Shown here: positions 1-39,203 of the stretch, piece after piece | Layout: the number at the start of each line of letters is the position of its first letter | Numbering within the stretch: position 1 is the first letter of the stretch | Source: a virus | IMG/VR virus record: IMGVR_UViG_3300032200_000007 | Direction: 5' to 3' (one strand) | DNA: 39,203 bases | Made by a program: the position numbers and the translations under genes | The notes under the pieces: model-generated | Databases searched by the model: none | What the model saw: only the letters and a program-made list of their open reading frames with translations | What the model was told of the DNA's origin: nothing

Positions 1-141
1 ATCCAAGAAAAAAAATCCTGCAGTCCGGGCCGGGAGGAGTTTACCCGGTTAACGACGGCGATCCGCGTAACGATGTTCCGGAAATTGACAATGAAGATTT
101 TGTCGAAAACGAAGAAGATTTTTTAGCCGGCTACGGCTATG
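1..141. repeat. Terminal overlap, copy A (identical to 39063..39203)
   Basis: Read directly: 1..141 matches 39063..39203 at 141/141 nt. This indicates a circular or circularly permuted molecule. Confidence 0.97.
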
Positions 142-158
142 AAAGGATAGAAAAATGA
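1..158 (+). CDS. 3' portion of the junction-spanning ORF (duplicate copy at window start)
   Basis: Same frame as 39050..39203. The stop TGA 156..158 overlaps ATG 155 of the next gene (ATGA). Confidence 0.4.
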   Translation, partial: PRKKILQSGPGGVYPVNDGDPRNDVPEIDNEDFVENEEDFLAGYGYERIEK

Positions 159-391
159 ATAATTTTATCGCCAACCACTGCCTGGAAATCGGCCTGATTA
201 TCGCCGGGCTCTGGATGCTGTCAATTATCGCCGTCTGTGTATTCTTCGGGCTGGCGAACCGAAACCGATACGACCCGCCGGAGGTAACGGACGCCGCGCG
301 GATATTGATGCACCACGACAACAGGGCTGATAAAAAACAGCTCAAAACCGGATACGTTTTGTTCCTGCGCTCCGGGAAGGGGTTCAATTGA
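155..391 (+). CDS. Small membrane protein (78 aa)
   Basis: ORF track. AAAGGA lies upstream of the ATG. Hydrophobic stretch LEIGLIIAGLWMLSIIAVCVFFGL. Confidence 0.55.
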   Translation: MNNFIANHCLEIGLIIAGLWMLSIIAVCVFFGLANRNRYDPPEVTDAARILMHHDNRADKKQLKTGYVLFLRSGKGFN

Positions 392-405
392 AAAAAAAAA
401 TCATC

Positions 406-732
406 ATGATCCCCGACGGAAAAACGCTTCCGGTTCCGATCCCGGAGAACGTGCGCAAAGCGGAACGGTATCTATGCAAGGTATACCCGAGATTTTTTAA
501 ACGGGTTTCCGGGTTCCGCAACTGCGGATTTGTCGAGGATTTGGAATACTGGAAAATCGAAGCAATTGCAGAAACGCAACGTATACCATGGTATATCATC
601 GGTCCTATTTTCCTGATGTTTTGCGGCGTCGCGGAACCGGGGGAGATCGAAGTAATGCAAAGAAATTTAAAAACAGTCACGCCGCGACGTAAATTTTCGC
701 ACGGCGCAGGGGTGGGAATAAAAACGAAATGA
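406..732 (+). CDS. Hypothetical protein (alternative TTG start at 388)
   Basis: ORF track 388..732. The first ATG is at 406. The stop overlaps the next start. Confidence 0.5.
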   Translation: MIPDGKTLPVPIPENVRKAERYLCKVYPRFFKRVSGFRNCGFVEDLEYWKIEAIAETQRIPWYIIGPIFLMFCGVAEPGEIEVMQRNLKTVTPRRKFSHGAGVGIKTK

Positions 733-893
733 AAACCAACAACGGCAAAATAACGAAGACCGACGCGGAATACTACCGGCAACAGATCGAAAACTGGGAG
801 AACGCACCAGAGTTGACATTTGAAATTCTTGTTCTTCTTTTCACGCTGGGCCTGTTGATTGTGGCAATAGGATTCTGCTGGGGAGGGTGGTGA
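729..893 (+). CDS. Small membrane protein (54 aa)
   Basis: Hand translation: MKTNNGKITKTDAEYYRQQIENWENAPELTFEILVLLFTLGLLIVAIGFCWGGW. ATGA overlap with the upstream stop. Confidence 0.45.
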   Translation: MKTNNGKITKTDAEYYRQQIENWENAPELTFEILVLLFTLGLLIVAIGFCWGGW

Positions 894-897
894 AACT

Positions 898-1089
898 ATG
901 CAGCTGACAACTAAATACGATATACTGGAAAACGTAATGATTCCCGCTATTAAATCACCTGCAATAGTTACGGCAATAAAATATGACGGAGGACCGGCAA
1001 TCATTTACGAGTTGGCTTATTGGATTAACGGAGAATATAAATTCGTTTGGCTTTATGAAAAAGAAATATTACCATACAAAAAAGGTTGA
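898..1089 (+). CDS. Hypothetical protein (63 aa)
   Basis: ORF track; GGGAGGG lies upstream of the ATG. Confidence 0.5.
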   Translation: MQLTTKYDILENVMIPAIKSPAIVTAIKYDGGPAIIYELAYWINGEYKFVWLYEKEILPYKKG

Positions 1090-1093
1090 CATT

Positions 1094-1279
1094 ATGAAAA
1101 TATGCACCATGCGAAATGATGTAAAAGCCACCTGCGCGATGCAGAAACGATACCCGGAAATAGGTATAACTGCCTGCACCTGCGAAACGCCATGCGGATA
1201 TCAGAAAACGGTGAATATTCAGATAACGGAAATCGAAAACAATGGAAAGGCGGTTTCATGTACGGAACAAAATACGTAA
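1094..1279 (+). CDS. Small Cys-rich hypothetical protein (61 aa)
   Basis: Internal ATG of track ORF 983..1279, right after the upstream stop. Product starts MKICTMRNDVKATCAMQKRYPEIGITACTCETPCGY... Confidence 0.4.
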   Translation: MKICTMRNDVKATCAMQKRYPEIGITACTCETPCGYQKTVNIQITEIENNGKAVSCTEQNT

Positions 1280-1500
1280 CGGAAGAAGTAAACAAGAATA
1301 TGCTCTATACATTAGTCGATGATTTGGTGCGGGCATTATACAAAGAGAAAACGCAGAAGGAAGTCAATAAAATCCTGCTGGAGTACCTGTGGGAGCACGT
1401 TGATTTCACGGAAAGGCCGGCGGTATCTAATATCTGCCAGAGCCCTGGCGAAATAAAAAGCATCATAAGCGATCCCGGCACGATCTGGGAACAGCGATAA
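1258..1500 (+). CDS. Hypothetical protein (80 aa)
   Basis: Internal ATG of track ORF 1192..1500, with GGAAAGG upstream. Confidence 0.45.
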   Translation: MYGTKYVTEEVNKNMLYTLVDDLVRALYKEKTQKEVNKILLEYLWEHVDFTERPAVSNICQSPGEIKSIISDPGTIWEQR

Positions 1501-1508
1501 AAAAGTCC

Positions 1509-1537
1509 TTGCCTCCGTCACGGAACGGTGGTATATT
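1509..1537 (+). promoter_or_regulatory. Sigma70-type promoter TTGCCT-N17-TATATT
   Basis: Read directly: -35 at 1509..1514, a 17-nt spacer, -10 at 1532..1537. It sits in the intergenic gap before the replication genes. Confidence 0.55.
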
Positions 1538-1549
1538 ATAGGTATGAAT

Positions 1550-1654
1550 CTGCGAAGGCAATTCCTTTTATTTCGAAAATAATCACTCCTCCGGGCACAA
1601 CGGGATTGGAAAGTCCTTCGCAGTTCTAACCAGTCCCCGCCCGAGAGGTTTTTT
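1550..1654 (+). promoter_or_regulatory. Structured 5' leader with alternative pairings and a U-tract
   Basis: A 9-bp stem pairs 1550..1558 (ctgcgaagg) with 1615..1623 (ccttcgcag). A competing pairing joins 1588..1595 (cctccggg) to 1640..1648 (cccgagagg), followed by tttttt at 1649..1654. Confidence 0.35.
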
Positions 1655-1660
1655 ATTGCC

Positions 1661-2347
1661 ATGCATCGCGGATATATAAAAATTTGGAGAAAAATTTTAG
1701 ACTGGGGATGGTATAAATCTTCAGACACAAAATCCGTTTTTCTACACCTTCTTTTAAATGCAAATTTCAAAGATTCTGAATATATGGGGCATCGTATCTT
1801 ACGAGGACAGATAGTGATAGGTAGGAATAGTTTAAGTAAAACATTAACCATCTCTCCACGATCGATCCGAACAGCGCTCTGGCGTCTAAAATCGACCAAC
1901 GAAATAGCCATCAAATCGACCAACAGATTTTCAATCATAACACTATGTAATTATGAGGTTTATAATAGCAATAATATTGAAAACGACCAGCAGAACGACC
2001 AGCAGAACGACCAGCAACCGACCAGCAACCGACCAGCAACCGACCAGCAACAGACAACATCTAAGAATGATAAGAATGAAAAAAATAATACATTTGATCA
2101 ATTCTGGATTGCATACCCAAAAAAAGTTGGAAGAGGGGCCGCGTTAAAAGCGTGGAAAAAAATAAAAGTACCAACAGAAATTTTTGAAAAAATAAAAACA
2201 GCACTTGAGTGGCAAATTAAATCTGATCAGTGGACTAGAGACAATGGCCAGTTCATCCCTTACCCAGCAACATATCTAAATCAATGTCGATGGATGGATC
2301 AACCTATTGAAATTCAAACAACGCGAAAGCCACGGATAATTCAATGA
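1661..2347 (+). CDS. Replication initiator / replisome-organizer-like protein
   Basis: The N-terminus is winged-helix-like (GYIKIWRKILDW...NSLSKTLTISPRSIRTALWRL). The C-terminal motif FDQFWIAYPKKVGRGAALKAWKKI...GQFIPYPATYLNQCRWMD is typical of phage replication proteins. The gene sits immediately upstream of the primase-helicase. Confidence 0.65.
   Translation: MHRGYIKIWRKILDWGWYKSSDTKSVFLHLLLNANFKDSEYMGHRILRGQIVIGRNSLSKTLTISPRSIRTALWRLKSTNEIAIKSTNRFSIITLCNYEVYNSNNIENDQQNDQQNDQQPTSNRPATDQQQTTSKNDKNEKNNTFDQFWIAYPKKVGRGAALKAWKKIKVPTEIFEKIKTALEWQIKSDQWTRDNGQFIPYPATYLNQCRWMDQPIEIQTTRKPRIIQ
1982..2049 (+). repeat. Six tandem 11-12-bp repeats (core CGACCAGCA) inside the initiator gene; candidate iterons
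   Basis: Read directly: aacgaccagcag x2, aacgaccagca x1, accgaccagca x3. A tandem taagaatga x2 (2062..2079) and an A-rich tract follow. Confidence 0.9.
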
Positions 2348-4095
2348 TCAATTCAAAAATATTTTCTGATTATTTATCTTACGGCTTGTCTGTAATACCC
2401 TGCAAGGAAAAGCGTCCGACTATTTCAAGCTGGCAAAAATTTCAAACCACCCTGCCGACACCGCAAGAAATTGCAGATTTTTCCGGCCCACAAATAGCCT
2501 GTATTTGCGGAAGAGTTTCCGGCGGACTGGTATGTATTGATTTTGATATAAAAAACGGCGACCGTTATGATCAATGGCTGACATTGATTAATGAAAACGC
2601 TCCTGAATTGCTGTCGAAAATAATTTGTGAAAAAACTCCGTCTGGAGGATATCATATTGTTTTTAAAACCCCCACTGAAATCCGCAATCTGAAACTCGCC
2701 TGCAACACAGAAAATAAATGCATGATTGAAACGCGAGGAGAGGGAGGATATTTTGTTTGTGCCCCTTCTGAAAATTACGAATTGCAGTTCGGAGATTTTT
2801 ACTCAATATCAAAACTTACGAAAGAAGAAACTGAATTTATAATTTCATCAGCCAGATCATTCAACGAATTTATTGTCGAACATTATGAAAAAATTCATGC
2901 TGCAGTACATACCAATAGTAACGGAATAACACCATTTGACGATTATGATTCAAAAAATACTCCTGTTGATATGTTGTTGTCTCATGGATGGTCCATCTGT
3001 TTCAAGCGCGGCGATGCCGTTTACCTAAAACGTCCAGGTAAAGAAGGAAGAGCGATTTCCGCCACATGGAATTCAGTTCCGGGAAGATTTTATTGTTTTT
3101 CAACATCTACTCAATTTGAAAATGACAAATATTATAAAGCAAGCGCAGTCTACACTATTCTTGAACATGGCGGGAATTACAATGCTGCGGCGAAAGCGTT
3201 ATACGATTCAGGGTATGGTGAAAGAAAAGAAAAAAAAGAAGAAAAAGAATACAAAACAATTCTTTTAAGAACCGATGATATTCTAAACAAAATTATCGAC
3301 ATAAAAATAAATGGATACAAAAAAGGAAAAACGACAGGATGGAAAACTCTTGATAAACTATACTCTGTGGCAAAAAGACAATTCACGGTTATCACCGGAG
3401 TGCCTAGTAGCGGAAAAAGTGAATTTATGGATGACCTTGCCGTTCATCTGGCAATAAACGACAATTGGAAATTCGCAGTTTTTTCACCGGAAAACTATCC
3501 GGCGGAAATGCACTTTCATAAACTTATCGAAAAAATTTGCGGCGATGAATTACGAAACTGCAAAGACGAAGATATTGAAACTGCATTTAAATTCATTGAA
3601 AAACATTTTTTTTTCATCGACGCCCTTGAAGAAGATATATCTCTCGAATCAATACTATCGCAAACTCTTGATCTTGTAAACAATCAAAAAATAGACGCGC
3701 TGATAATCGATCCATGGAATGAAGTCGAGTTGAGTAAACCGGACAATATGTCTGAAACTGAATTCATCGGGAAATGCTTACGTAAATCAAGAAAATTCGC
3801 AAGAAAAAACGATATACATCTTTTTATCATAGCCCATCCGACAAAATTACTTAAAAATAAAGACGGTGAATATCCAATACCTGAACTATGGGATGTATCC
3901 GGCTCGGCTCACTGGAGAAATAAAGCCGATAACGGAATATGTGTTCATCGGGATTATGAAAAAAATGAAACTGTCATATATGTACAAAAGATAAAATTCA
4001 AATATTGCGGAAAACAGGGAGAATGTATATTAAAATACGATTTGAAAAGCGGGAGGTATTACGAAGATGGGCAACAGGCAAGCTGGTGGGATTGA
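2344..4095 (+). CDS. Bifunctional Prim-Pol primase / RecA-fold (DnaB/RepA-like) helicase
   Basis: N-terminal Prim-Pol motifs: GLSVIPC..KRP, GGLVCIDFD, SGGYHIVF. C-terminal Walker A is GVPSSGKSEF and Walker B-like is ALIIDPWNE. 583 aa. Confidence 0.85.
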   Translation: MINSKIFSDYLSYGLSVIPCKEKRPTISSWQKFQTTLPTPQEIADFSGPQIACICGRVSGGLVCIDFDIKNGDRYDQWLTLINENAPELLSKIICEKTPSGGYHIVFKTPTEIRNLKLACNTENKCMIETRGEGGYFVCAPSENYELQFGDFYSISKLTKEETEFIISSARSFNEFIVEHYEKIHAAVHTNSNGITPFDDYDSKNTPVDMLLSHGWSICFKRGDAVYLKRPGKEGRAISATWNSVPGRFYCFSTSTQFENDKYYKASAVYTILEHGGNYNAAAKALYDSGYGERKEKKEEKEYKTILLRTDDILNKIIDIKINGYKKGKTTGWKTLDKLYSVAKRQFTVITGVPSSGKSEFMDDLAVHLAINDNWKFAVFSPENYPAEMHFHKLIEKICGDELRNCKDEDIETAFKFIEKHFFFIDALEEDISLESILSQTLDLVNNQKIDALIIDPWNEVELSKPDNMSETEFIGKCLRKSRKFARKNDIHLFIIAHPTKLLKNKDGEYPIPELWDVSGSAHWRNKADNGICVHRDYEKNETVIYVQKIKFKYCGKQGECILKYDLKSGRYYEDGQQASWWD

Positions 4096-4360
4096 AAAAA
4101 TAGACGCCAAATGTCCGCGCTGCGGCGGAGACACTTACTTGCGCCAGAACGGGCCGCATATTGAATGGTGATGCTACAAATGCGGTTACTTGAAATTCAT
4201 GCCTCAACGCTGGGATGCTTTTAAAATGCCGTTCGGTAAATATCACGGGAAAACGTTAAAGGAAATAAAAGAAATTGATTTGAATTATTTCACATGGTGC
4301 GCGGAAAATTTAAACGATGAAAAAATAAAAAATAAATTTATCGAAGGACTTAACGCATGA
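4067..4360 (+). pseudogene. Zinc-ribbon + DUF3820-like protein interrupted by an in-frame TGA (4169..4171)
   Basis: GGGAGG RBS at 4051..4056 and ATG at 4067. Translation: MGNRQAGGIEKIDAKCPRCGGDTYLRQNGPHIEW*CYKCGYLKFMPQRWDAFKMPFGKYHGKTLKEIKEIDLNYFTWCAENL... The stop splits a CxxC-N16-CxxC ribbon. Confidence 0.5.
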
Positions 4361-4524
4361 AAAACAATAAAACTGACTTGCGTCCAATATCTGAATTTAA
4401 CGAAAGGGAAGGCCGCATTCTACTGCGCGGGCCGTACTACGACGGAGTGCAGGAGATCGATGCCCGATACGTTAAATTCGCGCACACTGCGACGCTCTGG
4501 GCGAAGAAAGGTGATCGGGAATGA
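4357..4524 (+). CDS. Hypothetical protein (55 aa)
   Basis: Hand translation starts MKNNKTDLRPISEFNEREGRILLRGPYYDG... ATGA overlaps at both ends. Confidence 0.4.
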   Translation: MKNNKTDLRPISEFNEREGRILLRGPYYDGVQEIDARYVKFAHTATLWAKKGDRE

Positions 4525-4772
4525 AAATTAAATACACCGTCGATGGATCGTTAATGATGTTTAGATTCAAACTGGAGCGAAATATTGATAAATTAGAACT
4601 AATCGCAAAAGACGCGGCAAGTGATTATTTTTTTAATTACCAGAGATATGATGTATCATTGCCAAAAGATTTTTCAATTTACGATCTTGGCGGAACACTG
4701 CTCGGGACATTTACTGTTTACCTTGATACTACCCCGCATTTTTCGGCATACAAAAAAATTGGAAGGAGTTGA
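4521..4772 (+). CDS. Hypothetical protein (83 aa)
   Basis: ORF track; start coupled to the upstream stop. Confidence 0.5.
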   Translation: MKIKYTVDGSLMMFRFKLERNIDKLELIAKDAASDYFFNYQRYDVSLPKDFSIYDLGGTLLGTFTVYLDTTPHFSAYKKIGRS

Positions 4773-4774
4773 AA

Positions 4775-5032
4775 ATGATCAAAAAAAGACTTGATGCTGA
4801 GCAGGAAATCTGGTTTGATCAAACACAGGCCCCGGAATCGCCTACTGTTTTTGTAATGGCGTGTGTTCCGGATTTTATAAATCGAATATTTTATTGGAAA
4901 TTGTGGAAGTTTCTCACGGAAAAAGAATTCAACCAGCTTGCCGATATCGACCACAAGGTACGCACCACTCCAGGCTTCAAGTTAACATATATTGTAAAAA
5001 TTTACAAGATGGAAAAAAATGCAAACAGTTGA
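4775..5032 (+). CDS. Hypothetical protein (85 aa)
   Basis: Track ORF 4769..5032. ATG 4775 is preceded by GGAAGGAG (4761..4768). Confidence 0.5.
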   Translation: MIKKRLDAEQEIWFDQTQAPESPTVFVMACVPDFINRIFYWKLWKFLTEKEFNQLADIDHKVRTTPGFKLTYIVKIYKMEKNANS

Positions 5033-5231
5033 TCGCGCCGGATTTATACAGTGGATTGACGGAATATTACTCCGGTTTGAAAACGGACGCGTAACGGTTT
5101 CAAATGAAACAGAATGTATTGCCGCCAAAAAAGAGTTGAAGAAAGGCCGGAAAATTGCCCTGACGGAAAACGGAAAAATCGTGAGTTACATGGTTCCGCG
5201 AAAAACCGGATACTATGAGGTGTTAAAATGA
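5019..5231 (+). CDS. Hypothetical protein (70 aa)
   Basis: ORF track. Confidence 0.45.
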   Translation: MQTVDRAGFIQWIDGILLRFENGRVTVSNETECIAAKKELKKGRKIALTENGKIVSYMVPRKTGYYEVLK

Positions 5232-5416
5232 CCCGCCAGGCTGATCACCCGTGCGCATGCGGCTCCTGGTGGGCGGACGGCGAGAATTGCGCGAAATGCG
5301 GGGAGCCGCTCTTCACCCCGGAAGATTTTTACCGGGACGACCGGTTCAGCCGGAAAAGGAAAGCGCCCAGAGGGCAGGACTGGGATAAAAAGCAGCATAA
5401 AGTTATTTGGCGTTAA
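5228..5416 (+). CDS. Small Cys-rich (zinc-binding-like) protein
   Basis: ORF track; GAGGTG RBS; motif CACGSWWADGENCAKCG. Confidence 0.5.
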   Translation: MTRQADHPCACGSWWADGENCAKCGEPLFTPEDFYRDDRFSRKRKAPRGQDWDKKQHKVIWR

Positions 5417-5418
5417 AT

Positions 5419-5453
5419 GATAAAAATAATTGTTGAAACGATAAAAATAATTG
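5419..5453 (+). repeat. Two 14-bp direct repeats GATAAAAATAATTG, 21 bp apart; operator-like
   Basis: Read directly: 5419..5432 and 5440..5453. The second copy overlaps the -35 hexamer. Confidence 0.8.
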
Positions 5454-5479
5454 ACAAAACAACTTTTAAGTGCTATATT
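5451..5479 (+). promoter_or_regulatory. Near-consensus sigma70-type promoter TTGACA-N17-TATATT
   Basis: Read directly: -35 at 5451..5456 and -10 at 5474..5479. Confidence 0.6.
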
Positions 5480-5498
5480 GATAGGGTCGAAATAACAA

Positions 5499-5831
5499 AT
5501 GAAAGGTTTTTTGATGGAAAAAGAAATTGATCTTACCCTCCAGGACATACAAAAAAGGACTGCAGAGCAGATAAGAAGGAGGGTATCGCAGTTGAATGAT
5601 GCTCCACTATCCCGTGGAAAATCTTTGCTGCTGAAACACTATTCTGGCGTTGCTCTGACAAAATCTCAAGCGGTTGAGGCGCACTGTTGTGAATGCATGG
5701 GGTATTACATGGACGGAAGGCACGATTGTGAAAATCCGTTATGCCCAGCCTATCCCCATATGCCATACGGAATATTACGGAAAAGATATCAAAGGAAAAA
5801 ACCGGAAACGAAAAAAGGAACTGAAGAATGA
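5499..5831 (+). CDS. Cys-rich phage protein of unknown function (alternative start 5514)
   Basis: ORF track. The motif HCCECMGYYMDGRHDCENPLCPAYPHMPYG recurs in many phage genomes by my recollection. Confidence 0.6.
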   Translation: MKGFLMEKEIDLTLQDIQKRTAEQIRRRVSQLNDAPLSRGKSLLLKHYSGVALTKSQAVEAHCCECMGYYMDGRHDCENPLCPAYPHMPYGILRKRYQRKKPETKKGTEE

Positions 5832-6694
5832 AATCGGGAATTTATTACGACGTTCCGATGAATGAATATAAAAAGTGGCCCGGTGTGCACAAGTCCATGT
5901 TCAAGTCCATTCTTAAATCTGGACTGCATTTCAAGTACTTTCTCGACCACGGCGAAGAGGAAACCGGGATTATGCATTTTGGGAATCTGGTTGATACGCT
6001 GCTGCTTGAGCCTGGTTTGTTTTTGAACAGGTACATGACAATCCCTGAAACATACGAGTCTGATAAAGGTCCGAAGCCTTGGAATTGGAATGCGAACGCA
6101 TGCAAAGGATGGCGTGAACAGATATTGAACGATACGCCGGACATTGAAATAATAAAAACCGATGACCTCGACCGGGCGCGGAAAATCGTGGATGCTATTA
6201 AAAACCACGCCGAAGCGGGGGAGTGGTTGTCTGGAAAAAAACAGGTCAGCCTATACTGGACAGACCCGGAAACCGGAATCGACTGTAAGGGGCGCGTAGA
6301 CGTTTTGCGCGAAGATCGGATTGTTGACCTGAAGGTCACCGACGACCCGCATCCGCGTTCTTTCTCCGGGATCGTTAACCGGTTTTTATACCATGCCGGG
6401 GGTGCGTTTTACCATGACGGGTATCTGCTGGCTCAAGGAAAGTCGCTCGGACCCGGGCCGAATATTCCATTTTCCTTCATCGCGGCCGAAGCCGAAGAGC
6501 CTCACGATGTGGTCACGTATGATCTCGGGCCGGAATCGTTTGACTGCGGTCGGATCGTTTACCGCGAGGCTCTTGCCCGGTACAAGGAGATGCAAGAAAC
6601 CGGAGAGTACAACGGATACTCTCAAGTGACTGAAGAAATTGAGATTCCGCAATGGGCGAGAAATCGGCTTCAACTTGAAGGGGTTATAGAATGA
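5828..6694 (+). CDS. PD-(D/E)XK exonuclease (RecE/DUF3799-like)
   Basis: Motif GRVDVLREDRIVDLKVT (D...D/E-x-K). N-terminus reads GIYYDVPMNEYKKWPGVHKS. The gene lies in a recombination module. Confidence 0.7.
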   Translation: MKSGIYYDVPMNEYKKWPGVHKSMFKSILKSGLHFKYFLDHGEEETGIMHFGNLVDTLLLEPGLFLNRYMTIPETYESDKGPKPWNWNANACKGWREQILNDTPDIEIIKTDDLDRARKIVDAIKNHAEAGEWLSGKKQVSLYWTDPETGIDCKGRVDVLREDRIVDLKVTDDPHPRSFSGIVNRFLYHAGGAFYHDGYLLAQGKSLGPGPNIPFSFIAAEAEEPHDVVTYDLGPESFDCGRIVYREALARYKEMQETGEYNGYSQVTEEIEIPQWARNRLQLEGVIE

Positions 6695-7461
6695 GCCAAC
6701 AGAATTTATTTGAAGCTGAAGCTGTAACAGCTGAAGCTGTTGAACAATCCGCTCCGGTTGATCGCATCATGCAGGCAGTCGGATTGTCGGGCCTTGGTGG
6801 TGTTGAGGAAATGCAGCGGAAACTGACCGAAAACCTGAAAATTCATCAGGCGGTTATTGATTTTGTAAATGAGCATTTCCACGAAGGAATTGATTACGGA
6901 AGGGCGGTTGACAACGCATCTTCAAAACCTGTTCTACTGCTGCCTGGGGCTGAAAAAATAGTTCACTGCTTTGATACTCACCCGGAATACGAAACTGATA
7001 AAGACACTTGGGAAATGCTCGGGAAACCGACAAATACAGTTTTCATGATATGCAACATTGTTGATAATAAGACAGGTCGTATCATTGGACAAGGGCGCGG
7101 TGCCTGCACCGTCGGGGAAAAATTCGGTCTACAGGCGGCTCGTGATGTTAATGGATCGGTGAAAATTGCAAAAAAAAGAGCGCTTGTCGATGCTGCAAAA
7201 GACGCTTTCATGTTATCTCAAAGGTTTACTCAAGACATGGAGGAAACCAAGGCTTTTATTGATGAGAAAAAATGTCTCTATGAAGCAGTTCAGAAAATGC
7301 GATCAGGAATAAAATCTAGTCTTTCTGATAATGAATTTATCCGGCATGTGTGCTCTCAGGTTATTCATCAAAAATCAATATCAACGAGAAAGCAGTTATC
7401 AATGGTGAATGAATCAATAAGCCAATATGATTTTGCCACCGGAGAAAAACTACAGGAATAA
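6691..7461 (+). CDS. Recombination-module protein; possible single-strand annealing protein
   Basis: It is coupled to the exonuclease gene. Motifs: KPVLLLPGAEKIV...KIAKKRALVDAAKDAF..FTQDMEE. The function is inferred mainly from position. Confidence 0.45.
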   Translation: MSQQNLFEAEAVTAEAVEQSAPVDRIMQAVGLSGLGGVEEMQRKLTENLKIHQAVIDFVNEHFHEGIDYGRAVDNASSKPVLLLPGAEKIVHCFDTHPEYETDKDTWEMLGKPTNTVFMICNIVDNKTGRIIGQGRGACTVGEKFGLQAARDVNGSVKIAKKRALVDAAKDAFMLSQRFTQDMEETKAFIDEKKCLYEAVQKMRSGIKSSLSDNEFIRHVCSQVIHQKSISTRKQLSMVNESISQYDFATGEKLQE

Positions 7462-7474
7462 TTTGTATACTACT

Positions 7475-7537
7475 CGCCCCTCCCGCCCGTCTTTGTGATG
7501 GTTCAAGGGTGTGCAACGGCGGGACGGGGCGGCTTTT
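7475..7537 (+). terminator. Long GC stem-loop with a T-tract
   Basis: 7475..7487 pairs with 7518..7531 (13 bp, one bulge), then gcTTTT. It lies directly after the stop at 7461. Confidence 0.6.
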
Positions 7538-7561
7538 AAAATAAAACAAAAAGGAGAAAAT

Positions 7562-7906
7562 ATGCGACAGAAAAAAGACACGCTTACATTAAAATGTATA
7601 TTAACCGATGGAGAAAGGTTAATATACGGGGCTGAACAGTCAGCGGCAAATTCACGGAGACACCGGCTTGAAGACGAATTAAAATCTTTCAAGAAACAAA
7701 AAGATTCAGAAATAGCACAATGTGAAACAGTCGAAAATTTAAATGCCGAACGAGTAAACAATGGCTATGAATTCAGACCAGTAGCGTGTGAAATACAATA
7801 CGATTTTGACAGAAAAATAAAGATATGGATTAGGATTGATACTGGAGAAATTGCAAAAGAAGATGTTATATCTGAAGAAGAGCTACAGGAAGAAAGCGAA
7901 ATTTGA
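7562..7906 (+). CDS. Hypothetical protein (114 aa)
   Basis: Internal ATG of track ORF 7511..7906, with an AAGGAG RBS at 7551..7556. Confidence 0.55.
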   Translation: MRQKKDTLTLKCILTDGERLIYGAEQSAANSRRHRLEDELKSFKKQKDSEIAQCETVENLNAERVNNGYEFRPVACEIQYDFDRKIKIWIRIDTGEIAKEDVISEEELQEESEI

Positions 7907-8244
7907 TGAGAAATATCAGCGCATCGCTTACGAAAAGGCAGATATTAAACAAATCAAAAAAAGAAACTCGCCGTCTCGGGTGGTGGTTTCTCAAGCCAGG
8001 CGATCATCTCATGTTCGTTGAAAAAGGCATGGGGCTCAAAAAAGGAGAAAAGATAAAGCGCTTGCACGAAGTTATTGTTGAATCAACTCGACCGGAACGG
8101 CTGGATAAAATAACCGAAATTGATATTGTAAACGAAGGGTTCCCAGGTAAATCTCCCAAATGGTTTATTGACTTTTTCTGCCGAACGCAAAAAAAATGTA
8201 CTCCTGCAACAGTTGTAAATGTAATCAGGTTCAGGTATGCATGA
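7903..8244 (+). CDS. ASCH-domain-like protein
   Basis: Pattern SLTKRQILNKSKKETRRLGWWFLKPGDHLMF...GLKKGE...NEGF resembles ASCH-fold phage proteins. Confidence 0.5.
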   Translation: MMRNISASLTKRQILNKSKKETRRLGWWFLKPGDHLMFVEKGMGLKKGEKIKRLHEVIVESTRPERLDKITEIDIVNEGFPGKSPKWFIDFFCRTQKKCTPATVVNVIRFRYA

Positions 8245-8507
8245 GATTCATCGCTAAAAAAGACGACAACCAAAGATCGATAGTACGCGACCTAGTCACT
8301 ATTGGATTTTCTGTTTGGGAAACCCACCAGCTCGGAAGCGGAAAACCTGATCTAGTAATAGCACTTCGCGGCGAAACCGCTGTCGTTGAAATTAAATCGG
8401 AAAAAGGGAAACTCAACGAACAGCAATCTGATTTTTTTAAACTATGGCAAGGAAAAAAAATCGTCGCCCGCTGCACCAGCGACGTGCTGAAAGAATGGGG
8501 ATTGTGA
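8241..8507 (+). CDS. VRR-NUC / PD-(D/E)XK nuclease-like protein (possible junction resolvase)
   Basis: ATG 8241 overlaps the upstream TGA. Motifs: DDNQRSIVRDL...GKPDLVIAL..ETAVVEIKSEKGKL..QQ..F. Confidence 0.55.
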   Translation: MRFIAKKDDNQRSIVRDLVTIGFSVWETHQLGSGKPDLVIALRGETAVVEIKSEKGKLNEQQSDFFKLWQGKKIVARCTSDVLKEWGL

Positions 8508-8515
8508 AAAAAACA

Positions 8516-8544
8516 TTGACTTTTTTAGAAAAGTAGTATATATT
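8516..8544 (+). promoter_or_regulatory. Sigma70-type promoter TTGACT-N17-TATATT
   Basis: Read directly: -35 at 8516..8521 and -10 at 8539..8544. The ATG of the next gene is only 8 nt past the -10. Confidence 0.6.
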
Positions 8545-8552
8545 TAAATAGT

Positions 8553-8822
8553 ATGAAAAACGCACATAATGTATACACGGAAAACAATATTTGGAAGCGG
8601 GCAAAAAAGGCTTCTATTACTCAAAAATCATTTTTACAGAAAGAACTTTTAAAACATCCAGATGGATCGTCAAGCGCCTTTATCGATTTGGCATACAAAG
8701 CAATTCTTTTGCTTGTCGATCCAGGTATCATTCATGACAAAAGCACTGATTGGAAATCAATAATTATGTTTTCAAAAAGTATAAATTTACCAATATCTAA
8801 ATATATTTCGCAAATGCCATAG
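8553..8822 (+). CDS. Hypothetical protein (89 aa), probably on a leaderless mRNA
   Basis: ORF track. There is no SD, and the promoter -10 ends at 8544. Confidence 0.5.
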   Translation: MKNAHNVYTENNIWKRAKKASITQKSFLQKELLKHPDGSSSAFIDLAYKAILLLVDPGIIHDKSTDWKSIIMFSKSINLPISKYISQMP

Positions 8823-8871
8823 TTAGCGTCAATAAATTTGCGCGAAAACATTTACAAATAGGCGGTTGGCT

Positions 8872-9153
8872 ATGTGGATTAAAGCAAGTGACAGGCTGCC
8901 AAGCGAAATGGGCCATTATTTGGTTATATGGGAAAATAGCTGTTCGAGAGATTTTCCGGAAATATGTAGCAAGTTCGATGTTTTGTTTTTTTGTCAGTCG
9001 AAATGGTGGGCTCCGGTGTCGGTAGAGTTTCCGGTTACACATTGGATGCCTTTACCATCTCTGCCAACCGCAGAAACAGCGGAAGGCGCAAATTTACAGC
9101 CGCTAACACACGCAGCCGAAAATGGCGAAGCGCCACTTCCGGCGGGTGCGTGA
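8872..9153 (+). CDS. DUF551-like phage protein
   Basis: MWIKASDRLPSE...VTHWMPLPSLP matches the DUF551 pattern (WI..D.LP ... THWMPLP). Confidence 0.6.
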   Translation: MWIKASDRLPSEMGHYLVIWENSCSRDFPEICSKFDVLFFCQSKWWAPVSVEFPVTHWMPLPSLPTAETAEGANLQPLTHAAENGEAPLPAGA

Positions 9154-9210
9154 ACACGTTATAATCAATTTTGCCGGAGAGCCTTATTATAGTCCGGCGC
9201 AAAAGGAAGG
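9153..9210 (+). repeat. Intergenic repeat element R1
   Basis: Sequence: aacacgtt-ataatc-aattttgcc-ggagagcc-ttattatag-tccggcgcaaaaggaagg. 9167..9211 equals 9644..9688 with one mismatch. Confidence 0.85.
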
Positions 9211-9217
9211 TCATCTC

Positions 9218-9523
9218 GTGGACGAAAAATTTAACCAGTGGGCGATGGTTGAGCTTTATGGTCACCAGCGTATTGTCGGTAAAGTAACGGAGGCGACTAT
9301 CGGAGGGTGTTCATTTATCCGTGTCGATGTTCCAGAGCAGGAAGATAAACCTCCGTTCACGCGCTATTTCGGTCAAGGGGCTATTTATTCCCTTAATCCG
9401 GTTTCCGAGGAAATAGCAATGGAGCTTCTCCGGAGCTGTCGTAATGTTCCGGTGCAGCAGTACGAAATGCCGCAAAGAATGTTAAGTGGCAGCAGTGAAG
9501 ATGCGCCGGAAGATGAATTTTGA
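9218..9523 (+). CDS. Hypothetical phage protein (101 aa)
   Basis: GTG 9218 (codon 33 of track ORF 9122..9523) lies behind AAGGAAGG. The upstream part of the track ORF is repeat element R1. Confidence 0.55.
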   Translation: MDEKFNQWAMVELYGHQRIVGKVTEATIGGCSFIRVDVPEQEDKPPFTRYFGQGAIYSLNPVSEEIAMELLRSCRNVPVQQYEMPQRMLSGSSEDAPEDEF

Positions 9524-9549
9524 ATCCGGCAAAACAGCTTATAACAATC

Positions 9550-9627
9550 GCATGGCGGGCGGAAGCCGCCCCAAATGCCAGCAGCACTGTAGGTAGCAAG
9601 AATTTGTAGGCTGGCACTTCGCCATGC
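9550..9627 (+). other. Nested inverted repeats (possible three-way-junction RNA or DNA structure)
   Basis: P1 pairs gcatggcg 9550..9557 with cgccatgc 9620..9627. P2 is ggcgg-aag-ccgcc at 9558..9570. P3 pairs tgccagc 9576..9582 with gctggca 9610..9616. No ORF is present. Confidence 0.25.
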
Positions 9628-9631
9628 CAAG

Positions 9632-9687
9632 AACGTTGCATAAAATTTTGCCGGAGAGCCTTATTATAGTCCGGCGCAAAAGAAAGG
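9632..9687 (+). repeat. Intergenic repeat element R2
   Basis: Near-identical to R1. The ORF track shows the same antisense peptide FLLRRTIIRLSGKI from both copies. Confidence 0.85.
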
Positions 9688-9693
9688 TTTGCG

Positions 9694-10023
9694 ATGTTAC
9701 CAACTGACGCGGCCATGGATCACGGAGCAAGGTGTAATGCTATTCAGAATGCATTGCAAAAAATCAACATACATATCAGTTTCGAACAGGCCGCTATTGT
9801 TTTAGTCGAGATCAGCAGAGACTTCAACGCATTTATGAGATTGCGCCGGAAGGAAAATAAGGAATCCGGCAAAACTGTCATGCAACAAAGCAAGGCAGGT
9901 TCCGAAGACTCCACCCAAATTTGCCCTGCTTGTAACGGTCGTGGTGGCGGATACAATCTTGCGTTGGCAACACCAATGGCATGTTCAAAATGTAACGGTA
10001 CGGGCAAACTTCTGCCTTGCTAA
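9694..10023 (+). CDS. Protein with a DnaJ-type CxxCxGxG zinc-finger pair
   Basis: ORF track; CPACNGRG and CSKCNGTG at the C-terminus. Confidence 0.6.
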   Translation: MLPTDAAMDHGARCNAIQNALQKINIHISFEQAAIVLVEISRDFNAFMRLRRKENKESGKTVMQQSKAGSEDSTQICPACNGRGGGYNLALATPMACSKCNGTGKLLPC

Positions 10024-10059
10024 TCCGGGTTGTAGGCAATATCGCCGAGTCTTAAATTG

Positions 10060-10362
10060 ATGGAGTTCGCCGTGAGCGCAAATGATGATTACGAGGCTTT
10101 CGCCGAGAGATTTTATAAAAAATTTGGATTCTTACCTTTAGGTAAAGATGATCCGTGTCGTCCTTCTGCCGAAACCATTCTTGCCCGCCTTGGTGAAACC
10201 CTTGGCGAACTCGAACTGGCGGAATCGGCGGTACGTGCCTATAACACAGGCAGCCTGCAATGCCCACACTGGGGACGTTCTACGGATGGCGTTCATGTTG
10301 TCGTGGTTGATAGGTGCTACAATCCTGATTGCCTACAGTGGGCACAGCAGGCGGGTGCCTGA
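10060..10362 (+). CDS. Hypothetical protein (100 aa)
   Basis: Track ORF 10057..10362; first ATG at 10060. Confidence 0.5.
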   Translation: MEFAVSANDDYEAFAERFYKKFGFLPLGKDDPCRPSAETILARLGETLGELELAESAVRAYNTGSLQCPHWGRSTDGVHVVVVDRCYNPDCLQWAQQAGA

Positions 10363-10363
10363 T

Positions 10364-10423
10364 GCCGTTATGCGAAATTCGCCCCGCCTTTTGGTTGTAG
10401 GGCGCTTAACATTCAACGAAGGG
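10364..10423 (+). repeat. Intergenic repeat element R3 (diverged)
   Basis: Sequence: gccgtt-atgcg-aaattcgcc-ccgcctttt-ggttgtag-ggcgc...gaaggg. Confidence 0.55.
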
Positions 10424-10430
10424 TTGTGTC

Positions 10431-10556
10431 GTGAGAAAGTGGCTTAAGCATATCGTTCATGCGGTCGCCGTCCGGGTTGGCCTTTCCAGGTGTCCGGCGT
10501 GCGGGTATTATGCATTTAACGGATCGGAATGTTTCGACTGTGGCTATCGCGCCTGA
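10431..10556 (+). CDS. Small zinc-ribbon protein (41 aa)
   Basis: Hand translation from GTG 10431 (GAAGGG RBS): VRKWLKHIVHAVAVRVGLSRCPACGYYAFNGSECFDCGYRA. Confidence 0.4.
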   Translation: MRKWLKHIVHAVAVRVGLSRCPACGYYAFNGSECFDCGYRA

Positions 10557-10709
10557 AGACAGCGGAAGCTGGGCGAACGTCCCCATAACAGCGAATATAT
10601 GAAACGCGGATTTAAACCCAGTGGCGAAGTGTATAGCCAAACGGTATGCGGTGATGCTCCGGGAAGGCTGCAGCTTATCCGGAGCTACATCCGCGCTTCA
10701 CATATTCGC

Positions 10710-10768
10710 AACACGTTGCATGCAATTCGCCCTTGAAGAAGGGATATTGTAGGCGCGGCAAAGAGAGG
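10710..10768 (+). repeat. Intergenic repeat element R4
   Basis: Sequence: aacacgtt-gcatgc-aattcgcc-cttgaagaaggga-tattgtag-gcgcggcaaagagagg. Confidence 0.7.
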
Positions 10769-10773
10769 TAACT

Positions 10774-10992
10774 ATGGATATTTGCGAAGGTTGTCAAGCG
10801 CGTGACGGTTGTCTATCGCCGTGTAATCGTAATATACCGCCCGACGATCACGAAGACGATGGGTGTCCTGATTTTGCAAACTGTAAGCGCATCCAGCGGT
10901 GGTTAGCCGCGCAGAAGGCTATGGAGGCGGGCGAACCACAGGCAACACCGCCAGCCCAAAATGCCGAAGCGGACACTTCGGGCGTGGCGTAA
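10774..10992 (+). CDS. Small Cys-rich protein (72 aa)
   Basis: ORF track; MDICEGCQARDGCLSPCNRN...GCPDFANCKR. Confidence 0.5.
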   Translation: MDICEGCQARDGCLSPCNRNIPPDDHEDDGCPDFANCKRIQRWLAAQKAMEAGEPQATPPAQNAEADTSGVA

Positions 10993-11068
10993 ACGTTATA
11001 CAAAATTCGCCCCGCTTTTGAATTATAGGTGGCGGCAAAACCACGGCGCATCGTGCGCCGAAGAAAGG
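10992..11068 (+). repeat. Intergenic repeat element R5
   Basis: Sequence: aacgtt-atacaa-aattcgcc-ccgcttttga-attatag-gtggcggcaaaa, plus an extra hairpin cggcgca-tcg-tgcgccg before the RBS. Confidence 0.7.
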
Positions 11069-11077
11069 AAAAAGAAA

Positions 11078-11467
11078 ATGGAAAACGTAATTAAGACAGA
11101 AATCCAGTTGAGCGAGGAGATGGTTGCCAAAATCGTTGCTTCTGAAACATCAAAAGCACTTGTAAAGGTGCCTGAATTTTTGGAGAACATGGTAAAACAA
11201 ATGCTTTTTCATCGCCCCAAAAAAGAGTATTCTTACAGCGAAGAAAAACCGACGCTGTATGAGTCTCTGGTTCAACAGTATCTGCGACCAATAGCAGAAG
11301 AAGAAATAAAAAAGGCAGCGGAAGAGTGGAGACCTAAATTGAGCGCAATAGTAAAAAAAGCATTCAAAACAAACGTTCTTGACAATAAAGCTTTTGAAGA
11401 AAGGATGTTGATTCAGCTTTCAAAGTTTTCATCGAATATTACGTTTTATGTGCCAAGTAAAGACTGA
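11078..11467 (+). CDS. Hypothetical protein (129 aa)
   Basis: Met40 of track ORF 10961..11467, with GAAAGGAAAAAG upstream. The upstream part of the track ORF is element R5. Confidence 0.55.
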   Translation: MENVIKTEIQLSEEMVAKIVASETSKALVKVPEFLENMVKQMLFHRPKKEYSYSEEKPTLYESLVQQYLRPIAEEEIKKAAEEWRPKLSAIVKKAFKTNVLDNKAFEERMLIQLSKFSSNITFYVPSKD

Positions 11468-11625
11468 AGAGCGCACGTCCTGTGCGCGGAATGCCGCCAC
11501 GGGAACACTAAGGAAGCGGGGCGAACTTCGTACAACAGCCGCAGCCCAACATGTCAAAGCCCACGTCGGGCGAGCAGCGGCGGTCCGTTGTGACGCAATA
11601 GGCCGCGAGAATATAAAGAGTGCAA

Positions 11626-11910
11626 ATGTTAAGTTTTAAAAAATGGTATCCGACGTACTCATGCTACAAGGTTTGGGATGATTCAAGACGTGAATATATG
11701 CGCGTGCACATGCAGGAGGCGTATGAAGTTGCGCTCCTAAATAATAAGAAAGCGCGGCCTACAGTTCGGGCGAAGCGCACCGTGCAACAACGCAAGGGCG
11801 AAACCGTGCTTGATTGCCGCGACTGCGTTGGTCGTGCTATGTGTCTAAAGGCGCGGGTAGGTTACATTTGCGGTGCTTTCAAACAGCGCACGGCATCGCC
11901 CGTTGCGTAA
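11626..11910 (+). CDS. Hypothetical basic, Cys-containing protein (94 aa)
   Basis: Track ORF 11620..11910; first ATG at 11626. Confidence 0.45.
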   Translation: MLSFKKWYPTYSCYKVWDDSRREYMRVHMQEAYEVALLNNKKARPTVRAKRTVQQRKGETVLDCRDCVGRAMCLKARVGYICGAFKQRTASPVA

Positions 11911-11966
11911 ACGTTGCACGCAATTCGGCCCTTGAAAGGCAGGCTATTGTATGAGCGGCAAAAAAG
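11910..11966 (+). repeat. Intergenic repeat element R6
   Basis: Sequence: aacgtt-gcacgc-aattcggcc-cttgaaaggcaggc-tattgtat-gagcggcaaaaaag. It starts within the stop codon, as R5 does. Confidence 0.7.
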
Positions 11967-11971
11967 AAACA

Positions 11972-12121
11972 ATGTTTAAAATTGCAGATACCGGAGAGCG
12001 TGTGGAATCACAACCACGTTGCGGTGGCCCAGAGGCGTTTACATCGATGGCTATTAGAGTTCCTGTTTCAATGGTTGAGGAGTGGCTTTTCAAAGCATGG
12101 CAAGCCAAGAGTGTTGTGTAA
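11972..12121 (+). CDS. Small hypothetical protein (49 aa; alternative ATG 11951)
   Basis: Hand translation: MFKIADTGERVESQPRCGGPEAFTSMAIRVPVSMVEEWLFKAWQAKSVV. The start was chosen by analogy with the other R-element/ORF junctions. Confidence 0.4.
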   Translation: MFKIADTGERVESQPRCGGPEAFTSMAIRVPVSMVEEWLFKAWQAKSVV

Positions 12122-12126
12122 AATTT

Positions 12127-12753
12127 ATGGATACAAGAATTATTCCAGATATCGGTTCTACACATAATGGTAATTTTAAAAATTGTGTTTCAGCAATAAT
12201 AAACGCCAGCGCTTCCGGAGTAAAAGATATAAAATTTCAGCTTCTTGAGAAAAGACACGTCAAAAATGGCAATATACCAATAGATAAAAAATGGTTGCCC
12301 GACCTTGTTAAAATCGGGAAGGAAAACAATATTAATGTTTTTGCTTCTGTCTGGTCTTTAGATTCAATGAAAACATTGAGAGACGCCGGAGCGGATACGG
12401 TAAAATTCGCATACTCAATGATCAATGAATTGTCATTGCAGAGAAAGGCGATGATAATGTTTGAAGAGGTTATAATATCTGGTGACATAATGAATGTTCC
12501 TATAATTCCATGCCTTAAATTATTTTGCGTTCCAATGTATCCGGTATATTTTAAAATATCTTTTGAAGAATTATTTCCAAAATTCGACGGCTTTTCAGAT
12601 CATACCATGGGAATAAGTCAGACGATTGATGCGATAAAATACGGCGCAAAAATCATAGAAAAACACGTGTGTCAAGACAAGCCTTCAAATTGTCCTGATG
12701 CGCGCTTTGCTGTTTCTTGGGACAAAATAAAATATCTTGCCGAAAGGTTCTGA
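12127..12753 (+). CDS. NeuB/PseI/LegI-family nonulosonic-acid synthase-like protein, short form (208 aa, no SAF domain)
   Basis: Motifs IIPDIGSTHNGN, SGVKDIKFQ, AGADTVKF, GFSDHTMGISQTIDAIKYGAKIIEKH and CPDARFAVS follow the NeuB TIM-barrel pattern. ATG 12127 lies within track ORF 12082..12753. Confidence 0.75.
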   Translation: MDTRIIPDIGSTHNGNFKNCVSAIINASASGVKDIKFQLLEKRHVKNGNIPIDKKWLPDLVKIGKENNINVFASVWSLDSMKTLRDAGADTVKFAYSMINELSLQRKAMIMFEEVIISGDIMNVPIIPCLKLFCVPMYPVYFKISFEELFPKFDGFSDHTMGISQTIDAIKYGAKIIEKHVCQDKPSNCPDARFAVSWDKIKYLAERF

Positions 12754-13401
12754 ATGAAAATCTTGATTATCGGGAGCAATGGAAGTACCGGAAAAAGATA
12801 CTCGAAAATTCTTTCTGAAAATGGAAATGAAATAATACCATACGACATAGAAGAATTTAAAAAAGACCTTGGATTAGAAATTCCATCTTGCGATAAAGCA
12901 ATTATAGCGTGTCCAACAAAAATTCATTATCATTTGTACTTTAGAACTAAAACATGGAATTATAATTTGAAACCTAATGATATTTTAATAGAAAAACCAG
13001 TTTCTGATAAAATAGAAAATATTACTGGAACATATGTAATAAAACCGATTGAATGCAAAATGGTTTGTAACTGGGCATTCGTATTTCCCGACGAAATATT
13101 GTACCCTGGGACAAGCACAGTATATTACAACTATTTAAACACGGGGAAAGAGGGCTACTGGTTCGACACGTGCCAGCTTCATATACTGTCAAACGGTAGG
13201 GGACAAATAACAAACGATAGTCCTCAATTCAATGCAAAGATCAACGATAGAACCATTACCAAGAAAATGATCGAAAAATCATATGAACGCATGATTTGTT
13301 CATGGTTGAACAACCCTGATGAAATATGGAATGTACAGGATTTGATACCAGAGCTATCTTACATTATAAGAAAGCATGATATCGAAAATGGACAAATCTA
13401 A
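12754..13401 (+). CDS. Rossmann-fold oxidoreductase-like protein (Gfo/Idh/MocA-like N-terminus)
   Basis: MKILIIGSNGSTGKRY plus an ILIEKP motif. It is embedded in the sugar cassette. Confidence 0.5.
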   Translation: MKILIIGSNGSTGKRYSKILSENGNEIIPYDIEEFKKDLGLEIPSCDKAIIACPTKIHYHLYFRTKTWNYNLKPNDILIEKPVSDKIENITGTYVIKPIECKMVCNWAFVFPDEILYPGTSTVYYNYLNTGKEGYWFDTCQLHILSNGRGQITNDSPQFNAKINDRTITKKMIEKSYERMICSWLNNPDEIWNVQDLIPELSYIIRKHDIENGQI

Positions 13402-13963
13402 ATTTGTAATAGGTATTCAGGCGAGAAGCGGAAGTACGAGATTCCCGTATAAAGTATTAAAATCGCTCGACGGATCACCGATGTGGCGAACAGTTTTGTA
13501 CAATGCGGAAAAAACAAAAATTGAAACATATATATTGATACCTCATAATGACGAAATGTTAAAAGATAGTGTTTACGAATGTGGGTGTTATGATAAACGA
13601 ATACTCGGAAATGAAAAAAAACCTCTTTTAAGATTTATAAAATTATTAAACGAACATCCGAAAGAATACATTATACGAATTACCGCAGATTGCCCGCTCA
13701 TAGGCAAGGAAATAATTCTTGACGTTGCAAATTTTGCAGAAAAGAAAAAAGCCGTTTTCGTATATAATGAACTAGATGGGATGGACGTACAGGTAGCGCA
13801 CGTATCTCTGTTCGAAAAAGAGATTTATCTTGACAATGAACACGTGTTCAATATGGAAAAAATAAAAGAACATGGACTTTATACAAAATGGGAAATGCAT
13901 CTTTCTGTAGACACGAAAGAGCAATACGATCATATTAAGTTTTTGATGGAGGATGAATCATGA
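13388..13963 (+). CDS. Acylneuraminate/SpsF-type cytidylyltransferase-like protein
   Basis: IQARSGSTRFPYKVLKSLDGSPM and IIRITADCPLIG match the CTP_transf_3 pattern. An alternative ATG is at 13376. Confidence 0.7.
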   Translation: MDKSKFVIGIQARSGSTRFPYKVLKSLDGSPMWRTVLYNAEKTKIETYILIPHNDEMLKDSVYECGCYDKRILGNEKKPLLRFIKLLNEHPKEYIIRITADCPLIGKEIILDVANFAEKKKAVFVYNELDGMDVQVAHVSLFEKEIYLDNEHVFNMEKIKEHGLYTKWEMHLSVDTKEQYDHIKFLMEDES

Positions 13964-15078
13964 TTTTCGGCGGCGCGTCAACGTTTTCTAAAATGCATTG
14001 CAATTATCCCGACGGGTTTCCTGAATATTTCGAGTGCTGTGAAGGACAATATTTAATTGACAATTCAAGAAACAGATATTTCGATACTGTTTCCGCCCTT
14101 GGCGCTCAACTTATCGATTACAGGAACGGCGGCATGATGTCGTTACCATGTTCTACGGAAAAAGAACTCGCTGAAATATTGAAACAGAAAATGCCGTTTA
14201 TTGAAATGGTAAGATACGGAAATAACGGGGCCGACACAAGCGAGGGGGCTTTGCGATACGCCAGGGCGCACACCGGAAAGAAATGGATTTTAAGCTATGG
14301 TTATCATTCGTGCCAATCTGCATTTACCAATCAGACACCGCCGGCGCTCGGATGCGTTGAAGGATTTATACGGCAATTTGAAACGCTTGATCTACTTCTT
14401 TCCTGGATGAATGTAAACGAAATAAACGATATTGCCGGAATAATCGTTGAGCCGGTCATTCTCGATCTAAACGTTAAACGAGAACTTGAAACATTGCGAA
14501 AAATAACAGCGCAAAAAGGAATAGTTCTTATTTTTGATGAAATAATAACAGGGTTCAGGGTCCCGGAGTTTTGTATTTCAAATTGGTTCAAAATATTTCC
14601 CGATATAATACTTTTAGGAAAGGGTATCGGAGGCGGGTATCCGCTATCAATTATCGGCGGAAGAAAAGAAATAATGAACAAGCCGGTTTTTATTTCCTAT
14701 ACCTTCGCCGGATTTCCGGAAGCGATAGACAGGGCGCTTTTCGTATGTACAACTTCAAACGATGATATTTTAAAGCTGTGGGAAACATCGGGGAAGTTTA
14801 TTCATGAATTTAACGAATTCTCTTTTGGCGTAAAGCTAAAAGGATACAATACCCGCTGTATATGGGATGGACCGCGAGAACTTGTTTATACCTTCTGGCA
14901 GGAAATGCTGAAAAAAAAAGTGTTTCTCGGGCCGGTGTTTTTTCCGAAACTTACCTGGACGGAAGAAATATTCAAAAGCCTTTTGATAACGTTCAGCGAA
15001 TGCATTCACGATATAAAATCAAATAACATTACGCTTTCAGGCCATATGCCGGAACCGATTTTCAAGAGGAATACATGA
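13960..15078 (+). CDS. Class-III PLP aminotransferase (glutamate-1-semialdehyde aminomutase-like)
   Basis: FGGASTFSK near the N-terminus, IIVEPV, DEIITGFR, and LGKGIGGGYPLS carrying the candidate PLP lysine. Confidence 0.75.
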   Translation: MIFGGASTFSKMHCNYPDGFPEYFECCEGQYLIDNSRNRYFDTVSALGAQLIDYRNGGMMSLPCSTEKELAEILKQKMPFIEMVRYGNNGADTSEGALRYARAHTGKKWILSYGYHSCQSAFTNQTPPALGCVEGFIRQFETLDLLLSWMNVNEINDIAGIIVEPVILDLNVKRELETLRKITAQKGIVLIFDEIITGFRVPEFCISNWFKIFPDIILLGKGIGGGYPLSIIGGRKEIMNKPVFISYTFAGFPEAIDRALFVCTTSNDDILKLWETSGKFIHEFNEFSFGVKLKGYNTRCIWDGPRELVYTFWQEMLKKKVFLGPVFFPKLTWTEEIFKSLLITFSECIHDIKSNNITLSGHMPEPIFKRNT

Positions 15079-15500
15079 AACTAAAAATTAATCTTGTAGA
15101 AGTAGACGCTTCAAACAATTCCGATCTTTTGCTTTTATGGCGCTGCCTTGCGGAACGTCCGAAACGTGCGAACATCAGCCATGATGGAAAGTTGCCTTTA
15201 TGGGAAAACCATGTTGAATTCGTCAAATCAAAACCGTACCGTGAATGGTACATAATAAAAGTCTTGGTCGAAGGAACGTGGATGAGTTGCGGGAACTTCT
15301 ACATTACTCACCGGAACGAGGTAGGAATTTTTATCCTGAAGCAATACAAGCGTTGCGGAATTGCGTTTTCAGTTCTGAAAAAAATTCCTAATAAGGGAGA
15401 ATTTTTTGCCAACATCGCTCCTCGCAACTACCCGTCGCAGCGGCTTTTCAAAAAATGCGGATTTGTTCACGTTCAAAACACGTACAGGAGGGGCAAGTGA
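15075..15500 (+). CDS. GNAT-family N-acetyltransferase
   Basis: VGIFILKQYKRCGIAFSVLKKI (motif A-like) and NYPSQRLFKKCGF. Confidence 0.65.
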   Translation: MKLKINLVEVDASNNSDLLLLWRCLAERPKRANISHDGKLPLWENHVEFVKSKPYREWYIIKVLVEGTWMSCGNFYITHRNEVGIFILKQYKRCGIAFSVLKKIPNKGEFFANIAPRNYPSQRLFKKCGFVHVQNTYRRGK

Positions 15501-16420
15501 ACTACTTCATCACCGGCGGTACCGGCACAATCGGCCGCGAAATCGTAAGTCTTCTTTTAGGCGATACGAAAATGTGCGCTGAAAAGATTGTCGTATATTC
15601 CCGCGACGAACAGAAGCACGCCGAAATGATGAATCTGTTTCCGGAAGGCGGTGAATCCGGATTGCGTTACATTGTCGGCGATATATGCGATTACAGCCGA
15701 CTGCTCTACGCCATGGATAAAGCTGGTGTAGTTATCCACACCGCGGCAATGAAGCATATAGACAAGTGCGAATATAACCCCACCGAAAGCGTAAGGATAA
15801 ACGTCATCGGATCAATGAACGTTGCAAAAGCCTGCAGGGAAACCGGGGTTCAACAGGCGGTAATTATTTCGACCGACAAGGCATGTAATCCGATAAGTGC
15901 ATACGGGGCGCAAAAATATGCGGCTGAACGGCTATGGATCGGGATGAACAATCTTTCCTCAAAAACGATGTTTAACGTCGTTCGTTACGGGAACGTGCTC
16001 GGTTCAAGAGGATCGTTCATCTACCACTGGCAAAATCTTCTTAAAGAAAAAAAACCGATTCAGATAACTGACGAAAATATGACGCGCTTTTTCTGGACGG
16101 TTCATGAGGCCGGAAAATTCATACTGTCAAGAATCACAGACGGATTTCAGAATAGGGATCGCGGCCTTGTTTATATTCCAAAAATGGGAAAATGCAAAAT
16201 CATCGATATGGCAAAATCGTTGTCTGAAAATATTGAAATCGTCGGGATGCGCTGCCCGGAGAAAATACATGAAGAGATGATTTCAATTACAGAAGGAGCA
16301 AGCGCTTACGATTGCGGAGACCATTATATAATTTACCCTTTGATGCATGACTGGTGCAGAAGTATTATTCCACGCGGTTGTAAATGTCCTGAAGGATTCC
16401 GACTTACCTCTGAAGTATAG
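15497..16420 (+). CDS. PseB/FlaA1/CapD-family UDP-sugar 4,6-dehydratase
   Basis: GTG 15497 follows AGGAGG (15486..15491) and forms a GTGA overlap with the GNAT stop. Motifs: FITGGTGTIG, YSRDEQKHAEM, VIHTAAMKHIDKCEYNP, STDKACNPISAYGAQKYAAE. Confidence 0.8.
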   Translation: MNYFITGGTGTIGREIVSLLLGDTKMCAEKIVVYSRDEQKHAEMMNLFPEGGESGLRYIVGDICDYSRLLYAMDKAGVVIHTAAMKHIDKCEYNPTESVRINVIGSMNVAKACRETGVQQAVIISTDKACNPISAYGAQKYAAERLWIGMNNLSSKTMFNVVRYGNVLGSRGSFIYHWQNLLKEKKPIQITDENMTRFFWTVHEAGKFILSRITDGFQNRDRGLVYIPKMGKCKIIDMAKSLSENIEIVGMRCPEKIHEEMISITEGASAYDCGDHYIIYPLMHDWCRSIIPRGCKCPEGFRLTSEV

Positions 16421-16475
16421 GCGGATTCCGGGTCTCGTGGTTGCCCGGCAGCCCGCCGTTCGGAGGAGGAACAAA

Positions 16476-16505
16476 CAGCCGGGCGGCAACCCGGCTGGTT
16501 TTTTT
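16476..16505 (+). terminator. Rho-independent terminator at the convergence point of the two arms
   Basis: cagccggg-cggcaa-cccggctg followed by gttttttt. The reverse orientation is followed by tttgtt, so it may be weakly bidirectional. Confidence 0.75.
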
Positions 16506-17089
16506 CATTGTAAAGTATAAATCACTGTTTGGTTGCAATTACTTCCCTTAGATGAATCAGCGCCCCATACTTGAGTTGTTCCTTCGGAAAAAATCAATTG
16601 AGAAGTATATGTTGATGTAAAATAGGCTACAGCATTAGTTGTGACCGTTCCGCTCGAATACCACCTTGTCGGGTTTATTATTGCATTCAATATAATTCCC
16701 CCTGATGCTCCAGAGGCGACAGTTGGTTGAATTGCAGATGGAAGTCCGTTTAATGACATACACGGAATACCATCAGAATTAGCAAGGAATTCAGGAACAA
16801 ACAAAGTTACAGTATTGTAAACTTTTTCATATTTTACCGTTATTGATGTATCTCCCGAACTGGTTCCTGAAACAGTTGCCGTAAACGATCCGGTCAAATA
16901 TCCTGTATCGGCTATGATATGGCTTGCCAAGGTAACTCCAGAAACCTTCAGGCTCCCGCACCCAAGGTCTGAACTGCTTCCGCTGTTTATCGATCCGATA
17001 ATATCAGTGAAATTCTGGTTCACCTCGTCGGCGTCGATATAATTACCGGCACCGTTTACAAAAGTATAAGTTACTGATGGATCAGCCAT
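16505..17089 (-). CDS. Tail fibre-like protein (194 aa)
   Basis: The N-terminus TYTFVNGAGNYIDADEVNQNFTDI resembles phage fibre N-termini. The rest is Ser/Thr/Gly-rich. It is the last gene in a T7-like structural order. Confidence 0.55.
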   Translation of the reverse strand: MADPSVTYTFVNGAGNYIDADEVNQNFTDIIGSINSGSSSDLGCGSLKVSGVTLASHIIADTGYLTGSFTATVSGTSSGDTSITVKYEKVYNTVTLFVPEFLANSDGIPCMSLNGLPSAIQPTVASGASGGIILNAIINPTRWYSSGTVTTNAVAYFTSTYTSQLIFSEGTTQVWGADSSKGSNCNQTVIYTLQ

Positions 17090-17098
17090 AAAAAGCTC

Positions 17099-18571
17099 CT
17101 ATCTGTTGTATACCGCCCTGCTGATGTCGGCAGGCGCGGCGGTCGTCATCGTTGAAAATACGTCCTCAAGGCCCGGTTTCTTTAGCGTTTTCCCGACGCC
17201 ATAAAGCCCTTTCGCTACAGTAGGGCTTTTGGTTGCAACATTTAAACCTGCCATTGCGGCCGGAAGAAGATTCCCGTGCATTGCGCTTGACGCTACAGCA
17301 AGGCCGCCGATATAATCATCAAGCGAAATAGGGTTTTTCCGATTGGCGGTTAAAACTTGTTTCGACGCGGCGCGTTCCATCGGGATCATCTCGGATAACT
17401 GCCGGTTTAATTCTGCGATTTCAGGGCCGCCCTTGTTCTGCAATTCAACTTTTAGCTCATCGTAAAGCGTATTGTAAAAAGCAGCTTTGTTCGTCGCGTC
17501 CTGATTCGCTGTGAGTTTTCCGTTGAAAGACAGCCAGTCGCCGTGCTTTCCTACTTCCTGCTTGAGCAGTTGCGCTTCAGCAAGATCGATATTGTTTGCG
17601 ACGGCCGGAGCATGCTTGAAATCAATATTGTAAGTCGTTCCAAGTTCGTCGGTAACATTATCGGCTATGTTGGCAATGGCATTTTTATTTATCCGCGTTC
17701 CCTCCATGGCTCTTTTTTTCGCCCGTGCGAGTACGTGAGCAATGTTTATTCTAGTTGACGGATCAGACCTATCGAATTCAACGGATTTTATTTTCTGTTT
17801 CAATTGTGACGCGGTGTCAGATATTTTACCTTTCCACTGCTGCGCAACCTGTTGAGCATTCCCAAATACCCCGTATTTGGTATACATTTTATTTGATGCG
17901 CCTTTTTTGAATTCAGGAGAAAGAATTTTCACCTTCGTTCCTTGAATACGTCCGGCGGTCCCCTGAATCGATTTCCCGACAGCAGGAGCGGCTTTCCCTG
18001 CCTTCATTCCTAAAAGCGTTGAAAGATCGATCGCTGATGAATAATTCGCACGCTCCGCTTCCGGAAGAGATTCCCACCATTTTGAAAGATCGGCAATCGA
18101 ACCGGCGAACGGTTTTGAAAGCATCGAGGCTATTTTTGACAGATCGACTTTTCCGCCGGTGATATTTTTAACAGCCTTTCCGCCGAGTTCCTGGGCAACG
18201 GTAAGCGGTTCCCCGACAACGGTTCCGGCAACCGCCCCGGCAGTGCGCCCGATACGTTCCGGCGTCCCGGCAACCGCTTCAACAGCCTGCGCAGGCAGTC
18301 CGGTGGCACCCGTTTTTTCTACGGCTGCCGCTCCCAGGGCAGTAGGTTTCATGATGTTCTGGAACCTTGCGCCGGTGCGAGCGGCGGCCCCGGTGACCGC
18401 TTCAGGGATGTCCTTGGTCCAGTATCCGGCTACCTGCTGCGGCCATGATCGCCGTGACTCCTGTGGTGCCGTGATTTCCCTCTGAACAGGTTCGGCTGCG
18501 TATTTCGCCCACGGCCCTGGCGGCTGTTCTTCTGGCTGCGCTGGAGCGGCGTATTTTTCCCACGGTTTCAT
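17099..18571 (-). CDS. Internal virion / ejection-type protein (490 aa)
   Basis: ORF track. Ala/Gly/Lys-rich. Positioned between the nozzle-like gene and the fibre, as T7 gp14-16 are. Confidence 0.4.
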   Translation of the reverse strand: MKPWEKYAAPAQPEEQPPGPWAKYAAEPVQREITAPQESRRSWPQQVAGYWTKDIPEAVTGAAARTGARFQNIMKPTALGAAAVEKTGATGLPAQAVEAVAGTPERIGRTAGAVAGTVVGEPLTVAQELGGKAVKNITGGKVDLSKIASMLSKPFAGSIADLSKWWESLPEAERANYSSAIDLSTLLGMKAGKAAPAVGKSIQGTAGRIQGTKVKILSPEFKKGASNKMYTKYGVFGNAQQVAQQWKGKISDTASQLKQKIKSVEFDRSDPSTRINIAHVLARAKKRAMEGTRINKNAIANIADNVTDELGTTYNIDFKHAPAVANNIDLAEAQLLKQEVGKHGDWLSFNGKLTANQDATNKAAFYNTLYDELKVELQNKGGPEIAELNRQLSEMIPMERAASKQVLTANRKNPISLDDYIGGLAVASSAMHGNLLPAAMAGLNVATKSPTVAKGLYGVGKTLKKPGLEDVFSTMTTAAPADISRAVYNR

Positions 18572-19629
18572 TGCACCATCTCCCAGTTCTCCGGTTTTGC
18601 TGGATCGCCGCCACGGAATCGGTATCCGCCCTCAACGGTTCCCGGCTGCGGGCCTGATGTCTTTTGGGCTGGAACTGATGCGGATGGCTTTGTTTGGCCT
18701 TGGCCTGGTGCTTCTGGCGTAGCGCTCTGCATGATCTCTTTTATCCGGTTGAGTTCTTTCCGGAAATCCTTTTCACCGAGTCCCATGTCGAGCATCGATA
18801 CTGCGCGCTCCAGCATTTTTGATTCGTAATCTGATATCTGCCCCTGTCCCTTCATCATCTGACGTTGATCAAGGGCAAGACGGCCTTTCAGATTCTCAAC
18901 TTTTTTCAGGAATGAAAATTCAGGACTGCCCGGTATTTTTTGAGCTACCCTTTTCGGGTTCAACCCGGTGCTGAATCCGGGATCGTTTTCAATTTCAGTA
19001 ATAATGTCAACGATTTCCTGCTTATTCGTTGCCGTTTTTTCTCTTTTTTCACCGGTTCGTTGTGCTTCAATATCTTTTTTCGTACCAGCGTTGAGAAGTG
19101 CAATGAATTCCATCAATTCATTCCGTTCGTTTGCAATCTCTTCACGCGATTTGATATTCTGGCCGGCAACCACCTCACGGGAAGAAAGCGTTTCAAGAAG
19201 CCGTTCAAGCCCCGCCTCTGTCGATTGCGTTGCCTTTGCTCCGGCGCCCTTCTTCATTGCCCGCTGCACAGCAGACAGCCCTGGCTCCGCCTCAACCGCT
19301 GTCTCCCACTCACCGGCAAGGCGCTCTCCTCGCTCACGCTCCCCACGGGCACCAGCAAGCTGCTCGCCGTAGAGTTCAGTCTGTGATTTTTTCAGCGCCC
19401 GCTCAATTGCCTCGTTCTGCCGGGCGTTTTCTTCGGCAAGAAACTGCCGCCGCCGGTCCTCCTGCTGCTGGAAAACCTGTTCCGCGCCCATGGCGGTCGA
19501 TCCAGGGCTTTTCCCTTGTGTGGCAATTGATTCTATCACCCCGAGGGCCGGAAGCACATACCGCCTGAATGCCTCGAATGTTCGGCGGTCCTTCAACTCT
19601 ACATCAGGACCATACAAATTTTCAGCCAT
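18568..19629 (-). CDS. Internal virion protein, coiled-coil-rich (353 aa)
   Basis: ORF track; charged E/R/K/Q-rich sequence; ATGA coupling. Confidence 0.4.
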   Translation of the reverse strand: MAENLYGPDVELKDRRTFEAFRRYVLPALGVIESIATQGKSPGSTAMGAEQVFQQQEDRRRQFLAEENARQNEAIERALKKSQTELYGEQLAGARGERERGERLAGEWETAVEAEPGLSAVQRAMKKGAGAKATQSTEAGLERLLETLSSREVVAGQNIKSREEIANERNELMEFIALLNAGTKKDIEAQRTGEKREKTATNKQEIVDIITEIENDPGFSTGLNPKRVAQKIPGSPEFSFLKKVENLKGRLALDQRQMMKGQGQISDYESKMLERAVSMLDMGLGEKDFRKELNRIKEIMQSATPEAPGQGQTKPSASVPAQKTSGPQPGTVEGGYRFRGGDPAKPENWEMVQ

Positions 19630-19637
19630 TATCTACC

Positions 19638-20012
19638 TCACAATGCCTCATAAGGGTATTTTGCCTGCGGACGTATCCCGCCCGCCCCGGACGTTGGATA
19701 CATGCGTTTCGACCAGTCATACGCCCCGGCCTGCATTCCTACCTGACCGACTCCGGCAAGAGCGTCCGACCACGCCGTAGACGGCGGCTTCGGCATAGGA
19801 ACGCGACCGGACATATACGGCTCGTTCGTTACCCCGAGAGACCGCGCCATGGCCTGCCGCATGGCAAGGCGGTCCTGTTTTTCCTGCTGTTCTTCCGCCG
19901 CCTCTTCAGCACGCTCCTGAGATTTCCTTTTACTCGCCGCGCTCGCCCCGCCGCCTATCAGGCTGGCAAGAGCGGAAATCAACATTATTCCCTCACCAAT
20001 ACCAAAAGCCAT
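19638..20012 (-). CDS. Small virion-module protein with an N-terminal hydrophobic segment
   Basis: ORF track; MAFGIGEGIMLISALASLIGGGASAA. Confidence 0.4.
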   Translation of the reverse strand: MAFGIGEGIMLISALASLIGGGASAASKRKSQERAEEAAEEQQEKQDRLAMRQAMARSLGVTNEPYMSGRVPMPKPPSTAWSDALAGVGQVGMQAGAYDWSKRMYPTSGAGGIRPQAKYPYEAL

Positions 20013-20013
20013 A

Positions 20014-21078
20014 TCAACCCCCTACCTGGCCGTACAACTCGCCAGGATTTATAAGCGATTCGAATTCTTTCCAAATTGAAGTAATATCATCTTTCAGTTC
20101 CGGAGCTTCAGCCAGTGTCAAAACAAGCTGGTTCCTGAGCGTAGTCTGATCAATAATGTATTTCTGGTAATCCTCATATGCCCGTCCGGTTTTCCCCATT
20201 TCATAGGCATCTTTTTCAATCGACGACAAATCAGAGGTATCAACCGGCGTATTACTCTGCCCGAGCTGATACAGGTAGTCCGTACGGTTTTTTAAAGCCG
20301 CCTGCTGTGTTTCCAGCACGTCAGACAGCTCCATCCTGCCACGAAGCAGGATATCCTCGTATCCGAGCATCTCGGTGCGCCATTCACGATCTAAAGCGGT
20401 TTCAACGGAGGCCGCATTGCGGGCGATAGTATTCTGCCGCTCCTGCCACGCCCGCTCCCGCTCCGCCTCCGAAAACCCGGATTCTGTTGCCCAGTAATCG
20501 AAATCAAGTTTGGATACGAATTCTGTTGCGGCATTATCGATTTCCTGTTGTCGCTGTTCAAGTCCTGCCCAGGCGATCTCCCGCTCTTTTTCTGCCTGCT
20601 GTGCAGTAAATTCACGGCCACGGCCAGCTTCTTCAGACTGCCAGCCACGGGCGGCCCCCGCCTCACCAGTCTGCCATTCCCGGCCCAGGCGGGCTTCGTT
20701 GGCTGCCCTGGCGGCCGCAGCTTCAGATTCCCCGGTCTGCCAGCCACGGGCCGCCCGTGCCTCTTCTGACGCCGCAGATTGAGCGCCTACACGCTCACCG
20801 GTCTGCCACTCCCGAGCCCGGGCCGCTTCAGTAGAGCGTTCTCCGGCTGCGAGCTGTTCGATATCTACCCCCTGCAGGCGTCCACGCTCCCCCGCCATGG
20901 CTTCCTCTTCGGCTTTCCGCTGTTGAGATTCGGCATAGCCGGTGCCTGCGGTGAACCCTCGAGACGCAAGACGGCGCTGCATGGCTTCCTGTTCAGCTTT
21001 CCGCCGTTTAGTTTCTTCGTCGCGTATTGCCTGCCGCCGGACGTCATATTGATTCTGCTGTGTCGCCATGAGAGCCAT
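20014..21078 (-). CDS. Virion-module protein with four WQ(T/S)(G/E)E repeats
   Basis: ORF track; REWQTGE, RGWQTGE, REWQTGE and RGWQSEE within residues 88..150. Confidence 0.4.
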   Translation of the reverse strand: MALMATQQNQYDVRRQAIRDEETKRRKAEQEAMQRRLASRGFTAGTGYAESQQRKAEEEAMAGERGRLQGVDIEQLAAGERSTEAARAREWQTGERVGAQSAASEEARAARGWQTGESEAAAARAANEARLGREWQTGEAGAARGWQSEEAGRGREFTAQQAEKEREIAWAGLEQRQQEIDNAATEFVSKLDFDYWATESGFSEAERERAWQERQNTIARNAASVETALDREWRTEMLGYEDILLRGRMELSDVLETQQAALKNRTDYLYQLGQSNTPVDTSDLSSIEKDAYEMGKTGRAYEDYQKYIIDQTTLRNQLVLTLAEAPELKDDITSIWKEFESLINPGELYGQVGG

Positions 21079-21079
21079 T

Positions 21080-21550
21080 TTAAATCCTTCCTAAAATTTG
21101 AGACGGCATTGAAGCCCCGCGCATGTTCCGGCGCTCTATAGCCCTTTCCCATAACGCCCTCCGGGAGTCCGGAGCTGGCGGTGTCATGGTATTGTATTGA
21201 TAATCAGGCACCGATGCGACATTCGTTCTCGAAGCCGCGTCGAGTACACGTTTTAACGCCTCAATCGATCTTGTTCTGTCGGTTCCCGGAACCTGTCCAG
21301 GGGCCGCTCCGGCCGCTGAAAACGGTTGGACTGAAACAGGAGAAGGAATTCTATACGTCGGTTTCGAAACCGGTTTTATTTCCGCCACCTTTCTTCCCTG
21401 TTCGCTTTTTATCGCTTCAGTTTTCGGTATTTCAACCCATTCCTCGGTAGTATACGGTTCTCCGCCTTCCCCTTGTCCTTGCCCGATAGATGTAATCTGA
21501 TATTTATAATATTTGTCACCAATTTTTTTTACATCATCCTGTTTAGGCAT
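21080..21550 (-). CDS. Hypothetical virion-module protein (156 aa)
   Basis: ORF track. Confidence 0.4.
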   Translation of the reverse strand: MPKQDDVKKIGDKYYKYQITSIGQGQGEGGEPYTTEEWVEIPKTEAIKSEQGRKVAEIKPVSKPTYRIPSPVSVQPFSAAGAAPGQVPGTDRTRSIEALKRVLDAASRTNVASVPDYQYNTMTPPAPDSRRALWERAIERRNMRGASMPSQILGRI

Positions 21551-21551
21551 A

Positions 21552-23366
21552 TTAACGAGCCTCCCGTAAAGAATAACGAATTGTCATATTATATACCTTG
21601 AAATATTCTCCTACTCCATTGGTGCGGAATCTCACTTGTATAGACTTCGCAACTATATGAATCGGTATCTTATACATTTTCTGCGTTCTCGACGCTCCCC
21701 ATACATCGATCCCCCATTCGGCGTCTCCCCACACCGCGCCACCCGGATCAAGGTCGAGCGTGGTAGTCCCATCGACAGAGGTTGCGAAATCGCTTTTCCA
21801 TTCAACCGTAAGATACCAGTCGCCGCTTGTTTCTGCGGTTACGTAGATATACCGGAAAACCTTTGTATTCTCTTTGTGTTCATCCCGGCCGTGCAGGTGC
21901 ATGGTTTTGAAATAGCTGTCAATTGCGCTGCCGTTATCGTTATGGGAATAATTCAACTTGTAAACATAACCCGAATAATCGGCACCGTAAAGATTGCCCT
22001 CATGTTCTGCAAAATCTTTTATCGCAAGCCCTGTAAACTTCGACCACGCGCCGCGTCCTATTTCTTTTCTTCCGCGCACGAAATCATACTGGTAAATCCG
22101 GTTATTCGTCGTTCCTGACGCGGTAACAGAAATCCACACCTTGTTCTTATACGTTACCGCAACAGCAAGCGAAAGATAAGCGGTAATAAGGTCGTCGATA
22201 TCGGGCCCGATAGGATAAGATATTGCATCGGAATCAACCTTTCCGATATTGACATTTGAAAGATCGTAAATCCCGTTCCTGTTGAGCATTATGATAAACG
22301 TGGCGAACCTGCACATTACTTTTGGGCTGATCGATCCATAGGCAACGTCGAGACGCTCAAGAGACCAGTTATCGGGATCGGAATCGGGCATGTAGAGCAC
22401 GTATACCGCGCCGACCCCGTATCCGTCCTCTTTCGCTATGATAAGGCCGTTGTTGTAAACAGCCAGCCCCCGGATAGTCATTCCGTCGCCGTCTCCGACG
22501 CGGATATAATTATCCGAATCCCATTCTTCGAGGTCGTTTATTTCCGAATAATAAAGGTTTGTTGAAAGCGCTTCCGCGCCGAACATATAGCCGTCGTGAT
22601 ACAGGAAAATATTGATATTCGGCGGCCTGCTGTCGTCAATTGTCGTGTCCCTGGCTTCGGTAAGCGTAGAATGCACGTCCTGTACATACGATGTTCCTGC
22701 GGTTACGGTTTCGAGCAGGTAATCGTCGCGGTAAACAGACAGATAATTTACACCGTAAGAAGAAGGTATTGCGTCGAAATAAACGTTCACGGGAGAACAG
22801 GTATTCGTTATCGTGAACGTTTTCACCGCACATGCCGGAGATTCTATATTCGTTGAATTTATAAACGATACACGGTAAGCGTAATCAACTACGCCGGCCG
22901 AACCGGCAAGCGTAGAGTCCGCCGATGCGATACTGGTAATAAATGCCGTGGTGAGCGTCGGGACTCCCCACCTGGTGAAATCGGCTCCATTGTATTTATA
23001 TTCTGCCGTTCCGTTTCCGAAAAACACATAGTTCTGCGCGTTTTCAGCGTGAACGCGCACCCCGGCAGTAAACAATCCGGTAGACCCGGTTACTTCTCCG
23101 AAAGACGTCCCTGACAGTTTGAAAATCGATCCGTATGCAGCCAGCAGTTCAGAACCTGAATTCGATCGATAGGTATGAAGCAGATCGACGGCTCCGGCAA
23201 CAGGAGCGGTATTTATTTTCGTTGTTCCAAGGCGGGTCCCGACAGCTCCCACATCGTCGAATTCAACATTTTGGCAATCCGGCGATTCGTTAGGCTCTCC
23301 CTGCAAAGACGATATCTTTGTGTTCAATCCGCCATCGAATTTATTTATCTTGAATGAATATTTCAT
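21552..23366 (-). CDS. Tail tubular B / nozzle-like protein (604 aa)
   Basis: The N-terminus FKINKFDGGLNTK...ESPDCQNVEFDDVGAVGTRLG resembles podovirus tail tubular proteins. Size and position match T7 gp12. Confidence 0.45.
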   Translation of the reverse strand: MKYSFKINKFDGGLNTKISSLQGEPNESPDCQNVEFDDVGAVGTRLGTTKINTAPVAGAVDLLHTYRSNSGSELLAAYGSIFKLSGTSFGEVTGSTGLFTAGVRVHAENAQNYVFFGNGTAEYKYNGADFTRWGVPTLTTAFITSIASADSTLAGSAGVVDYAYRVSFINSTNIESPACAVKTFTITNTCSPVNVYFDAIPSSYGVNYLSVYRDDYLLETVTAGTSYVQDVHSTLTEARDTTIDDSRPPNINIFLYHDGYMFGAEALSTNLYYSEINDLEEWDSDNYIRVGDGDGMTIRGLAVYNNGLIIAKEDGYGVGAVYVLYMPDSDPDNWSLERLDVAYGSISPKVMCRFATFIIMLNRNGIYDLSNVNIGKVDSDAISYPIGPDIDDLITAYLSLAVAVTYKNKVWISVTASGTTNNRIYQYDFVRGRKEIGRGAWSKFTGLAIKDFAEHEGNLYGADYSGYVYKLNYSHNDNGSAIDSYFKTMHLHGRDEHKENTKVFRYIYVTAETSGDWYLTVEWKSDFATSVDGTTTLDLDPGGAVWGDAEWGIDVWGASRTQKMYKIPIHIVAKSIQVRFRTNGVGEYFKVYNMTIRYSLREAR

Positions 23367-24013
23367 TCGTTTACAATCGCCTCGTTTATTATCACCGACG
23401 GATAAACGTCATGATGCTTCTTTTGCAGACGCTCATTATTGATATTTTCAATATTTTCATCCCATTGTTCTTTGTACGCTGCGGCTTCGGAGCGCAATTC
23501 CTGATCCTTCATGAACATTCTGTAAAGCGCATAATCCGCTATGTATTCGGCATATTCGGAAGGAATTGAAAAGGCCGTCGATGCCGTCGTAATAGTCGCC
23601 GGAACCGCGTTGAAATACACGCTTATCGTTTTCGCAGCGTCGGGAGTGGGTGAGAACCCAAGTTCGTCTCCATACCGGTAATAATGCGTCGGGTTCCCGT
23701 AAAGGGTGACCCCTCCGTAAGCCTTACCCTCAATGTCATCCAGCCCGTTTATATCCATGCCGCTCAACCGGTATGAATCATAGGTCAATCTCGTGATCGT
23801 TCCGACAGTAGAACACAGATTCGACGCGATAGAATACGTTTTCGTGTTCGTCGTAGACGTGAAAGAACTGTTTTTCTCGACCATGCCGAGACGCTGCGCA
23901 AGGATTTTCTCGCCGGTTGAAATCAGGGAATAAATCTCATCTTCTCCCCAAAATTCGGTTGAATCCTCTGCGCACTGGTTTCTTATTATAGTGTAAAGTT
24001 CCGAAGGGGTCAT
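23363..24013 (-). CDS. Tail tubular A / adaptor-like protein (216 aa)
   Basis: Its position immediately upstream of the nozzle-like gene and its size are comparable to T7 gp11. Confidence 0.4.
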   Translation of the reverse strand: MTPSELYTIIRNQCAEDSTEFWGEDEIYSLISTGEKILAQRLGMVEKNSSFTSTTNTKTYSIASNLCSTVGTITRLTYDSYRLSGMDINGLDDIEGKAYGGVTLYGNPTHYYRYGDELGFSPTPDAAKTISVYFNAVPATITTASTAFSIPSEYAEYIADYALYRMFMKDQELRSEAAAYKEQWDENIENINNERLQKKHHDVYPSVIINEAIVNE

Positions 24014-24016
24014 TTT

Positions 24017-24388
24017 TTATGCCGCCTTTTTTTTGATGTTTCCATTCTTATCCATCTCGACATTTTTGTCCGCGACAGACTTCAGGTATCTCTGCAATTC
24101 CTCGTCGGTATCGAATTCTTTACCGTCGAGATTGCAGACGGCCTTCCGGACTTCCGGCGCTTCTCCGTCTATCGCCTGCATCCTCAACCGTTTTTCCTGC
24201 GGCCTGTTCGGGTCAACATGCTCGTTTTCATCGATAAAGCCAGGAGCAGACATCTGGCTCAAAAACTGAACAGCAGCGTGTCTCTCCATTTTGATTTTTT
24301 CCTTCGGTTTTATCGTGATGGTATTCCCTTGAAACCGTTCGGTATATACCGTATCGCCGTCATTGATCACATATACGTGTTGTGCCAT
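24017..24388 (-). CDS. Hypothetical protein (123 aa)
   Basis: ORF track. Confidence 0.5.
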   Translation of the reverse strand: MAQHVYVINDGDTVYTERFQGNTITIKPKEKIKMERHAAVQFLSQMSAPGFIDENEHVDPNRPQEKRLRMQAIDGEAPEVRKAVCNLDGKEFDTDEELQRYLKSVADKNVEMDKNGNIKKKAA

Positions 24389-24406
24389 TTGTTCCTCTCC
24401 GTTTCC

Positions 24407-24586
24407 TTATTTATCGCTCAATGACTTGTTGGTGAGCGCCCTGTTGACGATGTTCAGCAGCGCAAGCGCCGCAATGGCATATTCTTCCGGTACGACACCC
24501 TTCATTGCGGTAACAACGGCGACCGCACCGCCGACAACGTTCAGCCAGAACGTTTTTGACTTCAGATAACCTTTTAGAGCATTCAT
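24407..24586 (-). CDS. Holin-like small membrane protein (59 aa)
   Basis: Met30 of track ORF 24407..24673, behind AAGGAGGAG. Product: MNALKGYLKSKTFWLNVVGGAVAVVTAMKGVVPEEYAIAALALLNIVNRALT, with two hydrophobic segments. Confidence 0.4.
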   Translation of the reverse strand: MNALKGYLKSKTFWLNVVGGAVAVVTAMKGVVPEEYAIAALALLNIVNRALTNKSLSDK

Positions 24587-24603
24587 TCGCTCCTCCTTTG
24601 TTG

Positions 24604-24975
24604 TTATATGTAAACATGCACTACCGCAAGGTGTCCCGCGGCGGTCGCCGTGGCGTTCGTTCCGGTAATGCACACCTTTATATATTTCGGGAGATACCCG
24701 GCTTCAGGACCGAAAACAACGATATTATTTCCGGCTCCTGATGGCGTTCCGAGAAGATTGTACCCTGACGCTGCTGAATACCTGTGGATTTCCCTGAATG
24801 TTCCGTCAGAAGTCTCTGCGCCTTTCAAATAGGTTGACGCCGCCGCTGTATTAAGTCCGGCTGCATAGGTTGGGATTTCAATTCCGATCCTGTCAAATCC
24901 CTGAATGCAGATTGCAGAGCTTTCCTGGCTGCCGCTTGCGATCGTCGCCGCTATCGTGTTGAAATAATTCGCCAT
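24604..24975 (-). CDS. Hypothetical Ala/Gly/Thr-rich protein (123 aa)
   Basis: Met6 of the track ORF, behind GGAGGTG. Confidence 0.5.
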   Translation of the reverse strand: MANYFNTIAATIASGSQESSAICIQGFDRIGIEIPTYAAGLNTAAASTYLKGAETSDGTFREIHRYSAASGYNLLGTPSGAGNNIVVFGPEAGYLPKYIKVCITGTNATATAAGHLAVVHVYI

Positions 24976-24986
24976 AAACACCTCCA

Positions 24987-25253
24987 TCAATTCCCGTTTC
25001 TTTTTCTGTTTAAAATTCTGGTTTCTGTCTTAAGTTCCGCTATCGCTATTTCAAGCTGATGAATAAGGCAGCCGAGTTTTTCATTTGTATCGGCCTGCTC
25101 TTTTCGCAAAGCCTTTATTTCAAGGTCGCATTTTTCAACTTTTTCAACGGTATCTTTTATCACCTGCGCCTGCTGACCGTTTGAATAATTTAAGCCGAGA
25201 AGCAGAACTATTATTGTAACTGCCGACGGTATCCATGTGGAAAACTTTTTCAT
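24987..25253 (-). CDS. N-terminally anchored coiled-coil protein (i-spanin-like)
   Basis: Membrane segment WIPSAVTIIVLLLGL, then a charged heptad-like region with two Cys. Confidence 0.35.
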   Translation of the reverse strand: MKKFSTWIPSAVTIIVLLLGLNYSNGQQAQVIKDTVEKVEKCDLEIKALRKEQADTNEKLGCLIHQLEIAIAELKTETRILNRKRNGN

Positions 25254-25498
25254 TCTTCAACCTCATGTTCCGGGATGATTATGATTTTTTTATACGCTGT
25301 ATCTGTTGCACGTATATTTTTCCCTTTAAATTTTATTTGCATTGTCCTACGGATCACACCCGTATCGTTCATATAATCACACCGATATTTTACAAAAAAT
25401 AATGAATCGCCTTCAAGTTCGTATTTTACAATCTTCCAATGGTTGTTTTGTGAGAACGCCGATAATTCAATGATAAACATGATGATGAGATATTTCAT
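25250..25498 (-). CDS. Small protein with a hydrophobic N-terminus (82 aa)
   Basis: ORF track; MKYLIIMFIIELSAFSQ; no lipobox Cys. Confidence 0.45.
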   Translation of the reverse strand: MKYLIIMFIIELSAFSQNNHWKIVKYELEGDSLFFVKYRCDYMNDTGVIRRTMQIKFKGKNIRATDTAYKKIIIIPEHEVEE

Positions 25499-25508
25499 TT
25501 TATTTCTC

Positions 25509-28500
25509 CTAAAATCTATAACTTATGTCAAAAGGTTTTATTCCTCCGCTTCCCGCTGCCAGATCAGCGCTTCCTTCAGTAAACAATTGCAACTCACCAG
25601 CCAGCGGCTGAATCAACCCAATAACGTTTGTACTATTATTATATATCTGCACTGGAATTAACGCTTTATCACCTGTATACCGTGCGGATTTTATCGATGG
25701 ACATTTTACATACGCTCCGCCACCGCTCAACGTCCCAAGAATCTGATTGCCAGTTATTCTTATAGTGCTATCGGAATATTTAACGAGAAAATAAGCGATC
25801 GACCGCGCCCTGTATGTTGCTCCGTCATAAAGCGAACAATACGCACTGAAAGACGAATCCGAAAGCACCATCAATCTTTTACAGACAAGCGTGTCTTTCC
25901 TGATTTCAACGGAAGACGTATCGGTAGAAACTCCTGTTGCATCCCTTGCGTCAGCAGTATCGGTATAGCTGAATCTCAACACCCCGGTTACATTTCTCGC
26001 TGCGTATACTGTCCGCGATCCGGAATACAAGTCGAATACCAATCTTGAATAGGTATCATCATCAGGACGTAATTGAAAATCATCTCCTGAAAATTTTATA
26101 TTCCATGCCCCGGTAGGGCATGTTAAATATTTTTTTGCTGTCAACCCGAAATCGGGATTATAATAGAAAAACCCGTAATCCGTAAATGGCGTATCGGCTT
26201 TCATTAAATCAGTAAGCGTGTCGCCTGATGTTATCGGGATATTTCCATCCGTAACGGTTCCTTGTATCGGAGTCGGAAGATTATATTCTGACCACATTTT
26301 CTTACAAATTACAATAGTTGATTTTGTGGTATCTGTAGGACAAATCGTATCAACAACCGCAAGTATTCGATTTCTTGCCGTTGATTCAGACGTGGAAAGG
26401 ATATAGTTATATGTTTGAAAATCATCACTTTGAGTGTGCCAAAAATAAACTTTTCCGCGACATTTAAACATGTAAACAGTATCAACTATTCCGTTTGTCC
26501 ATCCGCCAGGATTATAAAACATCCCATCGTTGCTATATATATATCCCTGTATTGCCGCCGCTATCGGAAAATCTGACCAGTAACTATTTCCATGTATTTG
26601 AAGTTCAAACATTGTGTTTGACGTGGTATCAATACTTGTTTTAATTAATATTCCATTTGCATAATGATAAACAGGAACATTAAAATATGTTTTCGCAAAG
26701 CAAGCTCCGCTGTCAGAACTTATATTTTCACGAATATCAAAATAATCTCCGGTATCGGTTACAGAGCTACTCTTCAGTGTAGAATCGGTATCAACCATCG
26801 GCAGGTTGCCGATATTAAGATTCCAGAGTTTCAGCTTTCCGTTTTTCAGATGATAATTACCGGTTCCTACCGTTCTGCTATTAAATATCATGTTGCTGCC
26901 ATCGTAATAAATCCCGGCGTCCTGCCCTTCTCCGAAAACAATTTTACTCGTATCGCTGTCTAAATTCAACCCGCCTTCAAACTGGCTTTGCGCGGCATGT
27001 TCCGAATAAATACACCAATCCGTCGTAACCGTCGCAGAACCGACCGGTGCATTTATCACAATATCCCAATTCTTAGCTATCGTTCCTGTCCCTTGACGAT
27101 ATGGATTCATTTCAATTCCTGCGACTCCGCCAGAAACATTTCCAACTATCGATCCGTTTGTTCCATAATTGAACCTTAACCCGTATAGTGCACCGACAGT
27201 TCCGGAAGTTAAAAGATATGCACGCATCCAAAACCCATGATACGATCCGGCATCAACAAGGTCGGCGCTGGCAAGATTGGCATAGCAGTATGCATTCAAA
27301 GCATATCCGCCGTAATTACCGTTTGCGGTTACATCTGCATCAGTATAAAAATATCCGTTGTATCTATTGGCCAGATTAGTCGGATTATAATATCCGTAAA
27401 ATTTTATGTTTGATACCGGAGCAACTCCGTATGACAAATTGGAATACGAAGAATTGTATCTCAATTCGCTGTTGCTAAGCGCATGAGAAGAACTGAAATA
27501 AGGAACATAATTAGCCGTTCCGTTTATCCGCGCATTGCATGTGTCGTCAACGTCTTTTGCATGATCGGCGATTACGGCGCTATCGGCCTTGCCATGCAGA
27601 GGAAGCCTGTTGTTCAGCGTATCCCTGATAATATCCAATGAATCCGATACTGCAGCCGTCGATATTGCGCCTATTCCAGTGCGAAAAGAAGATGCGGAAA
27701 TTCCTCCTACAAGTCCATCGCCGCGTATTATTGGAACCGTATCGGTCATTGATATCATAGAGATGTCTTTAATAATAGTGGAATCTTCTATTTTTAACCC
27801 TCCATGCTTTATCCAAACAGGATACCATTTGTCACGGTATGGATAAGAATAGAAATCTTTAAAAAGCGAATCGTTTAATGTCATTTGCCCGGTACTGTCA
27901 ATTATCGCAATATGGTCAATAAATGTTTCAGGAGAAGGGTCCGAAACAGAACGAATGACAAATTTATTTTTACCTGTATATCCACCTGCCTGCATCTTTA
28001 AGCTTGCAATGGCAAAATGACCTTGATACCAACCGTAAAATGTTTGAAGATTTTCAAGCATCAATCTCGCGTATGAATTCGCGGAACTAGAATTATTCAA
28101 TATCAAAAATAATGGATTTGAAACATTGGAAGTTCCATAAGTCAACAATGGACCATGCCCGTAATAAGTATTTCCATCGTAATGCAATAACGAATCGTCG
28201 AGCAACGACGATGATTTTGCAACAGCAAAATAATTTGTTGCTACTCCATGAAGAAGACTTAAACCTATTGTTGCCGTATCCGATCTTTGCGATTTCAGTG
28301 AAGCCCTTACGCTGTCAGGAGTGTTAAGTGCTGTATCAGCGGTATCAGAATAAACGGCATGAGTTACCGAGTCGGGAATTATCGTATCGACAGGGCAGGC
28401 TTTCATCAGGTTGCTGGCGCTGTCGAACACTGCGAAATAATGAGGAGAAGTGGCAAGCGGCTTCGTTATTATATATAAAGAATCATTTAACTGAAGCCGT

Positions 28501-28586
28501 CCGTTGTTTCCCTGTATGCTGTCGGTTTCAAGAAATTCAGCGCTGCATACCGATACAATGAAAAGAAAAACGGCAATTCGTCGCAT
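25509..28586 (-). CDS. Large beta-rich protein (1,025 aa) with a Sec-type signal peptide; fibre/adhesin-like
   Basis: Met11 of the track ORF; its ATG overlaps the upstream TGA, and AGGGGGG lies upstream. N-terminus MRRIAVFLFIVSVCSA/EF. N/S/T/G/Y-rich. C-terminus ...KPFDISYRF. Confidence 0.6.
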   Translation of the reverse strand: MRRIAVFLFIVSVCSAEFLETDSIQGNNGRLQLNDSLYIITKPLATSPHYFAVFDSASNLMKACPVDTIIPDSVTHAVYSDTADTALNTPDSVRASLKSQRSDTATIGLSLLHGVATNYFAVAKSSSLLDDSLLHYDGNTYYGHGPLLTYGTSNVSNPLFLILNNSSSANSYARLMLENLQTFYGWYQGHFAIASLKMQAGGYTGKNKFVIRSVSDPSPETFIDHIAIIDSTGQMTLNDSLFKDFYSYPYRDKWYPVWIKHGGLKIEDSTIIKDISMISMTDTVPIIRGDGLVGGISASSFRTGIGAISTAAVSDSLDIIRDTLNNRLPLHGKADSAVIADHAKDVDDTCNARINGTANYVPYFSSSHALSNSELRYNSSYSNLSYGVAPVSNIKFYGYYNPTNLANRYNGYFYTDADVTANGNYGGYALNAYCYANLASADLVDAGSYHGFWMRAYLLTSGTVGALYGLRFNYGTNGSIVGNVSGGVAGIEMNPYRQGTGTIAKNWDIVINAPVGSATVTTDWCIYSEHAAQSQFEGGLNLDSDTSKIVFGEGQDAGIYYDGSNMIFNSRTVGTGNYHLKNGKLKLWNLNIGNLPMVDTDSTLKSSSVTDTGDYFDIRENISSDSGACFAKTYFNVPVYHYANGILIKTSIDTTSNTMFELQIHGNSYWSDFPIAAAIQGYIYSNDGMFYNPGGWTNGIVDTVYMFKCRGKVYFWHTQSDDFQTYNYILSTSESTARNRILAVVDTICPTDTTKSTIVICKKMWSEYNLPTPIQGTVTDGNIPITSGDTLTDLMKADTPFTDYGFFYYNPDFGLTAKKYLTCPTGAWNIKFSGDDFQLRPDDDTYSRLVFDLYSGSRTVYAARNVTGVLRFSYTDTADARDATGVSTDTSSVEIRKDTLVCKRLMVLSDSSFSAYCSLYDGATYRARSIAYFLVKYSDSTIRITGNQILGTLSGGGAYVKCPSIKSARYTGDKALIPVQIYNNSTNVIGLIQPLAGELQLFTEGSADLAAGSGGIKPFDISYRF

Positions 28587-28789
28587 CAGTACCCCCCTTT
28601 GATGCACGTATGCCATGCAGAACCTTCATATACCTGAACCTTGAGGCGGCTGTCCTCCCATATCAGCCGTATCTTCGGATCGGTTCCGAATTCGATGTAA
28701 TTCTCACCGAGAACCACATCAATCGTGCGTAGATACCGGTTATCGTTGTATTTTAAGTGTGACTGTAAAGTCTCTTGCCTGAAAGGCAT
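28586..28789 (-). CDS. Hypothetical protein (67 aa)
   Basis: ORF track; GGAAGGAG RBS. Confidence 0.5.
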   Translation of the reverse strand: MPFRQETLQSHLKYNDNRYLRTIDVVLGENYIEFGTDPKIRLIWEDSRLKVQVYEGSAWHTCIKGGY

Positions 28790-28828
28790 TGGATACTCCT
28801 TCCCGCCGAAACGGGGTGAGGATTATCC

Positions 28829-29068
28829 CTACACCCCGAAAACAACAACCTGATACGACGCCCCCGACAATGCCGTGCATGCCGCAATACTGCTCGCGCT
28901 GTGCGTAAGCCTTGCCATTTGTGAACTCGTTCCGACAACCTGGATAACCCGGTTAAGTCCGGTACCGGCAGCGTCGCCGGAATTGCTGTCGTCCATCGCC
29001 AGCGTTCCGGCCATTACACGCCATGATCCCATTACGGTTTCATCTGATTTTGTAAACGTATTCGACAT
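28829..29068 (-). CDS. Small Ser/Ala/Gly-rich protein (79 aa)
   Basis: ORF track. Confidence 0.5.
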   Translation of the reverse strand: MSNTFTKSDETVMGSWRVMAGTLAMDDSNSGDAAGTGLNRVIQVVGTSSQMARLTHSASSIAACTALSGASYQVVVFGV

Positions 29069-29078
29069 TAAAACCTCC

Positions 29079-30128
29079 CTAAAAAAGAAGATGCATTTGC
29101 CCGCTTACCGATTTTTTCAGCATTTCAGGCAATAAATTACTCATGTTGAACATATGCAATACGGTTTTGAGATCGATTTGAATTATCTGCCGTATGTTCC
29201 CCTCATGGTATGCCCCCATGATACCGCCTTCCGTGGCGTTTATCCAGAGATGCGCATTGTTCCCGCTGCCACCGCATGCCATGTAATCGAACCAGTTTTT
29301 GAAACCGAAATATGATCCCCATGTCCATACCCGGTTTCCATAAATGTCGATCCATGGCATGACTCCGGAAAATTTCGCATCATACTGGCTATCCCATGCA
29401 TGAAATTTATGATCGTATGAAAAGCATAAATCCATGCCGATGAAAACAGGGATCGAGCAACCGAGTACCGCCCTGGCAAAATACATCGCCGCGCCCATAA
29501 CGTTCCCGCCGACGTTGAATCCCGGAGTTTTTGATATGTCAACATATTTCGAGATTTCAACGGCAAGAGCAAGTGATGCATACGGCGTCGTATACCACAA
29601 TACCGGCCCTTTCCATTTCGCTATAAAGCCGGGGTGGGTCCCGTGATAAGCGATAAGCGTCCTGTCTTTTGTTCGGTCCCAATACCAGTCTGGATCGTGA
29701 GACCCGCCCTCCGACATTTCACGTATCGTTATATCTCCAGCGTCAAGAACAATGTAATAATCGTCAGACGTCATCAGGTTTCGGTCTTCGCAAAACGGGA
29801 AATTGTGCACTCCGGCGACTATTTTCAAATCCTTTCTTCCGATGGATTTGTCTCCGTCGCCGACAAGCTCTTTCCAGTTCTTTTTCAACGACGGCCCGGC
29901 CCCCATGAGTATCACCGGTTTTCCATAACACGCCATATGAGCGTTAAACGCGCTGTTTTTGACGAAGTCATAGTTCTTCGAATTGGCAGCGGTTTGATCG
30001 ACCCATTGTTTTTCCCATGACTTTATGGTAAGCTCGTCGCAGTTGGTTGCCGCCTTCCACGCCGATTCTTTACCGTTTGGAATGCCGTCTATATAAGGCG
30101 ACAATCTCAAAACCATTTCAATCTGCAT
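29079..30128 (-). CDS. Maf / DUF115 (MAF_flag10, MptE-like) family protein; putative nonulosonic-acid glycosyltransferase
   Basis: Met6 of the track ORF, behind GGAGGAG. Motifs PVILMGAGPSLKKNW, YYIVLDAGD and GGNVMGAAMYFARAVLGCSIPVFIGMDLCFS follow the DUF115 pattern (GxGPSL ... D ... GGsv..A..lA..lG...i.l.G.Dl). Confidence 0.6.
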   Translation of the reverse strand: MQIEMVLRLSPYIDGIPNGKESAWKAATNCDELTIKSWEKQWVDQTAANSKNYDFVKNSAFNAHMACYGKPVILMGAGPSLKKNWKELVGDGDKSIGRKDLKIVAGVHNFPFCEDRNLMTSDDYYIVLDAGDITIREMSEGGSHDPDWYWDRTKDRTLIAYHGTHPGFIAKWKGPVLWYTTPYASLALAVEISKYVDISKTPGFNVGGNVMGAAMYFARAVLGCSIPVFIGMDLCFSYDHKFHAWDSQYDAKFSGVMPWIDIYGNRVWTWGSYFGFKNWFDYMACGGSGNNAHLWINATEGGIMGAYHEGNIRQIIQIDLKTVLHMFNMSNLLPEMLKKSVSGQMHLLF

Positions 30129-30143
30129 ATGTTTCTCCTCCAT

Positions 30144-30174
30144 AAAAAACTACCCGGCGGAATTACCCGCCGGG
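30144..30174 (-). terminator. Rho-independent terminator after the capsid/decoration genes
   Basis: On the - strand: cccggcgg-gtaatt-ccgccggg followed by tagtttttt. Confidence 0.75.
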
Positions 30175-30180
30175 ATTACA

Positions 30181-30231
30181 TTATCTGCCTTTCGGCTTTC
30201 TTACTCTTCGCTTTTTACCTCCACACGGCAT
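30181..30231 (-). CDS. Possible 16-codon micro-ORF encoding a highly basic peptide
   Basis: TAAGGAGGcaacATG. Product MPCGGKKRRVRKPKGR. It lies between the decoration-like gene and the terminator. Confidence 0.25.
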   Translation of the reverse strand: MPCGGKKRRVRKPKGR

Positions 30232-30240
30232 GTTGCCTCC

Positions 30241-30726
30241 TTACGCGCAATTGACGCGCACGGTAAACGTGCCATATGAAGACGCTGCTGTCGCGGTAAG
30301 AGCAACCCCGACAGGCTGGTACAAATTGCCGGTCGTCGCAGAGCCGGAACGGAAATAACCGTCCGTGTCAAGCGCGACATAATGACCTGCCGTAGTACCG
30401 GAGCTCGTTTCACACCCCGGAACGACACCGTTGACGACGACCCAGCCATAATACCCGGTAGGAATCGTGGCATGGTAGACCACACCGCCGATATCATAAT
30501 CCCCTGCAGTTGAGCTTACCGTCAGAGAATACCCGGAGCTTGCCGATGCATTCGCTCCGATATACACCATGGCTTTTCCAGGGCATGCCTGTGAAGAAGA
30601 TTTGTTGTATATATACCGGTATTTATTACCGTTCTGCCAGCGTTCCGTCCCGAGCTGTATGCTGTTAGTCGCGGTAACGCTGCTTACCGATTCTTCGAAT
30701 AAAGTTTGAAGACCGTAGTTAGACAT
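30241..30726 (-). CDS. Ser/Thr-rich capsid decoration/cement-like protein (161 aa)
   Basis: It follows the major capsid gene directly. 38 of 161 residues are Ser/Thr by hand count. The C-terminal half GYYGWVVVNGVVPG...PVGVALTATAA...FTVRVN resembles DUF2190-type decoration proteins. Confidence 0.5.
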   Translation of the reverse strand: MSNYGLQTLFEESVSSVTATNSIQLGTERWQNGNKYRYIYNKSSSQACPGKAMVYIGANASASSGYSLTVSSTAGDYDIGGVVYHATIPTGYYGWVVVNGVVPGCETSSGTTAGHYVALDTDGYFRSGSATTGNLYQPVGVALTATAASSYGTFTVRVNCA

Positions 30727-30740
30727 TTTTCACCTCCTTC

Positions 30741-31652
30741 TTAAGTCAAGGCGGTCATCATGCCGTGCATCCTGTTATTGGAGCTTGTCATGACGCCCGT
30801 CCAGAAAATTTGTGCGACTTTGACGTTCTGATTCGTCGGCTGACGGAACCCGCTGAACCTGAAATTCTCATCCTTGTGGGCGAGCAGGCCAAGATAGGTT
30901 TCGTTCAGGCAGTACAGATACCCGCTGGTGCAATGCGAATCGACGATTACCGGGATACCGTTGAAAATCAGGTTTTTGAAACCGGCTTTCAGCGTTTCCT
31001 CGTCGGCGAAACGCTGCTGCGGCTGAATTGCCGCCCAGAGATCGTCAAACATATCCTGCGTTGTGACGATAACCGTCGGGCCGTCCGCATCGATCGTGCA
31101 ATCGCCCAGAAGCGCCTGCAATGCAACCGGCGTCAGCGCTGTAGTCGAGGAATCCACGTTCGCCTGCCACCAAGAATAAGTAGCCTTCGCAATCGTTCCG
31201 TGTGTTCCGGTCGCCGCGCAAATAAGCTTGATCCCCTGAATCCCGGTAGTGCCGTCGCCGAAAATAGAAGTGGCGAGAGTATCCTTCAGGGTCTTTTCCG
31301 CCAATTGCACCTTTGCCTTGAGATGGTTGATAATGGCGTTTTTCCCGCTGTTTTTCAGTTCGTCGATTCTGGTGATATTGATCGATGCATACGCCTCTTT
31401 CCAATCCCATGACGCTTCAGTTATCTGCGTCGTGTCATTGGTATTGAGCGTCTGCGAACCGCTGTACCATCCAGCGGCCCCCGTCTGTGCATACGCCAGC
31501 GGTTGCGACACGCTGGTGCCTCCGTCGATGGTGTCATACCATCCACGCTTTTTCGACCTCTGAAGCAGAATATTCGAATCGAAAATGTTGTCCACAAGTT
31601 TCGGAATCAGATACTTCTGCGTCAAGGAGGATATTTCTCCTGTAAGAGCCAT
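30741..31652 (-). CDS. Major capsid protein (HK97-fold type)
   Basis: 303 aa, downstream of the scaffold-like gene. The sequence pattern (GG..V.QPL...W.EAYASI.I....L..SG.NAII...) is typical of podovirus capsid proteins. Confidence 0.8.
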   Translation of the reverse strand: MALTGEISSLTQKYLIPKLVDNIFDSNILLQRSKKRGWYDTIDGGTSVSQPLAYAQTGAAGWYSGSQTLNTNDTTQITEASWDWKEAYASINITRIDELKNSGKNAIINHLKAKVQLAEKTLKDTLATSIFGDGTTGIQGIKLICAATGTHGTIAKATYSWWQANVDSSTTALTPVALQALLGDCTIDADGPTVIVTTQDMFDDLWAAIQPQQRFADEETLKAGFKNLIFNGIPVIVDSHCTSGYLYCLNETYLGLLAHKDENFRFSGFRQPTNQNVKVAQIFWTGVMTSSNNRMHGMMTALT

Positions 31653-31664
31653 TTTTTTCTCCTG

Positions 31665-32549
31665 TTAAGATTTCATTTCGGCTTTCATTTTATCGGCAAG
31701 AGATTTATACGAATCGCCGTATTTATATCCCTCCGCCGGAGCGCTGCCGCCAGCAGCTCCCTGACTTATCACACCGGCCTTTTGCGCCTTCGCCCGCGCT
31801 TCAGCCTCTTTTTTCAAAGCTGCGGCCTTTGCGTTCGTTCCGTTCTGGTCGAACATCATGGCGCGATACGCATAATCCAGGTTGGAAATCCCGTTTTCAT
31901 ACGCGAATTGAATCACCTTCTTTTCGAGATTCCCCGTCCCGTCGTCGAAATCCCAGTCATGACCAGCATACGTTGCCCTCATCTTCGACACTTGGTCTGC
32001 AAGCTGACGGTCGTATTCTTTATTGATCCGTTCGGTATTCAGTTTCTCCAGCTCGCCGAGTCGTGTTACCAGCCCGTTGTAAAGCTGATAATTCACACCG
32101 TTTGCGGGTTGCTGACCATCCTGTTGACCGCCCGTCTGGAATTCCTGCGCAAGCTGCATCATGCGCTCGGAAAACGCCGGATTTTTCTTCATCAATGAAT
32201 CAATATCGTCGTAGTGCCGGTACTTGGACTGCATATCGTCGATACGCTGTTGCCATTCGCGGCGCTCGCGGTTGATCCGCTCCATTTCCTGAGTGTACGA
32301 AAAACCTTTCTGCGCGAGATTAACTAATTCCTGCCGATCCTTCGGAACATACGGCTGCCCGCGATACTTCAGCCCCCACTCGGACCCGTTGAACTGCCCT
32401 TGTGGAGCCGGTTGAGTAGGCTGCTGTCCGCCACCAGAAGCTCCAGGTTGATCGACTCCGGTTTCAGGAGGTAGTGCCCCTGATTCTCCGGACTGCTGTC
32501 CTCCCTCTTCAATCTCGCCCTCTCTAGGCATTCCGTCGTAATTGCCCAT
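31665..32549 (-). CDS. Scaffolding-like protein
   Basis: 294 aa, charged and coiled-coil-rich, immediately upstream of the capsid gene. Confidence 0.55.
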   Translation of the reverse strand: MGNYDGMPREGEIEEGGQQSGESGALPPETGVDQPGASGGGQQPTQPAPQGQFNGSEWGLKYRGQPYVPKDRQELVNLAQKGFSYTQEMERINRERREWQQRIDDMQSKYRHYDDIDSLMKKNPAFSERMMQLAQEFQTGGQQDGQQPANGVNYQLYNGLVTRLGELEKLNTERINKEYDRQLADQVSKMRATYAGHDWDFDDGTGNLEKKVIQFAYENGISNLDYAYRAMMFDQNGTNAKAAALKKEAEARAKAQKAGVISQGAAGGSAPAEGYKYGDSYKSLADKMKAEMKS

Positions 32550-32579
32550 TTTTCTCCTCCGTTTATAAGGTAATTGCCG

Positions 32580-32801
32580 TTACCAATCATTCCCTTTTGT
32601 AAACTTTACTCCGCCGCCGCTCACGTTGTCCGGGCCGACCTTGTTCACGATGTCACCTGAAGCGGTGAATCCGTCTTCCATTCCCTTCGGGAACTGTACG
32701 GGACCACCGGCCTGCAGGCCGGGAGACCGCTCTGATTTCATTTCTCCGCTTCCCGCATCCTGGCCGCCGTTACCGGCGAACGTCACACCCTTGTCACTCA
32801 T
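32580..32801 (-). CDS. Gly-rich small protein (73 aa)
   Basis: ORF track. Confidence 0.45.
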   Translation of the reverse strand: MSDKGVTFAGNGGQDAGSGEMKSERSPGLQAGGPVQFPKGMEDGFTASGDIVNKVGPDNVSGGGVKFTKGNDW

Positions 32802-32815
32802 AAAAACCCCTTTCG

Positions 32816-33196
32816 TTAAATTACCGGTATTTTCCCGGCTTGCGACCGCGCTCCAGCGGACATATTGCCGGTCATTTGGTTCATTCCGCCGCCCTGCAAT
32901 GGGACGCGGCCGCCACCGCTTGTAGGAGGCCCGCCGTTCGGGGCTGGCGGGGCCATCTGCGATTGGTCGGCACCGCGTCCCTGAATCAATTCGACGAATC
33001 GCCTCATAATCTCCTGCATTTCCGGAGCATTCGGGTCTCCCTGCTCTTGTTTCGCAGCAACGAACGTCATCATGGTGCGAAATGCGTCAATAATCGGATT
33101 CCCCTGCGGTGTGGCGGTCCAGCCGCCTTCAGGTTGGTCCTGCTGCGCTCCCTGCGCCCCCTGCGCCGCAATCATTTCTCCCGGACTCATCGGCAT
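32816..33196 (-). CDS. Gly/Gln/Pro-rich low-complexity protein (126 aa)
   Basis: ORF track. Confidence 0.45.
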   Translation of the reverse strand: MPMSPGEMIAAQGAQGAQQDQPEGGWTATPQGNPIIDAFRTMMTFVAAKQEQGDPNAPEMQEIMRRFVELIQGRGADQSQMAPPAPNGGPPTSGGGRVPLQGGGMNQMTGNMSAGARSQAGKIPVI

Positions 33197-33207
33197 ATCG
33201 ATCTCCC

Positions 33208-35043
33208 TTATTTCGCCGGTGGCGGTGGGGGAGCATTCGCTTCCACCTGCGCCGCAGCGGCTTTTCGCTCTTCAATTCTTTGTAAAACCTGTTCCGCGTT
33301 CGGCCACTCAAGCGTGTCGAGCAATTCTTTATCGTCTATCGCCTGTGCGTCGAACAGCCTGAAAGCTATATTCGCCCGCGTAGTTTTCGCCCATGGCATT
33401 GCGGTACCGGCAAGCACTTTGACGTCCATCATGCCTTTGGTAGGTCCGACGGTGGTATACGCCACTTCAGGAATGTACTGCTGCCGCTCTGGATCGAAAA
33501 CGAAATTCTTCTGGTTGAAAATGTACTTTCCCTCTTCCGGCTCCTCAATGAAAAATTCCCGGTATTGTGGAAACCCCTGGGCGTCATTGGTTATTCTGAC
33601 AACACGAGGAGTCCGGTAGAATTGCAGCATCAGGGCAACAACCTGATTCCCTAATTGCTGTAATGACACCTGTAAATTACGCTCTTTCGACCGTATACGT
33701 GTCTGCGCGGCCTCCTGAAGATTCTCAATTGCCGATGCCGCAGTCACGCCGGTAGGCTTCCTGCCCTGCGATATTTCAGATATCCCACTAATAGATTCAG
33801 ATTGCGTAATAAGCGTGTGGTACAAATCAAGAATTCCGCTTTGCACAGACGGCGGAAAGTCCCGTTTTATGGGGTCAACACTATTTGGATTGACTTCATA
33901 AACGGCAGACACGGAATTAGTAATTGTCTCGACATTCACGCCGGAATCTTTTTTCACAATCCATACCGGATTGCTCATCAACTGGAAAACATCGAACATA
34001 TGCTTCAGCGTCTTGTTTATCAATCGCTGCGTATGCATCAGGCTTTTTGCCTCTCCCTCTCCCCAGAATTCGCCCGGAAGTATCATGTCTACGATCCTGA
34101 CATACGGCTTTTTCCCGTGCATATACGGATTTTCAACCGATTGCAGAAGAAGGTTTTGATTCGGGAGTATTGTGATAAGCTTGCCGCGTGGGAACCTTTT
34201 CTTGACAACCTTTTCAGGCTCGCCGTTTTCCGTTTCACGCATTTCCTCTACTACAGACTCGTCGTCAATCCAGCATTCTGCGACATCGACCATTTTACGG
34301 GTGTCAACAGATTCGTTGACCACGTTTTCCTTCGGGGAATACTGGTCTGTCGGAGAAACAATTTTCAGCTCTTCACCTTTAGAAAACCTGTCGGAACTTC
34401 CCGTGTCTGAATCAGCCTTGATCTTGTCCGCCATGTCGGGGAACAGCCTGCGCATCTCGCCGATTTGTTTCCGTGATTTCTGAATCACCCACCCGCAGCA
34501 TTTATTGAAATCCTTTGACCCTTTCGGGACGTAAATGTCGCCTGGGTCAACAGACTCTACAGCGACATCGCCAATTCCATCCTCCGCTGTCGGGTCCCAC
34601 ACCACCTTCAGCACTCCGGCATCAAAAAGCATACTGCAAAATATTGCCTCGATCAGCGTGTGGTCCATTGACGTGTTGTCCCACCAAACCTCAATCATTT
34701 CTCCGATGTTCTTTGCAAAAAGAAAATCTGACGGCTCTCTTGCCATTGCGCCGAAGCCGGGGCGCTGGTCGGTAAGAATCGGAATCGTAGCCTGGATCAT
34801 TTGACGAATAATATTCATGACAGGCTTCGACTTCGTGGTATCTGATTTCCACTGCTTGCCTTGGTAATATTCCTTCCGTGTTTTCCAGTCCTCATCAAAC
34901 TCTGCGCGGTACTGTTTCCCCTGCTCGATCAGCGACAGCACGAGGCGGACATCTTTCGCCGCCTCGTCATCCTGCTGCGCGACATTCGACGACGGTCCCG
35001 CCACCACGGAGTTAGGATCGACCATTTTCGACATTTCAGCCAT
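33208..35043 (-). CDS. Portal protein
   Basis: 611 aa, downstream of the terminase genes and upstream of scaffold/capsid. Confidence 0.75.
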   Translation of the reverse strand: MAEMSKMVDPNSVVAGPSSNVAQQDDEAAKDVRLVLSLIEQGKQYRAEFDEDWKTRKEYYQGKQWKSDTTKSKPVMNIIRQMIQATIPILTDQRPGFGAMAREPSDFLFAKNIGEMIEVWWDNTSMDHTLIEAIFCSMLFDAGVLKVVWDPTAEDGIGDVAVESVDPGDIYVPKGSKDFNKCCGWVIQKSRKQIGEMRRLFPDMADKIKADSDTGSSDRFSKGEELKIVSPTDQYSPKENVVNESVDTRKMVDVAECWIDDESVVEEMRETENGEPEKVVKKRFPRGKLITILPNQNLLLQSVENPYMHGKKPYVRIVDMILPGEFWGEGEAKSLMHTQRLINKTLKHMFDVFQLMSNPVWIVKKDSGVNVETITNSVSAVYEVNPNSVDPIKRDFPPSVQSGILDLYHTLITQSESISGISEISQGRKPTGVTAASAIENLQEAAQTRIRSKERNLQVSLQQLGNQVVALMLQFYRTPRVVRITNDAQGFPQYREFFIEEPEEGKYIFNQKNFVFDPERQQYIPEVAYTTVGPTKGMMDVKVLAGTAMPWAKTTRANIAFRLFDAQAIDDKELLDTLEWPNAEQVLQRIEERKAAAAQVEANAPPPPPAK

Positions 35044-35329
35044 TTAACCGGCTCATTTCCATCTCGGAATTTTGTGAGATATGCTGCATAATCTCCGCTG
35101 TCGCGCCTTCATACCGGTCGCGTCGCGCCTCCGGCTCAGGCTGCTGGTCCCCGACTTCGACCGCTCCGGCCGGCGGCCGAGTTATCCCATTCGCGCGGAT
35201 TGCAGACGGCGTAAACACCCGGACGGTTTCAGCCCCGCACTTACAACGCGGCGGCTTCAAATCTTCGTGCGAATGGAAATAATAATCATCGCTGGTGCCG
35301 CATTTCAGGCATTTAAATTCGTAAATCAC
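35036..35329 (-). CDS. FmdB-type zinc-ribbon protein (97 aa)
   Basis: GTG 35329 follows GGGGAGGGG and forms a GTGA overlap with the peptidase stop. VIYEFKCLKCG...PPRCKCG matches the CxxC-CxxC FmdB pattern. Confidence 0.55.
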   Translation of the reverse strand: MIYEFKCLKCGTSDDYYFHSHEDLKPPRCKCGAETVRVFTPSAIRANGITRPPAGAVEVGDQQPEPEARRDRYEGATAEIMQHISQNSEMEMSRLNG

Positions 35330-35640
35330 CGCCGCCCCTCCCCGAAAGAATAATGATTTCCGTCCGGACGTTTGAAGTCCCCGCCCCATGTACAAAGATC
35401 ATCCAGTGATTTCCAGTAATCGCCGAACTGCTGATGATCTTCTGTTTTCCTCAAGTAAACGCCGTTTTTGAACAGGTTAATATCAGCAGCAAGGCCGCGG
35501 TAATGAAAAGAACCGGGCTTATGACCTGTGGACGCAGTTACGTCTCCGAGCGTTGCCTCGAATCCACGGTAAAACATTTCCGTGATCAGCTTGCAAAGCA
35601 ACAGCGTAAAAACCGAACGCTTTTCCCGCAGTGTCACCAC
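35326..35640 (-). CDS. Peptidase M15 (VanY / L-Ala-D-Glu peptidase-like); probable endolysin
   Basis: GSFHYRGLAADI...WGGDF..PDGNHYS gives the H-x-D ... H zinc-ligand pattern of M15 cell-wall peptidases. Confidence 0.7.
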   Translation of the reverse strand: MVTLREKRSVFTLLLCKLITEMFYRGFEATLGDVTASTGHKPGSFHYRGLAADINLFKNGVYLRKTEDHQQFGDYWKSLDDLCTWGGDFKRPDGNHYSFGEGRR

Positions 35641-36935
35641 TCCTCCTCGTCAGCCTTGACCGTCGCATACCGTCCCGACAACAGCTCCTGAAGGTGCGTC
35701 TTGTTGGGAACAAACGGCTTAAAACCTTCCTCTCGAACATGGATGGTCTCAACCGTCAAATACCTATTTGCATCCATCAGGTGATTGTTTATGTCGAGCG
35801 GCTTCGCGGTCCCCGGCTTGTCCATATCGAAATCTTTGTACTGGTAGGACTCGTATTCATACTCCGTTTCAGGACACCTGCCGCGAAACACCTGATATAC
35901 TTTACTTCTGATAAGGGCCAGGTGCTGTGCTATTCCGAACTCAAGGTTTTTATCCTCGACGCCTTTAACTCGAATGCCGCCTTTCTGAAACATTGAAATC
36001 ATTCCAGGGTCGGCGCTGTCGGCGAAAAACATTTCAACGCCGTATTGACTCTGGTACTGCTTCGCAATACTCAACTGCTCATCAGGGGTATGTCCGGACC
36101 GTTTGTATTCGGCAATCTGGTAGTCATGCTGACCGTCCCTCGATATTGCCCTGACAACAATTCCGAACGGGTCGGTATACCCCCAGTCAAGACCGCCGAA
36201 AACTCTATAGAACCTCTGCTCGACTCTGAACGGGTCAACGTAGTTGGCGTAATCAAAATCCTGGTATACCAAACCGGCCATGCGTTCGAACTGCCCCTCG
36301 TAACGCATTGCGAACATGCGCGGATCGAGCAGCCTTTTCTGGCGCTCGTATTCCTCTTTCGGAAAATGCGGATTATCAATTGAACGAAATTGAATAATGT
36401 CAACATCGGCGCGTTCCCCCGCTCTCCATGGTTCGTACAAATCACGAAACAGGTAATTGTTAAGCACATACGGAGTAGTAGAAATAAAAATAGGTGCCTG
36501 CTTCGTCGATGCGCGGCCCATGAGATTTATAAATGCCTGCGTGCTGATCAAGCCGCCCTCGTCAATCCATATAGCCCTCGTGTTCGTGATCCCCTCTGCG
36601 CTCCAATCGTTGTCCATCGACCTGAAATACACCCGCGGCCCATGTTTACAAGTAAAGATATATTCAGACTTGTTCAAATCCCCGAGGTCTTTGTGAAGCC
36701 GCATAAACGCGGGAAGCGTTGACGAGTTATAAAGCTTGTACGTTGGGAACGCAACAATAAAAGCGTCGTCTTTCGCCTTGAATCTTGAAATCATCATCCG
36801 CAGCCATATGGACCCGGCAAACGTTTTACCGCTCTGCAATCCGGCGATCATGGCGATTATTCGCTTGTCGCTAAATATTGCCTGCTTCTGGAATTTATGA
36901 AGCGCTATTTTCATTCTTTCTGGCCTTACTGTCAA
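35634..36935 (-). CDS. terL: Terminase large subunit
   Basis: Walker A is IAGLQSGKTFAG and Walker B is AIWIDEGG. The C-terminal nuclease region includes GGLDWGYTDP. 433 aa. Confidence 0.9.
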   Translation of the reverse strand: MTVRPERMKIALHKFQKQAIFSDKRIIAMIAGLQSGKTFAGSIWLRMMISRFKAKDDAFIVAFPTYKLYNSSTLPAFMRLHKDLGDLNKSEYIFTCKHGPRVYFRSMDNDWSAEGITNTRAIWIDEGGLISTQAFINLMGRASTKQAPIFISTTPYVLNNYLFRDLYEPWRAGERADVDIIQFRSIDNPHFPKEEYERQKRLLDPRMFAMRYEGQFERMAGLVYQDFDYANYVDPFRVEQRFYRVFGGLDWGYTDPFGIVVRAISRDGQHDYQIAEYKRSGHTPDEQLSIAKQYQSQYGVEMFFADSADPGMISMFQKGGIRVKGVEDKNLEFGIAQHLALIRSKVYQVFRGRCPETEYEYESYQYKDFDMDKPGTAKPLDINNHLMDANRYLTVETIHVREEGFKPFVPNKTHLQELLSGRYATVKADEEEW

Positions 36936-37296
36936 ACGTCATCAGACTTTTCCCGTCCTCATCGACAATCAAAACCGGCTCGCTTGTCAGATGAACGTCT
37001 TGACGGTCGCTCCATCCCATGTTCTTGAGAACGAATATCGGGCCGGTGGGCGTAGTTCCGTTGACACGTTTTTCGTATCCTTGTTCTATGCGAAGCATTG
37101 CGGCTTTTATTGTGCAAGAGTATTCTTCACGTTTGGCATAATCGTAAATGCTTTGACGATCACAGAAGCCGAGGGCAATAGCTAGTCCGCACATTGTTTT
37201 AATCGGTTCCTCTTCATCTGCGAAATACTTGTCTATTTCGACCTGCATTTCTTCAGGCGATTTAAATTTTGCCGGATGTCCTGGATGGTCAGCCAT
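36895..37296 (-). CDS. terS: Terminase small subunit
   Basis: GHPAKFKSPEEMQVEIDKYF...TMCGLAIALGF..RQSIYDY...IFVLKNMGWSD is the typical TerS pattern. Confidence 0.85.
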   Translation of the reverse strand: MADHPGHPAKFKSPEEMQVEIDKYFADEEEPIKTMCGLAIALGFCDRQSIYDYAKREEYSCTIKAAMLRIEQGYEKRVNGTTPTGPIFVLKNMGWSDRQDVHLTSEPVLIVDEDGKSLMTFDSKARKNENSAS

Positions 37297-37297
37297 A

Positions 37298-37537
37298 CTA
37301 CCACACGTCCTCGTATTTAGGTTGTGAATTCTGATCTTCGATTTTTTTTAATATCCTTGACTCATGATCATCGGTGATATAGTGAGCGGATAATTTTTTA
37401 CCTGGATTACTATTCTCTGTTTTTTGTTGAGCAGGTTTTTCTGTTTTTTTTGATACTAGGTATCCGGTGATCAGTCCTGATAGATACCCTACAGCGGCAC
37501 AGATAACTACACCGGTAGAAATTATTAAATGCTCCAT
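37298..37537 (-). CDS. Small membrane protein (79 aa), first gene of the late arm
   Basis: Met38 of track ORF 37298..37648. Product starts MEHLIISTGVVICAAVGYLSGLITGYLV... The upstream 37 codons are made of the TGTCGCATT repeats. Confidence 0.45.
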   Translation of the reverse strand: MEHLIISTGVVICAAVGYLSGLITGYLVSKKTEKPAQQKTENSNPGKKLSAHYITDDHESRILKKIEDQNSQPKYEDVW

Positions 37538-37544
37538 AATAATA

Positions 37545-37573
37545 ACAATAACAGAAATGCGACAAAAAGTCAA
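37545..37573 (-). promoter_or_regulatory. Sigma70-type promoter TTGACT-N17-TATTGT for the late arm
   Basis: On the - strand: -35 at 37573..37568 and -10 at 37550..37545. The ATG 37537 follows 7 nt after the -10. Confidence 0.45.
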
Positions 37574-37617
37574 TAGGTAATCGCAATAATGCGACAACAG
37601 ATTGCAGGAATGCGACA
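37556..37617 (-). repeat. Three direct repeats TGTCGCATT (AATGCGACA on +); operator-like
   Basis: Read directly: 37556..37564, 37588..37596 and 37609..37617. One copy lies in the promoter spacer. Confidence 0.75.
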
Positions 37618-37830
37618 GACAAAAGCGGTGTATTCTAGTTGACAACACTTCTTAAAATTAAGAAACTGTGTTTTTAATATAAATTAACCTGTTTATTATA
37701 AAAACCGTATTCTATGTCTTGATTTTTATACCGGTCATGATTATTATTACTGATACAGTATTGATACTAGCCATAACGAATTTTTTTTAAAATTTGTTTC
37801 ACGTGAAACCTTCAAAAAATAAATCAATTC

Positions 37831-38015
37831 GTGGCCACCGGCCGCAGACTGCGGGACGCGGGGAGGGGTCAATCGTTGTGTCTGTGCGCCTCCCCAGGTC
37901 AGTTGCGGCACTGTATCAACTACTCGGACCCGAGGCGATCCGCCAAATATTGCTACACCACTACCGCAAACTGGTAACACTGTAGTCAATCGTCTACAAT
38001 TGGGGTCTACAGACC
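37831..38015. other. GC-rich structured island in the AT-rich divergent control region
   Basis: Stems: 37842..37854 (ccgcagactgcgg); 37860..37866 with 37889..37895 (ggggagg/cctcccc); 37900..37908 with 37964..37973 (cagttgcgg/ccgcaaactg). GTCAATCGT occurs twice. Confidence 0.25.
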
Positions 38016-38164
38016 ACAAAAAACCTGTTTCTATAACAAGCTTATTTTTATACTACTTACGGCGGCGGTTTATCAGAAATCAATTTTCTGTGGTGAAACG
38101 GCTACAAAAAACCGGTTTTTGCATGGAAATGGTGGCTTAAATAGTGGTATTTCGCCTGTTTTTT

Positions 38165-38179
38165 TGGCACAGAGGTTGC
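38165..38179 (+). promoter_or_regulatory. Sigma54-type -24/-12 element TGGCAC-N5-TTGC
   Basis: Read directly: tTGGCACagaggTTGCt, 48 nt upstream of the first early ATG (38227). Confidence 0.4.
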
Positions 38180-38226
38180 TTTTTTAATTAATCGTCAGAT
38201 CAACCACCACTAACCGAGGAGGATGT

Positions 38227-38520
38227 ATGGATCTCGAGAAACGCAATGCACTCGCGACAGCAAAAACAGCGATTGAGGATTTGGCGAAATCGCTCAAAAT
38301 TGCCATTCAGTACCATAGACTCGACGGGTTCGCCGGTGCCTGTTACAACGACAACAGCGTGCACGAACTGGTGAGCGCGGTTCGCCAAAAATCCGCTGAC
38401 CATATCGATTGTGAGGAATGGAAAATTTCTCCGATCGAATGGCGTTGCGCCATTCGATCAGCCCTTGAAAACAGGCTCTACACAGACCTATGCGAAATCG
38501 AGAAAATCCGGAACAGCTGA
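38227..38520 (+). CDS. Early hypothetical protein (97 aa)
   Basis: ORF track; GAGGAGGA RBS. Confidence 0.6.
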   Translation: MDLEKRNALATAKTAIEDLAKSLKIAIQYHRLDGFAGACYNDNSVHELVSAVRQKSADHIDCEEWKISPIEWRCAIRSALENRLYTDLCEIEKIRNS

Positions 38521-38614
38521 ATAAACCACCACCAAAAAGGAGCTTGGTGGTGAGGGTAACGGACGGGGGCGGGACTCCTCCGCCCTCTCCCCCGGAAAAT
38601 AACGAGAGGAATTT

Positions 38615-38746
38615 ATGACGGACGCTCTTAATAAAATCAGCCGGGCAATAGGGCACCTCGAAACACTCGAACATGAAATCCGGGAATCAATCGCCGCGAT
38701 TGAAACGATCACCGGACCCTCAACACCGGAGGAAGAACATGATTAA
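38615..38746 (+). CDS. Small early protein (43 aa)
   Basis: Hand translation: MTDALNKISRAIGHLETLEHEIRESIAAIETITGPSTPEEEHD. GAGAGG lies upstream. Confidence 0.4.
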   Translation: MTDALNKISRAIGHLETLEHEIRESIAAIETITGPSTPEEEHD

Positions 38747-39050
38747 AACAACTGTCGGGCCGGAATCTTTTTGCAGGGGGAAAAATTTACAGGTTGCGGT
38801 CGCCACCCTTCAGACACACCGGCAGCTGGTATATTCGGTGCTTGTATGTTCTGGATGGGATTATAGAATTAACGAAACGAACGCCGGAATATGGGAATCA
38901 ATTATCAATCTTGCCAAACAGGAAACAATGAACTCCGCGTATCTAATTGTTGAGGCGGAAACATCAATTCAACTTCCAGTCCTCCGGCACACGATAACGA
39001 TCAATGGCTATTTAATCGGCGGAAGCGCCTGCATTGAGGAAGTTGTCTGA
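38739..39050 (+). CDS. Early hypothetical protein (103 aa)
   Basis: Met23 of track ORF 38673..39050, behind GGAGGAAG. Confidence 0.55.
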   Translation: MIKTTVGPESFCRGKNLQVAVATLQTHRQLVYSVLVCSGWDYRINETNAGIWESIINLAKQETMNSAYLIVEAETSIQLPVLRHTITINGYLIGGSACIEEVV

Positions 39051-39203
39051 TGTTTTTTTTAAATCCAAGAAAAAAAATCCTGCAGTCCGGGCCGGGAGGA
39101 GTTTACCCGGTTAACGACGGCGATCCGCGTAACGATGTTCCGGAAATTGACAATGAAGATTTTGTCGAAAACGAAGAAGATTTTTTAGCCGGCTACGGCT
39201 ATG
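39050..39203 (+). CDS. Small acidic protein whose ORF crosses the circular junction (56 aa once 39203 is joined to 142; stop at 156..158)
   Basis: ATG 39050 overlaps the TGA of the upstream gene (TGATG). The frame stays open through the repeat. Product: MFFLNPRKKILQSGPGGVYPVNDGDPRNDVPEIDNEDFVENEEDFLAGYGYERIEK. Confidence 0.45.
   Translation, partial: MFFLNPRKKILQSGPGGVYPVNDGDPRNDVPEIDNEDFVENEEDFLAGYGY
39063..39203. repeat. Terminal overlap, copy B (identical to 1..141)
   Basis: Read directly; the same 141 nt as the window start. Confidence 0.97.

Follow-up and report, generated by a model that had tools for sequence, protein, structure and literature searches.

The window, the whole stretch of 39,203 nt that was analysed, is the complete genome of an uncultivated podophage. 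It has a terminal repeat of 141 bp at its ends. Replication genes occupy the + strand arm, and profile searches placed TerL, portal, major capsid protein (MCP), SU10-type adaptor and ejection proteins on the - strand arm. Neither an integrase nor any recognisable lysogeny gene turned up in the 39-kb genome. The relevant features are:

12127..12753, + strand: mini-NeuB, a 208-aa SAF-less nonulosonate synthase, PEP-condensing TIM barrel (PF03102, E 6.5e-20)
12754..13401, + strand: ORF2, a short Gfo/Idh/MocA-type NAD(P) oxidoreductase, 215 aa (from homologues, fold and motifs)
13388..13963, + strand: SpsF-type cytidylyltransferase (CTase), CMP-sugar synthetase family (CTP_transf_3 PF02348, E 6.8e-16)
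13960..15078, + strand: class-III (HemL-like) PLP aminotransferase, 372 aa (Aminotran_3 PF00202, E 6.5e-21)
15075..15500, + strand: putative small GNAT-type N-acetyltransferase, 141 aa (sub-threshold matches)
15497..16420, + strand: PseB-like UDP-GlcNAc 4,6-dehydratase, GTG start (Polysacc_synt_2 PF02719, E 3.6e-73)
16476..16497, either strand: bidirectional terminator-like hairpin, GC-rich 8-9-pair stem, then a T-run on the + strand
29079..30143, - strand: short Maf-type (Maf_flag10/PF01973) putative CMP-nonulosonate:protein O-glycosyltransferase, 354 aa (PF01973, E 2e-13)
30241..30726, - strand: conserved Ser/Thr-rich protein of 161 aa, encoded between MCP and the Maf-like gene, possible decoration protein and possible glycan acceptor
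30741..31652, - strand: MCP (NCBIfam capsid_maj_Podo, E 2.2e-73; phrog_9953 major head protein, E 2.7e-53)

The initial annotation described 12127-16420 as six consecutive, translationally coupled ORFs. This was reproduced with exact coordinates, all on the + strand. The mini-NeuB and ORF2 genes meet at TGAATG, the reading frames of ORF2 and the CTase overlap, the CTase/aminotransferase and aminotransferase/GNAT junctions are ATGA each, and the GNAT/PseB junction is GTGA. The GTG start of the PseB-like gene at 15497 is preceded by AGGAGG. The ATG at 12127 is backed as the mini-NeuB start by homologue alignment. For the CTase, the longest ORF runs from 13376 and the JGI gene call (191 aa) from 13388. 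The hairpin separates the cassette from convergent tail genes, but it is positional evidence only, since terminator-like sites are not enriched in its region relative to shuffles.

The motifs quoted in that annotation are all present in the translations, and five of its six family assignments hold. Profile searches placed the NeuB-like protein and the CTase in PF03102 and PF02348, not in unrelated families, and the dehydratase and the aminotransferase in PF02719 and PF00202. The GNAT assignment is weak. Four GNAT Pfam models match this ORF at E 4.5e-4 to 6e-3, all below threshold; a PHROG acetyltransferase matches it with E 1.4e-4, and the ORF has no match in PDB or NCBIfam. Its homologues from other phage loci match GNAT models more strongly. 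All cassette enzymes are shorter than their cellular counterparts, and none reaches an NCBIfam equivalog cutoff (PseB, PseI and PseF models tested). The dehydratase matches the PseB model TIGR03589 with E 5.5e-84 and 281.9 bits, against a cutoff of 407.75. Its nearest PDB entry is H. pylori FlaA1/PseB 2gn4 (E 2e-63, 217 bits; PglF, 96 bits), and it retains the STDK...Y-x3-K motif.

The NeuB-like protein stops ahead of the SAF domain, as initially stated; homologue alignment and structural model agree on this. Its family includes more than 100 clusters of 200-230 aa that lack a SAF domain. The invariant residues K36, Q38, K93, Y138, P139, S157, H159, E178, H180 and D191 correspond to the KFQ, YP, GFSDH, EKH and PD motifs, common to full-length NeuB+SAF proteins. 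Judged from sequence conservation, the active site is intact. Structure prediction, proposed in the initial annotation as a check, gave a NeuB fold (pLDDT 97.7) whose top matches are NmNeuB, the SAF-less Leptospira protein 6ncs (TMq 0.85), SpsE and PseI. With 290 aa, 6ncs is likewise too short for a SAF domain. The CTase carries the conserved motifs IQARS-S-R-P-K, R-T-DCP, DG-D-E and REH, and in the PDB it matches the Leptospira cytidylyltransferase 6oew best and KdsB next. It matches the PseF model TIGR03584 with E 0.0036 only and is of the SpsF type, not PseF. The nearest relatives of the two phage enzymes are 6ncs and 6oew, along with B. subtilis SpsE/SpsF; unlike the phage genes, these come from cellular LPS or spore-coat loci.

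ORF2 alone has no Pfam match in the profile search, but an assignment to Gfo/Idh/MocA is supported by homologues, fold and motifs. The homologues match PF01408, and ORF2 contains GxxGxxG and EKP motifs. The nearest PDB structures to its model (pLDDT 88.7) are the WlbA/WbpB UDP-GlcNAcA 3-dehydrogenases 3oa2 and 3oa0 (E 7e-6). Such 3-dehydrogenases act in tandem with an aminotransferase. The phage aminotransferase matches a HemL-type NCBIfam model (E 1.7e-38) and GSA aminomutases (E 3.9e-28). All members of the phage clade retain D193 and the PLP lysine, K221 in LGKGIGGG. It scores up to 151 bits against cellular aminotransferases encoded after SpsF-type CTases, and 95-111 bits against true hemL genes.

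At the family level, the initial proposal of a Pse-type nonulosonate cassette is supported. The canonical CMP-pseudaminic acid pathway of Campylobacter and Helicobacter, PseB-PseC-PseH-PseG-PseI-PseF, has six enzymes for six steps, as in the phage. Shared with it are a PseB-like dehydratase that has the D-K...Y-x3-K motif and is nearest to H. pylori FlaA1, a GNAT in the PseH role, a NeuB-fold synthase with intact NeuB motifs, and a CTP_transf_3 enzyme. Unlike that pathway, the phage has neither a DegT-type PseC nor a GT-B PseG. Its aminotransferase is class III, its CTase is SpsF-type and not PseF, its synthase lacks the SAF domain and ~70 residues of loops, and a Gfo/Idh/MocA enzyme is additional. 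No DegT or PseG homologue is present anywhere in the 39-kb genome, in accordance with the initial remark that no PseG/LegG-type hydrolase is visible. Due to these absences, a self-sufficient pathway needs two unproven non-orthologous substitutions, or host enzymes.

It is proposed that the cassette forms one half of a phage-encoded glycosylation system, the half that makes the sugar donor; it is read together with the replication genes on the + strand arm. The PseB-like dehydratase would convert UDP-GlcNAc to a 4-keto-6-deoxy sugar, an aminotransferase and a GNAT would put an acetamido group on it, the mini-NeuB would join the freed hexose to PEP, and the SpsF-type enzyme would attach CMP. ORF2 and the class-III aminotransferase would act as an oxidise-then-transaminate pair, which may either replace the missing PseC/PseG steps or put another amino group on the nine-carbon sugar.

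The same gene set, rearranged, is observed in many uncultivated phages of 33-42 kb, and the aminotransferase is found on at least 193 IMG/VR contigs. Even phage lineages with as little as 38-43% NeuB identity contain the six families, in different orders and with phage genes interspersed. Within 10 kb of flank per locus, 80 aminotransferase-anchored IMG/VR loci include the CTase in 76, PseB in 67, GNAT in 66 and GFO in 62, with DegT in one and PseG in none. The ORF2-type gene is immediately 5' of the CTase in every closely inspected phage locus with all three genes adjacent, except L168, where this order is inverted. The minimal phage version, L038, contains only the trio of oxidoreductase, CTase and aminotransferase.

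A reading built on the initial annotation is that of a horizontally acquired, self-contained unit of a cellular genome, producing an unusual sugar for glycosylation of the flagellin or spore-coat type. The hand G+C counts behind the claim of acquisition are exact (19/60 at 12781..12840 and 41/60 at 19261..19320). The cassette is indeed below the genome mean (39.1% vs 45.9%), and its GC climbs from 33% in ORF2 to 45% in PseB. However, two other genes are equally AT-rich, the primase-helicase at 36.7% GC and the DnaD-like gene at 37.4%, and the GC mosaic extends over the entire phage. Cassette proteins are 52-71% identical to their sister-phage counterparts, in the same range as backbone genes, indicating that the cassette is old in the lineage. 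Recent horizontal acquisition is therefore not supported by the low GC. The window is a complete phage genome, and the ORF2 family was not found in 185,579 species-representative genomes. As a whole this reading is very improbable. Its cellular context and recent acquisition are refuted, while its biochemical part, including the family assignments, survives in the explanation favoured here.

In cellular Pse loci, an oxidoreductase, a SpsF-type CTase and a class-III aminotransferase are a recurrent add-on beside PseC and PseG. In 34 of 80 cellular loci the class-III aminotransferase gene comes directly after the CTase gene, and in 29 of these 34 an oxidoreductase gene is directly upstream of the CTase (AKR in 22, GFO in 7). 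The 34 loci include DegT in 27, NeuB in 29 and a PseG-like gene in 22. Aquimarina L091 and Syntrophales L062 have the same three families as the phage trio, and the gene order equals the phage order where the oxidoreductase is a GFO, which precedes the CTase in 7 cellular loci. Unlike the phage, the cellular trio loci encode full-length proteins, among them a NeuB with SAF, as well as DegT/PseC, PseG and additional tailoring enzymes, and their oxidoreductase is more often an AKR. L062 encodes the CTase and aminotransferase as a single fused protein, indicating functional coupling. In the Legionella Sg6 O-antigen locus, a GSA-aminomutase-like aminotransferase is paired with a CTase and has GNAT and PseG neighbours; an aryl-alcohol-dehydrogenase-like (AKR) oxidoreductase is five genes off, not adjacent. 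The coexistence of the cellular class-III aminotransferase with PseC and PseG argues against a simple replacement of PseC. The enzyme listed initially as a departure from textbook routes is indeed class III, but it is no oddity; in cellular Pse loci it is found in addition to DegT/PseC, not in its place. A literature search found no published function assignment for the class-III aminotransferase of these loci. In cells, the corresponding oxidise-transaminate pair probably introduces one more amino group into the nine-carbon sugar.

The phage may likewise only derivatise the product of a host Pse (or related) pathway. The trio would turn host-made sugar into a CMP-nonulosonate with an additional amino group that is then N-acetylated, such as an 8-amino-type sugar, and PseB and NeuB would merely raise flux. 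This alternative is about chemistry and fits either target. It is consistent with the add-on nature of the trio in complete cellular Pse loci, with the trio-only L038, and with the fold of ORF2, nearest to tandem partners of an aminotransferase. Further, 8-amino-3,5,7,8,9-pentadeoxynonulosonic acid is known in the Tenacibaculum maritimum O-antigen, and Pse is the substrate of CTase-AKR fusions in EpaA and Vibrio clusters. On the other hand, the six phage enzymes correspond one-to-one to six canonical steps, and retention of PseB, GNAT and NeuB by most of the phages, but of DegT in one and PseG in none of 80 loci, is unparsimonious if the host supplies everything. We consider derivatisation plausible but somewhat doubtful.

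The initial annotation missed the phage identity, the recurrence of the cassette and a seventh partner, the Maf-like gene 12.7 kb from the cassette. Its product matches PF01973, the Maf_flag10 domain of flagellin nonulosonate transferases, with 50.9 bits (cutoff 34.6) over nearly the whole domain. Among 260 representative relatives, the nearest are short and farther ones are 600-640 aa; PF01973 is present in 40/40 scanned relatives and PF20157 (Maf_flag10_N) in 11/40. The family profile best matches M. magneticum Maf 5mu5 (E 7e-19), then MptE kinase (8.7e-12). D134 and D238 align with the essential acidic positions 324 and 415 of 5mu5, and the GxGPS motif is conserved. Like Maf flagellin glycosyltransferases, the phage transferase is encoded along with a nonulosonate pathway. 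Unlike canonical Maf (~600-666 aa), the 354-aa protein lacks Maf_flag10_N and the C-terminal domain, and its gene is fixed beside the capsid gene with no flagellin gene nearby. Neither the Maf-like gene nor mini-NeuB was found in deposited phage genomes.

The MCP gene is the genomic anchor of the Maf-like gene, which is downstream of it on the same strand in 77/77 loci (median gap 540 nt). In 75 of the 77 the slot between them is filled by a homologue of the 161-aa protein, of ~160 aa. Ser+Thr is 24% in the 161-aa protein, and the median in the homologues is 20% against a background of 11.8%. Profile searches gave no functional family for this protein. Cassette genes are in the covered part of 12/14 Maf-bearing contigs of at least 30 kb. 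NeuB and Maf are both on 11/13 aminotransferase-bearing contigs (at least 28 kb, 70% covered), a subset biased because such coverage mostly needs a match in both scans. Maf is present in all three aminotransferase-anchored loci reaching beyond MCP; linkage counts cover the 10-kb flank, so that cassette-Maf co-occurrence is under-sampled. L138, L143 and L185 have the cassette on the same strand as TerL, portal, MCP and Maf, all within ~13 kb. In the 'five-gene' layouts, NeuB is immediately 5' of TerL, inside a late operon terminating in MCP and Maf.

It is moderately likely that these seven genes make a CMP-activated Pse-family sugar and attach it to a protein, probably one of the virion. Families, folds, active sites, gene positions and the conservation and joint occurrence of the seven genes are established; the exact sugar, the source of the PseC- and PseG-like steps and the acceptor are inferred. 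The short Maf-type transferase, from the late (- strand) arm, would place the sugar on Ser/Thr of the acceptor. Counting against this reading, the Maf acceptors named in the literature consulted are flagellins, and the phage protein is short and without the N-terminal domain. Glycosyltransferases of mycobacteriophages Che8 and Rita are reported to glycosylate capsid and tail proteins (PMC11256854, citing Freeman et al. 2023). Unlike the present case, the account of them in PMC11256854 mentions no sugar-donor biosynthesis genes, no nonulosonate and no Maf-type enzyme.

A nonulosonate made or modified by the phage may instead be placed by the Maf-like or host transferases on flagellin, pilin, S-layer, LPS or capsule, altering receptors, which could serve superinfection exclusion, lysogenic conversion or the avoidance of re-adsorption to debris. 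A precedent is the EpaA/EpaB pair from prophages of Acinetobacter baumannii, which converts Pse to 8-epi-Pse in the capsule. EpaA joins CTP_transf_3 and oxidoreductase domains, and these nonulosonate enzymes are phage-borne, as here. Unlike this phage, their prophages are temperate, and the two genes alter a host-made sugar for the host capsule, with no synthase, dehydratase, aminotransferase or transferase. Flagellins as Maf acceptors, integrases in some relatives (L038; 5/80 loci), and a cassette ending its genome arm by tail genes before a terminator-like hairpin, a typical moron position, also agree with host-surface remodelling, and the missing PseC/PseG suits a host already owning a Pse pathway. 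However, this genome lacks a recognisable integrase or lysogeny gene, and the phage Maf lacks Maf_flag10_N. The Maf-like gene, right after the capsid gene in all 77 loci, is inside the late structural operon and would thus be silent in a lysogen. That late or packaging transcription unit also includes NeuB, or even the entire cassette, in several lineages. Remodelling of the host surface is unlikely.

Another conceivable target of the activated sugar is phage DNA, protected in this way against restriction. The cassette is co-oriented with the replication genes at the end of their arm, and virus-encoded glycosyltransferases reportedly hypermodify DNA with glycans (Pyle et al. 2024). No hydroxymethylase or DNA glycosyltransferase family is present among the ORFs scanned, and the sole transferase is capsid-linked and of the Maf type, which in the literature consulted glycosylates flagellin proteins. 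DNA hypermodification is extremely improbable.

The Maf-type seventh partner, located outside 12127-16420, alters the view of what the cassette is for. Together with the six compact cassette enzymes, a Maf-type transferase gene beside the capsid gene suggests that the phage coats its own particle with a sialic-acid-like sugar.

The window corresponds to the entire JGI contig Ga0337964_166833. Its ends carry an exact 141-bp direct repeat, indicating a complete circular or terminally redundant phage genome of ~39,062 bp. The plus-strand arm encodes a DnaD-like loader, a primase-helicase and an exonuclease, and the minus-strand arm encodes the small and large terminases, the portal, the major capsid protein (MCP), an SU10-type adaptor, and ejection-like and fibre-like proteins. 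The arms are convergent and meet at the six-gene cassette. Scans of the window gave no integrase, tRNA or Rfam family, and a DNA-level search of deposited phage genomes with the window gave no match. The features concerned are as follows.

1-141 and 39063-39203, exact 141-bp direct repeat
2344-4095 (+), primase-helicase (Prim-Pol/DnaB)
12127-12753 (+), mini-NeuB, the 208-aa NeuB-type synthase
12754-13401 (+), ORF2, Gfo/Idh/MocA-type oxidoreductase (GFO)
13388-13963 (+), SpsF-type cytidylyltransferase (CTase)
13960-15078 (+), class-III aminotransferase
15075-15500 (+), GNAT-like ORF
15497-16420 (+), PseB-like dehydratase
16476-16497, GC-rich hairpin followed by a T-run
16505-17089 (-), 194-aa protein
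25509-28616 (-), 1035-aa protein
29079-30143 (-), Maf-like protein, 354 aa
30241-30726, Ser/Thr-rich protein between the Maf-like and MCP genes
30741-31652 (-), MCP

Among cultured phages, those of Flavobacteriia have the most similar primase-helicases, at ~28% identity, in records from Flavobacterium (172), Cellulophaga (26) and Tenacibaculum (2). The nearest capsid proteins are those of Bradyrhizobium, Myxococcus (Mx8/Mx9) and Stenotrophomonas phages, that is, from Proteobacteria and Myxococcus. The two host signals are weak and conflicting.

All six cassette ORFs lie at the coordinates given in the initial annotation, and every motif quoted there was found in their translations. The tight junctions described there were borne out: mini-NeuB and ORF2 meet at TGAATG, ORF2 and the CTase overlap, the next two junctions are ATGA, and the GNAT and PseB-like genes are joined by GTGA. 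The PseB-like gene starts with GTG at 15497, preceded by AGGAGG. The hairpin and T-run lie between the cassette and the convergent tail genes. The 194-aa protein, whose gene directly converges on the cassette, contains 27% Ser+Thr and has no family match; ~60 of its residues are kept in distant relatives at 36-60% identity (loci L029, L033, L034, L037 and L038). It resembles a distal fibre or receptor-binding protein whose anchor is conserved.

The AT-richness of the cassette had been taken as a sign of horizontal acquisition. The GC content is indeed 39.1% in the cassette versus 45.9% in the genome, climbing from 33% to 45% along the cassette. Low GC is rejected as a sign of recent transfer, because the replication genes are equally AT-rich and the cassette has diverged like the backbone. 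Cassette proteins are 52-71% identical to those of sister phages, equal to the range of backbone genes. The cassette is thus ancestral to the phage group rather than a recent import.

Profile searches supported five of the six proposed family assignments; the GNAT assignment stayed below threshold, and ORF2 has no Pfam match of its own. The PseB-like protein matches Polysacc_synt_2 (E 3.6e-73), and its best NCBIfam model is TIGR03589 (E 5.5e-84), with 281.9 bits, below the cutoff of 407.75. Its top PDB match is H. pylori FlaA1/PseB 2gn4 (E 2e-63, 217 bits versus 96 bits for PglF), and the catalytic motif is kept. Family and residues fit PseB, the inverting UDP-GlcNAc 4,6-dehydratase, with orthology and stereochemistry remaining putative. 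The GNAT ORF reaches only sub-threshold scores with Pfam GNAT models and matches no NCBIfam model, PseH included, and no PDB entry; the gene is kept in 66 of 80 viral loci.

Mini-NeuB matches PF03102 in the profile search (E 6.5e-20). As had been claimed, the NeuB domain is present and the SAF domain is absent. Canonical PseI consists of NeuB and a C-terminal SAF domain, whereas the phage synthase is the NeuB domain alone with conserved motifs intact. The motifs KFQ, K, YP, GFSDH, EKH and PD are common to full-length NeuB in the alignment, and loops and SAF are lost. More than 100 clusters of 200-230 aa constitute the mini-NeuB family, all without SAF. The structural model (pLDDT 97.7) is best superposed on N. 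meningitidis NeuB, the 290-aa Leptospira protein 6ncs, SpsE and PseI, and DAHP and KDO8P synthases rank lower than the NeuB-type folds. The PseI model TIGR03586 gives 63 bits against a cutoff of 340. Mini-NeuB has no relative in deposited phage genomes at the protein level.

ORF2 contains GxxGxxG and EKP motifs, and its homologues match PF01408. A sequence search of PDB gave nothing significant for ORF2; the fold search did succeed, and its model (pLDDT 88.7) is nearest to the UDP-GlcNAcA 3-dehydrogenases WlbA/WbpB. Gfo/Idh/MocA enzymes of the WlbA/WbpB type act in tandem with an aminotransferase. The ORF2 family has no relative among 185,579 species-representative genomes, thus no prophage copy. 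The CTase matches CTP_transf_3 (E 6.8e-16) and is of the SpsF type, with Leptospira 6oew as the top PDB match, followed by KdsB. It gives E 0.0036 with the PseF model TIGR03584, and the enzyme is SpsF/KdsB-like. SpsF-type enzymes have been proposed as replacements of NeuA/PseF in Vibrio clusters.

The aminotransferase was confirmed as class III (HemL-like), matching Aminotran_3 (E 6.5e-21) and the HemL-type model (E 1.7e-38), and the PLP lysine and an aspartate are kept. In tblastn it scores up to 151 bits against enzymes that follow SpsF-type CTases in cells versus 95-111 bits against true hemL. Matches to it in deposited phages were rejected, being ordinary hemL only, in records resembling bacterial contamination.

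The cassette is a conserved phage module. At least 193 IMG/VR contigs carry the aminotransferase, and nearly all of its 120 nearest relatives are uncultivated, many on 33-42 kb contigs. The HMM census of the best 80 viral loci found CTase in 76, PseB in 67, GNAT in 66, GFO in 62, NeuB in 32, DegT in one and PseG in none. In loci where NeuB had seemed to be missing, it lies directly upstream of the large terminase gene in the late operon. In L216, L218, L221, L223, L231, L244 and L256 (e.g., IMG/VR 3300014059_000039), NeuB is immediately 5' of this gene, at the head of the packaging/structural operon; NeuB ORFs of these terminase-linked lineages are 323-395 aa stop-to-stop, and some may exceed the 208 aa of mini-NeuB. 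The six families also recur in phage lineages whose NeuB is just 38-43% identical (L028, L029 and L031), with varied gene order and interleaved phage genes. GFO, CTase and aminotransferase, hereafter the trio, are adjacent in that order in the window (12754-15078) and in L029, L031, L037 and L038.

Three of these viral loci show particular arrangements. In L029 (12053-13699; JGI 3300072388), the aminotransferase appears as two HMM-matching ORFs (12053-12376 and 12827-13699) with a called gene of 270 aa, and the gene may be interrupted or frameshifted. L038 (NCBI GCA_040384045.1, JAWVHH010002001.1) is a temperate relative with integrase, ERF and DUF3799 that carries only the trio within the 21 kb examined; it may represent the module in its smallest form, reliant on host-made sugar. 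Of the best 80 contigs, only L198 (IMG/VR 3300026088_000014, 77 kb) has DegT beside PseB and, next to GFO and aminotransferase, a full-length NeuB; it is similar to the cellular loci and may be a misclassified contig or a host-derived region.

The initial annotation noted the absence of a PseG/LegG-type hydrolase, and this holds: tblastn found no homologue in the window, and no such Pfam family occurs on the scanned ORFs. PseG (GT-B, Glyco_tran_28_C) is likewise absent from the related phage loci. For PseC, the DegT-type C4 aminotransferase, tblastn likewise gave no homologue in the window or in 15 related phage loci. The cassette lacks PseC and PseG, yet has exactly six enzymes for the six steps of the canonical CMP-pseudaminic acid (Pse) route, suggesting that the class-III aminotransferase, and possibly also the oxidoreductase, act as non-orthologous replacements.

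The cellular counterparts of the trio suggest another role. A scan with the CTase family gave 80 SpsF-type loci, spread over varied Bacteria and some Archaea. The class-III aminotransferase directly follows the CTase in 34 of the 80, and in 29 of these 34 an oxidoreductase is directly upstream of the CTase (the AKR type in 22, GFO in seven). The flanks of the 34 loci contain DegT (27), PseG-like (22) and NeuB (29) genes. Two examples are given below.

Gene content of two cellular loci with the trio (AT, aminotransferase)
Aquimarina L091: PseB, DegT, GNAT, AKR, CTase, class-III AT, 336-aa unknown, SDR, metallophosphoesterase, ATP-grasp, NeuB+SAF
Syntrophales L062: PseB, DegT, GFO, 688-aa CTase-aminotransferase fusion, PseG-like, formyltransferase, NeuB+SAF

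In L062 (Syntrophales MAG JBHGBI010000001.1, 7992-10058), the SpsF-type CTase and the class-III aminotransferase constitute one 688-aa ORF, which is immediately preceded by a full-length GFO gene and followed by a PseG-like gene. This fusion, a Rosetta-stone link, shows that the CTase and aminotransferase activities are coupled. The cellular trio thus supplements a Pse pathway that is already complete, with PseC and PseG alongside; neither accompanies the phage trio. This coexistence suggests that the trio adds an extra amino group to the sugar and that the host supplies the missing steps of the phage pathway. A role of ORF2 as an NAD-dependent substitute of PseG, by analogy with GH109/DgpA among the lower-ranked fold matches, is kept as speculation, because the same oxidoreductase slot coexists with PseG in cells. 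The Legionella Sg6 O-antigen locus has the same aminotransferase-CTase neighbours, SpsF-AKR fusions are known from Vibrio Pse clusters and prophage EpaA, and an 8-amino nonulosonate is present in the O-antigen of Tenacibaculum maritimum. The searched literature gives no functional assignment for the class-III aminotransferase of the trio.

A candidate transferase is encoded beside the capsid gene. The Maf-like protein matches PF01973 (E 2e-13, 50.9 bits versus a cutoff of 34.6) over profile positions 6-170 of 171. PF01973 (Maf_flag10/DUF115) is the catalytic core of Maf flagellin nonulosonate transferases, a modified GT-A fold related to GT42 sialyltransferases. Canonical Maf proteins are ~600 aa with the N-terminal domain PF20157, while the phage protein is 354 aa with PF01973 as its sole domain. 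An exhaustive search gave 260 representative relatives, the nearest of which are short; distant relatives are 600-640 aa and match via their central region. All 40 scanned relatives carry PF01973, and 11 of them, long ones only, also carry PF20157. No relative was found in deposited phage genomes at the protein level or among PHROG families. The single sequence showed nothing significant in PDB; with the family profile, M. magneticum Maf (5mu5) was the best match (E 7e-19), and the archaeal MptE kinase scored less well (8.7e-12).

In the phage protein, the counterparts of 5mu5 positions 324 and 415 are D134, which is invariant, and D238, which is at least 90% conserved. A preprint gives Asp324 and Glu415 as essential residues of M. 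magneticum Maf. Chain A of 5mu5 has Glu at 324 (LLENG) and Asp at 415 (FGVDLG), and the identities in the preprint appear to be swapped or its numbering differs; both positions are acidic under either naming.

The short Maf gene is present on at least 181 IMG/VR contigs, with sampling limited to 10-kb flanks per locus. Of the best 80 loci, 76 also contain the capsid gene. In all 77 loci with both genes, the Maf-like gene is downstream of the MCP gene on the same strand, with a median gap of 540 nt. In 75 of the 77, the gap is filled by a conserved protein of ~160 aa with ~20% Ser+Thr versus 11.8% in background ORFs (24% in the 161-aa copy of the window).

Linkage to the cassette was also observed. 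Among the 14 Maf-bearing contigs that reach 30 kb or more, 12 have cassette genes in their covered part. NeuB and Maf are both present in 11 of 13 aminotransferase contigs of at least 28 kb and at least 70% covered, a biased subset, as such coverage mostly needs matches in both scans. An earlier co-occurrence subset (contigs at least 90% covered) was biased by construction, and anchored tests were used instead. Maf is present in all three aminotransferase-anchored loci extending past the capsid gene; the three without Maf end at the capsid gene. In L138, L143 and L185, the cassette, TerL, portal, MCP and Maf are on one strand within ~13 kb. No counter-example to the cassette-Maf linkage was found within the 10-kb-flank sampling.

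A seven-gene phage glycosylation system is the best-supported reading of these observations. The six enzymes would produce a CMP-activated Pse-family nonulosonate, and the core-only Maf would transfer it onto a protein. Known Maf enzymes take a CMP-nonulosonate as donor and Ser/Thr of flagellin as acceptor; this phage genome has no flagellin gene, and its candidate acceptor is judged from gene position. Because Maf is fixed in the head-gene cluster with a conserved Ser/Thr-rich neighbour, and NeuB or the cassette belongs to the late unit in some lineages, we infer that the acceptor is a virion protein. On this basis we tentatively propose that widespread uncultivated podophages of 33-42 kb decorate their own virions with a Pse-family nonulosonate, using a phage-encoded donor pathway and a core-only Maf. 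The miniaturised six-enzyme donor pathway would then be wholly phage-encoded, with the class-III aminotransferase and GFO replacing PseC and PseG; the sugar may bear an extra amino group, and the likely acceptor would be the capsid or the conserved Ser/Thr-rich capsid-associated protein.

Remodelling of the host surface by the same sugar is a serious rival. EpaA/EpaB are a precedent for it, the Maf acceptors named in the cited literature are flagellins, and some relatives are temperate, with an integrase. Its form as a moron for lysogenic conversion would call for a temperate carrier (integrase or repressor) and independent expression; the window gave no integrase, some relatives have one, and promoter-like sites of the cassette region are not in excess (15 versus 14.9 expected from shuffles). 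DNA hypermodification was also considered and rejected, with no supporting gene among the ORFs scanned.

Downstream of the Maf-like gene, an unusually long gap of 462 bp without a called gene (28617-29078) separates it from the gene for the 1035-aa protein. This protein has a hydrophobic N-terminus (RRIAVFLFIVSVCSA) and 19% Ser+Thr, with no match in Pfam, PHROGs or NCBIfam. A tail spike or fibre is its likely identity, and it may be a further glycan acceptor.

Nonulosonic acids (sialic, pseudaminic and legionaminic) are known mainly as cell-surface decorations. Each part of the system belongs to a known family. What is new is how the parts are combined, that the enzymes are miniaturised, that PseC and PseG are systematically absent, and that a phage-borne Maf is fixed beside the capsid gene. 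No phage nonulosonate pathway with a Maf-type transferase is reported in the literature searched, where a match to XacN1 was a false positive, and none of the new elements appears in that literature or in the deposited phage genomes covered. Glycosylated structural proteins are described as a rare finding in phages; for mycobacteriophages encoding glycosyltransferases, virion glycosylation has been reported, as cited in PMC11256854.

If virion decoration is true, this phage would be the first known whose own genes cover both the biosynthesis of a nonulosonate donor and the transfer of the sugar onto the phage particle. Maf-type enzymes would gain a non-flagellin acceptor, and the role of the trio, which many Pse loci of bacteria and some of archaea contain, would become testable. 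The 208-aa synthase, 191-aa cytidylyltransferase and 354-aa transferase would provide a minimal set for glyco-engineering. The phage-made, sialic-acid-like coat would be relevant to the stability of virions, to adhesion, to how immune systems or grazers recognise them, and to phage-host recognition.

What the first reader, a model, noticed from the sequence alone, without database searches (positions are those of the whole stretch)
25509..28586. 1,025-aa protein in the tail region with a classical Sec signal peptide and an OMP-like C-terminal beta-signal
The likely start is Met11, whose ATG overlaps the upstream TGA. It gives MRRIAVFLFIVSVCSA/EF: a basic n-region, a hydrophobic core and a small-x-small cleavage site.

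The C-terminus ends ...KPFDISYRF. Hydrophobic or aromatic residues sit at positions -1, -3, -5 and -7 with a terminal Phe. This is the pattern recognised by the outer-membrane insertion machinery.

Virion fibres assemble in the cytoplasm and normally lack signal peptides. This large N/S/T/G/Y-rich protein may instead be exported to the host envelope, for example as a moron, a superinfection-exclusion factor or an adhesin.

Together with the two small upstream/downstream genes it forms an AT-rich island. By hand count, 26401..26460 has 18/60 G+C.
Basis: partly seen in the sequence, partly recalled or inferred. Interest (0 to 1): 0.6.

Follow-up and report, generated by a model that had tools for sequence, protein, structure and literature searches.

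The report
Phage tail fibre with export signal
A 1,025-residue phage protein built like a host-recognition tail fibre starts with a real, family-conserved bacterial secretion signal, which is unexpected for a tailed phage; its supposed outer-membrane insertion signal is only the last strand of a viral fibre-head knob.

Summary
The gene lies on the minus strand at 25509-28586 of a complete 39,062-bp short-tailed phage genome.

**Signal peptide: real.** MRRIAVFLFIVSVCSA/EF cannot be avoided by a later start. 16 of 17 relatives of the N-terminal domain have such a leader. In four relatives the 16-residue leaders are 22% identical, against 58% for the next 45 residues.

**Outer-membrane beta-signal: pattern present, reading fails.** Residues 910-1025 model confidently (pLDDT about 97) as a viral fibre-head knob. 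The best matches are Zamilon Zav_19 (Z 12.1), reovirus sigma1, adenovirus fibre heads and lactococcal phage receptor-binding heads. Six of 14 relatives do not end in an aromatic residue. No barrel, autotransporter or type IX secretion tail was found.

**Fibre-like body and position.** The middle domains are shared with many signal-less proteins with fibre-like N-termini. The gene is tightly packed in the late operon, where phage SU10 keeps its long-tail-fibre and lysis genes. It has no promoter or terminator of its own.

**Verdict.** It is a tail-fibre-type receptor-binding protein made as a Sec pre-protein. Whether it joins the particle late (about 0.45) or acts on the infected cell's envelope (about 0.3) is unresolved. 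This scan has noted signal peptides on phage fibres in other genomes; I found none in print.

The parts
25509..28586 (-). Gene for the 1,025-residue fibre-like protein (Met11 start; stop codon at 25509-25511). An alternative upstream ATG lies at 28616.
   Evidence: The exact protein is on record as P0002.
28592..28600 (-). Shine-Dalgarno-like AAAGGGGGG, 5 nt before the Met11 ATG. It also encodes K-G-G of the upstream gene.
28539..28586 (-). Signal peptide, residues 1-16: MRR (n-region), IAVFLFIVSV (h-region), CSA (c-region). Predicted cleavage is before EFLETDS.
   Evidence: The AlphaFold model puts residues 2-14 in a helix.
27627..28538 (-). N-terminal domain, residues 17-320. It is conserved in relatives that almost all carry a leader. 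It includes the DSVTHAVYSDTADTALNTPDSVRA motif and a beta-rich core.
   Evidence: The model is of low confidence.
26727..27554 (-). Middle fibre domain, residues about 345-620, with the widely repeated motif at 535-590 (GEGQDAGIYYDGSNMIFNSR...). About 100 of the 150 best relatives share it, most of them without a leader.
26280..26672 (-). Beta-sandwich domain, residues 639-769, like the C-terminal lectin-like domains of tailspikes.
   Evidence: pLDDT about 90. WceF Z 9.2, phage Fri1 gp49 Z 8.5, T4 gp9 Z 7.6.
25860..26279 (-). Linker or shaft, residues 770-909, not confidently modelled.
   Evidence: pLDDT below 50
25512..25859 (-). C-terminal fibre-head (knob) domain, residues 910-1025. Its last strand FDISYRF (25512-25532) is the supposed beta-signal.
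   Evidence: pLDDT about 97. Zav_19 Z 12.1, NMV_189 Z about 9, reovirus sigma1 Z about 8, phage and adenovirus fibre heads Z 6-7. Family alignment.
28586..28789 (-). Upstream 67-codon gene whose TGA overlaps the fibre gene's ATG. It has no leader. Its last 32 residues are conserved in a 134-residue protein of locus L011.
25250..25498 (-). Downstream 82-codon gene with a hydrophobic, signal-like N-terminus (MKYLIIMFIIELSAFS/Q).
   Evidence: It does not pass my strict rule because of an E in the core.
24987..25253 (-). 88-codon gene: N-terminal membrane anchor followed by a coiled coil with two Cys. It sits where SU10 has its holin and lysis genes.
23363..24013 (-). SU10-type head-to-tail adaptor, without a leader (context).
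21552..23366 (-). Nozzle-like tail protein, without a leader (context).
16505..17089 (-). 194-residue protein without a leader, last gene of the late operon (the T7 gp17 position). It is a second candidate receptor-binding protein.

Best explanation
The gene encodes this phage's long tail-fibre-type receptor-binding protein, made as a Sec pre-protein.

**Architecture (shown).** The protein has six parts:
- a 16-residue signal peptide;
- a conserved N-terminal domain;
- a fibre domain shared with many signal-less proteins with fibre-like N-termini;
- a tailspike-type beta-sandwich;
- a poorly modelled linker (residues 770-909);
- a terminal fibre-head knob that should bind the host receptor.

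**Mechanism (inferred).**
1. The leader takes the unfolded chain through SecYEG.
2. Signal peptidase I cuts after CSA, leaving EFLETDS... as the new N-terminus.
3. The fibre folds, and presumably trimerises, outside the cytoplasm.
4. It meets the particles built in the cytoplasm only when the lysis proteins encoded next to it open the inner membrane, or after lysis. It then docks on the SU10-type adaptor and tail.

The C-terminal ...ISYRF is simply the last beta-strand of the knob.

**Odds.**
- Fibre-type receptor-binding protein with a functional export signal, not an outer-membrane protein: about 0.75.
- The further step that it ends up on the virion: about 0.45. That is the confidence given here.
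For: **Leader.**
- It is unavoidable: no later start codon exists.
- It is conserved as a feature in 16 of 17 N-domain relatives and 10 of 15 C-domain relatives.
- In four relatives the leaders are all 16 residues long. They are 22% identical, against 58% for the next 45 residues, and keep small residues at -3 and -1.

**Fibre nature.**
- The 150 best relatives of 282 (E up to 0.001) show mosaic sharing of four modules.
- The knob fold has pLDDT about 97 and Z 12.1 to Zav_19. All other knob matches are viral fibre heads or phage receptor-binding heads, also in a search of 48,161 chains that does not lean on Foldseek.
- Zav_19 and NMV_189 are described as fibre-head folds in bioRxiv 10.1101/2023.01.23.525297 (title and abstract).
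- The 639-769 domain resembles tailspike C-terminal domains.

**Position.**
- The gene lies in the late operon between the capsid and adaptor/nozzle genes. Stop and start codons overlap upstream, 10 nt separate it from the next gene, and it has no own promoter or terminator.
- SU10 belongs to the same Pfam adaptor and portal families. It has the same layout: decoration gene, terminator, long-fibre genes, holin and lysis genes, nozzle.

**Relatives.**
- In L006, L008 and L011, leader-bearing fibre genes sit in or at the end of the tail / ejection-protein block.
- In the part of L011 that I read, the only receptor-binding-like proteins I saw both carry leaders.
Against: - No trained signal-peptide predictor and no experiment were available.
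- The nozzle, the adaptor and every other late protein of this phage except the 88-residue membrane protein lack a leader by my rule. The tail is therefore built in the cytoplasm, and an exported fibre would be in the wrong compartment until lysis.
- The phage has a second, signal-less candidate receptor-binding protein at the canonical last position of the operon. The particle may not need this protein.
- Late attachment of periplasmic fibres is described for no tailed phage that I found.
- The N-domain model is poor (pLDDT 60.7), so docking to the adaptor is untested.
- There is no sequence similarity to the SU10 fibre gp12.
- Similarity to the SU10 adaptor is seen only at profile level, not pairwise.
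Confidence: 0.45

Rival explanations
1. The protein is an exported fibre that never joins the virion. It is secreted across the inner membrane and acts on the infected cell's envelope. It could mask the phage receptor, which would give superinfection exclusion and protect progeny from cell debris. Or it could act as an adhesin that ties infected cells to fresh hosts. This would be analogous to the signal-peptide-bearing, phage-fibre-like MAT adhesins that Bdellovibrio displays on its surface.
For: - The signal peptide is conserved.
- The nozzle and adaptor lack leaders, so virions and this protein are made in different compartments.
- A separate signal-less receptor-binding candidate exists at 16505-17089.
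- The gene lies in a lower-GC block with two other membrane or exported small proteins.
- Bdellovibrio MAT fibres have the same plan: a signal peptide, a conserved N-domain and variable tips (PMC10769870).
- Weakly related leader-bearing proteins sit among housekeeping-like genes in a Zixibacteria genome bin (L009/L012) and in metagenome contig L010.
Against: - The gene has no own promoter or terminator and is translationally coupled within the late structural operon.
- Its position equals that of the SU10 long-fibre genes.
- A Sec leader alone reaches only the periplasm of a diderm host. No outer-membrane translocation device was detected: no autotransporter, type IX secretion tail or lipobox.
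- No integrase was found among the large ORFs scanned, so lysogenic conversion is not evident.
- In L011 the only receptor-binding-like proteins I saw carry leaders, which is hard to square with all of them being non-virion.
Confidence: 0.3
2. The protein is a conventional cytoplasmic virion fibre. The hydrophobic N-terminus is not used for export during infection. It would be a buried helix at the trimer or adaptor interface, or Sec would be bypassed late in infection.
For: - Everything that marks the protein as a fibre.
- In SU10 the fibre N-termini are the parts that dock on the adaptor (PMC9509320).
- Residues 2-14 model as a helix.
Against: - A structural docking helix should be conserved in sequence. 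Here the leader is the least conserved part, at 22% against 58% identity.
- The leader keeps the three classic regions and small residues at -3 and -1 in diverse relatives.
- Leaders are also found on minimal 169-244-residue knob proteins with quite different N-terminal regions.
Confidence: 0.15
3. One reading: an outer-membrane beta-barrel or autotransporter-type protein inserted by the BAM machinery through its C-terminal ...ISYRF signal.
For: - The terminal Phe with hydrophobic or aromatic residues at -3, -5 and -7.
- The signal peptide.
Against: - The last 115 residues model with pLDDT about 97 as a compact ten-strand knob. Its matches are viral fibre heads (Z 12.1 down to about 6). No barrel or trimeric-autotransporter anchor appears among the 50 best of 48,161 chains.
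- There is no Pfam or NCBIfam hit to any autotransporter, YadA-anchor or outer-membrane-protein family.
- Six of 14 relatives do not end in an aromatic residue.
Confidence: 0.02
4. A -1 shift on the G6 run (AAAGGGGGG) fuses the upstream 67-codon gene to this frame. The hydrophobic segment would then be internal, not a leader.
For: - The run of six G lies just before the TGA/ATG overlap.
- The fibre frame is open upstream to 28616.
Against: - The heptamer is not a canonical X XXY YYZ slippery site in the upstream gene's frame (read).
- The G run simply encodes the conserved ...CIKGGY end. L011 has the same protein end in front of an unrelated downstream gene.
- Relatives carry their leaders at true N-termini behind unrelated upstream genes.
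Confidence: 0.03

Closest known systems
Long tail fibres of Escherichia phage SU10 (Kuravirus), gp12 and gp13 (PMC9509320)
   Same: - A short-tailed phage whose adaptor and portal fall in the same Pfam families.
- The fibre genes lie between the capsid/decoration genes (with a terminator) and the nozzle gene. Small holin and lysis genes follow directly.
- A long modular fibre with a distal receptor-binding end.
   Different: - There is no detectable sequence similarity to gp12.
- In SU10 the adaptor gene precedes the fibre genes; here it follows them.
- I checked no N-terminus of the SU10 fibres; the paper places the fibre N-termini on the adaptor and mentions no leader.
Viral fibre-head receptor-binding domains: Zamilon Zav_19, Noumeavirus NMV_189, reovirus sigma1 head, adenovirus fibre heads, and lactococcal phage p2, TP901-1 and bIL170 receptor-binding heads
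   Same: Residues 910-1025 share the fold: Z 12.1 (114 residues, 2.9 A) to Zav_19, about 9 to NMV_189, about 8 to sigma1, and 6-7 to the others. As in those proteins, the domain is at the extreme C-terminus of a fibre.
   Different: - Sequence identity is only 7-15%.
- Trimer formation and the ligand were not tested.
- I checked none of these proteins for a leader.
Bdellovibrio bacteriovorus MAT (mosaic adhesive trimer) fibres (PMC10769870)
   Same: A signal peptide followed directly by a conserved beta-rich N-domain, a long phage-like fibre of about 1,000 residues, and swappable C-terminal tips.
   Different: - MATs are chromosomal genes of a predator and are displayed on its own surface. This gene lies in a phage late operon.
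- Homology of the N-domains was not tested.
- No sequence match to any solved chain, MAT tips included if deposited.
Signal peptides on Porphyromonas phage proteins (Matrishin et al. 2023, PMC10367356)
   Same: Phage-encoded proteins with Sec signal peptides, read as adaptation to the host's secretion system.
   Different: That paper names capsid proteins, spanins and unknown proteins, not tail fibres. Most follow the Bacteroidetes Q rule, whereas this leader is predicted to expose Glu.
Envelope proteins encoded beside tail genes (lambda Lom and Bor, T5 Llp, Cor); from my own knowledge
   Same: Exported phage proteins encoded next to receptor-binding genes. Some block the receptor.
   Different: Those are small barrels or lipoproteins, often with their own transcription signals. 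This is a 1,025-residue fibre without its own promoter or terminator.

Membership tests
Sec / signal peptidase I signal peptide | Positively charged n-region | tested here: met
   MRR, net +2. K or R is present in the relatives.
Sec / signal peptidase I signal peptide | Uncharged hydrophobic core of 7-15 residues | tested here: met
   IAVFLFIVSV. By my rule, 16 of 17 N-domain relatives have one.
Sec / signal peptidase I signal peptide | Small residues at -3 and -1 before the cleavage site | tested here: met
   C-S-A/E here. C-F-G/E, A-F-S/E, S-F-G/T, C-F-A/Y and C-S-A/I in relatives.
Sec / signal peptidase I signal peptide | Call by a trained predictor (SignalP or similar) | not tested
   No such tool was on hand. 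Only my own heuristic was used.
Sec / signal peptidase I signal peptide | Export and cleavage shown by experiment | not testable with these tools
   This needs reporter fusions or N-terminal mass spectrometry.
Lipoprotein (signal peptidase II) signal | Lipobox [LVI][ASTVI][GAS]C with a conserved Cys | tested here: not met
   V-S-V-C has Val at -1. The Cys is replaced by Ser or Ala in relatives P0003, P0012 and P0024.
Outer-membrane beta-barrel protein (BAM substrate) | C-terminal beta-signal ending in an aromatic residue, conserved in the family | tested here: not met
   It is present in this protein (ISYRF), but 6 of 14 relatives end in E, K, K, P, E or N.
Outer-membrane beta-barrel protein (BAM substrate) | Transmembrane barrel of 8 or more amphipathic strands | tested here: not met
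   The C-terminal 115 residues model as a soluble fibre-head knob with pLDDT about 97. The best matches are viral fibre heads.
Autotransporter / trimeric autotransporter adhesin (type V secretion) | C-terminal translocator or YadA-type anchor domain | tested here: not met
   No Pfam or NCBIfam hit. The modelled fold is a ten-strand knob, not a helix plus four long strands.
Type IX secretion cargo | C-terminal sorting domain (TIGR04183 or TIGR04131 type) | tested here: not met
   No NCBIfam or Pfam hit at E up to 0.1 or 0.01. The fold is a fibre head, not a seven-strand Ig-like sandwich.
Phage tail fibre / receptor-binding protein | Distal receptor-binding head or lectin-like domains of the kinds seen in solved fibres and spikes | tested here: met
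Phage tail fibre / receptor-binding protein | Mosaic sharing of modules with other fibre-like proteins | tested here: met
   The 150 best relatives share one to four of the modules. In L008 a signal-less fibre shares the middle domain.
Phage tail fibre / receptor-binding protein | Gene in the late or tail module | tested here: met
Phage tail fibre / receptor-binding protein | N-terminal domain that docks on the tail (related to a known anchor) | tested here: inconclusive
   The N-half model is poor (pLDDT 60.7). It gave only weak matches to fibre-like viral proteins.
Phage tail fibre / receptor-binding protein | Presence in purified virions | not testable with these tools
   The phage is uncultured.
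Moron (independently transcribed accessory gene) | Own promoter and terminator flanking the gene | tested here: not met
   No flanking sites above the shuffle background. The only strong terminator is at 30174-30153, after the decoration gene.
Moron (independently transcribed accessory gene) | Base composition different from the neighbours | tested here: met
   G+C 0.39-0.42 against 0.46-0.57 in most flanking late genes
Bdellovibrio MAT fibres | Signal peptide, conserved N-domain and variable tips | tested here: met
   The architecture is met.
Bdellovibrio MAT fibres | Homology of the N-domain to the MAT N-domain | not tested
   No MAT N-domain sequence or structure was on hand. No solved chain matched by sequence.

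The most novel reading that the evidence does not exclude
A tailed phage makes its long tail fibre as a Sec pre-protein. The fibre is exported, trimmed by signal peptidase I and folded in the periplasm. It is added to cytoplasm-built particles only when the adjacent lysis proteins breach the inner membrane. That would be a two-compartment assembly route not described for any tailed phage.
Probability: 0.3. Interest if true: 0.85.

Novelty: new variant of a known kind. Interest (0 to 1): 0.55.

Why it matters
**Textbook conflict.** Tailed-phage assembly is described as wholly cytoplasmic. A receptor-binding fibre with a conserved, fast-evolving, cleavable-looking secretion signal does not fit that picture.

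**Two possible meanings.**
- Fibres mature outside the cytoplasm, perhaps to use oxidative folding or to keep them away from receptor precursors, and join the particle late.
- Phages deploy copies of fibre architecture on the infected cell's envelope as receptor masks or adhesins.

Either would change how host-range proteins are annotated. It would also matter for expressing fibres of uncultured phages: with or without the leader, and in the cytoplasm or the periplasm.

**Practical caution.** A C-terminal ...Y-x-F with alternating hydrophobic residues is not enough to call an outer-membrane protein.

Tried and rejected
**Searches that found nothing for this protein.**
- Pfam, PHROGs and NCBIfam gave no family.
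- tblastn against 50,697 phage records gave no match.
- phmmer against solved chains gave only a spurious E 0.73 hit.
- IMG/VR scans with this protein, P0004 and P0003 found only distant middle-domain relatives. The first N-domain alignment was too diverse to scan with.

**Comparisons that showed no relation.**
- The 194-residue last gene against the C-domain profile: no relation.
- SU10 gp11 and gp12 against the window's adaptor and fibre by BLASTP: nothing significant.

**Ideas dropped.**
- The upstream 67-residue protein as a detached fibre N-terminus. Only the 11-mer LKYNDNRYLRT is shared with P0015 and P0094, and phmmer does not see it. In L011 the partner downstream of its homologue looks like an ejection protein, not a fibre.
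- A -1 frameshift on the G6 run (see the rival explanations).
- An outer-membrane lipoprotein spanin near the 88-codon gene: no lipobox ORF was found.
- A conserved small partner gene beside leader-bearing fibres in the related loci: none was found.
- Cysteine pairing in the knob. The AYCSLYD Cys is kept in 13 of 14 relatives, but the last-strand Cys in only 6 of 14.

**Weak results.**
- The ESM Atlas gave only scores of 0.83-0.85, to viral clusters.
- The N-half model was too poor for a fold assignment.

- No whole genome is held for this window.


Full report
**What is there.** The window is a complete phage genome. Bases 1-141 repeat exactly at 39063-39203, which gives 39,062 unique bases. 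The finding's ORF is on the minus strand: 25509..28616 from the first ATG, or 25509..28586 from Met11. The Met11 ATG shares its A with the TGA of an upstream 67-codon gene, and AAAGGGGGG lies 5 nt before it. The next gene downstream starts 10 nt after the stop codon.

No promoter-like or terminator-like site flanks the gene above the shuffle background. The only strong terminator of the region lies at 30174-30153, after the decoration gene.

The late operon on the minus strand reads as follows:
- terminase;
- portal (P22 and SU10 families);
- scaffold;
- major capsid protein;
- decoration protein;
- a Maf/MptE-like enzyme;
- two small genes;
- this gene;
- four small genes;
- SU10-type adaptor;
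- nozzle-like protein;
- ejection-type proteins;
- a final 194-residue protein.

**The signal peptide is real.** The leader MRRIAVFLFIVSVCSA/EF has a basic n-region, a ten-residue uncharged core and C-S-A before the predicted cut. No ATG, GTG or TTG lies between Met11 and the region that already aligns with relatives from residue 30. The hydrophobic segment therefore belongs to the protein whichever start is used.

An exhaustive HMMER search found 282 relatives at E up to 0.001, of which the 150 best were examined. I tallied leaders with a simple rule of my own:

| Module shared with the query | Relatives with a leader |
|---|---|
| N-terminal domain (about 17-320) | 16 of 17 |
| C-terminal domain (900-1025) | 10 of 15 |
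| Middle fibre domain | 20 of 102 |
| Domain 620-780 | 6 of 33 |

The same rule of the 22 late genes of this phage and 14 of 179 mechanical ORFs.

Four relatives share the mature start EFLETDS. Their leaders are all exactly 16 residues long but only 22% identical, while the next 45 residues are 58% identical. Small residues are kept at -3 and -1. That is how cleavable signal peptides evolve, and not how a structural docking helix would. A lipoprotein signal is unlikely: Val stands at -1 and the Cys is not conserved. I had no trained predictor and no experiment.

**The 'beta-signal' is the last strand of a fibre head.** The C-terminus does read ...KPFDISYRF. I modelled residues 600-1025 with a 43-sequence alignment. 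Two domains came out confident: residues 639-769 (pLDDT about 90) and 910-1025 (pLDDT about 97). The linker between them was poor.

Matches of the C-terminal domain:

| Solved structure | Z |
|---|---|
| Zamilon virophage Zav_19 (114 residues, 2.9 A) | 12.1 |
| Noumeavirus NMV_189 | about 9 |
| Reovirus sigma1 head | about 8 |
| Avian reovirus sigmaC | about 7 |
| Adenovirus fibre heads | about 7 |
| Lactococcal phage receptor-binding heads | 6-7 |
| Listeria phage PSA receptor-binding protein | 6.9 |

A search of 48,161 chains that does not lean on Foldseek gave the same list. It added a Pseudomonas phage tail-needle knob and a tailspike C-terminus. No membrane barrel appeared among the 50 best. 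Zav_19 and NMV_189 are described in print as fibre-head folds (bioRxiv 10.1101/2023.01.23.525297, title and abstract).

The strand x-Y-R-F is conserved in the domain family. Even so, 6 of 14 relatives carry extra residues after it or end in a non-aromatic residue. No autotransporter, YadA-anchor, outer-membrane-protein or type IX sorting domain was detected.

The 639-769 domain resembles the C-terminal lectin-like sandwiches of tailspikes: WceF Z 9.2, phage Fri1 gp49 Z 8.5, T4 gp9 Z 7.6.

**It is built, and placed, like a tail fibre.** The relatives share the four modules in mosaic fashion. Most proteins that share the middle domains have N-termini without a leader. In locus L008 one such signal-less 530-residue protein lies two genes before a leader-bearing 390-residue relative.

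Phage SU10 shares the Pfam adaptor and portal families. Its gene order is decoration gene, terminator, adaptor, long-fibre proximal and distal genes, holin, lysis protein, short fibre, nozzle. The window has the same layout, except that its adaptor gene follows the fibre block. This gene stands where the long-fibre genes are. The two small genes after it stand where the SU10 holin and lysis genes are. One has a signal-like N-terminus, and the other a membrane anchor plus a coiled coil.

So the lower-GC block (G+C 0.39-0.42; 18/60 at 26401-26460) is not clearly foreign cargo, although it is compositionally distinct. There is no pairwise sequence similarity to the SU10 gp11 or gp12. The argument rests on position and family, not on orthology.

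**Related loci.** Relatives of the N-domain are rare: six metagenome loci and two genome loci.
- **L006.** A leader-bearing 356-residue relative follows a homologue of this phage's 490-residue ejection-type protein, with other small leader-bearing genes around it.
- **L011.** This 28-kb contig is binned with a Candidatus Latescibacterota genome and is the only lead to the host. It carries a leader-plus-knob protein of 330 residues, a homologue of the upstream 67-residue gene, and a 343-residue leader-bearing relative at 48% identity.
- **Minimal forms.** Some family members are only a leader, a short linker and the knob, at 169-244 residues.
- **Bacterial-looking contexts.** Weaker relatives share only the motif at residues 70-141. 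They lie among housekeeping-like genes in a Zixibacteria genome bin (L009/L012) and in metagenome contig L010.

**What I think it does.** Shown: the protein is a fibre-type receptor-binding protein with a conserved Sec-type leader and a fibre-head tip. It is not an outer-membrane barrel. I give about 0.75 to 'fibre with a functional export signal'. The destination is inferred.
- *For the virion:* the operon structure, the SU10-like position, and relatives in which the only receptor-binding-like proteins I saw carry leaders.
- *Against the virion:* the nozzle, the adaptor and all other late proteins except one small membrane protein lack leaders. A signal-less 194-residue protein also stands at the canonical last position. 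Its nearest Atlas clusters are viral, with weak leads to baseplate receptor-binding families.

My odds are:

| Reading | Odds |
|---|---|
| Virion fibre that joins after the membrane is breached | 0.45 |
| Envelope-acting, non-virion fibre (receptor mask or adhesin, like Bdellovibrio MAT fibres; PMC10769870) | 0.30 |
| Leader not used for export | 0.15 |
| Frameshift fusion or barrel | remainder |

**Novelty.** Three literature searches found no tailed-phage fibre reported with a signal peptide. The nearest paper is Matrishin et al. 2023, which names capsid proteins, spanins and unknown proteins of Porphyromonas phages. Notes of this scan report the same feature on fibres, and sometimes nozzles, of other uncultured short-tailed phages. 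Later checks priced the bold reading at 6-30%. These are leads, not evidence. The present case differs in that only the fibre, and not the nozzle, carries the leader.

**Limits.** There was no trained signal-peptide predictor, no coordinates for Cys distances, and only a poor N-domain model. I therefore could not fetch the 131,964-nt contig that carries the identical protein.

Noticed in passing
window 16505-17089 (-): The last gene of the late operon encodes a 194-residue protein without a leader. It has a fibre-like N-terminal motif (...YIDADEVNQNFTDI...) and a beta-rich C-terminus. Its nearest Atlas clusters are viral (0.93), with weak leads to Caudo_bapla_RBP and BppU. It is a second candidate receptor-binding protein.
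   Followed up: partly
window 28586-28789 (-) and L011 3999-4403: The last 32 residues of the 67-residue upstream protein (DP..RLIWED.RLK.QVY..GAWHTCIKGGY) recur at the end of a 134-residue protein in L011. There too, the last base of the gene is the first base of an unrelated downstream gene. The function is unknown.
   Followed up: partly
window 24987-25498 (-): Two small genes follow the fibre gene. One has a signal-like N-terminus. The other has an N-terminal membrane anchor, a coiled coil and two Cys, which is spanin- or holin-like. For both, a possible cleavage site would expose Gln at +1. No lipoprotein partner ORF was found nearby.
   Followed up: partly
window 1-141 and 39063-39203: An exact 141-nt terminal direct repeat shows that the record is a complete genome of 39,062 bp.
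   Followed up: yes
window 9156-9211 and 9633-9688: Two copies of a 56-nt sequence, 89% identical and 477 nt apart, lie in the early region. They may be a repeated regulatory element.
   Followed up: no
P0040, P0068, P0076, P0143; L005 9016-9687; L011 3002-3994: Minimal family members consist of a signal peptide, a short linker and the same fibre-head knob (169-330 residues). Some are encoded inside phage tail modules.
   Followed up: partly
L010 1447-3051; L009/L012: A neighbour gene in L010 ends ...GGIYFFRLNADQLVETRKVILLK, which to my eye looks like a type IX secretion sorting tail. L009/L012 is a Zixibacteria genome bin with a leader-bearing protein that repeats the DSV..A.YAD.A motif among housekeeping-like genes. 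Together with L011 (Latescibacterota) this hints at hosts in the FCB group.
   Followed up: no
P0002 and P0154: The identical fibre protein and the identical 194-residue protein are recorded on a contig of 131,964 nt. That is far longer than this genome and not a whole multiple of it, so it may be an integrated copy or a mis-join.
   Followed up: no
window 21552-23366 (-): The C-terminal half of the nozzle-like protein matches a PHROG annotated as a lysis amidase (phrog_5107, E 3.7e-21). This may be a virion-borne wall hydrolase or a mislabelled family. No endolysin was identified among the ORFs I scanned.
   Followed up: no

Follow-up and report, generated by a model that had tools for sequence, protein, structure and literature searches.

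The window, i.e., the whole stretch of 39,203 nucleotides analysed here, corresponds to the complete genome (39.2 kb, circularly permuted) of an uncultured podophage. The particle genes are arranged as TerL, portal, scaffold, major capsid protein (MCP), decoration protein, terminator hairpin, Maf and tail genes. The features around the Maf gene are the following:

30741..31652, minus strand: MCP (phrog_9953, E=2.7e-53), Ser+Thr content 18%, an alternative candidate acceptor
30241..30726, minus strand: capsid decoration/cement protein of 161 aa, from the fold match of its AF2 model, Ser/Thr content 23.6%, the leading candidate acceptor
30153..30174, minus strand: intrinsic-terminator-like hairpin with a T-run (9-bp stem, 8 G-C pairs), between the decoration gene and Maf
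29079..30128, minus strand: minimal Maf-like (PF01973) putative CMP-nonulosonic-acid:protein O-glycosyltransferase of 349 aa, from profile, AF2 fold and motifs
28829..29068, minus strand: Ser/Thr-rich protein of 79 aa (Ser/Thr 25.3%), from the ORF and its composition, directly downstream of Maf

A first-pass annotation of this DNA had placed the Maf gene between the capsid/decoration genes and the tail genes, and this position holds: the MCP (phrog_9953) and the decoration fold lie upstream, and tail/adaptor genes lie downstream. The "strong terminator" that it had described before Maf is also present as a sequence feature, since the 9-bp stem and T-run have a dG of -18.3 kcal/mol and lie within the 112-nt gap between the decoration gene and Maf. 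A comparable hairpin precedes Maf in 21/76 related loci, as against 1/61 controls.

The genome belongs to a podophage lineage of at least 199 viral contigs, from which we retrieved 80 relatives to compare gene orders. The order TerL-portal-scaffold-MCP-decoration-Maf-tail was found in 80/80 loci, down to 38% identity in Maf, and synteny of the MCP with Maf in 76/80. Throughout this large lineage, Maf belongs to the core genes of the head module. Among the GenBank phages of INPHARED, the region 27000..33000 of the window had no nucleotide match, Maf had no tblastn match, and the closest relatives of the MCP were only about 30% identical; the lineage thus has no cultured reference. A search for hosts through prophages in 185k species genomes returned just 5 short MAG contigs of contradictory taxonomy. 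One contig of 132 kb was considered as a prophage and rejected, because it consists of concatenated copies of the phage genome.

Read from its first ATG, the Maf ORF covers 29079..30143 (354 aa). The second ATG is preceded by a Shine-Dalgarno sequence (GGAGGAG) and is where independent gene calls start, so that the protein probably begins at 30128 (349 aa), the start used in the first-pass annotation. That annotation had read the ORF as DUF115/Maf-like from three peptides, all present in the translation, and had proposed a PF01973 profile search and a comparison with solved Maf structures. The Pfam profile matches residues 57-243 at 50.9 bits, above the gathering score of 34.6 (E=2e-13), which puts the family match far beyond chance. 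The AF2 model of the protein (pLDDT 94.5) has as its top PDB match in Foldseek the solved Maf 5MU5 (E=6.9e-8, 292 columns, query-normalised TM 0.49), followed by MptE (MptE/HPPK 8SD5, E about 8e-4 to 1e-3, 219 columns) and then by GT29 sialyltransferases. A profile search of the PDB gave a concordant order, with 5MU5 as the best match (E=3.3e-5) and MptE at E=0.066. The profile, the fold and the motifs common to bacterial Mafs thus uphold the Maf-like reading. The protein had no NCBIfam or PHROGs match, and a single-sequence phmmer search against the PDB gave a chance match only. The phiX174 G protein appeared as a possible relative (profile E about 0.01) and was discarded as spurious, given its unrelated fold and a low-complexity stretch.

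The second place of MptE in these rankings bears on an explanation that we consider quite improbable, namely that the protein is no glycosyltransferase at all: it could be an MptE-like pterin pyrophosphokinase or another nucleotide-using enzyme, or a morphogenetic protein that is catalytically dead and retains a Maf-like fold. PF01973 is itself named MptE-like and includes kinases, 8SD5 is a significant structural match, and the archaeal enzyme shares with the phage protein the Rossmann-like core and the GxGPS nucleotide loop. Yet MptE has about 215-240 aa vs 349 in the phage protein, and the further ~130 phage residues, which include the C-terminal ATEGG subdomain, align with bacterial Mafs and have no MptE counterpart. 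By sequence as by structure, Maf also outranks MptE, the alignment being longer by about 70 columns, and the window offers no folate/pterin or methanopterin gene context. The invariance of the family motifs across very divergent phage sequences argues for retained catalysis. The first-pass annotation had named an assignment to the archaeal kinase branch as the outcome that would overturn its reading; 5MU5 outranks 8SD5 in the fold search, which speaks against that assignment. As judged from sequence comparison and the predicted structure, the ORF at 29079..30128 belongs with the bacterial Maf nonulosonic acid (NulO) glycosyltransferases and not with the archaeal MptE kinases.

The alignment of 9 phage and 10 bacterial Maf sequences has 16 invariant columns, among them G78, P79, S80, N84, D123, D129, G207, G208, G231, D233, G264, E300, G301 and G302 of the phage protein. 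The motifs that it has in common with named bacterial Mafs are (S/G)AGPSLxKN, PD..D(A/G)G, GG(S/N)V, GxDL and ATEGG. An exhaustive profile search extends to proteins of 580-635 aa, matched over profile positions of about 33-330, whose source name is [quoted passage not shown]. Phage Mafs are 335-420 aa long, and their alignment to the 600-aa Mafs is limited to about residues 190-450 of the latter, i.e., they consist of the catalytic core. The three-domain architecture of the family, with an N-terminal Rossmann-like domain and a C-terminal helical/TPR domain that binds flagellin, is absent from the phage protein. The Maf reading therefore stands for the PF01973 family and fold; it does not extend to a full flagellin-type Maf, because the flagellin-recognition domains are missing. 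Among the ORFs of the window that were scanned, i.e., most of those longer than 120 aa, flagellar families had no match. With Maf encoded in a capsid-assembly operon and no flagellar genes, a capsid protein is presumed to be the acceptor, not flagellin. The alignment to bacterial Mafs revealed no known acceptor-binding domain in the phage protein, so that the choice of a particular acceptor is a guess.

The Mafs of Magnetospirillum (5MU5), C. botulinum (CbMaf) and Shewanella (Maf-1/Maf-2) have in common with the phage protein the PF01973 domain, the invariant motifs and the fold. As in bacteria, the phage gene is linked to genes for a NeuB-type synthase and a cytidylyltransferase, and it encodes a cytoplasmic enzyme beside the gene of a polymerising surface protein. 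Bacterial Mafs transfer NulO from its CMP donor to Ser/Thr residues with apolar flanks and require no sequon (PMC11339370). They differ from the phage system in their size (about 600-650 aa vs 349 aa) and in having the N-terminal Rossmann-like domain, the C-terminal helical/TPR domain and a GlfM-like factor, which the phage system lacks (PMC11339370; bioRxiv 10.1101/2023.12.03.569772).

The cassette that could supply the donor lies at the end of the replication-arm operon, at 12127..16420 on the plus strand, and comprises six genes:

12127..12753, plus strand: short-form protein of the NeuB family, nonulosonate synthase-like, SAF domain absent (PF03102, E=8.6e-20; gene call of 208 aa)
12754..13401, plus strand: Rossmann oxidoreductase-like protein of 215 aa (GxGxxG and EKP motif; weak Gfo/Idh/MocA matches in the PDB)
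13376..13963, plus strand: cytidylyltransferase (CTP_transf_3), putative CMP-NulO synthetase (PF02348, E=6.8e-16, 59 bits vs 22.6)
13960..15078, plus strand: class-III (HemL-like) PLP aminotransferase (PF00202, E=6.5e-21; NF000818, E=1.7e-38)
15075..15500, plus strand: GNAT-like N-acetyltransferase (weak GNAT matches, E about 5e-4, below gathering scores)
15455..16420, plus strand: PseB-like UDP-GlcNAc 4,6-dehydratase (Polysacc_synt_2; PF02719, E=3.6e-73; gene call of 307 aa)

At the level of protein families, the sugar-nucleotide cassette reported by the first-pass annotation is confirmed. The short NeuB has PseI (8H2C) as its best PDB match and keeps the catalytic motifs of the family (KFQ, Lys, YP, SDH, EKH, PD), and it scores far below the PseI/NeuB equivalog cut-offs. 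The same holds for the NCBIfam equivalog scores of the cassette enzymes as a whole, which are all below cut-offs: the matches of the cytidylyltransferase are of the KdsB/PseF type, and the dehydratase has TIGR03589 as its best match, at 282 bits and a cut-off of 408. The dehydratase ORF has 321 aa, with a later start in the gene call. The GNAT-like protein is 71% identical to its counterpart in one relative (L104), and the counterpart in another (L160) is a strong GNAT match. The 215-aa oxidoreductase-like gene is specific to the cassette, being found only on contigs of phages with Maf; an assignment as PseG was rejected on its Rossmann GxGxxG and EKP signature.

The six-gene operon resembles the canonical pathway to CMP-pseudaminic acid (CMP-Pse; PseB, PseC, PseH, PseG, PseI, PseF) and the legionaminic acid pathway in its enzyme families: a PseB-like 4,6-dehydratase, an aminotransferase, a GNAT, a NeuB-family synthase and a CTP_transf_3 cytidylyltransferase. 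It departs from them in that a class-III aminotransferase replaces DegT/PseC, NeuB is without SAF, a small Gfo/Idh/MocA-like oxidoreductase is present, and no hydrolase of the PseG/LegG type is encoded. Among the families detected in the cassette there is neither PseG/LegG nor a NeuC 2-epimerase, and the sole aminotransferase, not of the PseC/DegT type, is HemL-like in the distant clade as well. The proposal of a donor pathway thus holds for the NulO-type enzyme families, but not as a canonical Pse pathway. These absences, with the HemL-like aminotransferase and the truncated NeuB, suggest that the product may not be Pse/Leg, or that host enzymes are needed to make it.

If the families act as their relatives do, a UDP-hexosamine would be turned into a 6-deoxy-hexosamine by 4,6-dehydration, amination and N-acetylation, the NeuB-type synthase would join PEP to this sugar and so form a nonulosonic acid similar to pseudaminic/legionaminic acid, and the cytidylyltransferase would activate this acid with CTP.

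The relatives indicate how closely this cassette and Maf are tied. All close relatives whose contigs span the region (4/4) have kept the full cassette, at 50-71% identity within the clade and with one copy rearranged (in a relative with a 47% identical Maf). A clade with a 38%-identical Maf encodes the same five enzyme families (NeuB, CTP_transf_3, PseB-like dehydratase, aminotransferase, GNAT) in another arrangement. Maf is present in 33/33 of the NeuB-anchored loci of the lineage that extend past the MCP. An early impression of no co-occurrence, drawn from a viral scan with PseB only that had returned unrelated giant-virus and large-phage loci, was overturned by cassette-specific anchors. 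Both Maf and NeuB are near-core in a single lineage, so their co-occurrence reflects in part shared ancestry and not independent association.

To our knowledge, small phage genomes otherwise seldom carry NeuB-family genes, and the lineage accounts for 61 of the best 80 viral NeuB-like loci. This weighs against the idea, which we think unlikely, that Maf and the cassette do not form a pair of transferase and donor. Maf would then use a host donor (CMP-Kdo or another NulO) or another substrate, and the cassette would serve another purpose, e.g., the remodelling of host glycans or metabolism. Such a separation would fit a cassette that is incomplete by canonical standards, and in the parts read some relatives have Maf with NeuB as the sole NulO gene (L120) or with no visible NulO gene (L198). 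In the parts read of near-complete contigs such as L040, Maf was seen and no NeuB. Bacterial Mafs are moreover promiscuous in their donors and take CMP-Neu5Ac and CMP-Kdo (PMC11339370; bioRxiv 10.1101/2020.06.03.131540). Yet Maf is found with a NeuB-like gene in almost every case, even though the genomic position of the latter shifts, and the close clade has retained all six genes at the identities given above. The comparative genomics, through conservation and co-occurrence across the lineage, adds support to Maf and the cassette working as one system, as the first-pass annotation had proposed.

A single system could still act on different targets. The addition of sugar to phage DNA instead of protein would have precedents in phage glycosyltransferases that put diverse glycans on 5hmC DNA (bioRxiv 10.1101/2023.12.21.572611), and DNA methyltransferases adjoin NeuB in one relative. 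We nevertheless find this scarcely plausible: the window encodes neither a cytosine C5-methyltransferase nor TET/5mYOX or a hydroxymethylase, Maf is in the head module and not in the replication module, and Maf-family enzymes act on proteins. Enzymes using CMP- or nonulosonic-acid substrates also go unmentioned in that study of DNA glycans (bioRxiv 10.1101/2023.12.21.572611).

Among the virion proteins, the 161-aa product upstream of Maf stands out. Its AF2 model finds matches solely among capsid decoration proteins, cement proteins and head-fibre-base proteins (HFTV1 capsid decoration, phi29 gp8.5 base, Pam3 cement and TW1 stabilising proteins), and PF09956 is weakly matched by 4/35 members of its family. 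Both genes flanking Maf rank among the three most Ser/Thr-rich of the genome, the conservation of the 79-aa protein downstream being limited to the close clade. Decoration and fibre proteins are commonly rich in Ser/Thr. The decoration protein has a conserved N-terminal motif, ESVSAVTAT, whose sequence fits the Maf acceptor pattern of Ser/Thr with apolar flanks.

The same chemistry might instead be directed at the host, with a surface protein, a pilus, the S-layer or an LPS/capsule precursor as acceptor, and mask receptors, which would lead to superinfection exclusion or prevent the re-adsorption of progeny to debris. Temperate phages frequently remodel host surfaces, and some relatives carry an integrase (L120). 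The lack of a defined acceptor-binding domain in the phage Maf leaves room for such targets, and the enzyme is cytoplasmic, as are those working on lipid-linked precursors. On the other hand, conversion genes usually lie near the integrase/immunity region and are expressed from the prophage, whereas in all 80 loci, from lytic-looking and temperate members alike, Maf is fixed in the head module, directly behind the decoration gene. The family is, furthermore, known for protein O-glycosyltransferases (PMC11339370). On balance, we regard a host acceptor as rather unlikely.

The position of Maf after the decoration gene, together with the sugar-making genes, suggests that the lineage probably coats its own particles with a sialic-acid-like sugar. 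We thus hypothesise that a phage-encoded CMP-NulO pathway and a minimal Maf O-glycosylate virion surface proteins, with the decoration protein as the likeliest acceptor, a proposal to which we give an even chance. The arm with the cassette may be expressed earlier, as the first-pass annotation presumed. Late in infection, little Maf would be produced, from transcripts that read through the terminator behind the capsid/decoration genes. The cytoplasmic enzyme would then move the sugar from its CMP donor to Ser/Thr hydroxyls of virion surface proteins, most likely those of the Ser/Thr-rich decoration protein encoded just upstream and possibly those of the capsid protein or fibres too, and the particle would acquire an acidic glycan coat. 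The more specific version of the proposal, to which we give slightly less than an even chance, is that a CMP-sialic-acid-like sugar and a minimal Maf retargeted to a new acceptor O-glycosylate the decoration protein in globally distributed uncultured podophages, whose virions would be the first "sialylated" ones. A literature search found no published precedent for a phage Maf or for NulO glycosylation of phage virions.

As far as we know, the glycosylation of phage particles was long held to be essentially absent and has been demonstrated only in some mycobacteriophages. The transferases of these phages are conventional glycosyltransferases that draw on host sugar nucleotides, whereas the enzyme described here is a sialyltransferase-like Maf. 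According to the account in PMC11256854 of Freeman et al. 2023, mycobacteriophages such as Che8, Rita and others have their own capsid proteins covalently glycosylated by phage-encoded glycosyltransferases. The idea of a phage-encoded transferase for the phage's own capsid is the same, and the podophages have the genetic potential and the operon position for it. The organisation differs: mycobacteriophages carry their putative glycosyltransferase genes close to the 3' end of the genome, at a distance from the head genes (PMC11256854), whereas Maf is inside the head module. A dedicated sugar-nucleotide pathway is not mentioned in PMC11256854, whereas the podophages encode a NulO pathway of their own.

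The hypothesis is open to direct test by heterologous co-expression, for which no phage culture is needed. If it is true, a naturally minimal NulO protein glycosyltransferase of 349 aa would be available together with a small, defined candidate acceptor, an appealing combination for glyco-engineering. The Maf family would reach beyond flagellin, with the machinery of flagellin glycosylation repurposed for viral capsids. A whole environmental lineage of phages would then have, as core equipment, the means to make an acidic nine-carbon sugar together with a transferase for the capsid, which would give a new view of phage surface chemistry and of what it may affect: charge, stickiness, resistance to proteases and grazing, and recognition by hosts and immune systems.

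All three peptides quoted in the first-pass annotation are present in the translation of the minus-strand ORF, which from its first ATG spans 29079..30143 (354 aa). Since the second ATG has a GGAGGAG ribosome-binding site in front of it and is also the start in independent metagenome gene calls, the protein most likely has 349 aa (29079..30128), exactly the coordinates first proposed. It matches PF01973 in Pfam (E=2e-13; 50.9 bits, where the gathering score is 34.6); NCBIfam and PHROGs gave no match. PF01973 also includes archaeal MptE-type kinases, and both sequence and structure place the protein nearer to Maf. The best PDB sequence for a profile of 45 homologues is the solved Magnetospirillum Maf, 5MU5 (E=3.3e-5), with the MptE kinase 8SD5 behind it (E=0.066). 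The AlphaFold2 model (pLDDT 94.5, pTM 0.92) is likewise closest to 5MU5 in the PDB (E=6.9e-8, 292 aligned columns), followed by MptE/HPPK (E about 8e-4, 219 columns) and human GT29 sialyltransferases. This pattern is as expected for a Maf, because the Maf central domain is Cst-II-like (PMC11339370). The DUF115/Maf assignment thus held in the profile search and in the structure comparison that had been proposed to check it, and neither an MptE-type nor an unrelated fold was favoured.

Searched exhaustively with the Maf profile HMM, a set of 1.84 billion representatives yielded 5,976 relatives at E<=1e-3. Outside the phage clade, many have 580-635 aa, align over approximately residues 190-450 (profile positions 33-330) and are annotated at source as 'motility associated factor glycosyltransferase family protein'. 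Phage and bacterial Mafs aligned jointly share 16 invariant columns, forming the motifs (S/G)AGPSLxKN, PD...D(A/G)G, GG(S/N)V, GxDL, D(I/V)xG and ATEGG. Bacterial Mafs have an N-terminal domain (~190 aa) and a C-terminal helical domain (~170 aa) that are missing from the phage proteins; in bacteria, flagellin recognition is conferred by C-terminal parts or by a separate factor, GlfM (bioRxiv 10.1101/2023.12.03.569772). The window protein is very likely a catalytic homologue of the Maf family, and its motifs and predicted fold indicate a Maf catalytic core in a different, minimal architecture.

The gene lies within the structural arm of the genome.

Structural arm of the window, in gene order
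Minus strand, first in order: small terminase (PF16677), large terminase (TerL), M15 peptidase, P22/SU10-type portal
Minus strand, between portal and major capsid protein: scaffold-like protein, 294 aa
Minus strand: major capsid protein (phrog_9953, E=3e-53)
Minus strand, 3' of the major capsid protein: 161-aa protein, then Maf, then two small ORFs
Minus strand, after the two small ORFs: 1035-aa protein, SU10-type adaptor, tail genes

The M15-family peptidase (PF13539, ~35084-35395, minus strand), embedded between TerL and portal, is probably an endolysin or a virion-associated peptidoglycan hydrolase. The 161-aa protein has no solid Pfam match; in its family, 4 of 35 members match Phage_cement_2 weakly. 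Its AF2 model (pLDDT 78) matches capsid auxiliary proteins only: the decoration proteins of HFTV1, T1, Sf11 and BB1, the phi29 head-fibre base gp8.5, the Pam3 cement protein and the TW1 stabilising protein. These matches bear out the placement of Maf between capsid/decoration and tail genes. The strong terminator described just before Maf is real as a sequence feature: the 112-nt upstream gap holds a 9-bp hairpin (8 G-C pairs, dG -18.3 kcal/mol) followed by a T-run. Comparable hairpins occur 5' of Maf in 21/76 related loci against 1/61 control regions, and such a hairpin may attenuate Maf expression.

As proposed, the sugar pathway is on the opposite arm. The plus-strand arm encodes a Prim-Pol/DnaB primase-helicase and a PDDEXK nuclease, and the cassette closes it, facing the end of the structural arm in convergent orientation. 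The window is a complete, circularly permuted genome of ~39.2 kb, since a 132-kb metagenome contig with the same genes (JGI 3300035552 Ga0393988_04765; L201, L206) reads through the window's end-to-start junction (39203/1) into a second copy. This contig consists of head-to-tail genome copies, with coordinates that run on across the junction, which rules out a prophage. No integrase was seen in the window itself; a relative with a 39% identical Maf (L120) has a tyrosine integrase (4205-5329), so the lineage includes temperate members.

Sugar-nucleotide cassette of the window
12127-12753, plus strand: NeuB-family synthase (PF03102, E=9e-20)
12754-13401, plus strand: Rossmann/EKP oxidoreductase-like protein, 215 aa
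Plus strand: cytidylyltransferase (CTP_transf_3)
13960-15078, plus strand: class-III, HemL-like aminotransferase
Plus strand: GNAT (weak matches)
Plus strand: PseB-like dehydratase (TIGR03589 best match, 282 bits)

A NeuB together with a cytidylyltransferase marks CMP-nonulosonate (NulO) synthesis, and the predicted dehydratase, aminotransferase and acetyltransferase would fit a 5,7-diamino (Pse/Leg-like) sugar. Family searches found no DegT/PseC and no PseG/LegG/NeuC in the cassette; the oxidoreductase-like protein and the HemL-like aminotransferase replace the usual PseG hydrolase and DegT-type sugar aminotransferase. The cassette enzymes miss every NCBIfam equivalog cut-off. NeuB of the window clade is a TIM barrel of 208-223 aa that keeps the KFQ, Lys, YP, SDH, EKH and PD motifs. 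It has lost the C-terminal SAF-like domain (RRLIAT.DIK.GD), which copies from distant clades retain (L021 1269-2291, L160 9965-11035). Because this domain contributes to substrate binding in NeuB, the specificity of the SAF-less enzyme may have changed. The pathway is non-canonical, and its product may differ from Pse and Leg. At family level the cassette bears out the proposed sugar-nucleotide pathway, and we consider it rather likely that the product is a CMP-activated NulO-like sugar. A distant clade (L160) also has an aminotransferase of the class-III family, and the pathway, judged by its gene content, appears to be a separate NulO route carried by phages.

No Maf homologue was found in GenBank phages; at least 199 IMG/VR contigs carry one. 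Its head-module position is the same in 80/80 loci retrieved among these, down to 38% identity, which makes it a core gene of the head module in a large lineage of uncultured phages. With cassette-specific genes as anchors, all six cassette genes were found in the closest relatives (50-71% identity, order unchanged). The cassette is rearranged in a relative with a 47% identical Maf, and at 38% Maf identity (L160) genes for PseB-like, CTP_transf_3, class-III aminotransferase, GNAT and NeuB proteins stand in yet another arrangement. There, NeuB is flanked by the genes for the small terminase and for a Dam methyltransferase, the latter ahead of TerL (9513-13096). A full-length NeuB-like gene is directly 5' of TerL in 20 of the 34 distant-clade Maf loci covering that region; L199 (2401-4884) and L021 (1269-3649) show this placement. 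The packaging module is an unusual place for this metabolic gene. The Maf lineage supplies 61 of the 80 nearest viral NeuB-like loci, and all 33 lineage NeuB-like loci extending past the capsid gene have Maf, counts that shared ancestry inflates. That both genes are kept through deep divergence while NeuB shifts position argues for a functional pair. In the parts covered, some relatives show NeuB alone of the NulO genes (L120) or none of them.

A sister phage group (L198, JGI 3300041085, 30-kb contig) has unchanged head-module synteny and no NulO gene in its covered part. After a 172-aa cement-like gene it has two tandem PF01973 genes (10001-10924, 307 aa; 10914-11813, 299 aa), and its divergent arm carries a MannoseP_isomer cupin and a radical-SAM gene. 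A second such paralogue pair lies together on a 3.7-kb contig. Multiple Mafs are present in Campylobacter and Shewanella; by analogy, the tandem genes suggest two sugars or two acceptor specificities. The few 'bacterial' MAG matches (L192-L195; Saccharibacteria, Glaciecola, Actinomycetota) come from short contigs whose Maf genes resemble those of phages and whose taxonomic labels disagree with one another; mis-binning of phage contigs is the probable cause.

Flagellin is glycosylated before export and polymerisation. This analogy, the operon position and the cytoplasmic location favour a virion surface protein as the likely acceptor; a host component could possibly serve instead. Among virion candidates, both genes flanking Maf are among the three most Ser/Thr-rich of the genome (decoration protein, 23.6%; 79-aa protein, 25.3%; most ORFs, about 10-12%). 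The highest content (26.8%) is in a 194-aa protein (16505-17089, minus strand) for which no family assignment was found, encoded by the last structural-arm gene, abutting the cassette. Members of the decoration family share an N-terminal ESVSAVTAT motif (S15 and T18 >=90% conserved), whose alternating hydroxyl and apolar residues resemble the sites reported for Maf on flagellin, hydroxyl residues among apolar ones (PMC11339370). In the 1035-aa protein (25509-28616, minus strand) the N-terminus is hydrophobic and Ser+Thr make up 18.6% of the residues; neither Pfam nor PHROGs gave a match, and it is hardly conserved even among close relatives, with only a short match in L002. It is probably a hypervariable receptor-binding fibre or spike, and possibly another glycosylation target. 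We give about an even chance to the full model, in which Maf transfers the cassette sugar onto virion proteins.

The phage enzyme would work in the same way as bacterial Mafs, but without their flagellin-binding domains or a flagellar context. Virion glycosyltransferases of mycobacteriophages are conventional glycosyltransferases. Virion glycosylation is known in these phages (Freeman et al. 2023, as cited in PMC11256854), whose putative glycosyltransferase genes lie near the genome 3' end, away from head genes, with no dedicated sugar-nucleotide pathway mentioned there. In the full-text literature searched, neither a phage Maf nor NulO glycosylation of virions by phage-encoded enzymes was described, and CMP or NulO sugars are not involved in the phage DNA-glycosyltransferase literature. 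The system would join two known kinds, Maf-type NulO protein glycosylation and phage virion glycosylation, and stands out for its presence across a whole lineage and its accessibility to heterologous expression.
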